Origin: Macrostomum lignano
Taxonomy: Eukaryota
DNA: 64,000 nucleotides
Reading direction: 5' to 3'
NCBI GenBank assembly: GCA_002269645.1
Contig: NIVC01002292.1
Location: 1-64,000 of the forward strand
Part shown: positions 1 to 64,000 of the stretch, piece by piece
Layout: every line of letters starts with the position of its first letter
How positions within the stretch are numbered: position 1 is the first letter of the stretch
Translations under genes and position numbers: made by a program
Notes under the pieces: generated by a model
Told to the model about the DNA's origin: nothing
The model's input: the letters and a program-made list of their open reading frames with translations, nothing else
Database searches by the model: none

Positions 1-1375
1 TGGAGATTTGCTATGTTGACAGAATTGTGCTAAAGTTGTATAGTTTTCTCTCTGAGGACAACTTTGTGGATGATTTGCATGTGATGTGCCCTGACTCGAA
101 ATTCCAAGTCAAATACAACTGGTACCACTAAAATTACCTACTTTTTGATCGATGCACTATTTTCATACATCAGAGAATTTGTGCTCACTGAGATTTGTGA
201 AGCCAGTTTTTTTTCTCTGCAAGTTGATGAGGTAAACAAAGGAAAGAAATTTCTTGGCATCATTGCTTGGTATCTTCAAAAAGAATTCATTCAATGTCAA
301 GGTTGTTTGCCTTGACCTATTGCAGCTGCAATCAACTATGGTGGAGCAGTTTACGATGACAATTTCAAAGGCAATTAATTCCACAGACCTGGTGAAGGCA
401 AACTGTCTGTCTGCTATGAGCAATAACTGCAATGCAATGCGTAGATTGAAGAATGGTGTTGAAGTCTGGCTTAAGACAGATGCAGGTTTCTCCAACATTG
501 TTGACCTTGGCAGTTTTCCCTTCATCACATCACTAACATTTTGAAGCATGCTTGCTGCTTGAGCTTGGTATTGAGACTGAAAACCTAGTTAGAGAAGTTT
601 ACTGTTTCTTTGAGTTTTTGGGGGATGTGGATCAAGGCAATTTGAAATGCTCATTTCTGACTTTGAGGGAATCAAAAAGCTTGCTTTTCTTTGCCCTATT
701 GGCACTTTTGAATTGACTGGGTAAGAAGCATCCTTTGCTAATCCGACTTGTCCGAGCAATTTTGATCCTTCCTCATAAAATGTGGAGGTTAAGCATATTT
801 AGCACATTGAATGACACAGTCACAAAGAAATGCTCAGTTTTAAAACCCAAAACAATCAGGGCATTTATTGTAACACGTTCCTGCCTTCAACTCAAGCAAT
901 GGACTGCTGCTACTCTACCAGTCATAACTGGTCTGCTAAACTTATGCAATAGCACCTACGCATAATACTGCCAAAGACTCAATGACAAGGCAGCTGCTAA
1001 GGAGGCATGGCATTCAAAGGAGCTAGCCAAATTGCTCACTCTCAAAGTTCAAGCCGAGAAGCAGGCCAGCAAGGTCATTTCAAGTTTTCAGGAGAAAATT
1101 GTCAAAAAAGAAAAGGAGTTAGAGGCTAAGCTTAAGGAGAAGGAGATCACCCACCAATTGCTATTAAATGTTCAGAGAGCCAAAGAGAAGTGGCAGCATG
1201 AAATTGAGATAGTAAGAAAGGAGCTTCACAAAATTCAGTAGCTCAGATTGAAAGAAGTGGAGCATGTGACCAAAAATGTGATCAAGCGAAAGGCATCTGA
1301 ACTAGCACTGGCCAGCTTAGAAGCTGCAGGCACAGTGCCAGTACAATTGCTGCCTAAAATCCCAAAGCATTAGTA
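1..1375 (+). pseudogene. Degraded, internally deleted hAT-family DNA transposase
   Basis: Across frameshifts it reads CLSAMSNNCNAMRRLKNGVEVWLK...DLGS(F)P-LHHITNILKHAC, matching the hAT DxxxxMxG...CxxH core. It then reads LIRLVRAILILPH-NVEVKHIFSTLNDTVTKK(C)SVLKPKTIRAF, matching the hAT C-terminal dimerisation motif, followed by a coiled-coil tail (1032-1241). Many stops; runs off the left edge. Confidence 0.65.
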
Positions 1376-2495
1376 ATTAGCCTTCAATGATAGTGAATCA
1401 CCGACATGTACATTTAACCTATTTGGCTATATTTATAATGAATCTATTATCACGCAGAACTGTTCTTTAATGATGCCAACTGTCTGCAACATGGCTTAAA
1501 TCCATTGCTCTGTTCAAACCTAGATCTCATATTCTGAAGATGGGCTACAGTCTATAAATTCAACAGGAGCAGAAAGGTACTGATGATGTGTTATCAGCTA
1601 TGACTGAAAGTTACATGTATTGTTAGTTTATAGACGAAAATAGTTTCTTGTATCTTTTTTCTTAAATATTCAGCAAAGGTAGTACTTGTTGCTAAGTAGC
1701 CTTTGCCTAGATCTAGACGCGAATGCAATCTAAAGTTTATATTACTAAATTCTATTTGTTACTTACTTCACTTACTTAAAATGAAATGCAAATAATATAC
1801 TCATATTATGTACTTAATTCTTTTCAATCTTAAAATGTTACATTATTTAGTCTTGTGCTATGTAGGCTATTAAAGTTGAATTTCATGTACTGGCTGGACA
1901 TTAATTCTGTTTTATTGCTAAGTTAGTAGTAGGTCTTGTCTAACTTCCTGCTGTTTTTTGTAATCCTTTAAATTTTATTGTTATTTATAAACTAGAATAA
2001 AATAAGAAAACTAAAATGCTACAGATATTTTGTTTGTAATCCTTGGTTGCTGGAATCATTTCTAAAAACAATATAAGTGGTAGACTAAAATTGACTATCA
2101 GGTAGTTGTAGTTGCATCAAACATCAACACAGTTTGTATTTTTGCTGACATTTTTGTCACAGTGTACCGCATTGAGCTAAGCGCAAAAAATAGAATGGTG
2201 TAAAAATCAGTGACCTACTTGCTAGGACCACTGTTGTCACCCCTAGGAAACAATGTATATTAAATTTCATAGACATGCTTAGCATTGGTATACATCTGCT
2301 TAGTGTCAAAATATATTTTAAATTTAGTTTGGGGCATTCTAATATATATTCAATATGATTTAAACTATGCCTAGGTTATTATCCATTGTTTTTAGGTATA
2401 TATATTATAAGTTTTGATTATGACTAGGGCTTTTAAACCCTTTGGTAGGATTTTTTAATTCTATTTGATATAATCTATTTGCCTAAGTGCTAGGC

Positions 2496-2864
2496 CAGGG
2501 GTCCCCAGCCTTGGACCCCTGCGGCAAGCCACATTGACAACTAACTTGGGATATATAGGCTACATGCTCTTCCCATCTCTCCCTACCCCCAACCCTTTTA
2601 ACCCCCTAACCCCCACCTCCTTTGCCTTGAACCTTATTGATATTAGCTAGTATTCCTTCCTATTTTTCACTTCAACTCTTGACTGCATATACATTTGTGC
2701 ACTAGGAGTGCTAAAATAGCAATCCAAATGAGTTGGAGGCAACATTTTGAGGGCTGCAGTAAAATCTAGTAATAGACTTGGCTAGCCACATGTAATGCAA
2801 ACTACTAGAAATTGCCACGGGCTGCACAAAAAAGGCCCCGCGGGCTGCAGGTTCAGGATCTCTG
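2496..2864. mobile_element. hAT (Charlie-like) MITE
   Basis: Imperfect TIRs CAGGGGTCCCCAGCC / GGTTCAGGATCTCTG; perfect 8-bp TSD TGCTAGGC at 2488-2495 and 2865-2872. Confidence 0.8.
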
Positions 2865-3431
2865 TGCTAGGCCTAAATAAAAACATTTTTAAATTCTGAG
2901 ATAAGAAAGTTCATTGCTAATTGATTTTTACTTTTAGATTCAATGACCAAAGAGAACAGGCATACTTTATTTGATAGTTTAATTGCTCCATTATAAATCT
3001 ACTAAAGGCTCTTTCCTCCTATGCAAGTTAAGTTACACCTAATGTATTTGCTTACATTCAGAAGCAACACTCATTCTTTTTATCAGTTTATCTGCAAGAC
3101 AACATTGCATTTTCTTATGAAGGACTGTTGTCTATAAGCAAGAACTCATACAAGTGCTTGACATTCCATTATCTTAGTTTTCCCTGCTACCATATCTTTA
3201 AGTTTTGGGAAACAATGGCTTAGCTTTATTTGATGTACTAGTTCACATTGTTAGACTTGTGAAAGTATAAGTAGTGACTTTGACTCATATCTTGATTTAG
3301 AGTTGATGGCCACCAGCGACAAGGACTAAAATATATTAATGGCGAATGCATAGCATTCAATCAAATCTGATAGCTTCTTGGGTCAGCTATTAGCTGATGT
3401 TCCTTACCTAAATCTAGAAGCAACTAAACAT

Positions 3432-3640
3432 TAAGCTGAGGCTGATTGCCTGGAGGCAGAGTGTCGAGCTGAGGCTGATTGGCTAGAGGCAGAGTCTTGA
3501 GCTGAAGCTGAGCATGTGAAAGTATTTGCCTTGAGCCTTGAGCTGAAGCTGAGCATCAAGCTGAAGCTGAGCATCAAGCTGAGGCTAAGCACCAAGCTGA
3601 GGCTGATTGCCTAGAAGCTGAACCTCACACTGAGTCATTT
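3432..3640 (+). pseudogene. Decayed charged coiled-coil coding repeat (AEAERR-like)
   Basis: GCTGAGGCTGAT / GCTGAAGCTGAGCATCAA codon repeats with in-frame TAA/TGA. Reverting TG/CA to CG restores Arg codons throughout. Confidence 0.5.
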
Positions 3641-4009
3641 GATCCAATGGCAAAACTGTCTTTTCCAAAGCCAATAAAGCAGAGGAGTTGACCAAGTGGC
3701 TTGGGTTATACAGTCATTAGCATAAAAATATACATTGAAGGACCACGTGCCTTTTCAGAATTTTACAATCAATCAAAGCAAAGTAAAACATGAATGTCAT
3801 ACATATTTTAAGAACTATTGACAACATATAATCTGTTGCCAGTGTTTTTAAAATTACTGTGATGAAATTCTAAAAACATGTTTTTTATTTTAATGTTTGA
3901 TTTTAAGTATGCTTATCTGGCTATTTGGTGCCTACTTGCTTCTAAAATAGTGCAAGGAGCAAATGCACAAGTGAATGACACCCTTTGTAAGCTGCCACCT
4001 TAGTTCATC

Positions 4010-4213
4010 ACATGTAAAAAACCCTAAAGCAAAATTGACGCAACTTTGGGTAAATGGCAGGAGTAACTATTACTGTCTTATTAAGCCAAAATGCCTCATC
4101 AGCTACTTAGTACTACTACTTGGGTAATTTTTTGGGTGGGTATTTTTGCGACTTCCTTGGTTGGCTGCCAAATTGGTCAGTTGGCCAACTCAGCCAACTG
4201 TTGTGCATGTATG
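4010..4213 (-). mobile_element. Old, CpG-decayed copy of the MITE at 50504-50798
   Basis: Reverse complement aligns over about 200 bp to 50504-50710, including the decayed TIR GTTGTGCATGTATG (4200-4213). Confidence 0.8.
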
Positions 4214-5907
4214 GGCATATATATAAATGTAGGGTCTGATAGAGCTTGTTCTATAGTTGTATAGAGATAGAACCGATTTCTGATAGAGCTTGTAAAACAC
4301 CAAAACCCTGTTGGCTGTTACACACATATGCTAGCTTTGGTTCACAATGTCAATAATTTACATGTATCTCTTCCATTTAAATGATCGTAAACCAAACTGG
4401 ATATATAGGATCATCTTTGGATTCTTGGAACTGTGAAATGGATCACTATAAACCCCTTTACCTTCTTTTTTCATTTGAACATACAGCTAGTGTTCCTGTT
4501 ATGATGGATAAATAAAAAGGATTGGAGTGCTTGACTATTGTTTCTTTGCATTTTGATGAAATAAACAACAATTGTGTATCTTCCTTATCTCTCCAATGGG
4601 GATTGTCACTTGGCCTAATTTCAATGATCGTAAACTGAAGGAATGCCAGTTAAAAATATGCAAAAACATATGATATAAATGTGTGAAATGGCAGTTTATC
4701 AAATGTATTTATTAATTAGTGCATTTCAAAATTAGTGGCACTAATTGTGCTAAATTCAATGTAAAAATAGCGCCCACTATAGTATTAGCGGTTGCTAATT
4801 TTTTCTTCTATCAGTTAGCAACAGCGCTAATTAGCAGCACTAAAAATAAATTTAGCGCTGCCCATCACTGCTGATTACTGATATAAGTAATAAATTCTTT
4901 ATAGACAGTTAACAGTCATGACAGCTGTCCAAAGGCTAGCTCGGCCTGGGCCTAGCCGCCTAGGTGGCCCTATAAAATATATATAGATAAAAAATTAAGA
5001 TAACAAACAAATTAATTAACACAACACAGCCAGCCATTTAAGGCTTATTTACACTGACATCAAATGAGCCACCAAATCACACGAACAATGTACAAAGGAA
5101 TCAACTCTGATGCACAAGATTTGTGATCAGCCACACTTAACACCATTAACACTAACAGCTCGATCGAGAACGAGCCAGATTTAATAATTAGACTTTGGTC
5201 CGGTCGGTCGGCTCCGCGCGGAATTTGTTAGCTTTCTATCATTCAATTTTTTTGCACAGCGTTAATCTTTTTAAAAATAGCCTAGTAATTATTTTGAAAT
5301 ACTATATTTATAACTAATGAAATTAATTTATATATTCTCTGAATATCCGCTTTAATTTTTGAACAGTACTTTTGTTTTAACCACAGACCACCCGTATAAG
5401 TCAAGTTTTTAAAACAACCTACAATATTTTCCAGAACTCTTGTATATGGAGCCCCCCACCTTTTAGCATGTGCCCTTTTAGAATTTTAAACAAGTGTTGT
5501 GGTTTTGGACTTTGGCTTTTCTGAGTCTTGGGAGCTAATGCTTCAAGCTGGAGCGACGAGAGGGCACAGTTGCTATTCACACCCTAGAGATCAATGTAGT
5601 ACATGTATAAGAATAAAGAATTTACAAGTGGCCAATGGGTATGGGTATGCACATAGCCTGTGCTCCCTTCCTCAAGCGGCAAGCCTTCCTTCCTTTCTTT
5701 TTCTACCCCACCCCCCATCACCGCACGCTTGCATGGTTTTATAGGCCCCACTGTCACCATCAATGAGGTGTGGAATATAATTTATCAATCTCATTCCACT
5801 ACAGTTTTTATCTAATGTACCTAAGCCCAGCTCTTAGTGTTTGCCCTTTTACTTTATGGCGTCTCTGATCGACATTCTGAGTCTCCCGCAATCCCAAGAT
5901 TTAAACT

Positions 5908-8900
5908 TCTTCTTCTTCCATGCAATTCCCAGCACGTCTGGGCTAGCGCGACGGCGCGAATAAAGATGGGGGCCAACGCCCCATGGCACGGAGAAGTGCG
6001 AAGACTTTGGGCGACGGAGGGTCCAGCGGGTCGGCGTACCGTCCCCCTGTGGACAGAGCCGGAGTAGATGCTCGACAGTGTCAGCCCGAGACGGCACCGG
6101 TGGCGCCGCAGAGCAGGCTGACCCCAGCACGGAGTTGGTTAAGCGCCACAACTTCGGCGCGGTTACCGCAAGGGGGCGGCTTCAGCGCCGGGCCCAGAAC
6201 GCGGGCATCGAGGTCACGGCGGTCGCGACGGATGGCAGTGCGAGCGGGGCGAGGTTAATCGGGGCGTCGTGCTGCGGGAGCGAGGCGGCCTCGGCAGCGG
6301 CGGTGTCGGCGGCCTCGTTCCCCTCCAGGCCCGCGCAATCAGGAACCCAAACGAACTGGATCTTAGAGCTCCTGGCGAGGTCAGCGATGGCATGCCAACA
6401 GGCGGAGCCCAGCGTAGTGCGCTGCTCAATGGGCCCCCGTTCGAGCGTGGTGAGGGTGCTAGCTGAGGCTGTCGGTGAGGATGGCGAGGCTGCTGGGCCG
6501 ATGGGCCGCGTTGCGGCAGTGATCGAGGGCGGCGGAGATGGCAACCAGCTCGGCGGTGAAGCTGCAGCAGTGTGCTCCGGCCGGACGGCGGATGACGGTA
6601 CGGATGCCGTCCTGGTCGATGACAGCCGCGCCCCCGCCGTTGCGAGTCCCTCCAGCCGCCGAGCCGTCAGTCTAGGCGACCGCAGTGCAGGTGAGAGCCC
6701 TGGCGATGGCGTCGGTCGCGGCAGAGGCCCGATCAGTGGTGGGGGCGTTGCGACGCACGGTGCGGGCAGTCAGATCAAAGGCGACGTCCGGGTTGCCGTA
6801 CACGTCCCAAGGGCTGGGCGCTGTTCGCGCTCGCGGCGACGTGTTGGAGGTCAACTGCAATGGAGAGCTCGGAGGCATCTCTTCTCCAGTAGCCCCTGAA
6901 CTGGCACGAGCGGTCGAGGTCCAGCCTGACAAAGTCGGCGTCCTCGGCATAAGCAGCAGCCTCGGCAGGCCGGAAATGGGGCTCGTCGTGGATGCGGTTT
7001 TTTAGCCTGGGTCAGCAGGTTTGTGACAGGGTCTTGAAAGCTGGGCAGTGGGGCGGAGCCTGGCGATCCGCTCTGCGAGGTTAGCCGCGCGCTCGATAGT
7101 GACGGTGCTGATGGGCGGCAGTCCCGCGAGGCGGACGGAGATGTGATTCGGCGTGGTGTTGCAGCAGCCCGTAATGAGGCGAGCGCAAATGGATTGCAGT
7201 TGCTTGATAGAACGCTTGGTAGACGGTGCGGCGCCGTTGAGCCAGATGGCACTGCCGTAGTCGGCGCAGGCGCGGACCGTGGCGATGTAGGCGGTGCGGA
7301 GGACCCTCTGGTCGGCCCCGGAGCCGGTGGGCAATGGCTACCAAGGCGGCGCGACGGACCGCCATGCGGCGTCTGACTTCGGCACCGTACTGCGCGAAAT
7401 TCAGCTGACCGTCCATGGTAACGCCAAGTAGCCGCGGGTTCGGGTTGAAACTGAGGTCCCGGCCTTCAATGTTGAGGTTAAGTCGGGCTTTCCCGTTGGA
7501 GGATGTTGGCACATTCAGACAGTTTTCGATGCGTGGCAATGAGGCTGTTATCGTCGGCGTGAAGGTTGATCGCGCACAGAGGACTGGCGAGGCCAACTGC
7601 CGCCCGGAGGTCATTAATGTAGAGAAGCCACCAGAGGGGGGGGGCAGGACGCTGACTTGGCGAAGGCCGTCTTGGACGACCCGCTCCCTGCTGAGGCTGC
7701 CGACCCATCTGACGGAGGCGCGACGGTCGCGAAGAAAACGGTAGATCCACAGGGTGAACCGCGGGGGGACCCCGCATTGCGGATCTTAAGACAGAGAGCG
7801 CGAATCCAGACCCTGTTATAGGCCCTCTTAAAGTCGAGAAGAGTCATAGCGGATCGGAGGCTCTCCAGGCCGTCGAAGATGCTCTGGCAGACATGAGCAA
7901 GGACCTCCTCGGTGCTGCGCCCGGCTCTGAAGCCCGCCTGTTCGGGCGTGAGAATGCTGTTCTATTCGAGCCAGGCGCTAAGACGTTGCTGGACCAGGCG
8001 TTTCGCGGTTTTAGCAATGCAGCTGTTTAAAGCAATCGGACGTAAGGAGGTGGGTAGCGAATGGTCATTGCCCTTCTTAGGGATAGGGACGATGGTGGCG
8101 CGCCGCCACCCGGCCTGGATCGCGCTGCCTCTCCAGACATCGTTCAAGAGATCTAGGAGACGTTGCTCCGCGGCGGCGGGGAGGTGCTTAAGCATTTCAT
8201 TTGCGACGCCATCGGCGGCTTTCCCGGATTTGAGACGGCGGAGGGCGGTCCTAAGTTCGCCGGTGCAGAAGTCGCGTTTGACCGGGGAGTCCTGGGCCGC
8301 CCTGCGGTAAATTTTGAGGTAGCAGTTGGCTTCCGCGCGGACTCGCCCATCGTTCTCGCCGTGCTCGAGTCTGGATTCCGAAGCATAGATGCCCGCGAAG
8401 AGGTTGGATTTTTCGCGATCGGTGACGGCGATGCGCGTGCGTCCAGAGCCGGTGATTTACGTGATGGCGGCGCTCGATCGGGCCGCGGGGCCGTCGCCAC
8501 GGATGTTGCGCAATATGCGGAAAATGTCGGAGTTGAGGTCGAGGTCATTGCAGGTCTGATCCCAGAACCTGCGCTCAAGGACTACTTAAGTGTTCTTAAG
8601 TAGTCCTTGGCTGCGCTTAGCTTCGTATATTGTCTTGCGAAGCGTACCGCGTGCTTGTCCGAAGAGCTCAAGGTTGCTATCCAAAGGGGTGTTAGCGACG
8701 TTCTTGCGGGCTTCGCGGCAGTTCTTTTAAGCGGTGTCGCACTCTTCATTCCAGAAGGATTTCTGCGCGCCAGGTCTGCACCCCCTCGGGATGGAGGTGT
8801 CAGCGGCGCGCAGGATGTCCGCGCACAGGAGGTTATAGGCGCGGTCGCTACTGCGGCGACAGTGTGGGTGCTGCTCGCAGGTCCTCTGGAGCGATTTATT

Positions 8901-9929
8901 TGAAACTCTCCCAGTCGGCTCTCTTGAAAGACCAGCGAGGGCGCTGGGCTGGGGGTCCTCCGACGCTTCCTGACGGTAAAGCAGATCGGCAGGTGGTCGG
9001 AGCCGAGGTCCTCGTCGACGTGCCAGGAGGAGCGCACGGACACGGTAGGAGGGCCGCGGATCCAGGTCGAGTCCGGGGCGGACTTGCCGCCGGTGCTAGG
9101 GTTAATGCGGGTGGCGACGGCCGGTTTGTTGGCGAGGGACAGTTGCCAGCCCGCGGCCCATTCCTCCAGGGTGGCGCCGCCATCGTCGCTGGGCGCGTCC
9201 GCATCCCAACTGCCATGCGCGTTGAAGTCCCCGCCAATTATACAAACTTGAAACCGGGATTTCGTTGAAGTCCGGGGCCCACGTCTCCCCGGGCCGCTGG
9301 CTGCTGGTGGGTGGGGCATGCACACTGGCCAGCCCGACGTTACCCACGTACCCACGGGCCGTGCACGTGGCGAGGTGGAGCCGCGGGGTTGCTGGAGGCG
9401 ATGTCTTCACGAAGGAGAATGAGCACGCCGCCGCGTGCTGTCGGGGGGCGGCAGCTCGCCGGGTAGGCTTCCTGAGCTGTGGGCCGGGGAGCCGCGGGCG
9501 AGGCGGGACGGTCAGTCTGCGCAGTGCCAGTCGGGACGTTGGTCCTCGCGTCCGTATCAGCACAGCAGGGCGCAGTAGAGGGCGCTCCAGCAGCGACTGC
9601 TGCGCAGCCCGGAGCATCTGAGGTGCAGCCAGCCGGAGCAGCCGTTGCAGAACACCGCCACAAACCGCTTGAAGTTGATGATTTCTCCACAACAGCTGCA
9701 GGTCCAGGTGCTGCAGGTTGAGTGTCATCCTGCTGGCTTTTGCCGGGGTATTGTGTCGGGCCGGCCTTGCTTCGGGCCTTTTGGATAACGCCGCGCTCGA
9801 CCCCGTGCCAAGGCTCATCACGCATAGAACAGGCTGTGCGAGAGGACCGGCATCCTGGACACCAGGCGCCGCGGTCGTCGGGCCAGCGGAGCCGGCAGCG
9901 GGGGCGTTTGACGGTCCGAGTCCGGGCTC
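5908..9929 (-). mobile_element. Non-LTR retrotransposon, I-group (Ingi/I/Nimb-like): PHD-APE-RT-RNaseH-CCHC, frameshifted
   Basis: APE (GGDFNAH...LGSDHLPI, about 8900-9260); RT (LRPIALNSCIAK, LLDFKRAYNRV, YINDL, HADD); RNase H (FVWVPDCAGLEGNEAADTAA); C-terminal DTVEHLLRLCP; (GAA)n 3' tail at about 5908-5919. Candidate TSD AAGATTTAAACT (5896-5907) vs AAGACTTAAACT (9940-9951), 1 mismatch. Confidence 0.9.
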
Positions 9930-10089
9930 AAGACTTAATAAGACTTAAACTGCTGCTGGCGCTGCAACCAAAATCACTAAAATGCCGTCAGCTAAAAGAA
10001 TAAAGAGACAGCGCCAAGAGGAACTGAAGGAGGCAGCCAAGTGATCCAGAAAATTAACTGATTGGTCTTGCCTAGGGAATACGAGTACA

Positions 10090-10600
10090 AAATCCCGAGT
10101 CTTTTTTGATCCCGGGATTCTCCGGATCGGGATATCCCGACGAACTGGGCCGGGATCCTGGGATCCCGGGATTGAAAAAGTTTATAATCTTTGTTGGTGC
10201 AATTTTGGCTTACGAAAGCCATCTAACCTGATTTTAAAGGGCTTTCAATAATAAAATATAAAAGAACAGAATAAAATATTTTGTAAGTAAGAAACTTGCA
10301 AGAAACTTGCAACTTCGAGTGTATTGTACGGGCTTTAGAATAATAATTATATTAGTCTGCAAGTACCATATGCATACAGCTGCACGCACATAATTACACC
10401 TGAAATCTCCATATGCTTAAAAGATTAATAAACCAAAGCAGGACAACTGGGTTTTCACCTGACAGTAGCTCAGCTGCAGATACTACTGCTCGAGATTCGA
10501 GAATGAATGATTGAATTATTGCGAAGCGGGATCGGGATCCCGATGGTCAATGCCGGGATTATTGAATCCTAGACAATTGTGATCCTGGGATTTGGGGGCT
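10090..10600. repeat. Two clusters of GGGATCCCG-like palindromic motifs, probably DNA-transposon subterminal remnants
   Basis: Repeated ATCCCG/CGGGAT motifs at about 10090-10170 and 10525-10595; no clear TIR or TSD found. Confidence 0.35.
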
Positions 10601-11015
10601 TTAGGCCTAATCGAGTCGCGCAATGTTTGAGTCAGTTGAAAATTCGAGCGTTTTCAGACTTTTGACCACTTCCAACACATAATTGAAATTGAACTAATGG
10701 CCTGGTTGTCACAATGTCACAACCTGACATAACATCAGGAGTTTAGGGTGCCCTTATATTACAAAAATGTATGTGCAATGTGCCCAGCTCCCACCAATAG
10801 CCCCCCCCCCCACTTTGAAATATGTTCCGACACCGCTGTACATCACCTACCCCCACGAAATAACACTAGCAATATGCAATAGAACGTATGGAAAAACAAG
10901 AACTGTCGATTATTCTATAAAATATTCTTGGCTCTACTTATTGATTTTTCGCAATTTGGTTTTGACCTGCGCTCTCTTTCGGGACTCCTTGGAACAGAAG
11001 TTGAAAGAAGTTCAT

Positions 11016-11823
11016 TCGCGCGAGCTCATCAACACCAAAGACAACACACAAATCTATCAGCATGGACAGCCGCTACCCATGTCCCACTCACCAATCCATT
11101 CGCGCGAGCTCATCAACACCAAAGACAACACAAATCTATCAGCATGGACGGCCGCTACCCATGTCCCACTCACCAATCCATTCGCGCGAGCTCATCAACA
11201 CCAAAGACAACACAAATCTATCAGCATGGACGGCCGCTACCCATGTCCCACTCACCAATCCATTCGCGCGAGCTCATCAACACCAAAGACAACACACAAA
11301 TCTATCAGCATGGACAGCCGCTACCCATGTCCCACTCACCAATCCATTCGCGCGAGCTCATCAACACCAAAGACAACACAAATCTATCAGCATGGACAGC
11401 CGCTACCCATGTCCCACTCACCAATCCATTCGCGCGAGCTCATCAACACCAAAGACAACACACAAATCTATCAGCATGGACAGCCGCTACCCATGTCCCA
11501 CTCACCAATCCATTCGCGCGAGCTCATCAACACCAAAGACAACACAAATCTATCAGCATGGACAGCCGCTACCCATGTCCCACTCACCAATCCATTCGCG
11601 CGAGCTCATCAACACCAAAGACAACACAAATCTATCAGCATGGACAGCCGCTACCCATGTCCCACTCACCAATCCATTCGCGCGAGCTCATCAACACCAA
11701 AGACAACACAAATCTATCAGCATGGACAGCCGCTACCCATGTCCCACTCACCAATCCATTCGCGCGAGCTCATCAACACCAAAGACAGCACACAAATCTA
11801 TCAGCATGGACAGCCGCTACCCA
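11016..11823 (+). repeat. Tandem minisatellite, 82/84-bp unit, about 9.8 copies
   Basis: Unit TTCGCGCGAGCTCATCAACACCAAAGACAAC(AC)ACAAATCTATCAGCATGGACAGCCGCTACCCATGTCCCACTCACCAATCCA; unit lengths 84,82,82,84,82,84,82,82,82, then a partial unit. Confidence 0.95.
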
Positions 11824-13581
11824 TTAAGCTACTCGCTTTCAAATCAGCAGCCCTCTGCCCAACAGTTTCTATCTATCAGCTATTTATCAGCGACGAGAAA
11901 TTCAAGCTTGAAAATTGGTGGCCAATCGTGCAGGAAACTGTGCTCGAATCTGTGGCTACATCACTCAGCTCACTTGGTTCGGGCACACTACCAACAACCT
12001 GTTGACTGATGCAGCTGAGTTGATTGCCTCGGACCTGGCGGTAGGTTGGCAGAAATTTTAACAATCGCTATCTGCAATCGACAATTCTGTCATTGATCAC
12101 GGGATGCCAGTTGGCGGAGATGCAGGACAAGGCGAATTCGCTGACAGCCGCTGCCGAAACCGCCGATGTCAGAGCAGGTGCAGTCTGGCGTGCGATCTGC
12201 TGTAAACTTCTGACTATAGAAGAACAGCTGGGCACGGTGCGGTATTCCATGTGACTTCAGTTGACCCTGCGTTATTTACTGTTGTATGCATTGTATAGAG
12301 AAGTACCTGTAAAACTCGCTCACGCTAATATTAATAATACTGAAAAAATAAAAACCTATACATAGATTCTTACTGTTGTATAATTTTGTCTCTTGCATGA
12401 TTGCGTGGACCATTGGACAATTGGACTATTTAGTATCTCAGGAAAAAGTAAACGAAAGAGGTGCGCAGGCCCAATGACAGCTTCAACATGCTCTCTCAAT
12501 TTGTAATTGGGACTTTGGTGAGAGGCGGACCAACAAGTACCTACATATAAGCACTCGTGCGTAGGTCGTTCTCGAGTCGGGGACCTGTTACGGCTCATTC
12601 GTACCACTCATTCCTCAATACGGCATTCGCTGGGAAGTTTAGCAGCACTGCATGGAATCATGAAATTTGACGCAGGTTTCCCCTTCATGACATGTCATTA
12701 AGTTAATTTTGGCAATCACATTAGTTTCTTAAACATGTATGTATTTAAGCAAATGCAAACTGTTCTCTTCAGCATGTAACAACGGCAACAATAGTAACAA
12801 AAATACGCTGTCATAGAGAGTTCTTAAAGACAGCAGCGTCACATGGTTGGGTGCCTGCAGCGTCAGCGCCTTCTGTACCGGCTGTGGGCAGTTGATGTTG
12901 CCTGCCAGCTGGAGTTACCGATGGCGCACGGTTGCTAACACACGTAACGACCCAGTAATGTGGGAACATAAAAACTAATTCCATTAATAATTTAGCCTGT
13001 TAGGAAGTTTCGAATACAATCGGACGTATTTACAAAAAAATGAAAAAAATTAGCATAGCTTTACTTGAGCAACACTCTAACAGAATAAACTAAAAATAAA
13101 TGTGTAATTAATTATTCGACACAAACGGATTCGAGCGATCAAAAGAAAGCATAAAAATCTGTGTTGAATGGTATGGACCAACTGGTTAAGTTTATAACTG
13201 GCCACTAATACGAGAGAGAGGCTGCTGCTAGCATTTCTGCGTCGGAATCAACAACCCCAGGGCATTGTTTTATTAAGACTGTAAACTTTTGGCTTACCAA
13301 AAGAGAAGAGCTTTTACCTGAGAGTTTCTATGGCCATTATTGGCTTTTTGGTAATTTTTTTGAGTGTCTCCTATAGCTTATATGGCTCGGCTGAAGAAAA
13401 TAGCGGGTCGCTAAACCAGACCATTTCAATCGGAATCACCCGTCAGAGAAGGGACCACAGACTTGAAATTCCCGACTTAACTAACACAAGCAATATCAAT
13501 TTTGAGTTTAGGACATTCAGGGCTGGTGAAGACAAGCAATCGAGAATCAGTGTCAGTTCAAGCCGAGAACTTGGCAGGGAG

Positions 13582-16446
<2,865 letters not shown>

Positions 16447-18446
16447 GCGGCTGTGGAGTCTGGCGAATGAGATCAGGGACTGTCAGCCTTAGCGCCGGGA
16501 ATGGACCAAAACCGACTGCCATGGATACCCAGTCGGACCAGTCCACTAGAAACCTTCGCAGTGCTCCCTAAAATCTGGTTTCTGGCCGACCGTTCCGGCC
16601 GCTTGCTGATGGCAGTCGGTTGGTACGGAGATGGTAAATAAATCAATAACTGCAGAAAGCTGTGGGCACCCTGGCGCAACGCCTTCGGCCACATGGTCCC
16701 ACATGCAGCGCTGACGGCTATTCTGCCCATTCAGCGGGCTCCTGAACACACAAGAGAGCCAATACTGTACTCAGGCACAGCACTCACACACACGCTCACA
16801 CAGGGTGTACAGCGGCCCTGACTTTCTTGAATCGTCACGCATGTAACACTATCTGTGCCTCATGGGCTTGAATTGTTACCTGTTGTTAGTCGCTATATCG
16901 CTATAAGAGAAATCCTTGCCTGTCCCAGTAGAATCCGAAGCGACTGTTTTATATTTGAGGAATTCCGATGACTCAACATTACATTTGACAAGAAGCGCCA
17001 CTTATATATGGGAGTGCATGGGAGGTTGTGAACAGGGAAATTGGCAAGGGGGACCGTGGGCTGATTGGCCTAAATATGGACAAGAATGCGCAGAGTTTGC
17101 GCATTGTACATTGCGGGGTACAGGTGAGCTCGAGTCTATTTTACATTTACTTAGCCACACAATCTGTGATTATTTGAGCTGAGAAAATCTGGGTGAGAAG
17201 TCGGACTTATCTCAGACCTGACACCACTAAGTGACATTCTCAGGCCATCTTGGTGTCTCTCTCCCTCTCTGGCTTCGGTGCGGCAAACATATCAGAAACG
17301 TCACGTGCACCCATATTTTTCCTTGCAATATCCTTTGGTTACGGAAGAAACAAACATGAAAAAATCTCCGTATGTGCTTATACATGTTTGATAGTATTTT
17401 GATATGCTGACGTTGGCAATGAGTCCTCAAAATAGCGCCGATTATTGCAATTTGATATCATATCAGACGGTTGGACAAGAGGGCAGCGCCGTGCAGACTT
17501 CAATGCAGATTTTACTATAGCAGTTGTAGCTTGTCCCAAATCGAAGTTGGAGAACGGAATGTACTTTGACTCTTGAATCCTCCTGACTCTACGCTAAGTC
17601 GCGGAGCTAAATATGAATTATCCTCAGACATCACGAGCAGTTGGCTACCGAATTCCGAGCCGTACAAAACAAAATGGCAAAGCGAAGAAGCTTACAAAAG
17701 CATATCTTTTACAAAAACTTGTCTAAAAACATTTTTTGCCGCATTCCTTGTATAAGCAGAAACTTCTACATGACAGGGCCCAGCTGATAAGCTGATCAAC
17801 AGCAGAAGCTTAATGAGGCGAATGCTTCTTGAAATTTGGTTAACAAGCCTTTGATTGACCTTTGGCCACTGATTCTACTCCAGCATAAAACGTCAAACAA
17901 GCTCAAGATTAACTAACTGTCTTGCAGTCCTTGCACGAAAACGCAAATCAGTAGTTGCTGCATTTCTGAAAAATGGAGCGATGGAGGCTCTGGCCTACAG
18001 AGGTACTTAAAGTAGGCCAGTAAGGATATAAAGCTTATTATGTTTGTGAGATCGTGTCTGAGTGTGGAGTCGGAGGCTTCATGTACGAGCGTATGTGGCA
18101 TGCATGGCTGCAGCATGAATTCCTCATGCCTCAGTCTACCCACGCTTTTCGGCTTTTTCAAAAAGCCAAGTCTCATTTTTTTAATCGCTGGGTCTAATTA
18201 AGACTCGAAATCTTGAATGAAATGGCTACTGCTTTTAGTCAGATGAGAATAAAAAATAATTGTAGACTGGCGTGCAGTTGGCATGCGCAGACAGACTGCT
18301 TGGAACTTTCAGGGAAATTGAATTGCTTGCTTGCCATTCAACAACAAACTAATTAGGCAGAGAAGCTCAAGAGAAGACAACATAAGGTCCTTAGTTGGCC
18401 CAGTCTGCCCCGCGAGTCAACAATGGCCTTGGTTTATCCGCTCTTT

Positions 18447-19757
18447 TAAACCGCCCCCGCACCCATCCGCCCGCAACCCCATCCGCCCTCGACCCCATCC
18501 GCCCCCGACCCCATCCTCCGCCCTCGACCCCATCCGCCCCCGACCCCATCCGCCCGCAACCCCATCTGCCCCCGACCCCATCCTCCGCCCTCGACCCCAT
18601 CCGCCGCCCTCGACCCCATCCGCCCTCGACCCCATCCGCCGCCCTCGACCCCATCCGCCCCGACCCCATCCGCCCCCAACCCCATCTGCTCACAGACACC
18701 GACCCCCCCCCAGAATCTATCCACCCAGACCCCGATCCCCCAGAATATATCCGCCCTAAACCCCGATCCCCCCAGAATCTATCCGCCCCAAACCCCGATC
18801 CCCCCAGAATCTATCCGCCCTAAACCCCGATCCCCCCAGAATCTATCCGCCCCAAACCCCGATCCCCCCAGAATCTATCCGCCCTAAACCCCGATCCCCC
18901 CAGAATCTATCCGCCCTAAACCCCGATCCCCCCAGAATCTATCCGCCCCAAACCCCGATCCCCCCAGAATCTATCCGCCCTAAACCCCGATCCCCCAGAA
19001 TCTATCCGCCCCAAACCCCGATCCCCCAGAATCTATCCGCCCTAAATCCCGATCCCCCAGAATCTATCCGCCCTAAACCCCGATCCCCCAGAATCTATCC
19101 GCCCCAAACCCCGATCCCCCCAGAATCTATCCGCCCTAAACCCCGATCCCCCAGAATCTATCCGCCCCAAACCCCGATCCCCCCAGAATCTATCCGCCCC
19201 AAACCCCGATCCCCCCAGAATCTATCCGCCCCAAACCCCGATCCCCCAGAATCTATCCGCCCCAAACCCCGATCCCCCAGAATCTATCCGCCCTAAACCC
19301 CGATCCCCCCAGAATCTATCCGCCCCAAACCCCGATCCCCCAGAATCTATCCGCCCTAAACCCCGATCCCCCAGAATCTATCCGTCCCAGACCCCGATCC
19401 CCCAGAATCTATCCGTCCCAGACCCCAATCCCAGAATCTATCCGTCCCAGACCCCGATCCCCCAGAATCTATCCGTCCCAGACCCCGATCCCCCAGAATC
19501 TATCCGTCCCAGACCCCGATCCCCCAGAATCTATCCGTCCCAGACCCCAATCCCAGAATCTATCCGTCCCAGACCCCGATCCCCCAGAATCTATCCGTCC
19601 CAGACCCCGATCCCCCAGAATCTATCCGTCCCAGACCCCAATCCCAGAATCTATCCGTCCCAGACCCCGATCCCCCAGAATCTATCCGTCCCAGACCCCA
19701 ATCCCAGAATCTATCCGTCCCAGACCCCGATCCCCCAGAATCTATCCGTCCCAGACC
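18447..19757 (+). repeat. C-rich compound minisatellite: about 14-20-bp GACCCCATCCGCCC units, then 29-32-bp CCCCGATCCCCC(C)AGAATCTATCCG(C/T)CC units
   Basis: Read directly: short-unit block about 18447-18690, long-unit block about 18700-19757 (more than 30 copies). Confidence 0.95.
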
Positions 19758-22700
19758 GTACCCACATCTAAAACCCCTCCGCCCACGCGCAGGCAGTGGT
19801 TTTACAATAGAGAAACGCGAGCATCCAGTGCTAATAACTTAAAATCCAGCTCTAGTTGGTTTATACCTCTCATAATAATTTTGAGTGAGCTACTGCTTTA
19901 AATTTTATTTGAAAAAAAACAATTCTCAGAGACAATCGAATTGAAATAAAAAATTGGATTGAATTTTTCAAACAGAAGAATCGGAGTAAAATCTGCATTT
20001 TCACCACAGGAAGCAGGTAATTTTTTAAAGTGTACCAAGAATTTCTGCGAAAAATTTGATTAGTTTTGCTAGAATTCCCATCGTTCAAAATGTCTATGGT
20101 AATTTACGTTAGGGCAATGACATTCAAGCAATGACCGGTCATTGTTTGAAATTGACAATAAAGCAATTTACCGGGATATCATTTTAGAAAACGAACGAGT
20201 CTATGAGCGTAAAATAAAAAAGTCTATGGTTGTAAGTGGGGCCCGCCCCCCACACCCCCATTCCCCCTTCCCACTCGGATCCTGATGGACAAATTGACCA
20301 ATGAAGGTATCTGCGATAGCCGCTCGTGTCTATGGCCAATACCATGAATTCTCACTTCCGGATAACCTCCCATTGTGTTTCTTTCTTGTTTCTTGTTTGT
20401 GTTTCTTTCTTGTTCTTGTTTTCACGGGTAGCACTATAAAAGTTCCAACTACACACATTTAAACAGGAACTGAACTTCAACTTCTACCCCCGCATGGCAC
20501 TTTGGACATAATTTTCGGTTGAATAGTACTACGAGTATTTGGAGCTGTGGTAAAAGTGACAATTGGCTTTGAATTCTCTACTCTTTGTCTTCAGTGTCTT
20601 TGTGGGTTCTGATTGATTTCGCTTTACACGTCCATGCTGACAGCTTCGCATTCATTTTATCTGTGATTGTTAGCCTCACAGTAAACTGTGTCCACAACTA
20701 GTCTGAGTAGTCTCCGAGATGATGGAGCTCATGTTTAGATGAAATCTTAGGCACGAATCCACTAGCTGGCCTTGTGTGAAGAGCCTGCTTTCTTCTTGGG
20801 GTTTTTGCGTCACAACTGGTCAGCTCTGCTTTCTGAATGTTAATCTCCAGCTTGGGATTCTGACAGAATTCAGGTATGGCACAAATTGTCATGGTCTTAC
20901 TGCAGCTCCGCTGGGTCCTCACTGAATATGTCCAGGTCAGTGCAGTACAGCAGATTGATTGATGGATTGATCGAACCCGTTGATGATAAGTTCACGCTCT
21001 GCAGGCCATCAACAATTTTATCTGTCAGTCTTTCAGACTTTTGGATTGTACGAGCATATTTGTATAGCTTCTCTGGCTCTAAGTTAGCCAGCTTCTAAAG
21101 TACTTAGCATCATTTTTAGTTTTTGTGAACTATATTCATCGTCATTATGTCTCAAGTGGAGTATTTTGATCCCGAATCCCGATACAGATCCCGAGTTTGA
21201 AGAAGGAGACGACAGTTTTTAACACTGATGATGAATGAAAATTGTTGCAGCCAACGTTTGGCATGCATGTGACTCTGGCCTATATCAGAAGCCGGACCAG
21301 GACCCGGAGTTCCTGGGGTTAAAGTTTGCCGAGAAATGATTCTTTCAACGTTTCGCCCAGGGGATCTTATCAAACATTGTCCATCAATGTCCATCATTGA
21401 TTACATTGGGGTGGCAATGTGATCTGAATTCCCGTAAACCCGTTGCCTATTTGTCTGGCTAGACAAACCCCTGACTAATTTTCGCGCACAAGCCCCAAAT
21501 GAATGTGCATGGCCTCGCACCTAATCGAGTCGAAAGAGCCCCTCTGCCACTCACTTGCGCCACTAATTGACCAATAGATTAATGGATTTGGAAATGTGAA
21601 AAGATTTCCGATCCACCAAGTTGTTATTGACCATCAGTCGATTTTCAGCGACACATTGGACAGGGGAGCCACTTTGCCTGTCCGTCTCCATCTGGAGAGT
21701 CCGCCTGCATCAATCTTCAGCGCACGCCTTCCAGAAGGGCGCAGCATCTTCGTTCTGGCCCGTTGCTTCTGCACGTATCTATTTTCTCGGCTTTCCTCGC
21801 CTCGCCATCCACTTGAAGCTGGAAGCCTGTGTGACACTGTGCTCCCAGGAAACGGCGCGAAGACAAGATGAGCACAGGCTCAAGTATACTCTTTGGATTG
21901 CTCTTCGCCTCCGCTGCCTATGGGGTTCTGGCAGCTTTTTCCTTGTCAGGCTGAAGGCAGACCTGCGAGCCGTTTGTCTGAATGGATAAATGCAGGGGCG
22001 ATGCCAACTTGCCTGAGGCTTGCAGAGGCTGGAAACGATTGTATGAAGCGACAATGGAGGAAAAAATCTTGTCAGTTTTCTTATGGATTTGGGATAAGCG
22101 ATAGCGCTTATCCAGAAGGTTTAAACTCTATCAAATGGCGAATAGCCGTGAGAAGTAATTATCCTGAGCGGAGATGCAAAGCGACTAAGCAGACACAACA
22201 TGGCAACTGCATCGATTCTGTTTTCCGATACCTAAGCAGCACTCCACTTTGCAGCTTCCTCATCAAGAGCTTGCAAGCACAAGTGCTTTTGAAGCACCCG
22301 AAGTCTGAATTCTTCCTTCCAGCTGCCTGAACGCGTATTCATAAATGCTGCTTGCGAGCGGTGAAGAGGCAGAGCTGCCCCGAGCCAATGACTGGCCGCC
22401 TCCGCATCCCGGTGTTTGGCACAGCTGCTTAAAGAGGCTGGGGAGTGTGGCTGCAGATTGCTTCAGATTGCTGCTTGCTCTGCTCAGATATTTCCTTAAA
22501 AAGCAGGTTTAATCCGTTCATAGATATACGTAGCTATCGCCTCGAGTCCGCCCTAGCAACAGCAAGCAGGTGAGCGCGTGATTGCGGAGATCCATCCGAC
22601 AACTGAACTCCTCGGGCCGCTTGTTTGCTTAGCAGTGTTGCATCCGCTCCCAAGTCCGATCTGCTTGGCTCTTCAAACGAGAAAAAAGATTCAAATTCTG

Positions 22701-23250
22701 TAGTATTGAGTAGTGGGATTTCTACCTTTAGTTCTATCTCAAATCACTTCTCAACTATTGTCTTGCCCGAATCCCATTCACTGGTAGAAATAGCTCCAAC
22801 AACACAAGATTTAAAAAAGCTGATCGTGGAAGCATCAGGGTGTTTTTTCACTGAAAAAATTCTTTGTCTTTGGCACTTCCGCTGCAAAAAATGCCTGCGG
22901 AAGTGAATTGAAGGCCGCTGTTTTCTCAGCAAACCTGACTGCTGGATAACAATAGCTGGGGCTCCTTCATCCTGAATGCCTGTCCGGAAGGCGTTCGAGG
23001 AAACGTGCAGGTGCCAAACGCAGCAGGCTGGCGGGCGGAGGCTGAGGCAAAGCCAACAACTGAACTCGGGGAGAAAAAGCGGCTCGAATTCCTGCAATCT
23101 TCCTGCCGAGCTTCCCTCCCCCTCCCTCCCCAGCTGCCTATAAATCGATGACCCCATTGGCTTATCAGGGGCTGCAACCAAAATCTAAAAGCTGTCGTGT
23201 CGTCCCACTCCATTTTTCAGACCGAAACTAATCAGAAGGGCACGAGAGGC

Positions 23251-23883
23251 ATGGCTGCCATCCGATCTCTGGCCCTGGCAACCCTACTGCTGGCGGCAGT
23301 CTCTTTGGCTCACAGCTCCGACTCGCCACTTCGTGAGTTCGCATTCGAGCTCACCTGGCTCGACTCAGGTGCGATGAGATCAATGCTTTGCACTGACTAA
23401 CACTTTTTCTGTCGAAAATTACCCGCAGACTCTGGCAGCCATCACGGAGACCACCTGTCTGAGTCGTCCGGGCACTCAGGAGCGCTGATAACCGGCGAGG
23501 CCGGGAAGCGCTACGCCGACTTCAGGAAGCGCTACGCCGACTTCAGGAAGCGCTACGCCGACTTCAGGAAGCGCTACGCCGGCTTCAAGCGTTATGCTGA
23601 CTTCAAACGCTCTGCTGAATACAAGCCCTACGCCGACTTCAGGAAGCGCTACGCCGACTTCAAACGCTCTGCTGAATACAAGCCCTACGCCGATTTCAGG
23701 AAGCGCTACGCCGACTTCAAGAAACGTTACGCCGACTTCAGGAAGCGCTACGCCGACTTCAAACGCTCTGCTGAATACAAGCCCTACGCCGACTTCAGGA
23801 AGCGCTACGCCGACTTCAAGAAACGTTACGCCGACTTTAGGAAGCGCTACGCGGATTTCAAGCGAAGCGGAGACGACGAGTGA
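23251..23883 (+). CDS. Neuropeptide prohormone (YADF / SAEYKPYADF / YAGF repeats), 2 exons, 190 aa
   Basis: Exon 1 23251-23368 encodes signal peptide MAAIRSLALATLLLAAVSLAHS. 60-bp GT-AG intron with CTAAC branch site, phase 1. Exon 2 23429-23883 encodes 15 YA(D/G)F units each bounded by KR/RKR/KKR, ending SGDDE-stop. Synonymous variation is present among repeats. Confidence 0.9.
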
Positions 23884-24134
23884 AAAAGCCGGGACTGACT
23901 CTAGCAAGCTAAACTGCTACTGCAAATCCCTCATATCTAGTCCGATTGCCAATGCAGAGAAGACTTGTAGCAGCAGTCGACTTTCGGGTCCTAGCATTGC
24001 AGAATAAAACAAAACAACTTGATGCGCAGTGTATGAAAATCATTCTAAATTCTTGAGTTTTGACTTGCTCTTTTGAATTATTGAATACATGTAGTTGAAG
24101 TTTGAACTTAGAGAGGTGAGAATATGGAGTGGTG

Positions 24135-24866
24135 TGAGCATGAAGTGGTGTGAGCATGGAGTGGGTGAGCATGGGGTGATGTGAGCATGGGGTGATGTGA
24201 GCATGGAGTGATGTGAGCATGGAGTGATGTGAGCATGGAGTGGGGTGAGCATGGAGTGATGTGAGCATGGAGTGATGTGAGCATGGAGTGGGGTGAGCAT
24301 GGAGTGATGTGAGCATGGAGTGATGTGAGCATGGAGTGGGGTGAGCATGGAGTGATGTGAGCATGGAGTGGGGTGAGCATGGAATGATGTGAGCATGGAG
24401 TGATGTGAGCATGGAGTGGGGTGAGCATGGAGTGGGGTGAGCATGGAGTGATGTGAGCATGGAGTGATGTGAGCATGGAGTGATGTGAGCATGGAGTGAT
24501 GTGAGCATGGAGTGATGTGAGCATAAAGTGGGGTGAGCATGGAGTGATGTGAGCATGGAGTGATGTGAGCATGGAGTGATGTGAGCATGGAGTGATGTGA
24601 GCATGGAGTGATGTGAGCATGGAGTGGGGTGAGCATGGAGTGATGTGAGCATGGAGTGATGTGAGCATGGAGTGGGGTGAGCATGGAGTGATGTGAGCAT
24701 GGAGTGATGTGAGCATGGAGTGGGGTGAGCATGGAGTGATGTGAGCATGGAGTGATGTGAGCATGGAGTGGGGTGAGCATGGAGTGATGTGAGCATGGAG
24801 TGATGTGAGCATGGAGTGATTTGAGCATGGAGTGATGTGAGCATGGAGTGATGTGAGCATGGAGTG
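24135..24866 (+). repeat. 16-bp minisatellite GAGCATGGAGTG(AT/GG)GT, about 45 copies
   Basis: Read directly; it explains the repetitive minus-strand ORFs 23909-24860. Confidence 0.97.
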
Positions 24867-27800
24867 AGGGTGGGTGGGTATTCTCTATTGTTCCCGGGTG
24901 GAGGTAGATGCTTGTTTTGAATTTAATTTAAAAAGCCCTGCGAAGTGTCTAATTTTGTAGCAACATTATAGTTATATACTTGTACATGTAGTTGAACTCT
25001 CAGACATTGCAACATTGGCCTGTTGGTCTAGAAAAATTTCCGCACCAGGCTACTCATCAGTAGCTGACAGAGCTTTAGCCGAAGCCGAGAAAGGCCGATC
25101 GGATTTGTCCCAGTCCAGAAAGTGAGGGCAACGAAGGCCAGAGGATGCAACAGCTGCGCAGTTCTGCTGCAAAAAAGAAGATGCAGAGTTTGTCCGCCCC
25201 CGCCCGCCGCCGCACGCATTTGCCACCAGCGACATGGCAGTTTCGCCCATCCACCAGTTGGCTAAAATTAGCCTGCCGTCAAATTCGGACGATATCCGTT
25301 GAAGTGAGTGACAGTTTTGGACTGCAGGCGCGCGCTGCGATTGAGTTGCCGAGGCTCTGCGTTGCAAAAAAACTGCGGATTGCAAAACAGCGCGTAGAAC
25401 GCAGAGAAGCAGAGAAGCAGAGAGCATCAGCTACATTTGAAGCCCCGACCGGGCTGCATCAGATTTCAGTAGGAGATTTCACACTTTGAAACAGGAGTGA
25501 ATTTGAGAATCGGATCGCTACTTGTTTAGAAACAACGAGCAAAAGTTTTGCAGAATTGCGCGGCAGAGTTGGCTGTCCGAAAATAGAAAGGCGCGTTTTA
25601 TTGTCAAGAAGCCGCTACATCGCAGCTGAAGGAAGGCTGCGCGCGATAAAAGACAGGAAACGTTTCCTAGAAAAACATTCCTGCTTAACATCTGGTCGGA
25701 TTAAGCAGCTTCCGTTGCTGTAAACCCAGAGCCGTCCCTGCCAGTGCATCAAATGCAGTCAGCTGCAATTGCCGCCCAAACAGCCACCGCCACCCTCCGC
25801 AAAGAGATAAAGGGTTCGGCGGCAGCAGTAGGCATTACGAGGCGAAATGAAATGCGTTTCGGCCACGAAGGAGTTCGCACGAAAATTGCCCCAAATATTG
25901 GGATTTTATTTCCCGTAGCTGCGCGAGACCCAAATCAGCATCGCTAGTCGAATCTGACACAGCCGCGGCCTCGGTGGCCTCCCTTCCCCCAGCTGACCTT
26001 TCCCTCGCAGATCCCGCGGTGAATGAACGGAACCAAGTGGGCAGCGGCAGCGGAAGGGAGAGGACGGACTTTGCCTGGATTTACAACAAGCTTCAACCGC
26101 TGTTACTGCCGATGCCGAGGGAAATGTAGATGCGTTGGCAAGGGAAGAGAGTGCTTGACTGCCGAAGGCTGCCCCTGGCCGCTCTGGATGATGGCTAAGC
26201 CAGGCCGACTGCATAAACAAATGCTGCAAACGGGCCGAGGCAGAGAAGGGAAGGCAGAGTGGAGTGGGGCGGTGGGGAAGCTGCACTCGAGTTTCAGCCA
26301 CAGCAACGGTGGATCGCTGGCGTTTTTCTACCCTTCCTGCAGTGTTGCGGCCTCCTCCAAGCCAAAGTCCCTCGAGGGGAAAAAGGGCGACCCTTCAATC
26401 CTGCCCCCAGCCTGCGGGCTACGGGGACGAAGTGATTAGGGGGGCTCAGGGAGGCCGCGCTGCGGAGATGGGGCTGTTTAAGGGGCTCTCCAGTGCTGCA
26501 GTCCAGCTTGGCTCTCTGCCAGGTCGCTGCTGACTTCACCAGCTGGTCTCCGCTCGGAAGGGGGGGGGGGTTGCAGATAAGCCTTCGCACTCTGGCTGCA
26601 CCGTGGCTGGAACCTCGCTGCAGCTTGGAGTGACAGAGGCCGGGACTGCTTGGCTCGATGAAGACAGACTGTAATCGATCAAGCAGCTTTCTTCAAGATT
26701 TTTGACAGCCACTCTCCAATTCAAATCATCTGCGCCATGCGCAACTGAAGTAGAGGGACAATGCACTGGGCAAATCATGCGGAATCCAATGTAGGCCGGG
26801 TTTACAGCATAAGGCATTAGCGATAAATATAAGTTTTCAGCCTTCTCACCCTTCTGAACTTCTGAATAGCCAATGGAGAAGTATTCACTTTGTCTGAGGT
26901 TGACTGACGAACTTCTCGAGATAAATCATTGTTTGTCGAAGGCCAGAAGCACAAAATATTCCAGTTGCGTTCTCTAAAGAAAGGTTTGTACCAAGCATAA
27001 GCTCCATCGTCGTGGATTTTTTTGATGAGCGCCTACTAGCTTTCAGAAGGGAACTCATTCCGGAAGCTTTACTTTTCAGAATGTCGTGCAAACAGGAAAA
27101 TTTGCGTCCCCCCACTTGATTGCACTCTCCATATTGCAGATTGTATTTTATTGCCAAACAGATCAGCCCTGATTCTGCACTGCAAACAAGTGCGGAAAAT
27201 ACAAATTCCAAAAGTACAGAACAGCGATAGACATGGCAGATCAACAGCGCAGAAGTTTTGTGAAATTTCACATCGAATCCATGCAGATTATTCACCAGAT
27301 AGCTTTATTTTTGTTCTGGCCTGAAGCTGAGTTGGAAGACCAAAAATATGCTGACAAAAAGTTTGATCGAATCGAGAGCGCCGGATTTTGGGGGCCGGAT
27401 TACAGGAAAATAAAGCCGCATTAATGGAACGAAAACACGCGGAAGTTTAGATAAAATATTGTCGATGTTCACCCGCTTTCGCTGTTCCTTCCGGTGTCAA
27501 ACATTGAGAAGGACGCGAGGATCGAAAGTTGTTGTTCTAACAGACAGTTTTGCGCTTCATCTCTATGGAAGAAAACATTGCTCAAACTTGAAAATTAAGT
27601 GGAACGCCTTATGCTTTAAAATTGTAGCCTTCACTTTTCTGCTTAAATTTTCTAATTTTACGCGATTTCTCGGATTCTTTTACTCGTAGTTTTCTTCCAC
27701 GGAAAAGCGTAATTTTACACAGAAATAAACAAAAATGTTCAGCGAAAATAAAAAGCTACTTCAAGCAAATTCAGAAAATAATACTGCCCCGGCTTGAGGC

Positions 27801-28964
27801 TTAACTTTTCGCACAAAATATGCAACAGATTGTGATTTTTATAAGCTTTTGGATGGGCCCGAACTGAATCCAGTTTGGACTCAGCTTCGGTAAGATGTCG
27901 AGCGGAAGTAAAATGAGGCGCGATGAAGAGAAGCGAGGAAAACAGTTGGAGCATTTTGCATAAAAAGTGCGATCCCAAGGCACTGAAAACTGAGTTCGAG
28001 TGTGTATGGCTGATGAAGACAAGGATGTAATGGGCTAATTCTGAGTCTTACACCTTGCACATAAAAAGCTACATAGACTAGAGTTACGGTGATGGTAAGG
28101 TGAGACGGTCGATTTTGACGATGCTTGTACTCAAATTAGCGCAAATGAGATTAATGCGATGAAGAAAAAGCGATAAAACTGAGTATAAAAAGCGCAGACT
28201 ACAGCGGGCATTGAGTACTTTTAGGGCAGCTTGTGCCAGACAAGCCTGTACGCATGCGCGTCAAAAACTCGAGGGGGAATGGGCTGCTGGGAGGTCGATA
28301 GGGCGAGCTACGAAGCCACCATGAGCCGGTCATTTTGCGTTGCCGAAGCTGGCTGTGCATTTTTTATTGTGCTCAGCAATTCTGGCACAGAGAAGGGCCA
28401 CCGCCGGGTGCCTGGTGGTGAGTCATGGAGTTGATATGTACAGCGAAGGGGAAATGGTTAGTTGCAGAGTAATCGCGAGGACAGCAAAGCGCTGAGGGTT
28501 TACACGGGATCAAAGCAGTGCGGGGAAAAACGAACGCGACACAAAGTAAGAAAAAGTTTGCCCTGGTCAGGTTTTATCTGGAAAAGCACCATTTTGCTTG
28601 AGTAGCTGAAAACAGACCGCCGAGTCTCCTTTGCAAGCAAAAAATCAACGCTCAATAAGGCACAGTTGGAACGCGCGACGAAAAAAGGCGGAACGCGCGT
28701 TATAACAAAGAAATCATTGCGCCGCTGCGCTTGCCGGCCGGAGTCGGCGGACAGAAAGTCTGAAGTCATCGACAAAAAAAAGAAAAAAGGACAGAAAATC
28801 TGTGAGGAAAAACGCCGGCCGAAAAGAATCATGGGGAGCGCATGCGGAGCTGTGCGTTCACTGACACGCGCTCATGATTTAAAAAATTGAAGGCAAAACA
28901 AAGCACACGGACTCAGAAATGGGCACAGCTCCCCCCCATCCCCTCTAAGCCGGCGGGGCTCGCA

Positions 28965-30503
28965 TCAATTGATTGAGCCCTGAAAGTCATTTCGAAATGA
29001 CGGCAAATCAATGTCGGCAGCCAGAAGAAGATCGGCTTCCTTCAGGCTGGACAAGAGGCCGTCCACGCTGGTGTCAGAGGCGTCAGTGTCCATCTGGCAC
29101 GCGCCGCTGTCTGCAAAGCGTTCGTAAATATTGTATCTCAATTCAGTACTGCAGATTAAATTGAAGAATTAAAGAGATAAACATGTACTGTATTCTGCGT
29201 AGCTTGTGGATTTCACGGATTTCACTTTTATGTTGACTGTCGAGTGCGGCTTACCGATCTCCAGCAGCGGCGGCGTGGCCACGGTCTCCGGGGCCAGTCC
29301 GGAGTCGGAGGACTCCTGCCTGCGGTGGTCGACGCTGAAAACGCACTGCAGCGTGGGATCCGTGACGCCGCCTCCGCCGCTGTGGTGATTGTACATCTCC
29401 TGGCGCATCAGCTGCTCCTGAAAAATTTATTTTGAAAAAAAATCAAAGTTGCGTGGAAAAATGTCATCAAGTCAAAGAACGGTAAGCCGATTGCTCACAT
29501 TTCTAGTCGCCATCTCGAGTTTCCACCGCAGCAACTCCTTCTGGGCGGTCAAGCTGCTCAACTTACGGTACGCGTTGCACCGGCCCAAGTAGTCAATGTG
29601 CAGGCGGCAGACCTCGCTGGGTGATTGGCCCCAGCCCGACTGCAACTGCCGCGGAATGCGCGGATCGTACCAGCTAGTCGATTTGCTGTTGTGATCGACG
29701 AAGTAGATCTTGTTCTCGTCGTTGAAGGCCATCTCCCAGCCGGCGGGCAGCGGACAGATCTCGAACTCGGGCGGACAGGTGGACGGCGAGTCGGCATAGC
29801 TGAAACAGTTTCTCGAAGATGAAGCAAAGAGGATGGAAGCAGAGAGAGTATATAATTGAAGCAAAACTCACGCCTCCTGCATGGCAGCATCTGTCTGGTT
29901 GGTCTGGCGACTCTGCTGGTAGAAGGCTTGCTGACCCGGACCACCTAAGTGCTCCTGCCTGTGCTGCTGCACCGCTGCAGCTGCTGCGGCTGCCGCCGCC
30001 GCCGCCGCCGCTGCCTGGTTGGAGATTTTAGCTGGCGACGAGTGAGCTCGCGTGTGCGACACCGAAGCGGCGGCTCCTCCGCCAACGACACCGACTGACG
30101 CCGGGGCCGTGTCGAGCCGTAGGCCGGGACTCGCGCCTGCAGCATCTGGGCCGCTCTCCGCGGCTACTGAGGCATTTGCGGCACCATGGGTGGCCGTCAA
30201 GAGGGGGCTTCGCTGCATAGAGGACACACCAGACGCGCTGCGAAAGTGGAATTCCCCCACCGGGGGGGACATGTTTGGCTGCAGTACAGACTGGGGACTC
30301 GGGTCGAAAAAGGATCGGGGCAGCTTCCTGTCTTTCAGTGGCTTGGCTGACGAAAAGGAGCAAGAGGGATCAGTGACAACCCTGAACATCTCTTCAAGGC
30401 TGTTGCTTGAATCTTCTCTTGTGTGCACCTGAATATGACCGGCATTGGCCTGGCCGGAACAGCCTCCACCGAATCCCTCAGAGTACTGAGGAGGAAGCGC
30501 CAT
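28965..30503 (-). CDS. yki: Yorkie/YAP transcriptional co-activator, 4 exons, 413 aa
   Basis: Exons 30503-29872, 29799-29499, 29417-29255, 29110-28965, phase-compatible (1242 nt). TEAD-binding IQVHTREDS..LEEMF..PLKDRKLPRSFF; WW domain PLPAGWEMAF..YFVDHNSKSTSWYDPR; four HxRxxS motifs (HTREDS, HFRSAS, HTRAHS, HRRQES); DSG phosphodegron. Confidence 0.93.
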
Positions 30504-31499
30504 TTTGCTTCAGCGAAAATACTAAAAAATGGAGCTCTGAATCGAAGAATCGCCAATTCCAACTTAAATACGCTTTTACGTGCAACAAAGTAAAACAAAT
30601 TTCTACTAACAACGCATTTGGGATTATCGTGGACGATGCAGAGTGCCAAAATACGTGAACAACAGTATTTTAAAAATTGTCTCTTTCATTTTATTAATTT
30701 TTAAAATGCACGAAAATGAAAACGCGCTGGTATCTAATGTCACCAGCGCAGGGTTTTTCATACTTGTCAATTATGGTTCTCCAGTAACCAGAACATCTGG
30801 CTAAATATACCAAAAGATTCGTTATTTTATAAAATTAAATGTTACTTTAACTTTGCTTAAAACACTGAATAATTTCACTTTTAATCGAAATACAATTTTA
30901 GAACTTTTTTGAGTATAATGTTTTTTCTCGGATATCCTGTTTTGGAATCGTGAATGAAAACTTTCCCTGCAGTCTAAAAACAAAAATTAAAATTCTGTAA
31001 CGATTAGAACTGGAACTATTGTCTCTAGATTTTTTTATAATAATCAAATATAAAATAAAAGGTATTGAGGATAGTTATTAATTACCAACTTTAATATATA
31101 ATTTAACAATTTAACATAAATAAAAGCTTAATAACATAATATAAACTAAAGTAAACTTTACCGACAGCTGTAGTTAAGTACATGAACATACAAAACATTC
31201 TGTACTTTGATTCTAAGCAGATAGTAAATAATATATTCTGTTCAAAAACACTAGAATATTGTAACTTGAAAAAGTCTAAATGGATAAAAACATAAGACTA
31301 GTTTACTTGCCTAAGCTCAAGTTTTTACGAGTATCTTAAAATATCACAATATCTTCATATTTGTAAAACACAATCTTTACATCAATTTTCCCTTACTATC
31401 TTATAACACTTAAAAAATTATTTTTCATCAATTTCATCAAATTTCAATTTCTTCATTGAAATGAAAAAGTTTTTTTCATCAAATGAAAAAGCAAATACA

Positions 31500-31830
31500 G
31501 TTTCAAATCTCGCCAATCTCACATCTCCTCAATCTTACGTCTCTTCAACCTCACACATTGTAAGTCTCACATCTCTTCGATCTCTCATCTTGTCAATCTC
31601 ACATCTCTTTTATCTCACATCTTGTCAGTCTCTTTTCTCTTTTATATCACAGCTTGTCAATCTTACATCTCTTCAATCTCACATCTTTTCAATCCCACGT
31701 CTAATCAATCTCACATCTCGTCAATCTCAAGTCTTATCAATCTAACATCTCTTCAATCTCACGTCTTATCAATCTCATCTCTTCAATCTCTCGTCTCTTC
31801 AACCTCACATCTCTTCAGTCTGACGTCTCC
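31500..31830 (+). repeat. Low-complexity pyrimidine-rich (ATCTCACATCTC-like) tract
   Basis: Degenerate TCAATCTCACATCTC repeats. Confidence 0.7.
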
Positions 31831-32249
31831 TTACTTACTTATGCTACACTGCATAAGTTTCTTACCCTGACAAAAATGACTTCTTCACCTCATGAGCGCC
31901 TCATGCACGTAATATACACAACAAAGCCTACCACAATGCGAAGCATTCGTATTTTCAAATGAAAAACCGCGCATCAGGCCGAGCGTACAGTCTGCAGTGG
32001 GGTTGGAAATGCTTAATAGTTTGTTTCATCACAGGTGCAGGACGACAGTGAGCAATTGTGTTTCTCTCAGCAGCGATGAACGTGCATAGGTTAGCCGCAG
32101 AGGGCATGACAATAAAATGCAACAAGAGAGGGCCAGAGAGGGCAATGGTAGGCTAATTATTTCCAAGAATTGCCGAGCTACTCACTTTAGGTAATTCCAG
32201 AGTGAGTGCATACGCTAAGCTTGGCGTCATTATTAAGAGCAGGTTAAAT

Positions 32250-33433
32250 CACAGAATATAGACAGAATGCCCGATCGGCTGTCGCGGGATGTTTGGAAAT
32301 TAATATGCAAACAAACTACTTTTGTGGTGAAGCGGAGCAGTAGTTATGAAAATTCGATATGCATATATATATTTATAATATATGTTGACTCTGCGTATGA
32401 TTCTATAAACTTAGATACTGCTTCAGAATTTAAAATTAACAGGTTTGGCAGTGCCTAGGCTGATTAATGATTGATTCCAGGCTTTCCTAGTTCTACTTGA
32501 GCCACAGCAACAATATCTGCCCAGTTTGCAGTTTTTCGAGTGCCGCTATAATCAAGTTCAATGCAATGCTTATGCAGAGCATTTCGCATGTTCTTTAAGC
32601 AATGAGGAACATCGATTTAAGCTGGAATCAGTGACTGAACTCCGTCTACTTCGATGCACACGGAAGGGCGATCAGGATTCGCCCCTAACTGTCGCAAGCA
32701 CTGCCACTGAGTAGACTCCTGGTCACACACGATGCCGGAAAGCGTGAGTCCCATTCTGTTAACTGCAGCGGTAAGGTTCTGCTGTTTCTTTGTACAGCTG
32801 GAGCGTCGGGTATGCCGTGGGCATCAGTCTGACCCCAGGCGCATGTCTCTGGTCAGGACACACGTACATGCTGTCGGGAAAATGGTGGCTGCACACGACA
32901 GCGTTCTTCCACCTCGCTTCGTTTTTCTTGCCCAAGAGGTCTGATCGGAAAATGCGCCGAGCCCAATCTTCACACCTACAGTAGTTAGGTTTCAGTGAAT
33001 GACTGTGTGGCAATAGCAGGCAAGTCACGCATGTACATGAACATACCTTTCACGGTTTTCTGGGAAACGATGAAATCTCGTTTGTGCAGGACATTTGTTT
33101 GTGTAATTCTGGCAGCCATAAGCAGCGCATTGCCTTCTTGATGCTGTCATAATGTTAAAGTTGTCTCTGTTAATGCCTTCGTTGCTGCCAATCACTGCCT
33201 TATTAATGTCAGTAGCAGCAGCCGCTGCCACAGAATATACTGTATATTCTATGGCATCGGCTGCTGCTACTCGCAGTCTCAGTCGTCTATGGCAGAACCT
33301 TTCCGAGCCGCATACGAGTAAGTATAAGTGACTACTATCTTTCTTCACCACAAAAGTAGCTAAATATGCAAATACTTTTTGCGGCAGATTTTTCTGCGAG
33401 AGGGCTGATCGGCCATTCTGTCTATATTCTGTG
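32250..33433 (-). mobile_element. Internally deleted P-element-family DNA transposon
   Basis: 30-bp TIRs CACAGAATATAGACAGAATG(C/G)CCGATC(G/A)GC with 2 mismatches; perfect 8-bp TSD GGTTAAAT (32242-32249, 33434-33441); 17-bp subterminal inverted repeats (32316-32332, 33343-33359). Contains a THAP ORF and a transposase-core relic, GIVCDQEST...DVPHCLKNMRNAL. Confidence 0.92.
32759..33150 (-). CDS. THAP-domain-only protein (106 aa) inside the deleted P element
   Basis: Exon 1 33150-33047, 71-bp GT-AG intron, exon 2 32975-32759. C2CH THAP signature CAAYGC...FHRFP...W...CSHHF...AYPTL is intact. Confidence 0.8.
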
Positions 33434-34372
33434 GGTTAAATTGCTGTTTCGACATTTCCAGGAAACCTGTGCGCGTCTGCTCATGAGAACTTCTTGTGAA
33501 AATATCTGAAAATTGGCATCTTGTTGAGATGATTGATGAATAGCAAACAAGCAATTTATAGACAAATTTGTCCTTTTTGCTGAATCAGGGGCACACCTTA
33601 GAGGTTCAGAAGTAAATTATACCACAGAGTTTTCTGCTGGATTCTACGCGCTCGAAAGGGAAAGTGACGCCTTGCTCAGAGTGGGACTCGATTCCGATTC
33701 GGAAGACGCGTTACCAAGCGATGACTCGACGGATTCGGAGTCGGAAAGCATGAATTCAGAAGCTAATGAGAGCCAAGATGAGGCTACCGCGGAATGGGTT
33801 GATCTTCCTGACTGAACAGTTTCTCAACAGTCTTGTCACATGGACTTTTTAAAATCTGACACACCACAACAAGCCATACGGGGCACTTTCTTTAGTGAAT
33901 ATGGAGATGGGTTTTGATGCCATAGACATTTTTGAATCTCAGGGTTTTTGGACCGTTTAGGTATGGCCTGCGATGCAGGTCTTTGGCTTCTAAACGGTTG
34001 ACAAATATTTTATAAAACAGATAATCTTTAAAAAATGTGTATTTAGGTAAAATAAATTTATTTAGCCAGTCTTCAATAATTCCCTATCTATTAAAAAAGC
34101 CATAAAATGGTGGCTTTGCTCGCCAGGAAGCGAAATCACGTAAGAGTACGGTGCTGCAGTTAGCATAGCGCAAGTGAGGTTTTACCACAGACAGTCTCAG
34201 GAACGCGCTGGCTGGCTTTGCACACTGAATCAATGGCAACTTTGGCCATAGACATTCGCAGCGGTCGGCCTGCCGCGCTTTGCTTAAAACACACGCATAG
34301 GTTGACTACAAATGGCCTGAGCCAACCCCCAATTTTGTGCAAGTACATCTGAGATCGGTACAATGGGTGGTT

Positions 34373-34462
34373 GTCTGGAATTGAGATTTCAGTTAATAAC
34401 GACGAGCGTGCGTAGCGCGCGAGTTGTCAATTTGACCATTAACTGAAATCTCAATTCCAGAC
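34373..34462. repeat. Perfect 25-bp inverted repeat with 40-bp spacer (mini-MITE or hairpin)
   Basis: GTCTGGAATTGAGATTTCAGTTAAT (34373-34397) / ATTAACTGAAATCTCAATTCCAGAC (34438-34462). Confidence 0.85.
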
Positions 34463-34646
34463 GACATCATTGTCCAAATTGTCAGCTAGGGGTTAGAAAT
34501 CAAAGTGGGTGGGGGACGGAAATAGGGGTGTGGATTTCACCCACATCTTAATATCTGCCACGTCTATGGTAAAAGCCAAGGGTCAGAAAAAATCAGTTAG
34601 TTCAGTTCCAGACAGCGGCAGAACACACGAAATCACAGAGAATGAT

Positions 34647-35260
34647 ATGTCTATGGTCAAGACGACGGAGTTTTAAAGAGTGTTCATCGGGCGAGTAGAA
34701 TCAATTTCATAGAGTCGCGATAGAATGGAAGGCATTCATTTTCCAATCAATCTGCCTATCGACGAATTAGGCAATGTCGACTCGTTCGAACTGAACTTTA
34801 TTTCCGAGACTTCAAACATCGACCGACGCGACGACGACTTTGCCGCGTTCCTTGACTACATTCAAAGTGATCGTTCTAACGATGAACTGCCGTGCCTAGA
34901 TGGCGAGCAACTTTATTTTAACGAGATGGATCGAGTAGAAATTGAAAGCCTACCTGCCGAAACGAGGAAGCAGATGTACATTCACGGTGAACGCTTCCTT
35001 AATTTCCTAGCGAGTGAGAAACTACGATAGTCACGACAACCCTGTGGCTAAGTTCAGTTTCAATGGATGCACCTTTAATCAATGCAAGTTCAACTAAATT
35101 TTGTGAGACATTTGTGCGACAAATTAACTATAGCTAAAAGTGTGCTTCTGATTGTTATATGTTAAGTTTAAAATATACGCGTTAACTTGAAAAATTATAC
35201 CACTTCTAAAAATTCCAAACAATGACCGGTCATTGCCTTGAACTAAATTACCATAGACAT
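34647..35260 (+). mobile_element. Probable deleted Crypton-like (tyrosine recombinase/DUF3504-type) element
   Basis: 11-bp inverted ends ATGTCTATGGT / ACCATAGACAT. ORF 34725-35030 ends ...ESLPAETRKQMYIHGERFLNFL, next to an out-of-frame terminal FSFNGCTFNQCKFN-stop (35032-35097); both recall the N- and C-termini of Crypton-type proteins. No catalytic domain remains. Confidence 0.4.
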
Positions 35261-35659
35261 TTTGAACAATGGCGCAATTTTGGCAGAGTCTGGCAAAAAT
35301 GAGAACAGGATTGGTTTGAGCAGGCCGTCCAGAGTTCACATTAGATCACAGCCACTCCAGGCGTGTTCAAACCGCCATCAAATGAGCCAAAAAATTATTA
35401 CTTATATGCAAAGCGATGAAAAATTAATTACGAGCGTCTGATGGCGAGCGAGCTGTTCGACTGAATGACAGGTGTTAGATTGATGAAATGGAGACGTCAA
35501 TGTTTTGTAAAAGAAGACGCCTGTCACCGCTTATTCCACAAACACCTGACGCTTCTGGTGCGTCATCGGTCGCTCCTGGGAATCGAATACTGGCAGACGA
35601 TGAGCCGCCACTGTTGACTTTAGCTGCTGTCAGTTGACTGCTCGAGTGCTCAAGTCCAG

Positions 35660-36185
35660 GGGGGTCTTTCTCGAAAGCAACTTACGATCGACCATAGACG
35701 TAAGTTGGGTAAGCTACACTTACGGGTTGCTCGAAGGGCTCGCAAGTTAGCTATGCGTAAGATTGATCGCAACTTTACGAGTTCGTAACTTTGCGCAAAA
35801 GACTGTTTCTCGAAACGTTCGTATGTCTATGGTCTTTCGTAAGGTTGATCTTAACCCTACGACTGCTCGGTATCAGTCGTAAGACGCACTTAAGCACTAA
35901 TCGCATAGTACGTGAAGCTTTAGTCAAGCCAAGTCAAGTTAAACTTTATCGAAGGTGGGTCTTTCTCGAAAGCAACTTACGATAGACTAAGTAAAGATAT
36001 TTGCAGATTTATGACCATAGACATGCAACTTTTCGTTTCAGATACGACTTACGAACAGCGTAAGCCACGCAAAGTCTAAGTGAGTTTTGAGAAAGCGTCT
36101 TACGAGCAAACCTACGCTACACGTAAATTTCTTTCTTACGATCTAACTTACCATAGAACTTACGTGAGTTTCGAGAAACACCCCC
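35660..36185. mobile_element. PIF/Harbinger-like MITE
   Basis: TIRs GGGGGT(C/G)TTTCTCGAAA; 3-bp TSD CAG (35657-35659, 36186-36188); many CTTACG/CGTAAG internal motifs. Confidence 0.7.
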
Positions 36186-36796
36186 CAGAGCCTGCGCGCT
36201 TGTCAAAGATATACACAGGCGCGCTTTTGCAGTCCTCCCACCTGTCTGTGGTGTGCAAATTAAAAACTTTGGATGAGACAACAACATTTCGACAGGCCGG
36301 CCTCGGTTCCTGGCCCTGGAAGCGACCTTATGTACAGTGTTTACTTTTTAAATTGTGAAAAAAGCGTTCTGGAGAGTGGAAACTCAGCTATAGTTCTGTT
36401 CAATAAAAAGTAACTTAATTTTTGTAGAATGCATAGCATCGAACAGGGTTTTACCACAGACTACGACAATTTGACTGCCGACGAAATTTTATGAAACCAG
36501 TAACTAATTTTAAGGAAATTCCCGAGTCAACAAAAATAAACTCTGTGCAGAACAAGAAAAAAGATTTCTGAGAAGAAACTGAAGCAAAAATAGCAGGTGA
36601 GGCAGGTAGTAAATTGAAGATTCTTTGGTATAAAAATAGAATGGCTACAATGTAGACAAAACTTGGAATTGCCAATGGATAGTCCAGGCAACTGTTATAT
36701 AATGGAGACTTTCGCAAAGTCTTGGCTAAGCACGGATTCAAACAGGCTGAGTCTCAGACCAATTAAAACTGCAACACAAAAGTTAATCTTGCCGCA

Positions 36797-37414
36797 ATGC
36801 TGACAACACAGGCTCTATTAGGTCTTCTTGCACTTGTCGCCATTACCATCTCAAACGGCCAGGCGAGCCCCGGCGACTGCCTGACTCTCCTGCAGGGCGA
36901 GGCGGCTGACATGCTGATCGAGGCTGTGGAGGGCCTGCGGGACATCGCCGGCCGACTCGAGCAGCGACTGCCGCTCGGCTCCTCCTGCAGCCACCGGAAG
37001 CGCAGTCTGCTGCCCTCATTGAACCAGTCGACGCTGGGCTTTGACACGCCAAATCGGCGAGCGCTCAACGCCACGCAGCTGACGCTGCAGTTCCTGCAAA
37101 GCTTCCGGCTGGCCGAGAACGCGGAGGGCCTGCGATCTCTGGCCTGCAATTCGGTCAAGATCGAGCGCCGCCTGTATGTCACCGCCTGCCTGCTCCGCCA
37201 GCTCGGCGGTGTGACGGACGCCCAAGCGGAGCAATCGGCGGAATCCGTCGCAGAGTCCAGATGGCTGCAGCAGAGCTTCAGCAGGCAGGAGCAGCGCTAC
37301 AAACGAGATTACATCCTGTGCTGGGACTGCGCCAGAGCCCTGGCGACTGCCGCCAACGATCTCGTAAACGGGACGTTAAGTGAGTACTGCGTATGCAGGG
37401 AGGTCAACTCGTAG
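36797..37414 (+). CDS. Secreted, predicted all-helical protein (205 aa); candidate Unpaired/IL-6-family long-chain cytokine
   Basis: ATG start, hydrophobic signal peptide (MLTTQALLGLLALVAITISNGQA), GC3-rich codon usage, leucine-rich amphipathic segments, 8 Cys, C-terminal RYKRDYIL..D..RAL motif. The family assignment is inference. Confidence 0.7.
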   Translation: MLTTQALLGLLALVAITISNGQASPGDCLTLLQGEAADMLIEAVEGLRDIAGRLEQRLPLGSSCSHRKRSLLPSLNQSTLGFDTPNRRALNATQLTLQFLQSFRLAENAEGLRSLACNSVKIERRLYVTACLLRQLGGVTDAQAEQSAESVAESRWLQQSFSRQEQRYKRDYILCWDCARALATAANDLVNGTLSEYCVCREVNS

Positions 37415-38711
37415 GCCAGGACAGGCTTCTTTTCGAATTTCGTTGGAGGCCGAAAATTAATCAGAAAGTTTTTTAGTTTTTTTAGCACTAAAATTACAAT
37501 GAATCTCACCTTCTGGACTTCGAAATTTGAAAAGAATACACAGAAACAGGAACGATTGTGCTTAATTTCTATCTCCGGTAGCATATCCTCAAATACAAAA
37601 TAGCTTGGCAACCTTGACAGCTATTCATAGATAACCTCATCAACTGACGGATAAAAACCCGCCCCCATCTCCAACTTGCAGGCTACATCTTGCCAGACGA
37701 CTGTCCGTGAGGCTCCCGACGGTCTCTGTGGGACTTGCCAGCTGCATCGCTGTTACTGATTTCTAAATGTACACATCATTTGTTCTTCCATTCTGGCCTA
37801 TTCAGCAACTCCATTCCGAGCATTCGGTGGGCTTTTTGAAAATAAGATTTTTAATCGCATTCATGCCATTAAAGCCTATCCATCCGCTCGCACCGTCCGT
37901 CCATGTTTCTGCTGAATTTCAGCATTTTTTATTTTTAAATTAACTTTCATCTACACATTGCCTAACTGATCACTGTATCTCAAAGCTGCTTGTTCTTACA
38001 CTCGTGCAGAATACTCACTATGATAAAATATTTAGCTATTAACCTTTAAAGTATTTTTACATTAGTCAAAGCTAGTACCTCTTTTAACCGATTTATTGTT
38101 GTGTAAAAAATCATGATAAATGTAGATCGCTTGAAAATAAATCTTCTCTATAACAAAAAACCCATTCGAGAATCCAAAGCAATTGGGAAATTACGCGTAG
38201 CTACGCTCCTAATGCCTGTGAAATCCAATGCTGTGCTTTTTAAACACGAGAAAATTGCATAATTTTGCGATAATGCGATAAAAGCGAAAAGGGGTTATAT
38301 TTGAACGAGATACTCTAGGTCGACATTTATAAGCTAAATGAAAGCGTAAAATATACACGATTGAGCGTAATATGGGGTGGGACGATCAGTAAAGAGTGAA
38401 AGTGCTGCGATCAATAATTTGGGGGAATGTACGTACTAGCAAGATAAATATGCTAGTCTAAATTGAGCGTATATTTAGCTGCTATTGCAAATGTAAAAGT
38501 ACAAGAAATACCGCGACACAGTGGCTGCTCCAGAACAGGCCGCGGTGCACCCTGTGTGAGCGTGTGTGAGAATTGCCGTCAGCGCTGGTCGTGGGACGAA
38601 GTCGCCGAAGGCCCACAGCCCTCCTGCAAATGTTTAGTGATTAACGACCAGACACTGCTGTTCTCTGTCCCTTCGACTTAACAGCAGGGACACCAGGGCG
38701 GTAGCCACGAC

Positions 38712-40233
38712 CAGGGGCGTAGACAGGAATTTCCTACGGGGGGATACACCAAGGTGAATTTCCTACGGGGGGGGGGTACACCAAGGTGAATTTCCTACGG
38801 GTGGGATACACCAAGGTGAATTTTGAGTAAGCCCTTAATTTCTTCATTTTAGGGGAATTGCAATCTGATCGGCTGGAGGGAGAGTTCTCCATTTATGGGC
38901 AGGGTCGCGGCGGGTGTTATTACGTTTCTGTTGATCAAATATTGGCTTCGGCACGTCTCCGTCGTATGCAACTCTACGCCAAGCTTCAGATTTCCTATCC
39001 AGAGCACAAACAGTCTTTTTGTTGCCAAAGTGACCTTTTGGAGAGAGATTTACACGTCTTTGACAAGCTTCACCAGTCTGCCGCTGAACTCTCTGATGAA
39101 GAGAAAGCTTCTATTTACTATATATGCGGTTATGTCTCGTACAAGGAAAATTTGTCCGGGAAAAGCACCGAGGCATATGCTACAGACAACAGCTGTGAGT
39201 TCACAAAGTTGGTGTCTCGCGGAAAATTGAGTCATCCGCCAGAATGGCTTGTTGTGTATGCTAGTTTCTGCTACGTCTTCTTTCTCGGCTCCGGACAGCG
39301 TTGCGTTAACAGTTCAGTTAATGTGTTTCTGAGAATTTTCGACTCTTTTTTGGATATTGCACTTGGCAACGAGCTACTTATAAGAATATCTCGCCGGTTT
39401 GCAAATTCCTTTTACAAGGGTTTAGTAAGAAAGGAATCTGAAACTGAGAGACATCAAAGCGGTGTTGGTGCAAGACGGTTACGAAAATTAAACACCGATT
39501 AACTTTGTGACGAATTTATTACTATTTTCACTGTCATCTTTGCTACCATCGTGTTGCTTCTACATTTTAAACAAGTCCATGAATCGGGAAATGAGCGAAT
39601 AAGTATTATTATTGTTGACCAAGTGTAGTTCCTATCATTCAATATTGTCATTCTTGTTATTTTTGGGTATTTCTTCGTTTTTTGTTAAACTTCTACACCC
39701 TGTTCACGATCACCTTTTGAAGAAAATATAAATATTTTGTCGGTATACATGCATATAAAAAGCTTTATTCACTGGGCTTTAATTTCTATTCATGTATTAT
39801 ACACATTGCTTCAAATAGCAAAAAGGCCACTAAAACCATAGACACATGCATTCAAAGCGGCCTTTTAGAATTCTGCCAATATTTGCAAGTGTAACGTCCT
39901 GTGTTCTTAAGTAGTCCTTGGATACACCAAGGTGAATTTCCTACGGGGGGGATACACCAAGGTGAATTTTCTACGGGGGGGATACACCAAGGTGAATTTC
40001 CTACGGGGGGATACACCAAGGTGAATTTCCTACGGGGGGGGATACACCAAGGTGAATTTCCTACGGGGGGGATACACCAAGGTGAATTTCCTACGGGGGG
40101 GGATACACCAAGGTAAAAGTGCTATGACAGAGTCACATGGTAGCATGTATAGCAACAAAGGGCAACAAAAAAGTTTTGGTCAGGCTCTTCGGGGGGGATG
40201 CATCCCCCCTATCCGCCCCTCCCTACGCCCCTG
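38712..40233. mobile_element. Non-autonomous TIR element (CAGGGGCGTAG ends) with an internal 30-bp repeat array and a captured fragment
   Basis: TIRs CAGGGGCGTAG (38712-38722) / CTACGCCCCTG (40223-40233); perfect 8-bp TSD GCCACGAC; GATACACCAAGGTGAATTTCCTACG(G)n units, 3 left and 7 right of a roughly 1.1-kb insert. Confidence 0.9.
38853..39502 (+). pseudogene. 3' fragment of a P-element/THAP9-like transposase
   Basis: LQSDRLEGEFSIYGQGRGGCYYVSVDQIL, ASIYYICGYV and LVSRGKLSHP match C-terminal motifs of P transposases. The frame is open to the stop at 39502; no N-terminus. Confidence 0.75.
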
Positions 40234-41674
40234 GCCACGACCCTCTCTAGCCATGGATCAAATCCAGAATGTTTATTTTTACTCAGGACAGGCTCACCTA
40301 CGTCGGCCCCAACCCGGACCTCTCCGATGTTTTCAGGCCCGATAATTACTGCCAGCTCGTCCGCTACCTAAGGGCTACCGGGCGAGCGACTGTCCAACTC
40401 CTAAACTCTCCCGAGGGGCACTGCTCTGCGGACACCCGCACCAACGGATCTCCCTGCGCGATAAGGCAGCAGTTAGCGGAATGGACGGCGACGCCTCCCC
40501 CCTGCATCTGGTTTTCCAGAGTCCCCCCCCCAAAAAGTAAATTAAGAATACCTTACACAAGATGCTTTCTTGAATGTCCTTTCACATTGACATTTTTCAT
40601 TAGTCAGGTTCTGCTGGCCATGCAGTCCACAATTGATCAATGGAATAAAGAAAGGCACTGCTGAAAGAATTAAGAGCTGCAATCCAACACACTTAATCAA
40701 TTTATTATTGCTGCAACGCTGAAAACAATAATTGTTAACGCTCTTGATATCTGAAAGCCAACACCCCCCGAGGTGTGGCGCACAACAACAGGACAATGAC
40801 ACTGGTTGAGCAAATGAATTCGATTATTAATTATATCGATCTAGATTGAGTAACAAAGGCTAAAAACAGTTTACAGATAAAATATAGGCTGGCAGCTTAC
40901 TTGGAACTCAGCTCGAGTCCAGCGCTGAGTCTTGTCACACAGGGAGATAAAATGCAAAGTGATAAAATGATATTTTTACACGCACCGGATGACCTCTCTG
41001 CGAATGACCGCTTTGACATGCCATTCGCAGTTGAGCCACCAAAGCAAAGTGAATGGAATAAAATTGAAATGCTAAAAGCTAAATTAATCGAGAACTGCAC
41101 ATAGCATCAATATTAGTTTATGTACAGTTTATGAGAGAAGCCATGGATAGGCCAATTTAAATTTTAACACGGTTTGTGAAAGTTTTTGTGACATTTCACT
41201 GTCCAAAGTGAAAGCGACAGAGTTGTGCCTCTAAATTGCATTGGCTAGCTGCAGGACTTTAGCATCCAAATCTGTACAGAGAAACAACAGCTAAAACAGG
41301 TTAAATAGATGCAGATATCTTACTATTAATTAAAAGTTCATGCAGCTACAGATATACTCAAGGCTGGCTCACATTTCCGCTAGCAGCTCTGCCAGCCAAA
41401 GATTGCTCAAGCCAATTCAAGTCTGAACCAGAATACATTAATTTGAGCAATCTTTCACTTGTGCAGCTGCAGGTGGTTGTGAGGTTGTGAGAGAGTCAAA
41501 AGTCATTGCTCCTTCCTGCAAAGATGGTTACTTTTTAATAGTTTTAGAATTATTTTATAATTCAAAATCCTAAACGTGAAGTAATTCGCTTAAAAAATAC
41601 CGGAAAATCCTTGTTCAAGACTTCACGACTTTTGGCGCGCATTTGAATGCAACGTTAACAACATTTTGAACTTA

Positions 41675-42067
41675 TCATCGCCGCGCGTCGGTTATCTCGG
41701 CCAGGTCAGACATTGCTGCTCCATCGCGGCCGCTCCGCTGGCAGTAGTATCGGAAGAACAGCTGCAGAAGGGCCCGCACACTGTCCAGGCTGCACGCGAG
41801 CCGGTCGCACGCGACTGTCTGATTCAGTTCCTTGGCCAAGGCGAGCCTCTCAGTCAGCTGCTGCTTGTACTCGCGCAGGGCGACAATCTCGCTCACAATC
41901 AGCCGCAGTCGCTGTTTGGATAGTCGCGGCGAAGCAGGAGCGCGGGGACTCCTGGCGTCGCTGCTGCCGAGCTGCTTGCGCGAATGTCGCGAGATGCCGC
42001 TAGCGCCGCGGCGGTTCTGATGAGTGCCGCTTTCCTGCTGACCGCGCCGACTGTCTGGCTGCATATT
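41675..42067 (-). CDS. Probable terminal coding exon, unknown coiled-coil protein
   Basis: 129-aa ORF with gene-like codon usage preceded by a ttaattcacag acceptor; no recognised domain. Confidence 0.35.
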   Translation of the reverse strand, partial: NMQPDSRRGQQESGTHQNRRGASGISRHSRKQLGSSDARSPRAPASPRLSKQRLRLIVSEIVALREYKQQLTERLALAKELNQTVACDRLACSLDSVRALLQLFFRYYCQRSGRDGAAMSDLAEITDARR

Positions 42068-42616
42068 CTGTGAATTAAAATCTAATTTTAGCTTCTCCAG
42101 CTTTTGAGCGAAGCACGAAATTGGCTGTCAATTTTTTTATTGAAGCCCGCAATGAGTTTTTATCGCCCTAGCCAAGCTGAAGCGCCACCCAGGCCATTGT
42201 GTGATTGGCTGATTCGTTTGGTCCTGCCCCTGCGTACATTGGCATGTACATTCGGGTGTACGCAGGCTGTGCTGGCCAACCCCAACCCATTCAAGCTTTA
42301 TTTACAAAAAAACTCTGCCTACCACGGATGGAAAACCTTTTTTGTAATAACAGACCCAGAATCTGTCTGCCGTGCAAGTCACAAAACCTACTAGAGACTG
42401 CTGTGTACTAATATTATATTATTTATACGATATCTATTTCTCACTTTCCAAATATCACTTGCAGTTGTAAAAAAAAATAGAACACAACTCAGCTAGCCTA
42501 ATTAAGCTCGGGGGTTGTCTGGAGCCCATGCAGTGCCAGTATTTTGCATACACCGGTACAGAAGAAGGCCTATAACTGACGTCTAATATAGGCAAGCAAA
42601 GTCCGTCCTGGTTGTG

Positions 42617-43575
42617 TCAGTAATTCGAAACATTGTACACCGAGTTGTGCTTCGGACCGCCGCACTTCTCCTTGCTATTGCCCGGGCAGGGCATGTAGCA
42701 GTTGACCAATGTCGCGGGGTTCGGCGAGATGTTCCCGTAGCTGTCCCCGCACCAGCACTCCTTGCCATTGTGCAGCCCAAAGTACTTTTTCAGCTTGGCG
42801 TGACACCTGTCGTTGCAATTGTTGGGACTGTTCGCGTCAAAAGAGCCGGCAAATACGGGCAGGTCGCGGACCTCGCTGCCCGAGACAAAGCAGCCGAGCA
42901 GAGTGGCCACGGCACGAGTGGGCACCACTTTCGTGTTGATGAACTCGTCAACTTTCTTCTTCTTAACTGAAGTTTCAACAAATGGCAATTTTCTTAGAAA
43001 AAGATTTGAAGGCTGGCTTTACGCGAAAGTCCGACATTGCCGAGAGTGGAAGCCATCAGAAGTGGAGACATCAGATTTAATACAATATGATTGCATTATT
43101 CTTTCAGAGAAAGCAAAACTATCAGTGATCTTTTTATATATTGTTTAGAGGCTTCTCTAAGAAACCAAAATTCCAGGTCATTCTGCTATGTTTTCCTCAG
43201 TGTCTTACGGGTGGCACTTTTAGACTTTATATGTCTGTAAAAGTAGTTTTTTAAGAAGGATAAAACTGGCTCTTCTAAGATTCGAAGTTAATTTTTTCAA
43301 TTTTTTCAACTTATTTTAAGGCAGCTTGAACTCAAATCTACATGAATGTAACTGAATAAGATTCAGTGAGCTGAGGTTATAGTAGACTGAGATAAGCCGA
43401 ATTTAAATCGAATAAGCTGAAAATAAGCAGAAATGCGAATCAAAGCAATTCTGTGCACAACAAGAGGCAGAAAAGATGACTCACAGGGTCTCATAATGCA
43501 GGAATCTGAGCAGGTGAATAGCACAGCCGAACAGATGACAATGCAGATTCGAAGCTGAGCAGACCTGAGCAGCAT
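42617..43575 (-). CDS. Small secreted WSC-domain protein, 2 exons, 146 aa
   Basis: Exon 1 43575-43485 (signal-peptide-like MLLRSAQLRICIVICSAVLFTCSDS), phase-1 GT-AG intron, exon 2 42966-42617. WSC pattern LLGCF...NSPNNCNDRC...YFGLHNGKECWCG...CYMPCPGN..EKCGG...SVY. Confidence 0.75.
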
Positions 43576-44455
43576 TTGATACAACTGCACCAGGAAAAGT
43601 AGTGCGTTTGCTCAGAAATTCACATTCGCTTTCCCACTTATCACACAGACTCAAGCGAAATAACTATGCAAATTAGGAAAGTTAGTCTAATGAGTTGGAC
43701 TTGCGCAATTCAAAAAAGCAACACGCAGTGAAAAATTTGCTAAGTTATGTCTATGGTGTTTACGATATCATCACGATATTTTCAAATTCAAAGCGTAGGT
43801 GGTCAAATGTGTTTGAGCTGACATTTTAACGAACATGCACCAGCTGCATCTGAAGAATTTCCGGAGCTGTCTCTTGACCAAGATGGAATCGACCTTGACG
43901 CCTGTTGAAATCCAGTCGCCTGCCAAGGACGTCTCCGGAGCAGATGATGCCCCGTGGTGGCATCCTAGCGCACCATACAGGTTTTTGTTGACACCGAATT
44001 TCCTAAATTATATGAATGCATAGCTTACACAAGTTGCAGTATACTTGTCATCTACAAATACACACCCCACCCCCAAATCAAAGTAAACCTTCGCAACAAA
44101 GTCGTCAGCAAGTGCGAGTAGCAAAAAAAAACACTTAAGTGCATGAGAAATCGTCTTTCTTCGCTGTGACGAGCATCAAGGTGTAATGAGAGGTTGTTTG
44201 GTTAAATTCGCAACCAATGTCCAATACAGGACTAAGTAATGGCCAGTGGAAATTGAACTGCGAGAATACTGTAGCCTTTTTGTACAGCAAATCACAAAAC
44301 GCGTGAGTAGACATGTTCTGAATACTGTAGTCCAAGTACATGTAGTCATTAGTTTTCATACAATTCACTCCAGCTGGATTATGAGCGTGGAATATGAGGA
44401 AAGCGTATCTGAACTGGAGTCACTGAATTCAGCTTCGGCTTGCCAGCTCGACTGG

Positions 44456-45715
44456 TCAGTCAACGTCATCTTCAAACGCCACAGTGTACGCGTCTACCCG
44501 GCAGTCAGTGGCCGCCGGGCACCTCAGCAGTAGCAGCAGCGCGCGGGACCCTTTGCTGACTAGACGCACCGCTGCAGGCCGTTGGCCTGTCAAGCCGCCG
44601 CCACCGCTGGCCGCGGTCAACACCGCGTTCGCTGCACGAGTGCAAGCGACGGCCAGGCCCATGCTGCCCGCTCGGTACACCAGCACGTGACCCTTCCCGA
44701 TGTCCGTGACGTACAGCTGGTCAAAACGCTCATCGAGATGAAGACCGCACGGCGACTGACCAGCCGGGTAGCTGAGGTGGCAGAGCGGCTCCAGGGTCAG
44801 CCAGTCGAACTTCACCACGCGGCGGGTCTCGGGGAACGAGACCCACAGGCAGGTCAGGCGGTGGCCGGGCACGGCGAGGTAGTAGGGCACGCCGAACCTG
44901 GCAACGTCGATGCTGCGAATCCGCTTCAGTGCCGGCGCCGGCGTGTAGTGGTCCACGGTCAGTTGGCGCGGGTTCGTCACCCAGCACTCGCCACGGAAGT
45001 TGACTCGCACGGCGAACATACCCGGTCTGGACGGATGCGCCGTCGCTCCTCCGTCACTTCGTTGCCGACGAGTTGAAGCCTCCAGCCGGGAGGCGGCCAG
45101 CCGGCCAGCCCTATCGAAGACGAAGAGACCGCAGCGGCCGGAGGTGCTAATAGCGGTGAGGTAGATGAGACCCGGAGTCGCATCGATGCACAGCGGCGCG
45201 CGGTGGCCCAGGCTGGCTGGCCAGCTACTGGCGTCGCCCTGCGTCCGGCAAGGCTGGGCCAGGGAGAACTCGGCCACGTCCAGGCCAGGGACCAGCAGGC
45301 GGTCGGTTTGAACGGCAAAATCGTAGGGGCTGGTCCAGGCGTTGAGCCGGACGGAGGTGAAGGCTGAGGCGCTGCGGAGTTTCCGGCCCGGTGGTGGCAG
45401 CGGGCAGATGTCGTAGGCGCCCGGTGAGCCGCTGCCGTCCGCGACGTCTTCATCAGTGCCTTCGTTGTCGCTGCGCTTTCGCAACGGCGAGTTCTGACGT
45501 CGACGGTCGCGGCTGCGGCTTCGACTGCGACTGCGCGCAAACAGCCGTCGGCGCAGCTTGATCCGCTTGAAGAAGCTGACAATGGCTGGCTGCTTCTTGC
45601 CTTTCTTCTGCTGCTGATGCATAGGGTCTTCTGCAGCCGGCTTGATTGGCACCTCATCGTCGCTGGCTGGTTTTACCTCGCGCTCCTTTCCTCGCGAGCG
45701 TCGCAGCTTTAACAT
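44456..45715 (-). CDS. Intronless 419-aa protein: basic/RS-rich N-terminus plus NHL-like beta-propeller
   Basis: In-frame upstream stop before the ATG; RSRSRSRSR tract; NHL-like repeats (PCGLHLDERFDQLYVTDIGKGHVLVY, VNFRGECWVTNP, PYYLAVP...LWVSFPETRRVVKF). Confidence 0.65.
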   Translation of the reverse strand: MLKLRRSRGKEREVKPASDDEVPIKPAAEDPMHQQQKKGKKQPAIVSFFKRIKLRRRLFARSRSRSRSRDRRRQNSPLRKRSDNEGTDEDVADGSGSPGAYDICPLPPPGRKLRSASAFTSVRLNAWTSPYDFAVQTDRLLVPGLDVAEFSLAQPCRTQGDASSWPASLGHRAPLCIDATPGLIYLTAISTSGRCGLFVFDRAGRLAASRLEASTRRQRSDGGATAHPSRPGMFAVRVNFRGECWVTNPRQLTVDHYTPAPALKRIRSIDVARFGVPYYLAVPGHRLTCLWVSFPETRRVVKFDWLTLEPLCHLSYPAGQSPCGLHLDERFDQLYVTDIGKGHVLVYRAGSMGLAVACTRAANAVLTAASGGGGLTGQRPAAVRLVSKGSRALLLLLRCPAATDCRVDAYTVAFEDDVD

Positions 45716-46923
45716 TTTTCACCTGCGTATCTCAGTTGCGTCTCTCCTCGCTGTGGCTTATGTCTCGCTCAGCTGGCGCTCTTGAGCTGGTGCATGCGGG
45801 GTCTTGTATCAGACCATGCCGGCACGACCACCGAGCTTCGATCTGTATCTTTTTTCACTTCCTTTCCTGCTTCTGCTCGGCTGCTTTCAGAGCATAGAAA
45901 CTTAATAATCGGAGCAACTTCAAAGAAGCAGGTATACGACTAAACTCAAGTGCTCCAACACTGAAGTGTTGAACTTAGGTATTTATAAGCGATTCCGCAG
46001 AAGATTCTCACTTGCTATTTGCGACTTGGCGTTTTTCGTGACAAGCGTCAAGGAATCTTGTTGACTCAGACCCAGCTGTTTGCACACCGTCTTCCTACTT
46101 TTATGCCTAGTGTTTTTGCCCGCCTTCGTGGCCCGAAAGAGCAGTCTGACTGGATCAGCGAATGCAGAGTACAAAAGAAAGAGAAAAAAGCTCGCGCTTC
46201 AATCCAAGCAAAGTGTAAAAACTGCGCAATTAGCTGGGGGCTGAGCTGAATCTGGTTTTCTTAGGTGGGGCAGAGAAAATGGAGACGAAGATCATTGGCT
46301 CCAAGTCAAATAAATTGTGGGCTTGGACGATGAGTTACTTGAAAATGCGGCCCGTTGTTAGACCTTTTCAGGACTCTTTGGGCGTCTGCGGCAAGGTGGA
46401 AGAATGGATAGACTTGCAGAATTACCTTCATATGCAGCCATCAGACTTGCGCGCACATTATTCTGCTAAGCTACATCGCTAATTTGCACTTGAGATAGTA
46501 GCCTAACTGTAGACCTTGCACTACTCTGTAGACCAAAGTCTGTACGGCTAATTTTGGCTGCGCGAGTGAAGAAAAAAATGATGAAGAGATGAGTCTGGAC
46601 TGCGTGAGAAAGAAGCTGACAGTATCTAGATTTACAAAGCTATTCAGAAAGTAGACGGTGAAAGAAAACAAATTAGGCGCCGCAGACGCGCGTACCAAGA
46701 GATTGACAGTGAGACAGCCGCAAAGCACTCGTTTGTCGTCCACTGCACAACCAGTGTCACCTCTTGGCTAGCAAACAACCTATTTTGTGACGTTACTTAC
46801 TCGTCGCATCTTTGCATTATAATTCTGATCCGAACCGAACTTCTTCCAGACATAATACTCGTAAATTCACAGAACATGAAGAATCAAACTCTGCCGAATA
46901 TATATACATGTATTATATACCAT

Positions 46924-48630
46924 TTAAAAGCTTTCTCTGCTTTCTGTCTGATGTACCAGATCACCAGCCGATAGTTTCCGCAACTGTCGAGCTCCACGAT
47001 TGTACAGCTGCACTGCTCTACCGCACTTTCTTACAAAAGCCTCAATGCTGGAGTGAATACGAGTTTCCTTTGGTCGCGGGTCCTTGACAGTCCCTGGCAG
47101 GTCACTATGAAGCATACGGTCGAGAGCCATCTTCGCCGGGCTTGGAAAGCCGCTGCCGACTGGTGTGTTGCGGTAGTGAAGCAAATGCCAGCTCCAGACT
47201 TTGGCCTGTCTCGGAGAATTTCTTCAGCATGCTTTTGGCTACGCTGGACTTTGAAATTCTGTGTTCCACCTTGAACTCAGCCATTTTCTGTCGAAACTCC
47301 CGAGCAGAAAACTGCGGACCTCCATCACTGCCATGACTAGCAGTTTCTCTGGCGCTCCAAAGTTTTGAAAATCATCCCGTATGACATTCGCCACAGCCAA
47401 GCTAGTAGTTGATCTCATCCGTGTGACACTCATCCAGCGGCTGTAGGAGCCAACGCACACCAATTTAGTAGGATCCACCAGTGAACTCAAACAGATTCGT
47501 CAAACAAATTTTGAACGGAAAATTCGGCCCATCCACAGCCATCAACGGTTCTTTGGACTGAGTCCTCATATTCCGCTGGCCAGCACGATTCAAATTCACT
47601 AGCCACCTACTCCACGCTGGCCAGCACGATTCAAATTCACGAGCCACCTACTCCACGCTGGCCAGCACGATTCAAATTCACTAGCCACCTACCTCCACGC
47701 TGGCCAGCACGATTCAAATTCACTAGCCACCTACCTCCACGCTGGCCAGCACGATTCAAATTCACTAGCCACCTACCTCCACGCTGGCCAGCACGATTCA
47801 AATTCACTAGCCACCTACCTCCACGCTGGCCAGCACGATTCAAATTCACTAGCCACCTACCTCCACGCTGGCCAGCACGATTCAAATTCACTAGCCACCT
47901 ACCTCCACGCTGGCCAGCACGATTCAAATTCACTAGCCACCTACCTCCACGCTGGCCAGCACGATTCAAATTCACTAGCCACCTACCTCCACGCTGGCCA
48001 GCACGATTCAAATTCACTAGCCACCTACCTCCACGCTGGCCAGCACGATTCAAATTCACTAGCCACCTACCTCCACGCTGGCCAGCACGATTCAAATTCA
48101 CTAGCCACCTACCTCCACGCTGGCCAGCACGATTCAAATTCACTAGCCACCTACCTCCACGCTGGCCAGCACGATTCAAATTCACTAGCCACCTACCTCC
48201 ACGCTGGCCAGCACGATTCAAATTCACTAGCCACCTACCTCCACGCTGGCCAGCACGATTCAAATTCACTAGCCACCTACCTCCACGCTGGCCAGCACGA
48301 TTCAAATTCACTAGCCACCTACCTCCACGCTGGCCAGCACGATTCAAATTCACTAGCCACCTACCTCCACGCTGGCCAGCACGATTCAAATTCACTAGCC
48401 ACCTACCTCCACGCTGGCCAGTAGAAACAGTCCTTAGCCTTCAGATCCATTTTCACGATGCCAGTGTGCCTCGCATGCAGAATTTTAAGCACCGATTTTT
48501 GGGCGCGGAAATCCCAAAAAGGCTTCAGATCGTCTGCAAGGGCCATAGCTATAAAGCTAGGAGAGGAAAGATCGGGACCAGGATCGCGAGAACCAGTGTC
48601 GGGTCCACGATTTTTCCCGGAGGTCATGAC
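46924..48630 (-). mobile_element. Degraded Ty3/Gypsy-type integrase relic
   Basis: LHARHTGIVKM..AKDCFYWP (zinc-finger region), QSKEPLMAVDGPNFPF..LFEF, SDGGPQFSAREF..EHRIS, YNRGARQLRKLSAGDLV. Stops, frameshifts and deletions; LTRs not confidently located. Confidence 0.75.
47574..48420 (+). repeat. 42-bp tandem repeat, about 20 near-identical copies
   Basis: Unit CTAGCCACCTACCTCCACGCTGGCCAGCACGATTCAAATTCA; no spacers between units. Confidence 0.97.
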
Positions 48631-49977
48631 CCCCTAATTTTCTCGTGTGGGTGGAGTCAGCCGATCACCTTCTTGACGCCTTGGATCCACCAGTGTTCTT
48701 TAATTTGTTTTGACATAAGAAATGAACAAAGCGCAACTTTCTGGACCTGACCGCAGTATCGCGAATTTGAATAAACATAAGGACGATTTGAATCGCATTT
48801 TGAACTTAAACATCCAGTACGTTAAGTTATAGCTCTGAACTTGAGCCAGCTACTTTTAAGCAATATAACTACGAAAAAGTTAGAGGAAACATTTTTTTCT
48901 GCTTCCCGAGAGTAATGTCCCCTAATTTTGGATAGGAGGTGGGCCAACCGCCTTTGACGACCCAATTCCCCCTGAATTCGCCAGTAATTGAGATGAATAT
49001 TACAAGACAGTGGGTGTCAAGTCCCCTAATTCAGTGCATGTTTTAGTCTACTAGCCAATAATAGCGTACATGTAGTAGTCAGATTGATGAAAAAGAAAAA
49101 TTATCTGAATTCTATATTCTACATCAATTACAGTCTTCAATCTGACGAGAGCCGAGAGGATGTAACTAAATTTGTGGGTGTTTTTCAGAACAATAGGTTA
49201 CGCTGCACATGTTTGACATTGTTTTCATTTCTTAGCACACACAACAAGAATCAGTGAATATCAATCATTTTTGCTACTAGCATTTCACCATTTTTTTTCT
49301 TTGTAAGAACGACTATTTTATCTTAAATCGAAATCACTTCCTTCCAGGCGCGGCGGAGCCGGGGGGCAGGGTGGGCAATTACATGCCTACCCAATAAATT
49401 TGTTGCGGGGGGCATTCATTGCCTTCCCAATATTGCAATCACATCAAATGATAAAGGCACGTCCTGCCCCCCCCCACTAACTTTTGCGCCCCTCTCTTCC
49501 TCAGATTCAGACTCATGCTTATCGCCCGCCTCACTCTCCCGTGAACCAATCCTGAGTGCGACATTCCCAAAACTTAACTGGGAAATTCCTAGTAAAACAA
49601 AGTATAAAGCGTATCGTATTGGAATGACTAATGTATATATTGCATTCCAGTATACGAGCGAAAAGAAAAAATAACGATACAAAATTAAAATAATAAGTAT
49701 TGAACAGTTAATTATAATTTGAAATAGGAAAACAATTAGGTTATAGTTAACGCGATAATACTACTGAAAAATCTACGAATTCAAATACGTTTCAGATTGA
49801 AAACCTGTTAAGTGTCTAGTGACTAGGCACTAGGCAGTTGCTACATTCGAAATTATTTTATGGATTTGTAATGCTTGGGCCTGCTATAGTTTAATACTTC
49901 TGAACGAAAGAATATTCATTAAGTAGTTTATGTCTGCTTCTAAAATATTTCAAGTTATTCGTATTCAACTCTGCAAA

Positions 49978-52744
49978 ATGCGAACTATTGCGACTGCACT
50001 TGGTCTTTGCGTCATTATGATGCTTCTTTTTAGTAGTTTTCATACTGGTGCATCGGCCAAAGGACCCAAAGTAACTGACAAGGTAACAATATATAAACAA
50101 AAAAGTACTTTAATTATATACATGTCATAATAGTATATACAAGGACCACTGGGTTCACAAAGTTAAGTCAATGATTGATGATAGCATGGTTGTTTACCTG
50201 TTTAGTTGCTTAATAATATAAATGTATTTAGATTAAAAGAATATTGTTTAAATAAAAGTAGGCACTCAATAAATAGGCCGCTAATAACATGTTATAGGCC
50301 TAGTTTCTCCTTAAAATATATTGTTTCTTACTAAGCTTAATAAGGTTACTTAAAAATGATTATCTTCTATAAAAATAATTTATTCATGCAAAACCATAGT
50401 TTGCCAAATATGTTATTGTCTTCTAAAAGCAGTAGAGAAAAAAATTATCAAGGACCTAAGAGATAAATAAACAGCTAAAGGCCAAAGTTTGCCTATGCAT
50501 GCCCATACATGCGCAACAGTCGGCCGAGTCGGCCGATCCGGCCGACCGATTTGGCGGCCAACCAAGGAAGTCGCAAAAACACCCACCCAAAAAACACAAA
50601 GTAGTAGTACTAAGTAGCTGACGAGGCATTTTGGCTTAATAAGAAAGTTATAGTTACTCCTGCCGTTTACCCAAAGTTGCGTTAATTTTGCTATAGGGTT
50701 TTTTACATGTAAGTCGCATTTTTTGCCAAAAACTACGTCGCATTTTTGTTAAAACTAAGTCGCATGGCCGACCAAATTTTGGAGGTTGCGCATGTATGTG
50801 CATGCCAATGCATTTGCCAATAGAATAGGCTTTTACCAGTTATTAAATTTGGTATTCTTATTTTTTATTATATAATAGCTCAAGACTAAAGTTTACAAAA
50901 ACCTATTGCATATATTTTTTACATTGTTTAGTTATCAAAAAAGCTATTTTGAATCCCAAGAATAATGGAAATTTATCTTTATTTCTAGATTTATATATAA
51001 ATAGTTTTGGGGATTGGAATTTATTGGGCTCAAAATCTATTGGTTTCAACCTCTTATAATAAAAGTTATAACAGTGGCAAATCTAGGATTTTTAAAGTAA
51101 GGGGGCAGTCCTAGGCAGAATGGCCCAACTTTTTGGGTTGGCCTAAAATAAGCTTTAAATAAGCCAAAAGTTGCAATGCTCTCCCCTTATATACAAGTTC
51201 AGCCATGGCAAAAGAGGAGGGTGACTGCCCCCTTCTCCTGCCCCCCTTCTGGATCTGCCACTGAGTTTTAATTTATATATTGTCAAACAACTTTATTTAG
51301 GCCTAACAAATTTCTAATAGCAATAAACATACTTATATCTATTTAACAATCTTAACTTACATTAGGTTATGTAAGGACAATAAAAAATTTTTTATATAAT
51401 ATAAAAGTAATAGTTTGTGTCCAAGTCTAATATTTTTAGTACTTATATATTAATAGTATATAGTATTTAACTTAAAATATTAAGTTAATAGTATTTTAGT
51501 TTTTGACTAGGCTTATAATGGTGCCATTCTACCATTAGACTTGAACAAGGCTATATTTATAGCTTATATATATATTATTATTATATTTTTTATAGTGTTA
51601 TAGCATACCATAGCTATAGTCATAGTTGCAGTGGAACATTAACTATTATAGTACTTTAAGTAAAAGTTTATAGATATTTTAGCTAGATTTTCTGTGTAGT
51701 TATTTTATGATCAAGAATAAAATCATCCAGGTAAATAGCCTATATCTAGCACCCATAATTGGCTTAGGATTGCCATGTATTCACATATAAGGGCCAACCC
51801 CTATGGCATAGAAAGTGTATATGCATGACAATTTGAAATTTAAGGCTGCTTTAGTGCTATACAGCTTGTGTATAGGCCAGGAGTCAATGGAATAGGCAGA
51901 AAGCTTTGCCATCTAATCCTGCTTTAGCTCTCATTAAATTTTCAAATACTGGTGTGAGTGCACTGTGTGGCTTGCTAATTTTGTAATGAAATCAGGAGTT
52001 GAAAAGCCTCTATCCAGCTTTTGGGTCCTTTGAAACTTTACAATAGCAGTCTGGCCTGTTTGAGGTCTCTTCTCAACTCTCTTACCTCCTGTTCCTTCCC
52101 TCTCCTTTCCTCTCTCATCTGGCCCGCAGCCATTAGCTAGGTTCTTTATCTGGCTTTTGAGAAAAGTTTGCCGGACCCTGATCTAAATAAACCTTCGCTC
52201 CCAGGTGTTCTTCGACATCACCATCGGTGGGAAGCCAGCTGGCCGCATCGTCATCGGCCTGTTTGGCGGCAGCGTGCCAAAAACTGTGAAGAATTTCAAG
52301 TCGCTGGCGGAGGGCGTGCCCCAGGAGTCTGGCGGCAGCATGGGCTACAAGGGGTCCAAGTTTCACCGCGTCATCAAGGGCTTCATGATTCAGGGCGGCG
52401 ATTTCACTAAAGGCGACGGCACCGGAGGCAAGTCCATCTATGGCGAGAAGTTCAAGGACGAGAACTTCAAGCTGAAGCATTACGGCGCCGGCTGGTGCTC
52501 CATGGCCAACGCTGGCCCGGACACAAATGGCAGCCAGTTCTTCATCACCGTGGCGAAGACCCAGTGGCTGGACGGCCGGCACGTTGTATTCGGCAAAGTG
52601 CTAGAGGGCATGAGCGTGGTGAGGACGATCGAGACCACCCCAACTAACCAGAATGACCGGCCATCTCAGGATGTGGTCATCGCCGACTGCGGCTCGCTAC
52701 CTGTTGACCAGCCGTTCGCTGTTGAAAAGGCTCCGTCTGATTAG
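49978..52744 (+). CDS. PPIB: Cyclophilin B (secretory peptidyl-prolyl isomerase), 2 exons, 214 aa
   Basis: Exon 1 49978-50082 (signal peptide + GPKVTDK), 2122-bp phase-0 intron, exon 2 52205-52744 with [43 protein letters not shown]. Confidence 0.93.
50504..50798. mobile_element. MITE with 14-bp TIRs (hAT- or P-type) in the PPIB intron
   Basis: TIRs CATACATGCGCAAC / GTTGCGCATGTATG; perfect 8-bp TSD TGCATGCC. Confidence 0.88.
51072..51263. mobile_element. Older hAT-like MITE in the PPIB intron
   Basis: TIRs CAGTGGCAAATCTAG / CTGGATCTGCCACTG (CpG-decayed); 8-bp TSD AGTTATAA / AGTTTTAA. Confidence 0.75.
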
Positions 52745-53554
52745 CTTCTCGTGGGGCTTCTAGATTCACTTCACAACTCTGCTCGTTCGCTACTACTCTT
52801 AGTACCTGTTTTTAAGTAGTACAAAATCGACAAAACAATTTATTACAGTTTTGCAAGTAGTTTAATCGTATCTTTATTCGGCTGGAATGATTTTTCTTTT
52901 GCTAACTCATTTTATAAATTTTCAAACAGACTGGGGCCTATCCAAAGCCTAAATAGTTTCCCTACTTGGACTGGGGAAAAGTACTTTATAATTTAACTCA
53001 GAATCTGAGTAAGTGCACGTTGACTCACTATAAATTGATGCAATCTACTTTACAAATACAATTTGTTTGTATTTGTCAGCCTGTACCCCACACATTTGTT
53101 TGTTTGCTTTTCCCAGTTGCCAATATTGAAATTATTATAAAATTAACTAAATTGAATATTATAGTTCTCTGTTGATTTTGGTTTTATTAGTCTTTGGTGT
53201 CCGGTGCATCATTTTGTAGGTCTCCGTATTGGATTGAAAACTTGGTGTCGCTTGTGTGTCTTGTTCTGTACGCAATTTTCTGATTCTCTCTGATAGATTG
53301 TTCCCTCTTTCGCTTACAAGCTTATTGATTACTGATCTGCCCGCGTTTTTTAAACAAATAATTATCAGTAGCTATTTGTTCTGCCAGCTCGCTTGACCCA
53401 CTGTGCACTTGTATAAACACCGAGTTGGAATCCCAAATACACTCTGCAAGTCTGCTATTGTCTTCTTTCTCTTGCAGATTTCTGTCGGCATCTTGAAATT
53501 TACATTGCGGCTGTCGTGCGCTTGTGGATTTCATTAATTTCTGAAATTTCGGAG

Positions 53555-54840
53555 GGAAGGTGGAGAGGCAGATTCTCAGGCACTGAGGGGGAGCGGAGAG
53601 GCAGACTCTCAAGCACTGAGGGAGAGTGGAAAGGCAGATTCTCAGGCACTGAGGGAGAGCGGAAAGGCAGATTCTCAGGCACTGAGGGAGAAGCAGATTC
53701 TCAAGCACTGATGGAGAGGCAGATTCTCAAGCACTGAGGGAGAGCGGAGAGGCAGATTCTCAGGCACTGAGGGAGAGCGGAGAAGCAGATTCTCAGGCAC
53801 TGAGGGAGAGCGAAGAGGCAGATTCTCAGGCACTGAGGGAGAGCGAAGAGGCAGATTCTCAGGCACTGAGGGAGAGCGGAAAGGCAGATTCTCAGGCACT
53901 GAGGGAGAAGCAGATTCTCAAGCACTGATGGAGAGGCAGATTCTCAAGCACTGAGGGAGAGCGGAGAGGCAGATTCTCAGGCACTGAGGGAGAGCGGAGA
54001 AGCAGATTCTCAGGCACTGAGGGAGAGCGAAGAGGCAGATTCTCAGGCACTGAGGGAGAGCGAAGAGGCAGATTCTCAGGCACTGAGGGAGAGCGGAAAG
54101 GCAGATTCTCAGGCACTGAGGGAGAAGCAGATTCTCAAGCACTGATGGAGAGGCAGATTCTCAAGCACTGAGGGAGAGCGGAGAGGCAGATTCTCAGGCA
54201 CTGAGGGAGAGCGGAGAAGCAGATTCTCAGGCACTGAGGGAGAGCGAAGAGGCAGATTCTCAGGCACTGAGGGAGAGCGAAGAGGCAGATTCTCAAGCAC
54301 TGAGGGAGAGCGGAGAGGCAGATTCTCAGGCACTAAGGGAGAGCGGAGAGGCAGATTCTCAGGCACTGAGGGAGAGGCAGATTCTCAAGCACTGAGGAGA
54401 GCAGAGGCAGATTCTCAAGCACTGAGGGAGAGCAGAGGCAGATTCTCAAGCACTGAGGGAGAGCAGAGGCAGATTCTCAAGCACTGAGGGAGAGCGGAGA
54501 GGCAGATTCTCAAGCACTGAGGGAGAGCAGAGGCAGATTCTCAGGCACTGAGGGAGAGGCAGATTCTCAAGCACTGATGGAGAGCGGAGAGGCAGATTCT
54601 CAAGCACTGAGGGAGAGCAGAGCAGATTCTCAAGCAATGAGGGAGAGCGGAGAGGCAGATTCTCAAGCACTGAGGGAGAGCGGAGAGGCAGGTTCTCAAG
54701 CACTGAGGGAGAGCGGAGAGGCAGGTTCTCAGGCACTAAGGGAGAGCGAAGAGGCAGATTTTCAGGCACTGAGGGAGAGCGGAGAGGCAGATTTTCAGGC
54801 ACTGAGGGAGAGCGGAGAGGCAGACTCTCAAGCACTGACT
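53555..54840 (+). repeat. 33-bp minisatellite (GGCAGATTCTCAGGCACTGAGGGAGAGCGGAGA) with shorter variants and a 217-bp higher-order period
   Basis: Read directly; identical ORFs recur at 53675/53892 and 53701/53918, offset by 217 bp. Confidence 0.95.
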
Positions 54841-55035
54841 GAAGGGAGTGCGTATTTGCAAACATCAGCAAGCAATTGCATTTTTGAGATTTGGAAATCC
54901 CCAGTTTTGAGGAACTGCTGCCCACAGACATTTCGCAGATGAGCGATCTAATGCTCGCCTTGCACTCTTGACAAGCCGAAGTAACACGTCTCTAAATCAA
55001 TGCTCTAAATAGATTTTGCAACTATAGCAGCTAAA

Positions 55036-55332
55036 TTGATTGTAAAGATTCATCAGGCACAGGCCGTTCGCATGGCAACCCAGCCAGTGGTGATGCAGCA
55101 GCCAAGCTCAATCATTGGGCACCGGAGCTGCACAGAAGGGGCAGGTTTGCAATCAGGCGGACTCGACGCGGCGCAGCCGAAAGACCATGTGGGTCAGAAG
55201 ATGCACACGATGGTCAGATGTGCTGCCATCGCCTGCGCTCCCTGCGGCGCTTCGCTGCTGAACTGCTGCCAGCTGGTCCATCCCTGCTGCACGGGCAGTC
55301 GGCGCGACACCTGGAGAGCTGGAGTTTATTAA
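55036..55332 (+). other. Possible PLAC8/cornifelin-like exon or relic
   Basis: MATQPVVMQQPSSIIG N-terminus and a Cys-rich tail are only reminiscent; the core W..GL..C motif is not clearly present. Confidence 0.2.
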
Positions 55333-55614
55333 CTAGAAGCAACTGCTACACCTGCTTTTTGCACGAGTTCTTTGACTGACAGGACTAGAAAAACATTTCT
55401 CGGAAAAAAAAAATATTTTCCAATCAAAGCCACTCGCTATGCTTTCCCTTTCAGTGCTGTGGTTATACAAGTATGCATTGCACACTTTTTAAGGGCTATA
55501 GAGGGTTACTGGATCGTTCTGAATTGACCAAATGTGCCTCTAAATCACCGGAATAAAACAGCATGTGCATTGGATTTTAAAATGCGAAATGTTAACGCCT
55601 AAAGTGAAGTGAAG

Positions 55615-56370
55615 CACTCATCCTCAGTTGCTGGTTAAACCTCCAAAATCCTCAGTTGCTGAGCCAGCCTCCCAGATCCTAGGTTGCTGAGCCAGCCTCC
55701 CAAATCCCCAGTTGCTGGAACAGCCTCCCAGATCCTCAGTTGCTGGGCCAGCCTCCCAGATTCTCAGTTGCTGGGCCAGCCTCCCAGATTCTCAGTTGCT
55801 GGGCCAGCCTCCCAGATCCTCAGTTGCTGGGCCAACCTCCCAGATCCTCAGTTGCTGGGCCAGCCTCTCAGATTCCCAGTTGCTGGGCCAACCTCCCAGA
55901 GTGTCAGTTGCTGGGCCAGCCTCCCAGAGTGTCAGTTGCTGGGCCAGCCTCCCAGATCTTCAGTTGCTGGGCCAGCCTCCCAGAGTGTCAGTTGTTGGGC
56001 CAGCCTCCCAGGATGTCAGTTGCTGGGCCAGCCTCCCAGATCCCCAGTTGCTGGGCCAGCCTCTCAGATCCTCACTTGTTGGGCCATGCAACCTCCCAGA
56101 TTCCCAGTTGCTGGGCCAGCCTCCCAGATCCCCTGTTGCTGGGCCAGCCTCCCAGATTCTCAGTTGCTGGGCCAGCCTCCCAGAGTGTCAGTTGCTGGGC
56201 CAACCCCCCAGATCCTCAGTTGCTGGGCCAGCCTTCCAGAAGGTCAGTTGCTGGGCCAGCCTTCCAGAAGGTCAGTTGCTGGGCCAGCCTCCCAGATCCC
56301 CAACTGCTGGGCCGGCCTTCCAGATCCCCAGTTGCTGGGCCAGCCTCCCAGATCCCCAGTTGCTGGGCCA
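55615..56370 (+). repeat. 28-bp minisatellite CAGTTGCTGGGCCAGCCTCCCAGATCCT, about 27 copies
   Basis: Read directly; it explains the three overlapping ORFs 55684-56447. Confidence 0.95.
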
Positions 56371-57117
56371 CAGCCGCTAACTCTCAGATCCTCGATCAGT
56401 TACTGAACCTTCACCTTTCACACCCTTTCCAAATTTCTGATAGTTAAAAATTGGAAGGCCGATTTGATTGGAAAAACTCTCAAGATTCGATGTTTTTTTA
56501 ATTAAAGTGGACAAGATTTTAACTCAAGCTGCGCCAAATGCATGGCTACCCGCTTTTTTGCTGTTCAGAAGACCAGCGAGTCTGAAAGTTTTCTCTGCAC
56601 TAAGAGTAATATTGGCCTTTAAGTCTAGCACTACTACTAAACTATATTTCTGGATCGTGCATTAAATGACCCCAGCCAATACGCGATCACAAGCCGTTTA
56701 AGCACGGTTTTAGGGTTTGATGCAGGGATGCAGAATCGTGTTTAATTGAAAAGCAAGTCTCCCACTAACGATAAAATTGCTCCTGACCAGGCTCAATTGG
56801 CTTTTTTGTTTCCAGCCAGCTCTCTGCACTCTCATTTACTCCACCCACCAATTAGCTTCAAAACTGAGTGTACAGCAATTAGCTGTACTGAGTGTACACT
56901 GGCCAAGTGCATTGGACAGACAAGTCTTGCTATGAAGTACAAGGTACGAGCGTAATAAGCTACAAGGTACTAAAACCCAATGTACATAGCAGGCAGATAT
57001 TTTGATACTAAAAGCTGCAGTTCTTCCCTCATTCTATAGTTTTCATTTCTATTGCAAACTAAACTGAAAATTGGCAGAATTCATTCTGCGATATTTTTTT
57101 TCTACGTCGTAAGAAGT

Positions 57118-60100
57118 ATGCCGGATCCGTTGGTAAGTTGATAATTAAATGGATATTAAATGGATATTGCACTGGTTTTAATATGGAGTGGATCAATCAC
57201 TCGCATGGATGGAGGCATATCATATTTTTGGGTCTCATTTCTGTGGCTCTTGTCTATATATTGATGAGCCGATCGACTGACTTTTCGTGATGATTCGATC
57301 ACGGAGATGTTACACTTGCAGAAAATGGTGTTATAAAGTGGAGAATTTCGAGTAAGAATCTTCCGAATGTTTTGGGATCGCGCTCTGAGGATTTGAATAA
57401 AATTTTAAGTCCACCTATTTTTCAAGATTCGCTGAGTCAATTTATAGTTCGGCTGATCTCAAAGAGCCAGCAGAGATTGCTATGAGGCGAGGGGGTGAAG
57501 GGATAGCCAAGCTTCTTGCTTGATTTTTACAAGGGTTTATTTCTAGCATTCCCCCCAAAGTCTTTCCCATTGAATATATTTCCTTAGCACACTACTGCTC
57601 CCAATTGGTTGAGACTGAGACCGAATCTCCTGCTGGTTAGAGCACTCGCATTGGTTGGTATAGCATTCAGAGCCAGAGGGATTACATGATCACTCAATCG
57701 GATGCAAACGCAGGCACATGTCATGAGAGAGATTCATGCATCTAGAGTACGTAGGTCCTCACTCTCGTCGTTAGGCATCGCACACATTCCATAGCTTCGA
57801 GTTTGACTACCCATGGGTGGGAATGGCACCTGTTTATAGGTGTTAACCCAGGGGATTTTGTATCAGTCCGGATCTCAGAAAACTGCTGCATACCTGTGAT
57901 ACAGATGCCCTATTATTAACCACGTGTTTAAAAAACCCCTATTTGCTTCAGTCCCAGACCAGCGAGATCGCAGAGAAGCTGAAGGAGGGAAACTACGGTC
58001 TGCTGTTGGATCTCGTAGCCAAGGAGGACCTGACCCCGTCAGACTGCAGGGCGGTCCTGGCTGAATGCGCCGGGACTCCCGGCGGTCTGCGCGCGAACTG
58101 CGCCAAGAGCTTCGAGCTGCTGATTGACCGGTCAGCTTGCGAGCTTCACAGTGCCGATGAGAACGGGGACAGCCTCGCCCATCTGGCCGCCCGGCATGGC
58201 AACTTGATGTTGCTGGCTCTGCTCCCGGCTGAAATCAAATTCCAGACCAACAACAAGGGACTCACGCCATTTATGGAGGCCGCCCAATCCGGGAAGACCC
58301 GCTGTGCGAAGCACTTGATGCACCTGTTCAGGCAGACACACCTGGCCAGCAACTGGCAGGCAGTTCTGTGCAAAAATAACTCGGAAGGTCGGACGGCGCT
58401 GGACATGGCTGAGGAGTGCGGCTGGCACGAGTTGGCCAAGATAATTGAGGCGTGAGTGAGGCAGCATATAATATAAAGAATCCGATTTTTAAATGTTAAA
58501 ACAGTTTGATAAATACTTGTACACCGATCATTTTAGTGAACTGAAGTTACTTGAGAACGGCCTGACGCCCCAGGTGAGTGTTCAAAAACTTGCTTGCAGA
58601 TTAATTTAGCATCCTTAGACTAATGAACGGCTATAGTTTGTACTTTTAAAAATCGTGGTGCCAAGCGGACACGTTGTCAAAATGTCAATTTTGGAGTTGC
58701 CATTAATTGTCATTACACACTTGCGTGACAATGACGATTCGAGGCACATGCGAGCGTAAACATGATTGTGTGCTCAGTGCTTGAGCCTGTGGCAAGCGTC
58801 TAAAGTCCTTAATCCCCAAAAATTGTCTAATATACGTACCTTCCAGCAAGAGCGAATTCGCAAACAGCTGGAGCAGCTCGCCCTTGCTGGCAATCTCGCC
58901 GAGCTCAAGCTGCTGGCCACCAGCGCCAACTGCGACTTGCCCGACGGTGCCGGCAAGACTGCGCTGATGCGAGTCTCCGAGTGCAAGTCAGCCGGCCTTG
59001 AGGTGCTGAAGCTCCTGGCAGGTCTTGGCGACCCCACGGCACCTGACGCCAACGGCTGGAGCAGTCTGCACTCGGCCGCCGCAGCCGGCTGGGAGGGCGC
59101 GATGTGGGCGCTCGCCGACTCCGGGGCGGCCGTGAACTGCGGCGACCACCGCAACTGGACGGCCCTCATGCAGGCGGCCAGCCGCGACCACGTGGACAGC
59201 GTCAGGGCGCTGCTTCGGCTTGGCGCCAACTGGGAGCTGCGAGACAACAGCGGGAGCACCGCGTTGTACTATGCTGATAGGAACTGCTGCAAGCAGACCT
59301 CCGTACTGCTGGGCCAGTGAGAACTCTCTATTTGTTATCTTGTTGTGTGCTGCAATTTTTCTATTTTACTACAACACCTAGACTCGCTAAATGACGCCCC
59401 AAGGTTCGCGGATAAATCATTCTTCAAGGAGAAGCTGCGAGTTCACCCGTGAGAAATTTGCTCTTTGATCTGTTACAAGCCATTACGAGCCACGATGCTG
59501 TTTTCACGGATGATGAAATGCCCTCTTTTTCAGGCTTCTGGCTAGCGCAGACTCTGCAACTCTGCCTACAATGAGGTCTTTTAACAACCGTCCGACTCTG
59601 CCGGTTCGTGCTCCAGGTAACAGCGGTATTAAGCAGCAAGAAGGCTCAAGGCTTGATCTGAACAGCAAGCTGGATGCACTTAATGCAGCTGCTGCAATGC
59701 AAGCAAAAGAGACGCCGGTGGCAGCTGGTGAAGTATCAATGGAAACAGAAGCAGCAAAACCAACGGAGAGTAGCACGGTTCCGAAAGTGGAATGGTGAGT
59801 TGCATTGCAGATGGTTTTTTATAATTTGTTAGTCATTTCTAACTTAACCGAAATCAGTTTGTTTGGTGTTTAATTGGTGACAGAAGACCCTCAGGCAGCG
59901 AACTGGAAGATCAAATTGCTTTTCATACCCTGAGCATTGAGCTTACACACAATACACAATGAGCTTACCCTTGCAGCAAGTCCGTCATGAAGAGCATAAA
60001 ATTCGGCGAAGAGATCGGTCGGGGCGCATTCGGAACTGTTTGCCGGGCCACTCTGCCGAACAGCCCGACCGAGTACTGCGCCAAGTTCATTAACTTGCCC

Positions 60101-62345
60101 TTCCACGACACAGACGGAAAGGACGTCAGAAATCACAAAGTCGCAGACAATATCAAGGCTGAACTGAATCTGTGCGGACTGAAACACGAAAACATTGCAA
60201 AATTTGTTGAAATATGCTACAATGCCGATAGCCTGCAGATCACTGTTGTGATGGAGCGCGTCTACGGTAAAACGCTGAAAAATTTTCTTAATGGAGAACC
60301 TGTTCAAATCGAAGTGAACCGAAAGCTAACAACCCAGGTGAGACTTGCCTAGATTTGAAAGTTAGAGAAGAATTTCATTTTAAACTCTCAAGTGGAAACC
60401 CTGCTTACAGATCTGCAGCGCTCTACAGTATATGCACAGCATGGGTGTTGTTCACCGGGACATCAACGGCAACAACATCCTTATAGATGGAAATAAACTG
60501 GTGAAGCTTATCGACTTTGGTCTGTCTCGCAGGCTGTGCGAATCGGACACGCACTGCCTGGAGAGCAGCACGATGCCGAAAGGGACTCTCCACTTCCTGG
60601 CTCCGGAGAGATTCGGCGGAGACGACCAGGAGGGCGGCAGCTCCGGTCGAATCTGCCCCAAATCGGACGTCTGGGCCCTCGGTTGCATCGTGTACTACAT
60701 GGCAAATGGCAGAGTGCCGTATGACAACATAAAAAGCTTCGTGCATCTTGGCAGCAAAATTTCAACGTTCGGCGCTCCTTCACTGGCGAGTTCACCGGAG
60801 ACATGCGACATCAACATGATAGATTTTTACGGCTGCTGTACAGACAAGAATTACAAAACTCGAAAGTCGTCAGCTGAGCTGCTCAAGCATCCATTTATCG
60901 TGTGCAGTACGTGCAGATTAAGTTGTTGAATCAATTTAAATATTTTAGTATATACTAGGTTTAAGTATAGCAAACCTTTAGTTCACTAAGGGGATGGGGT
61001 GAGTAGCAAAGCGCTAAAACACGTCATACCTGATGACGAGAGTGTCCGGGCCGCTCAAAGCTCTCAGGATGTACCTGCGTGTGTTAAGATCTACTTTGAT
61101 CCTAATTTGCGGTTGCACTCAAAGGTTCTCTTGCGATCGCAGACTATTAAACTCATACTCATCAGTAGCTGTCACTAGCTGACTATATAGTTTAGGCCCT
61201 GCTTCTAGTACAGATATTAATTGGAAAACTGATGACAATCATTTCATCCAAACGAAATAAAAAAATTTTAGATTCTGACCATTTGGCCGTAAAAAGTCAG
61301 AATAGCAATGACGATGACAATGAGAAAGGCAGCGGTCCAGACGGAGGCGATTGCAAGCGCAGGCCAAATGCAGGCCACGGAGATGGCACAAATGATCCCA
61401 GAGGAGCCGCTTCTAATGACGGAGGTGGTCGAGGCGGGCCAAGTGGCAGCTCTGAAGGCAGCATATTGAATAACCCCGGAGCCGTTGCGTCTCAGAGGTT
61501 GGTCCCTGACAGACTAAAAGTATATTTGATATATTTGCATCACCAGAAGAACAAATCGCTATTGCAGAACCGCTGAAGACGACGACCGATACCCAGTGAC
61601 GTCTCCGCGACGGGGTGTTTGTCTAATAATCAACGTTGAAAAGTATGACAGGAGGTCACTCCTCGAGGATCGGGAAGGATCTCGCTTGGACGTAGATAGG
61701 CTATCAACACTGTTCTCAAAGATGGCTTATAATGTCCAGTTGGCGGAAAATCCAACTAGTCAGGAGATGCCGGAACAAGTTCACGCGGCTTCAGTTGAAT
61801 TTGGCCGTTCCAACCTCGGCTGCTTTGTGTGCGTCATCATGGCTCACGGCTCTAGTGGGGAAGTCTATGGAAGCGATGGAGAATCCGTAGGCTTAGAATC
61901 AATTATGCGGCCTCTGTACCCTGTTCACTGCACCAGTCTGCTCAACAAGCCAAAAATTTTCATTATTCAAGCGTGTCGTGGATTTAATGCTGACGAGTCG
62001 CGCTTTACATCAAATCGCACGGAAGATTCCAGATTCAGCCCTTATAAAAAAGATTTTCTGGTCTGCCATTCAAGCACTAAGGGCGAAACAGCCCATCGGG
62101 ATCGGTATAATGGCTCACTGTTCGTACAGACATTCTGCGACGTCATTCGTGACCGGTTTCGTCACGATCATCTGACGGACATTATGGCCAATGTAAACTG
62201 CAGACTAATGAAGGCTCAATCTTCAGCTCGGCATGGGTTCGATGATATTGTTGTATCCGAGTACTGCTCGACCCTGACAAAGAAGTGCTACCTGGATTCT
62301 GATATAGTAACAGATGTAAGGGTTAATTCTGAGGAGGACATGTAG
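57118..62345 (+). CDS. Ankyrin-repeat + Ser/Thr protein kinase + caspase fusion protein, 9 exons, about 1047 aa
   Basis: Exons 57118-57132 (tentative), 57952-58451, 58537-58573, 58847-59316, 59534-59794, 59977-60337, 60411-60906, 61272-61497, 61568-62345. All introns are GT-AG with matching phases (0,2,0,2,2,0,1,2), 3144 nt in total. ANK motifs (GDSLAHLAA, GLTPFMEAA, GWSSLHSAA, NWTALMQAA); kinase (IGRGAFGTV, YCAK, HRDINGNN, DFG, LAPE, DVWALG); caspase (RGVCLIIN, REGSRLD, MAHG, QACRG, DFL...AHR...GSLF). Confidence 0.8.
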
Positions 62346-63246
62346 GACCTGAAAGTGTCTCATTTGTAGCTTCTACTAAAATTTGGAACCATAAATTTGG
62401 GAAACGTTGAATATTTTTGTTCTGCCAGTTTTTCATTAGATTTGCATTAGATCGACTGATAACGCGTCATACAGTGTAATGCAAATGCACGTATCTGTCA
62501 ACGTCGAACGTCGGCCAGACTTGCATGTATTGATATAGTTCAGGTGCTGTGGCTTATATCAGAAATCCTTTGCTATAGTGGCAATCTAGAATTAATTTCG
62601 CAAAGGAGACTGTCAGGCCTCAGAAAATTACTACTTAAAATTACTAATTATCTTCTAATCGGACATTTTGTCCGCCATCTGTTTACTCCATCTGATCTAC
62701 CCGCTATTTTACGCCTAAGAAACGATGTTTGTGATCGTTTAATTTGCATGCTAAATTGTCATTTTGTATTTTAGGTTAAGTTCTCTGTAGATCCACGTTC
62801 GTCTAAGTCTTTAAATTGTAACGTTTCACATATTTTTATTTTACTACGAGCAATATACTGTAGGTTTGATTCCGAACACAAATTGCAACTACAGATAAGG
62901 TGACAAATAAAATGAAATCTGCCAATTCGAACATGCAAAGTTTACAAGCCATTGTGAATTATTACCCCCTTGTAACTTCGTTTATCCAGGCGAGTGGCTT
63001 GTTGTACAAGAAGTACAAGAAACTGTGAATTTTACGTATTTAATTGCCCTGGATGAAAGGACTCTTATCGAGCTTGTGTCGAGTGTTAACGACTCCACAC
63101 TTTAGGAGCAACTCTATGGCCCAAACCCGGGGGACCAGGCCGCTACGATCTTATGATCTGAAAGCAGCTAGCTACATAAAATACTCTCATCGCTGCATTA
63201 GCTGAACGAGAACTCAAGCCAGCGTGCTCAACTTGCTGCCATCATC

Positions 63247-63576
63247 ATGTCCTCATCTGACCGTAACATCGACCGGAAATGCGACGAAGTTCGCAGTAAA
63301 ATCGAAGCCAAGCTGCAAGCCTCCGGCGAGCAGGACCGGATCCGGCGCCACATCCGGGCGGCTCTGAACAGCTCGGGCTGGATGGACGAAGTGAAAAGCC
63401 AGTGCCGAGATCTCATCCGGGCCAAAGGGGTCGAGTACTGCACTGTGGAGGAAATTGTCGAGGCGGTGCTGCCGCAGGCCAGAGAGCGGGTGCCGAAGGA
63501 GCTCAAGCAGGAGGTGCTGGACCTGCTATGGAAGTTTGTCGACACGCACGACATTGGACTTGGAGATGACTGCTGA
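63247..63576 (+). CDS. ENY2: ENY2/Sus1 (SAGA DUB module and TREX-2 subunit), intronless, 109 aa
   Basis: IEAKLQASGEQDRIRRHIRAALNSSGWMDEVKSQCRDLIRAKG...TVEEIVEAVLPQARERVPKELKQEVL matches the ENY2 family pattern. Confidence 0.9.
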   Translation: MSSSDRNIDRKCDEVRSKIEAKLQASGEQDRIRRHIRAALNSSGWMDEVKSQCRDLIRAKGVEYCTVEEIVEAVLPQARERVPKELKQEVLDLLWKFVDTHDIGLGDDC

Positions 63577-64000
63577 TTACGTCACACAATGTACTGATTT
63601 TCATCGAGAAACTTAGAACCAATTACAATTCAGTTCGTCAGGGGCTTCGTTTTATTTAGCACCGCTTTCATGCTTCTTATAGTAGTCTCCATGTACTGAT
63701 TTCGATGTGGTATTTTAACAGCAGTCGATTGAAATTTCTGTGCTCGTGCCGAGTGCACTAGAAGACTTTTTGTTCTTAATGTAGCATTGAAATAAGAGAT
63801 TATTTTTAGTACACTATGCATTGATTTCGTATTGAAATTGTAACCAAATAGTAAAGATGAAATCAAAATTACATGTATTTGCGCCTAAGCGACATAAAAA
63901 CAGTTATTTATTCGCTTTTCTTGATTTATTTTGGTGACGCGCCTTTATCTGCAAAAAATGCTGCCAATTATTGGAATTCCAAGTCTACAGATAAAACTCT

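What the first reader, a model, noticed from the sequence alone, without database searches (positions are those of the whole stretch)
23251..23883. Hidden neuropeptide precursor releasing non-amidated YADF tetrapeptides
Seen: exon 2 is absent from the plus-strand ORF track; splicing gives signal peptide + acidic spacer + 15 basic-flanked units. After convertase and carboxypeptidase processing these would give YADF x11, SAEYKPYADF x3 and YAGF x1, with no Gly amidation donor. Established: the KR-flanked multi-copy layout is the hallmark of prohormones. Inference: I do not recognise this peptide family. The KR-Tyr-X-X-Phe-KR layout parallels proenkephalin (YGGF), most likely by convergence, but is worth testing on opioid/somatostatin-clade GPCRs.
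Basis: partly seen in the sequence, partly recalled or inferred. Interest (0 to 1): 0.72.

Follow-up and report, generated by a model that had tools for sequence, protein, structure and literature searches.

The report
Unannotated flatworm YADF peptide precursor
A small two-exon gene, missing from the public annotation of the flatworm Macrostomum lignano, encodes a secreted precursor that should be cut into about 15 copies of the tiny peptide Tyr-Ala-Asp-Phe; it is most likely an undescribed signalling peptide, interesting but of a familiar kind.

Summary
The window is Macrostomum lignano contig NIVC01002292.1. Joining exon 1 (23251-23332) to exon 2 (23429-23883) across a 96-nt GTGAGT...CAG intron gives a 178-aa protein. 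It has a signal peptide, a His/Ser-rich acidic spacer, and 15 units ending in an invariant Lys-Arg. Predicted products are YADF x11, YAGF x1 and SAEYKPYADF x3, with no Gly amidation donor.

The array is under coding constraint. Unit spacings are all multiples of 3. Twelve of 14 differences between repeats are synonymous (8 of 8 between higher-order copies, P about 2e-6). Two control minisatellites in the same window fail this test. A lone TATAAA and a lone AATAAA bracket the gene.

The protein is absent from a 15-billion-protein collection, so the gene is unannotated. No homologue was found among 1.84 billion representative proteins. Hits to proenkephalin rest only on KR-Y-x-x-F repeats, and the opioid N-terminal domain is absent.

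The closest described family is the spiralian AxxxDF peptides (nemertean ASWLDF, brachiopod AKFNDF). It shares aromatic-x-Asp-Phe-COOH plus KR flanks, but membership is unproven.

Transcription, splicing, cleavage and neuronal expression are untested. Verdict: a real prohormone-type gene, a new member of a known kind, of moderate interest.

The parts
23139..23144 (+). TATAAA, candidate core promoter element, 112 nt upstream of the ATG
   Evidence: It is the only TATAAA in 23000-24200. The only ATG between it and the start codon lies at 23148, upstream of the expected transcription start. Promoter function is inferred, not tested.
23251..23332 (+). Coding part of exon 1: Met1 to the first base of codon 28. 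It encodes the signal peptide MAAIRSLALATLLLAAVSLAHS and the start of the spacer.
   Evidence: The hydrophobic core at residues 6-17 has a Kyte-Doolittle 11-residue mean of up to 2.7, with small residues at -3/-1 (S-L-A|H or A-H-S|S). An in-frame stop lies upstream at 23194-23196.
23333..23428 (+). Intron, 96 nt, phase 1: GTGAGT donor, ACTAAC-like branch site, CAG acceptor
   Evidence: Joining the consensus donor to the first CAG after the in-frame TAA (23398-23400) restores the frame. Splicing itself is not shown; no RNA data were available.
23429..23505 (+). Exon 2, spacer: ...HSGSHHGDHLSESSGHSGALITGEAG. His/Ser-rich, net acidic, no Lys or Arg.
23506..23865 (+). Peptide array, residues 54-173. 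A leading KR is followed by 15 YA[D/G]F cores, each followed by KR, RKR or KKR. Three cores carry the N-terminal extension SAEYKP. There is a 99-nt higher-order repeat.
   Evidence: P2 = Lys and P1 = Arg are invariant at all 16 sites. There are 12 synonymous and 2 non-synonymous differences between units.
23866..23883 (+). C-terminal tail SGDDE and the TGA stop codon
24003..24008 (+). AATAAA, candidate polyadenylation signal, 120 nt after the stop codon
   Evidence: It is the only AATAAA or ATTAAA in 23000-24200. Function is inferred.

Best explanation
This is a real, unannotated two-exon gene of Macrostomum lignano that encodes a prohormone-type precursor.

The proposed mechanism is as follows. 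The 22-residue signal peptide takes the protein into the secretory pathway. A subtilisin-like prohormone convertase then cuts after each invariant Lys-Arg. M. lignano has a nervous-system PC2 homologue whose knock-down is lethal. A carboxypeptidase E/D-type enzyme removes the remaining basic residues.

The products would be 11 YADF, 1 YAGF and 3 SAEYKPYADF (Lys-Pro is not a cleavage site), plus a His-rich spacer peptide and SGDDE. All would have free acid C-termini, because no Gly donor is present. The peptides most likely act as a neuropeptide or peptide hormone on an unidentified receptor.

Shown here: the gene anatomy, the coding constraint on the peptide frame, the absence from annotation, and the lack of detectable homologues. 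Inferred: transcription and splicing, cleavage, neuronal expression and receptor signalling.
For: Organism: a cyclophilin B exon in the window is 99% identical to M. lignano BOX15_Mlig005757g1. The window coordinates equal those of NIVC01002292.1 in GCA_002269645.1.

Gene anatomy:
- ATG, consensus GTGAGT donor, CAG acceptor and a phase-compatible join.
- A classic signal peptide.
- A single TATAAA 112 nt upstream and a single AATAAA 120 nt downstream.

Coding constraint:
- Spacings are all multiples of 3, despite the 9% indels that TRF reports.
- Six of 7 core differences fall at third codon positions.
- Between 99-nt higher-order copies there are 8 synonymous and 0 non-synonymous differences. 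Over the whole array the count is 12 versus 2.
- Only 19% of random single-base changes would be synonymous, giving binomial P of about 2e-6 and 2e-7.
- The same substitutions are mostly non-synonymous in the other two frames. Two control minisatellites in the window show mostly non-synonymous variation in every frame.

Cleavage logic: the two residues before every predicted cut are always Lys-Arg, while the third basic residue varies between R, K and none.

Processing machinery: a PC2 homologue is expressed in the M. lignano nervous system and its RNAi is lethal (PMC4490696).

Precedent: MS-supported multi-copy, non-amidated, KR-flanked ...xDF peptides exist in other spiralians (PMC8557429).
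Against: - There is no transcript, junction-read or peptide evidence. None could be obtained with these tools.
- No protein with the exon 1-exon 2 junction exists in a collection that includes assemblies of public sequencing runs. This is weak evidence, because tandem repeats assemble poorly and gene calling there is not splice-aware.
- No orthologue was found, so there is no cross-species conservation.
- The homeologous contig NIVC01003551.1 could not be reached at the expected position.
- The repeats are young; several units are identical at the DNA level. The number of independent substitutions behind the selection test is therefore small.
- Nothing in the sequence says 'neuron' rather than 'gland'.
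Confidence: 0.65

Rival explanations
1. The gene is real and its product is secreted, but it is not a neuropeptide. Either a gland releases the peptides to the outside (pheromone, seminal-fluid, pharyngeal or defensive product), or the Tyr/Phe/Lys/Arg-rich repeat protein works largely intact as a structural, adhesive or eggshell-type material. Flatworm eggshell precursors are Tyr/Lys/Asp-rich repeat proteins that are cross-linked through DOPA (from my own knowledge of schistosome and Fasciola eggshell proteins).
For: - The repeat region is about 15% Tyr, 12% Phe and 37% Lys+Arg. Such a composition is also seen in cation-pi adhesive and tanning proteins.
- The sequence gives no evidence of tissue.
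- M. lignano has many lineage-specific secreted gland products.
Against: - P2 = Lys and P1 = Arg are invariant at all 16 sites, while the other basic position varies. This is what a convertase site requires, not what bulk charge requires.
- The peptide core is held constant by synonymous-only change.
- The protein is small, with no Gly/Ser/His-rich or Cys domains typical of flatworm adhesive or eggshell proteins.
- phmmer found no eggshell or adhesive relatives.
Confidence: 0.2
2. It is the flatworm member of the spiralian AxxxDF family (nemertean ASWLDF, brachiopod AKFNDF), shortened at the N-terminus. On this reading it is an already described family in a new phylum. This rivals the best explanation on identity and novelty, not on mechanism.
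For: - Shared C-terminal motif: aromatic(-4)-x-Asp-Phe-COOH, followed by KR or KKR.
- Shared non-amidated state and multi-copy layout. The copies are directly tandem in brachiopods, as they are here.
- M. lignano is a spiralian.
- BLASTP against the Lineus precursor gives 45.8 bits. The native core order ranks 1st of 24 permutations against both Lineus and Lingula.
- An environmental precursor, P0001 (KR-MGPQDWADF-xKR), has Trp like ASWLDF and Ala-Asp-Phe like YADF.
Against: - The family's name-giving Ala at -6 and its hexapeptide length are absent. SAEYKPYADF has Lys at -6.
- The conserved C-terminal region of nemertean precursors (...MDPETIKVIREMLLKD...) is absent.
- Proenkephalins score the same (40-43 bits) and also rank first in the permutation test. 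This level of similarity therefore cannot separate homology from convergence.
- The Lingula score is only 21 bits.
- No AxxxDF-type protein appeared among the 63 phmmer hits.
Confidence: 0.3
3. It is a non-coding minisatellite that happens to be open in one frame next to a chance signal-peptide-like ORF, or a dead or never-expressed gene.
For: - The window holds at least 12 minisatellite arrays.
- Several give long spurious ORFs, for example 311 aa over the 16-nt array at 23909-24844.
- One array (53562-54838) even reads RR-GRFSGTEGE-RR in one frame.
- The gene is not annotated.
Against: - Variation is synonymous-only and in this frame alone, with P of about 1e-6. Control arrays fail the same test and do not hold a frame.
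- All indels are multiples of 3.
- The signal peptide, consensus splice sites with the correct phase, TATAAA and AATAAA are all in the right places.
Confidence: 0.07
4. It is a true homologue of the vertebrate opioid precursors (proenkephalin family).
For: phmmer with exon 2 retrieves proenkephalin and prodynorphin at E 8e-6 to 8e-4. Both share the KR-Tyr-x-x-Phe-basic layout.
Against: - The Cys-rich Opiods_neuropep domain (PF01160) that defines the family is present in those hits and absent here.
- The core is YADF, not YGGF.
- The similarity is confined to 2-3 residues next to the KR sites. It equals the similarity to unrelated families.
Confidence: 0.02

Closest known systems
Spiralian AxxxDF peptides (ASWLDF in nemerteans, AKFNDF in brachiopods; Thiel et al. 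2021, PMC8557429)
   Same: - Signal peptide, then an acidic spacer, then many copies of one short peptide bounded by KR or KKR.
- Free-acid (non-amidated) C-terminus ending in Asp-Phe, with an aromatic residue at -4 (W, F or Y).
- Copies directly abut in brachiopods (KRAKFNDFKRAKFNDF), as they do here.
- Found in a spiralian host.
- The receptor is unknown for both.
   Different: - Here the product is a tetrapeptide, not a hexapeptide.
- There is no Ala at -6.
- Tyr replaces Trp or Phe at -4.
- The conserved C-terminal region of nemertean precursors is missing.
- Sequence similarity is only at motif level (21-46 bits), no better than to proenkephalin.
Vertebrate proenkephalin / prodynorphin (Pfam PF01160 Opiods_neuropep)
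   Same: - Multi-copy KR-Tyr-x-x-Phe-(x)-KR layout.
- Tyr1 and Phe4 have the same spacing as in YGGF.
- The single YAGF unit differs from YGGF at one residue.
- Retrieved by phmmer at E 8e-6 to 8e-4.
   Different: - There is no Cys-rich N-terminal domain.
- An acidic Asp sits at position 3.
- There is no fifth residue (Met or Leu).
- The host is a protostome, in which no opioid precursor family is known.
- The resemblance is best read as convergence.
Achatin-type peptides (GFAD, GFFD; molluscs, annelids, nemerteans)
   Same: From my own knowledge, with context: multi-copy, KR-flanked, non-amidated acidic tetrapeptides containing Phe, Ala and Asp. They are a precedent that free-acid tetrapeptides can be bioactive, and that residue 2 can be converted to the D-form.
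   Different: - The motif is Gly-aromatic-x-Asp, with N-terminal Gly and C-terminal Asp.
- YADF has neither, and its residue order differs.
- No sequence comparison was run, because no achatin precursor sequence was in hand.
Environmental precursors P0001 (JGI metatranscriptome 3300031709) and P0172 (ENA ERZ17082975)
   Same: - P0001 has a signal peptide and about 12 units of the form KR-MGPQ[D/S]WA[D/N]F-x-KR. It is the best BLASTP match at 66.6 bits.
- P0172 has a signal peptide and 3 copies of KRSAEPARPYG[N/D]FEVSY[S/R]DWEKKEKA. This parallels the higher-order unit KRSAEYKPYADFRKRYADFKR.
   Different: - The source organisms are unknown.
- The peptides are longer.
- P0172 lacks the internal cleavage site.
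- P0001 usually keeps one extra residue after Phe.
- Significance is inflated by the repeats, so the relationship is unproven.
Known flatworm neuropeptide precursors (FLPs, NPFs, npp/spp sets of Schmidtea; Collins et al. 2010)
   Same: Same phylum, and the same PC2-dependent processing logic (PMC2953531, PMC4490696).
   Different: - No ...ADF, YAEF, YGDF or DFKR motif occurs in the text or the 8 supplementary files of Collins et al..
- Most described flatworm families are amidated.
- McVeigh et al. 2009, which used M. lignano ESTs, could not be read.

Membership tests
Prohormone-type multi-copy peptide precursor (the general kind) | N-terminal signal peptide | tested here: met
   A positive n-region (Arg5), a hydrophobic core at residues 6-17, and small residues at -3/-1. 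This is a heuristic check; no SignalP run was possible.
Prohormone-type multi-copy peptide precursor (the general kind) | Repeated near-identical peptides bounded by dibasic convertase sites | tested here: met
   There are 15 cores and 16 sites, and every site ends in Lys-Arg.
Prohormone-type multi-copy peptide precursor (the general kind) | Selection acts on the peptide sequence, not just on the DNA repeat | tested here: met
   12 synonymous versus 2 non-synonymous differences, with P of about 1e-6 to 1e-7. Control arrays fail the test.
Prohormone-type multi-copy peptide precursor (the general kind) | Transcribed, spliced, cleaved in vivo, and expressed in neurons or endocrine cells | not testable with these tools
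   No RNA-seq, peptidomic or in situ data were available. A PC2 homologue exists in the species (PMC4490696).
Spiralian AxxxDF (ASWLDF/AKFNDF) | C-terminal Asp-Phe free acid followed by KR | tested here: met
   Fourteen of 15 cores end in DF and one ends in GF. No Gly donor is present (compared).
Spiralian AxxxDF (ASWLDF/AKFNDF) | Ala at -6, and a hexapeptide of the form A-x-x-x-D-F | tested here: not met
   The product is a tetrapeptide. The extended form SAEYKPYADF has Lys at -6.
Spiralian AxxxDF (ASWLDF/AKFNDF) | Aromatic or hydrophobic residue at -4 (usually W or F in described members; V in one Lingula unit, AKVNDF) | tested here: met
   Tyr sits at -4 in all 15 cores.
Spiralian AxxxDF (ASWLDF/AKFNDF) | Conserved C-terminal precursor region (ALGSWIEAKQ...MDPETIKVIREMLLKD in nemerteans) | tested here: not met
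   The precursor ends in KRSGDDE* directly after the array. The brachiopod sequences are partial, so it is unclear whether this feature defines the whole family.
Spiralian AxxxDF (ASWLDF/AKFNDF) | Precursor-level sequence similarity beyond what unrelated KR-repeat precursors give | tested here: inconclusive
   Scores are 45.8 bits against Lineus and 21.2 against Lingula, with rank 1 of 24 in the core-permutation test. Proenkephalins give 40-43 bits and also rank first.
Spiralian AxxxDF (ASWLDF/AKFNDF) | Orthologous receptor | not testable with these tools
   No receptor for the family was mentioned in the passages of PMC8557429 retrieved, and no other paper on the family was found.
Vertebrate opioid precursors (PF01160) | Cys-rich N-terminal Opiods_neuropep domain | tested here: not met
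   No Pfam hit was found even at E <= 10. The domain is present in the true opioid hits P0183, P0160 and P0151.
Vertebrate opioid precursors (PF01160) | YGGF[M/L] core | tested here: not met
   The cores are YADF x14 and YAGF x1, with no fifth residue.
Achatin family | Gly-[Phe/Tyr]-x-Asp tetrapeptide (definition from my own knowledge) | tested here: not met
   There is no N-terminal Gly, and the C-terminal residue is Phe, not Asp.
Amidated flatworm families (FLP, NPF, most npp) | C-terminal Gly amidation donor before the basic site | tested here: not met
   No unit has Gly before its basic run.

The most novel reading that the evidence does not exclude
YADF and YAGF may be the endogenous Tyr1...Phe4 ligands behind the long-unexplained opioid-like pharmacology of flatworms.

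Planarians respond to DAMGO (Tyr-D-Ala-Gly-MePhe-Gly-ol) in a naltrexone-sensitive way, and Met-enkephalin-like immunoreactivity was reported in 1983. Yet no opioid precursor or receptor has been identified in them (PMC9362985).

YAGF has the same four-residue backbone as the N-terminus of DAMGO and DADLE. If Ala2 were converted to the D-form, as in achatin or dermorphin, the match would be exact. The old antisera could also have cross-reacted with KR-Tyr-x-x-Phe peptides.

This link rests on recalled chemistry and was not tested here.
Probability: 0.04. Interest if true: 0.8.

Novelty: new member of a known kind. Interest (0 to 1): 0.4.

Why it matters
If it is expressed and processed, this gene adds an undescribed, unusually small, non-amidated peptide to the signalling repertoire of a transgenic flatworm model.

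It also illustrates a systematic blind spot. The coding exon has no start codon. The repeats break short-read assemblies. The absence of a Gly-Lys-Arg amidation motif hides the gene from the pattern searches that found most flatworm neuropeptides. More such genes may therefore be missing from flatworm catalogues.

If the motif link holds, it would extend the aromatic-x-Asp-Phe (AxxxDF) peptides from nemerteans and brachiopods to Platyhelminthes. That would suggest an older spiralian system whose receptor has not been identified.

The ligands are cheap to synthesise, which suits GPCR deorphanisation. The gene also offers a simple test for D-amino-acid isomerisation at position 2.

This is still one more orphan lineage-restricted precursor among the dozens known in flatworms, so the interest is moderate.

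Tried and rejected
1. Fungal Kex2-processed repeat or RiPP (ustiloxin-type YAIG) precursor. I considered this at first because of the short intron with a CTAAC branch site. I rejected it once the window proved to be M. lignano and held a QACRG caspase.

2. Word-indexed homologue search with the full protein. It returned only P0001.

3. Exhaustive phmmer of exon 2 against 1.84 billion representatives. I inspected all 63 hits. Almost all are unrelated tandem-repeat proteins. The exceptions are three vertebrate opioid precursors, P0001 and P0172.

4. JGI metagenome scan. It found 599 pattern matches, and none was confirmed.

5. Pfam and Rfam found nothing at the locus.

6. Reaching the homeologous copy on NIVC01003551.1.
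   - The 10-kb flank limit, and the rule that only contiguous window ORFs can be looked up, stopped the walk at 24.7 kb.
   - A homologue search with its first exon returned nothing.
   - Ten ORFs between 15 and 25 kb are not in the collection.

7. Literature. No YADF, KRYADF or WADF peptide is described. Nothing was found in Collins et al. 2010, including its supplements. McVeigh et al. 2009 is not held.

8. Core-permutation BLASTP as a homology test. It works against composition artefacts. It ranks the native order first or second against AxxxDF, proenkephalin/prodynorphin, P0001 and P0172 alike, so it cannot decide family membership.

9. Structure prediction was not run, because a cleaved repeat precursor has no fold to compare.
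Full report
**1. What organism and where**

A 179-aa cyclophilin B exon at 52205-52744 is 99% identical to Macrostomum lignano BOX15_Mlig005757g1. Look-ups of that protein and of two window ORFs place the window on contig NIVC01002292.1 of assembly GCA_002269645.1. Record coordinates equal window coordinates.

The window is 47% G+C and holds at least 12 minisatellite arrays. It also contains:
- a LINE fragment;
- a YAP-like gene at 28965-30503 on the minus strand;
- a 1062-aa ankyrin-kinase-caspase gene at 57118-62345.

A second contig, NIVC01003551.1, carries the same cyclophilin and a 1060-aa version of the caspase gene. It is probably the homeologue.

**2. The observation**

- The ATG is at 23251.
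- Exon 1 ends at 23332, before GTGAGT.
- A 96-nt intron ends in CAG at 23428.
- Exon 2 runs to TGA at 23881-23883.

The product is 178 aa:
- signal peptide MAAIRSLALATLLLAAVSLAHS;
- a His/Ser-rich acidic spacer with no Lys or Arg;
- a leading GKR, followed by 15 cores.

The exon 2 frame is open for 160 codons but contains no ATG, GTG or TTG. This is why no ORF finder lists it. The cores are YADF x14 and YAGF x1, and three of the YADF cores are preceded by SAEYKP. Each core is followed by KR, RKR or KKR. Lys-Pro is not a convertase site. The predicted products are therefore YADF x11, YAGF x1 and SAEYKPYADF x3, as reported, with no Gly amidation donor.

**3. Is it a gene or a minisatellite?**

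This matters because the window is full of minisatellites. Several give long meaningless ORFs. One, at 53562-54838, even reads RR-GRFSGTEGE-RR in one frame.

Four tests separate the YADF array from these decoys.

(a) Frame maintenance. TRF reports 9% indels, yet every spacing between cores is 18, 21 or 36 nt.

(b) Codon position. Six of the 7 differences from the core consensus are at third positions.

(c) Synonymous excess.
- Between the 99-nt higher-order copies there are 8 synonymous and 0 non-synonymous differences.
- Across the whole array there are 12 synonymous and 2 non-synonymous: Asp to Gly, making YAGF, and Arg/Lys in the variable basic position.
- Only 19% of random single-base changes in this sequence are synonymous. 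The binomial probabilities are about 2e-6 and 2e-7.
- A transition bias would soften these values but not remove them.

(d) Controls.
- The same substitutions read in the other two frames are mostly non-synonymous (0:5 and 2:3).
- The 33-nt and 42-nt arrays elsewhere in the window show mostly non-synonymous variation in every frame.
- The 33-nt array does not keep one frame.

The gene context adds further support:
- a textbook signal peptide;
- a consensus donor and a phase-correct acceptor;
- the only TATAAA in 1.2 kb, 112 nt before the ATG, with no upstream ATG after the expected start site;
- the only AATAAA, 120 nt after the stop.

I conclude this is a protein-coding gene under purifying selection on the peptide frame.

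**4. Is it annotated or known?**

The gene is not annotated.
- The spliced protein, the unspliced 49-aa product and both off-frame ORFs over the repeats are absent from a 15-billion-sequence collection that includes the GenBank proteins of this assembly.
- Ten further ORFs around the locus are absent too.
- A word-indexed search of 5.8 billion clusters found one weak hit, P0001.

No homologue was found.
- An exhaustive phmmer search of exon 2 against 1.84 billion representatives gave 63 hits at E <= 1e-3, and I read all of them.
- Nearly all are unrelated heptad or tandem-repeat proteins.
- The exceptions are three genuine vertebrate opioid precursors, P0001 and P0172.
- A JGI metagenome scan found nothing.
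- Pfam gives no domain.

The literature is silent. Full-text searches for YADF, KRYADF, WADF and related strings found no peptide of this kind. The planarian prohormone catalogue and its supplements contain no ...ADF or DFKR motif.

**5. The proenkephalin parallel**

P0183, P0160 and P0151 carry Pfam Opiods_neuropep. They match only through KR-Y-G-G-F-x-KR against KR-Y-A-D-F-R-KR. The YADF protein lacks that domain.

**6.

Thiel et al. 2021 (PMC8557429) describe a peptide family 'with the common motif AxxxDF' in nemerteans and brachiopods. Precursor cleavage is supported by mass spectrometry in Lineus longissimus. Their sequence list shows two forms:
- nemertean precursors with many KR-ASWLDF-KR units separated by spacers;
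- brachiopod precursors with directly tandem KR-AKFNDF-KR units.

Aligned from the C-terminus, AS-W-L-D-F, AK-F-N-D-F and Y-A-D-F share the same features: an aromatic residue, any residue, Asp, then Phe as a free acid, followed by KR.

The environmental precursor P0001 (KR-MGPQDWADF-x-KR) sits between them. It has Trp like ASWLDF and Ala-Asp-Phe like YADF.

BLASTP gives these scores:

| Subject | Bits |
|---|---|
| Lineus ASWLDF precursor | 45.8 |
| Lingula AKFNDF precursor | 21.2 |
| P0001 | 66.6 |
| P0172 | 44.7 |

Permuting the four core residues shows that the native order scores best of 24 against each of them. The similarity is therefore not just KR periodicity and composition.

The same test also puts the native order first or second against proenkephalins, which score 40-43 bits. 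It therefore cannot tell homology from convergence.

The family's name-giving Ala at -6, the hexapeptide length and the conserved C-terminal region of nemertean precursors are all missing here. I therefore name AxxxDF as the closest known family and a possible relative (about 0.3). I do not file the gene as a member. No other paper mentions that family.

**7. How it most likely works**

Shown: the gene anatomy, the coding constraint and the invariant Lys-Arg before each predicted cut.

From established knowledge of prohormone processing: signal peptidase acts first. A PC2- or PC1/3-type convertase then cuts after Lys-Arg. Carboxypeptidase E/D trims the basic residues. Without a Gly donor there is no amidation.

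M. lignano has a PC2 homologue expressed in the nervous system, and its knock-down is lethal (PMC4490696).

Inferred: the products are signalling peptides released from neurons or endocrine-like cells and act on an unidentified receptor.

A gland-secreted or structural role for this Tyr/Phe/Lys/Arg-rich protein cannot be excluded from sequence alone (about 0.2). The strict Lys-Arg rule argues for cleavage.

**8. Novelty and score**

This is a new member of a known kind: a lineage-restricted, multi-copy, non-amidated peptide precursor. Three things raise its interest:
- the peptide is very small;
- the gene escaped annotation for identifiable reasons, namely a start-less coding exon, assembly-breaking repeats and no amidation motif;
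- it may extend the aromatic-x-Asp-Phe family to flatworms.

The boldest reading not excluded connects YADF/YAGF, possibly with D-Ala2, to the DAMGO- and naltrexone-sensitive behaviours and enkephalin-like immunoreactivity of planarians. No precursor or receptor for these is known (PMC9362985). I give that about 4%.

Overall interest is 0.4.

**9. Limits**

- No expression, peptide or cross-species evidence could be obtained.
- The homeologous copy could not be reached.
- The repeats are young, so the selection test rests on about 14 substitutions.
- McVeigh et al. 2009, which mined M. lignano ESTs, could not be read. A prior description there cannot be ruled out.

Noticed in passing
window 57118-62345 (+); also L003 16875-22079: One annotated 1062-aa protein combines ankyrin repeats, a protein kinase domain and a caspase domain with an intact QACRG active site. 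A 1060-aa copy lies on the second contig. This is an unusual domain fusion for a caspase.
   Followed up: partly
window 53562-54838: A 33-nt minisatellite reads as RR-GRFSGTEGE-RR repeats in one frame, so it mimics a prohormone. It does not keep one frame, its variation is mostly non-synonymous in all frames, and it has no signal peptide. I treated it as a decoy and used it as a negative control.
   Followed up: yes
window 28965-30503 (-): A YAP/Yorkie-like gene with a TEAD-binding motif and a WW domain ([31 protein letters not shown]). My best GT-AG reconstruction of the annotated 413-aa product is not the sequence on record. A homologue search with its first exon returned no hit at all, although the gene is annotated.
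   Followed up: partly
L001 (JGI 3300031709, 1253 nt), gene 40-948: A complete precursor from a JGI metatranscriptome sample (3300031709; habitat and organism unknown). It has a signal peptide, a Cys-containing peptide and about 12 copies of KR-MGPQ[D/S]WA[D/N]F-x-KR. It may be an undescribed ...WADF peptide family.
   Followed up: partly
L006 (ENA ERZ17082975, 893 nt), gene 154-852: A eukaryotic genomic fragment with TATAAAA, a signal peptide and 3 copies of KRSAEPARPYG[N/D]FEVSY[S/R]DWEKKEKA. It resembles the SAEYKPYADF-RKR-YADF higher-order unit with the internal cleavage site missing. Its 3' end looks like read-through into an intron.
   Followed up: partly
window 24124-24867: A 16-nt minisatellite (ATGGAGTGATGTGAGC, 46 copies) starts about 115 nt after the gene's AATAAA. 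It creates three overlapping spurious minus-strand ORFs of 250-311 aa.
   Followed up: no
window 6000-10000: An island of 62-65% G+C in an otherwise 37-50% region. It holds a LINE-type endonuclease/reverse-transcriptase fragment at 8582-9355 on the minus strand.
   Followed up: no
window 16063-16446 (-): An ORF beginning ...[19 protein letters not shown], which looks like the P-loop exon of a small GTPase. It was not examined further.
   Followed up: no
window 63247-63576 (+): A 109-aa ORF that looks to me like an ENY2-type protein (…RIRRHIRAALNSSGWMDEVKSQCRDLIRAKG…). This is a judgement by eye only.
   Followed up: no
window 49930-52744 (+) and L003 10001-12269: An identical 230-aa cyclophilin B is encoded on two different contigs of the assembly. 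In the 10 kb upstream of it, the copy on the window's contig has called genes (WSC-domain, 419 aa), while the copy on NIVC01003551.1 has none. This is consistent with duplicated (homeologous) regions that have diverged outside conserved genes.
   Followed up: partly

What the first reader, a model, noticed from the sequence alone, without database searches (positions are those of the whole stretch)
57118..62345. Single gene fusing ankyrin repeats, a Ser/Thr kinase and an apparently active caspase
Seen: the separate ORFs (57943, 58766, 59571, 59987, 60432, 61232, 61596) each end or begin at a canonical splice site just inside their apparent stop. Eight GT-AG introns join them in matching phases into one 1047-aa frame: two ANK blocks, linker, kinase, Gly/Asp-rich linker, caspase. 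Established: caspase catalysis uses the His of (A/S)HG and the Cys of QACRG, and P1-Asp specificity uses two Arg plus Gln. All are present (REGS, AHG, QACRG, AHR), with Asp sites in the p20/p10 linker (NADE, TEDS) and upstream (AEDDD). Animal caspases normally carry CARD/DED prodomains. ANK+kinase occurs in RIPK4/ANKK1/DAPK, but I do not recall ANK+kinase+caspase in one chain. Inference: a self-contained sensor-kinase-protease module for cell death or innate immunity, in which ANK-driven oligomerisation activates the caspase and cleavage could release the kinase.
Basis: partly seen in the sequence, partly recalled or inferred. Interest (0 to 1): 0.93.

Follow-up and report, generated by a model that had tools for sequence, protein, structure and literature searches.

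The report
Flatworm ankyrin-kinase-caspase fusion gene
This is a real gene of the flatworm Macrostomum lignano that puts ankyrin repeats, a protein kinase and an intact caspase in one 1062-residue chain; it is already in GenBank, a 2024 caspase survey reports such a kinase-prodomain caspase in this species, and its function has never been tested.

Summary

One 45-nt exon (59404-59448) was missed. With it, the 10-exon, 1062-aa product is identical to GenBank PAA59155.1 (BOX15_Mlig018903g1, Macrostomum lignano). That annotation was built from RNA-seq, with gene boundaries cut at trans-splice and poly(A) sites.

Two near-identical copies of the gene keep all 18 splice sites and the open frame.

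Exon-by-exon comparison shows the gene is a paralogue of M. lignano ankyrin-prodomain caspases. A phase 2-2 kinase cassette (exons 6-9) sits between the prodomain and the protease. M. lignano also has ANK-kinase and kinase-pseudocaspase-ANK-caspase relatives.

The architecture is not new. It has been public since 2017, and a 2024 Genome Biol Evol paper reports an M. lignano caspase with a kinase-like prodomain, sister to flatworm ANK caspases.

The function is untested. The most likely role is an initiator-type caspase recruited through its ankyrin domain; that is inference. Interest is moderate.

The parts
57118..57132 (+). Coding exon 1 (MPDPL), includes the start codon; phase 0 donor GTAAGT
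   Evidence: matches the N-terminus of PAA59155.1
57952..58451 (+). Exon 2: first ankyrin block (about 3 repeats counted by eye); ends in phase 2
   Evidence: Pfam Ank models. Positional homologue of the 524-nt phase-2 exon 2 of ANK-caspase gene Mlig009621g1
58537..58573 (+). Exon 3: 37-nt connector (ELKLLENGLTPQ); ends in phase 0
   Evidence: Homologue of the 25-nt phase-0 exon 3 of Mlig009621g1
58847..59316 (+). Exon 4: second ankyrin block (about 5 repeats counted by eye); ends in phase 2
   Evidence: Pfam Ank_2/Ank/Ank_5 best stretches at aa 258-332. ANK region 56-348 is 39.7% identical over 305 aa to the M. lignano ANK-caspase prodomain
59404..59448 (+).
   Evidence: Needed for identity with PAA59155.1. 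Present in all three RNA-based models and skipped in the three older predicted models. Homologous to the 42-nt exon FQGKDFFSTDVEPS in Mlig009621g1
59534..59794 (+). Exon 6: linker 1, no Pfam domain; first exon of the phase 2-2 'kinase cassette' (exons 6-9)
59977..60337 (+). Exon 7: kinase N-lobe. G-loop GRGAFG at 60017-60034, beta3 Lys479 at 60083-60085, alphaC Glu505 at 60161-60163
   Evidence: Pfam Pkinase; TTK alignment; coordinates
60411..60906 (+). Exon 8: kinase C-lobe. HRDINGNN at 60453-60476, DFG at 60513-60521, APE at 60600-60608
61272..61497 (+). Exon 9: Gly/Asp/Asn-rich linker 2; last exon of the kinase cassette; ends in phase 2
   Evidence: No indels in three copies, against 18 gap columns in the adjacent intron 8
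61568..62345 (+). Exon 10: AEDDD (61572-61586), then the whole caspase domain and the stop codon. Arg839 at 61671-61673, His897 at 61845-61847, QACRG at 61968-61982, NADE at 61986-61997, TEDS at 62019-62030, Arg981 at 62097-62099
   Evidence: Pfam Peptidase_C14; PDB caspase-3/6/7 at E about 2e-29; catalytic columns; coordinates

Best explanation
Shown here:
- Window 57118-62345 (+) is the Macrostomum lignano gene BOX15_Mlig018903g1 (PAA59155.1). It has 10 coding exons and encodes 1062 aa.
- Domain order is about 8 ankyrin repeats, a roughly 100-aa linker, a eukaryotic protein kinase, a roughly 90-aa Gly/Asp-rich linker, then a caspase.
- The kinase has a G-loop, beta3 Lys, alphaC Glu, HRD, DFG and APE. 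Its catalytic loop is atypical (HRDINGNN).
- The caspase has an intact His/Cys dyad and an intact P1-Asp pocket.
- The gene is a paralogue of M. lignano's ankyrin-prodomain caspases. Exons 2-5 match theirs in order, size and phase. A phase 2-2 cassette (exons 6-9) carrying a kinase sits where those genes have an 18-aa acidic exon.
- The kinase belongs to a family seen here only in M. lignano proteins. Other members are ANK-kinase proteins and kinase-pseudocaspase-ANK-caspase proteins.

Inferred mechanism (about 0.3-0.4):
- It acts as a long-prodomain, initiator-type caspase.
- The ankyrin solenoid recruits the protein to a partner or to related ANK-kinase and ANK-caspase proteins.
- Proximity, possibly helped by kinase-domain dimerisation and autophosphorylation, dimerises the caspase.
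- The caspase then autoprocesses at the intersubunit Asp (TED|S), and perhaps at AEDDD|R, which would free p20/p10 from the ANK-kinase part.

The biological output (apoptosis, immune or stress death signalling) is unknown.
For: Gene model:
- The frame is intact and all junctions are GT-AG.
- The product is identical to PAA59155.1.
- That GenBank annotation derives solely from a genome-guided RNA-seq assembly (StringTie/TACO). Transcripts were cut at experimentally mapped trans-splice and poly(A) sites, and ORFs were called by TransDecoder (PMC5730564).
- The same pipeline keeps the same-strand neighbours as separate genes: cyclophilin upstream and EnY2 about 0.9 kb downstream.

Conservation across the three copies:
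- All 18 splice sites and the frame are kept.
- Substitutions are 1.3% in exons and 1.8-2.3% in introns.
- The only exon indel is 6 nt.
- pN/pS is about 0.4.
- In copy g3 the junction is annotated across a 2.97-kb transposon insertion in intron 9.

No independent caspase start:
- Exon 10 has no Met upstream of the caspase domain.
- The in-frame intronic ATG at 61232 is destroyed in g3.

Domains and catalytic residues.

Origin:
- The ANK region is 39.7% identical over 305 aa, and the caspase 34.5% identical, to ANK-caspases P0171/P0290.
- Exon sizes and phases are 500(2)/37(0)/470(2)/45(2) here against 524(2)/25(0)/488(2)/42(2) in Mlig009621g1.
- ANK plus kinase aligns collinearly with the ANK-kinase P0145.
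- Kinase plus caspase aligns with P0133 in a single HSP.

Literature: PMC11463336 places an M. lignano kinase-prodomain caspase as sister to ANK caspases.
Against: - I could not inspect RNA-seq reads or cDNA. The transcript evidence is second-hand, through the deposited annotation.
- About 7% of assembled M. lignano transcripts are multi-gene precursor mRNAs with several trans-splice sites. Shorter isoforms cannot be excluded, for example one starting at Met 59987 in exon 7, or one skipping exons 6-9 in frame.
- The kinase catalytic-loop Lys is replaced by Asn (HRDINGNN), so activity is not assured.
- Between g1 and g2/g3 the caspase domain has 9-10 nonsynonymous against 3 synonymous changes. 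Several lie in the intersubunit linker. The counts are too small to tell relaxed constraint from noise.
- No orthologue outside M. lignano was found, so there is no deep conservation.
- There are no functional data at all. Every mechanistic step is inference from how long-prodomain caspases work.
Confidence: 0.8

Rival explanations
1. Annotation chimera. Two or three adjacent same-strand genes (ANK protein, kinase, caspase) are co-transcribed as a precursor. They were merged by the transcript assembler and by in-frame splice-site picking, and the mature mRNAs are separate.
For: About 7% of assembled M. lignano transcripts are multi-gene precursors resolved by SL trans-splicing (PMC5730564). 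PMC11463336 itself warns that, for the annelid caspases with unusual prodomains, artificial chimeric gene predictions cannot be ruled out. I could not view reads.
Against: - All nine junctions are in frame.
- Exon 10 has no initiator Met before the caspase fold, and the only intronic candidate ATG is lost in copy g3.
- The TBONE pipeline cut transcripts at trans-splice and poly(A) sites, yet left this unit whole in three loci while separating the EnY2 gene 0.9 kb away.
- The exon structure of the ANK half is homologous to ANK-caspase genes that run straight into a caspase.
- Independent kinase-caspase and ANK-kinase fusions exist at other M. lignano loci.
Confidence: 0.07
2. It is a single gene, but the kinase is a non-catalytic or atypical scaffold (a pseudokinase-like dimerisation or docking module). 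The protein would then be functionally an ANK-caspase with a bulky regulatory insert.
For: The catalytic loop reads HRDINGNN, or HRDINCxN in the whole family, where the Ser/Thr-kinase consensus is HRDLKxxN (the consensus is from general knowledge). In sister proteins the caspase domain next to the kinase has lost its Cys, so domain inactivation is common in this family.
Against: The G-loop, beta3 Lys, alphaC Glu, HRD Asp, catalytic-loop Asn, DFG and APE are all present. Kinase-domain pN/pS is the lowest of all regions in the two comparisons against the window copy (0.18-0.23).
Confidence: 0.2
3. The copies are redundant and drifting after recent polyploidy. The ORF is still intact, but the fusion has no selected function.
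For: The three copies are 97-98% identical, from recent genome duplication. Caspase-domain pN/pS is about 0.9-1.0 between g1 and g2/g3. No orthologue was found in other species.
Against: - Overall pN/pS is about 0.4.
- There are no frameshifts or stops in 3 x 3.2 kb.
- All catalytic residues and splice sites are retained.
- ANK, kinase and caspase are each only 34-40% identical to their nearest paralogues. The fusion is therefore far older than the polyploidy and has stayed intact.
Confidence: 0.06

Closest known systems
[quoted passage not shown]
   Same: Same species and same kinase-prodomain caspase concept. The paper places it as sister to flatworm ANK caspases, which agrees with my ANK and caspase similarity to M. 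lignano ANK-caspases. It is very probably this gene or one of its copies.
   Different: The accession is not given in the text I could read, and no supplements are held. The paper does not mention the N-terminal ankyrin repeats. It states that ANK caspases are restricted to parasitic flatworms. It reports no gene structure, catalytic-site analysis or paralogue family.
Platyhelminth ANK caspases (ankyrin-prodomain caspases; first noted in Schistosoma, per PMC11463336)
   Same: The N-terminal ankyrin prodomain and C-terminal active caspase are shared. Against the M. lignano ANK-caspases (PAA56209.1, PAA82384.1, PAA90489.1), ANK is 39.7% identical over 305 aa and the caspase 34.5% identical. Four consecutive exons match in order, size and phase.
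   Different: This gene has a roughly 455-aa cassette (linker, kinase, linker; exons 6-9) between prodomain and protease. Its caspase is encoded by a single exon rather than two. I could not test the relationship to the parasitic-flatworm proteins here.
Other M. lignano fusions: Mlig030125g1 (PAA89054.1) kinase-pseudocaspase-ANK-caspase; PAA70070.1 and PAA94590.1 kinase-pseudocaspase; ANK-kinase proteins (A0A1I8GU44, A0A1I8J2J4, A0A1I8I6V5)
   Same: They share the same kinase family (34-41% identity; HRDINCxN-type loop confirmed in the ANK-kinase and stand-alone members) and homologous ANK modules. The same three domain types recur together.
   Different: The domain order differs. In those proteins the caspase domain adjoining the kinase has lost the catalytic Cys (to H, E or R). 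Here the caspase adjoining the kinase is intact.
Kinase-caspase fusions in other animals: Eisenia andrei (PMC11463336); Alosa pseudoharengus LOC143121611 PYRIN-kinase-caspase; Darwinula stevensoni CARD-caspase-kinase
   Same: A protein kinase and a caspase lie in one predicted chain.
   Different: Similarity is only at the generic domain level (26-32% identity), which suggests independent origins. They have different extra domains (PYRIN, CARD) and no ankyrin repeats. All are computational predictions.
RIPK1/RIPK3-FADD-caspase-8 complexes and ANK-containing kinases (RIPK4, ANKK1, DAPK1)
   Same: By analogy only, from general knowledge: a kinase and an initiator caspase cooperate in one death-signalling assembly, and ANK plus kinase co-occur in one chain.
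   Different: In those systems the kinase and caspase are separate proteins joined by death-fold or RHIM domains. In RIPK4 and ANKK1 the kinase precedes the ANK repeats. This kinase's best solved-structure matches are TTK/Mps1, MAP3K2, MAP2Ks and PAKs, not RIPK or DAPK.

Membership tests
Caspase (peptidase family C14A) | Peptidase_C14 domain covering p20 and p10 | tested here: met
   PF00656 scores 150 bits against a 21.4-bit cutoff, covering profile positions 1-232 of 233. Caspase-3/6/7 structures match at E about 2e-29 over the whole domain.
Caspase (peptidase family C14A) | Catalytic His in (S/A)HG and Cys in QACxG | tested here: met
   MAHG His897 and QACRG Cys940 align with the catalytic columns of caspase-3 and caspase-6 and of 10 other caspases. 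They are conserved in all three gene copies.
Caspase (peptidase family C14A) | P1-Asp pocket (Arg, Gln, Arg) | tested here: met
   Arg839 (REGS), Gln938 and Arg981 (AHRD) occupy the conserved columns.
Caspase (peptidase family C14A) | Asp-directed proteolytic activity and autoprocessing at the intersubunit linker | not testable with these tools
   Only the sequence is available. NAD|E and TED|S lie 6-18 residues after QACRG, and the TED|S Asp is kept as AED|S in g2 and g3.
Active eukaryotic protein kinase | Pkinase fold with G-loop, beta3 Lys, alphaC Glu, HRD Asp, catalytic Asn, DFG and APE | tested here: met
   PF00069 scores 158 bits over the full profile. The motifs are located and aligned to TTK.
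Active eukaryotic protein kinase | Canonical catalytic loop HRDLKxxN (Ser/Thr) or HRDLAARN (Tyr) | tested here: not met
   The loop is HRDINGNN, with Asn in place of the loop Lys. The HRDINCxN variant recurs in M. lignano paralogues. Whether this affects activity is unknown.
Platyhelminth ANK caspases | Ankyrin-repeat prodomain N-terminal to an active caspase domain | tested here: met
   Pfam Ank models plus Peptidase_C14. The ANK region is collinear with M. lignano ANK-caspase prodomains, with homologous exons.
Platyhelminth ANK caspases | Caspase domain groups with the ANK-caspase clade of parasitic flatworms | not tested
PMC11463336 reports a sister-group position.
Platyhelminth ANK caspases | Prodomain consists of ankyrin repeats only, with no second enzyme | tested here: not met
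   A kinase cassette (exons 6-9) lies between the ANK region and the caspase.
RIPK4/ANKK1/DAPK-type ANK kinases | Kinase domain N-terminal to the ANK repeats and most similar to RIPK or DAPK kinases | tested here: not met
   ANK precedes the kinase. The top 60 PDB matches are TTK, MAP3K2, MAP2K4/5/6/7, PAK, SLK, GCN2, PKR and NEK7, with no RIPK or DAPK.
Single transcription and translation unit | Transcript evidence joining the ANK, kinase and caspase exons | tested here: inconclusive
   The evidence is indirect but strong. The product is identical to a CDS from an RNA-seq-only annotation with experimentally defined boundaries. I did not see the reads themselves.

The most novel reading that the evidence does not exclude
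Macrostomum uses a homologous ankyrin module, rather than DED or CARD death folds, as the common recruitment domain of a lineage-specific cell-death or immune signalling network. That network would be built from ANK-kinases, ANK-caspases and kinase-pseudocaspase-ANK-caspases. This tri-domain protein would be its self-contained hub, in which kinase activity or dimerisation directly gates an initiator caspase in cis. That mode of caspase control has not been described in any animal. A corollary: ANK caspases predate parasitism in flatworms, contrary to the 2024 survey.
Probability: 0.2. Interest if true: 0.7.

Novelty: already known. Interest (0 to 1): 0.4.

Why it matters
Caspases are normally controlled in trans, through CARD or DED adaptors. 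A chain that hard-wires a probably active kinase to an intact caspase behind a protein-binding ankyrin solenoid is a natural experiment in kinase-gated protease activation.

M. lignano is transgenic- and RNAi-tractable, so the question is testable.

The added value of this re-analysis is evolutionary:
- The gene is an ANK-caspase with an inserted kinase cassette.
- It links three M. lignano families (ANK-kinase, ANK-caspase, kinase-pseudocaspase) in the manner of a Rosetta-stone fusion.
- A free-living flatworm has ANK caspases, which qualifies the published claim that they are specific to parasites.

The basic discovery is not new. The protein is in public databases and the kinase-caspase fusion is in print.

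Tried and rejected
1. A word-indexed homology search with the caspase domain alone found only 4 distant caspases. A search with a 5-sequence profile found 50 ordinary caspases. Neither retrieved parasitic-flatworm ANK caspases, so I could not test that relationship.
2. A full-length search was swamped by ankyrin proteins, apart from the self cluster.
3. Supplements of PMC11463336 are not held. The preprint text gives no accession for the kinase-caspase. I therefore cannot prove that the published protein is this exact locus rather than a paralogue.
4. A literature search for 'Mlig018903' gave 0 papers.
5. A caspase-only isoform from the in-frame intronic ATG at 61232 is rejected as a conserved feature. 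The ATG is mutated and followed by a stop in copy g3.
6. A scan for AATAAA/ATTAAA after the ANK-exon and kinase-exon stops was uninformative. None lies near those stops, but none lies after the real stop either.
7. Rfam found nothing in the window.
8. The RIPK/DAPK affinity of the kinase is rejected.
9. I did not run a structure prediction. Sequence matches to solved caspases and kinases already settle the folds, and a shallow alignment would not give reliable inter-domain geometry.

Full report
**The observation**

The window is eukaryotic DNA. ORFs in 57.1-62.3 kb on the + strand each stop a few bases past a GT.

Pfam finds several ankyrin models (Ank_2 in three stretches). It also finds Pkinase at 437-711, covering 3-263 of 263 profile positions (E 4.4e-46), and Peptidase_C14 at 804-1029 (E 9.7e-44). 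The kinase match runs straight through the exon 7/8 junction, which validates that junction independently.

The caspase part matches solved caspase-3, -6 and -7 structures at E about 2e-29. In those alignments REGS, AHG, QACRG and AHR fall on the P1-pocket Arg, the catalytic His, the Gln/Cys and the second Arg.

**Identity of the gene**

The best database hit is a cluster of six Macrostomum lignano proteins carrying the same three Pfam families. They show that a 45-nt exon (59404-59448, FADKSFFKEKLRVHP, phase 2-2) was missed.

With that exon the 10-exon, 1062-aa product is identical to GenBank PAA59155.1, BOX15_Mlig018903g1, which lies on a 64.5-kb contig.

The three older gene predictions for this species also skip the micro-exon. 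All three models of the Mlig_3_7 annotation include it.

**Is it one transcript?**

The GenBank annotation of Mlig_3_7 was not made ab initio. It is a genome-guided RNA-seq assembly (StringTie plus TACO plus mapped de novo transcripts). Units were cut into genes by the TBONE pipeline at experimentally mapped trans-splicing and poly(A) sites, and ORFs were called by TransDecoder (PMC5730564).

That pipeline left this unit whole at three loci. At the same loci it separated the same-strand neighbours, a cyclophilin upstream and EnY2 about 0.9 kb downstream.

The two other copies (g2 on NIVC01003551.1, g3 on NIVC01004603.1) are 97-98% identical in DNA.
- They keep all 18 splice sites and an open frame.
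- Substitutions are 1.3% in exons against 1.8-2.3% in introns.
- The only exon indel is 6 nt.
- pN/pS is about 0.4.

In g3 a 2.97-kb element with 127-nt terminal inverted repeats and a 686-aa ORF sits in intron 9, between the linker and the caspase exon. The annotation still joins the two exons.

Exon 10 has no Met upstream of the caspase fold. The only in-frame intronic ATG (61232) is mutated and followed by a stop in g3.

I could not look at reads myself, so this evidence is strong but second-hand. Shorter isoforms cannot be excluded, for example one trans-spliced at exon 7 and starting at Met 59987.

**Where it came from**

An exhaustive HMMER search with the kinase-linker-caspase part returned M. 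lignano proteins as the five best non-self hits and found no orthologue in another species. Pfam scans and name look-ups followed. They show a family seen here only in M. lignano:
- ANK-caspases: PAA56209.1, PAA82384.1, PAA90489.1.
- ANK-kinases: A0A1I8GU44, A0A1I8J2J4, A0A1I8I6V5.
- Tandem kinases.
- Kinase-caspase and kinase-caspase-ANK-caspase proteins: PAA70070.1, PAA94590.1, PAA89054.1.

The present protein aligns with three of these types:
- With an ANK-kinase over ANK (38%) and kinase (38.5%).
- With ANK-caspases over ANK (39.7% across 305 aa) and caspase (34.5%).
- With a kinase-caspase protein in a single HSP spanning both domains.

I reconstructed the exon structure of the ANK-caspase gene Mlig009621g1. 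Phases at the exon ends are in parentheses.

| Gene | Exon sizes in nt (end phase) |
|---|---|
| Mlig009621g1 | 141(0), 524(2), 25(0), 488(2), 42(2), 54(2), 327(2), 484 |
| This gene | 15(0), 500(2), 37(0), 470(2), 45(2), [261(2), 361(0), 496(1), 226(2)], 778 |

Exons 2-5 correspond one to one, including the micro-exon (FADKSFF... against FQGKDFF...). Exons 6-9 form a phase 2-2 cassette carrying the kinase. They occupy the place of an 18-aa acidic exon in the ANK-caspase gene.

The gene is therefore an ANK-caspase paralogue with an inserted kinase cassette. Equivalently, it is the 'Rosetta stone' joining the ANK-kinase and ANK-caspase families.

**State of the enzymes**

All caspase catalytic and P1-pocket residues are intact in the three copies and in the ANK-caspases. 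In the sister kinase-caspase proteins the caspase next to the kinase has lost its Cys, replaced by His, Glu or Arg.

The kinase has a G-loop, Lys479, Glu505, HRD, DFG and APE. Its catalytic loop is HRDINGNN, a variant shared as HRDINCxN by the ANK-kinase and stand-alone kinase paralogues.

Its closest solved relatives are TTK/Mps1 (E 2e-25), MAP3K2, MAP2Ks and PAKs, not RIPK or DAPK.

Between g1 and g2/g3 the caspase domain has 9-10 nonsynonymous and 3 synonymous changes. Several of them lie in the intersubunit linker, and the Asp of TED|S is kept. The numbers are too small to interpret.

**What is already known**

PMC11463336 (Genome Biol Evol 2024) surveyed lophotrochozoan caspases. [quoted passage not shown] For its annelid oddities it cautions that chimeric predictions cannot be ruled out.

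It does not mention the ankyrin repeats of the M. lignano protein, its gene structure or its paralogues.

I found no functional study. The architecture is thus catalogued and published, though only in passing.

**Mechanism (inference)**

Long-prodomain caspases are activated by proximity-induced dimerisation on a platform reached through the prodomain. This is general knowledge of caspase-8 and caspase-9.

By analogy, the ankyrin solenoid would bind a partner, possibly the homologous ANK-kinase and ANK-caspase proteins. The kinase would add dimerisation or phospho-regulation. The caspase would autoprocess at TED|S, and perhaps at AEDDD|R, which would detach it from the ANK-kinase part.

I give this about 0.3-0.4. 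The biological role (apoptosis, immunity, cell turnover) is open.

**Verdict**

The finding is already known at the level of the protein and of the kinase-caspase fusion. This analysis adds three things: the ANK-caspase origin, the family context, and the point that a free-living flatworm has ANK caspases.

Noticed in passing
M. lignano proteins PAA56209.1, PAA82384.1, PAA90489.1 (P0171, P0286, P0287); locus L003 3001-10060: The free-living flatworm M. lignano encodes ANK-prodomain caspases with intact catalytic residues. PMC11463336 states that ANK caspases are restricted to parasitic platyhelminths.
   Followed up: partly
M. lignano proteins PAA89054.1 (P0132), PAA70070.1 (P0281), PAA94590.1 (P0282), and P0133, P0134, P0189: A second fusion type: a kinase followed directly by a pseudocaspase (catalytic Cys replaced by His, Glu or Arg). 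In some proteins ANK repeats and a second, intact caspase domain follow.
   Followed up: partly
L001 10418-13387 (intron 9 of paralogue g3): A 2.97-kb insertion with 127-nt terminal inverted repeats (98% complementary) and a 686-aa ORF, apparently a DNA transposon. It is absent from the window copy and from g2.
   Followed up: partly
window 63247-63576 (+): A 109-aa ORF about 0.9 kb downstream on the same strand. The matching gene in both paralogous loci hits Pfam EnY2 (transcription and mRNA-export factor).
   Followed up: partly
window 55620-56370: A 28-bp tandem array (about 27 copies) roughly 750 bp upstream of the start codon. It is open in all three + frames, which produces spurious 220-240-aa 'ORFs'. 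It is conserved, with length differences, in the paralogous loci.
   Followed up: no
window 11013-11824, 13836-14420, 18707-19757, 24124-24867, 47574-48421, 53562-54838: There are many long minisatellite arrays, with periods of 12-82 bp and up to 49 copies, across the window. This fits the repeat-rich M. lignano genome.
   Followed up: no
window 6001-10000, e.g. ORF 8582-9355 (-): A GC-rich (62-65%) block. One ORF has motifs that look like an endonuclease/exonuclease/phosphatase domain (GDFNAH...SDH), so it is probably a non-LTR retrotransposon fragment.
   Followed up: no
Alosa pseudoharengus LOC143121611 (P0173, XP_076138190.1); Darwinula stevensoni CAG0899406.1 (P0192): Independent predicted kinase-caspase fusions outside flatworms: PYRIN-kinase-caspase in a fish (7 RefSeq isoforms) and CARD-caspase-kinase in an ostracod.
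   Followed up: no
Owenia fusiformis Ras/Roc-caspase (P0142): Its caspase domain is among the closest non-flatworm relatives of this one (36-40% identity). It shares the YPVTSPxGxCLIIN and SKKCxLD motifs, which hints at a lophotrochozoan clade of long-prodomain caspases with swapped prodomains.
   Followed up: no
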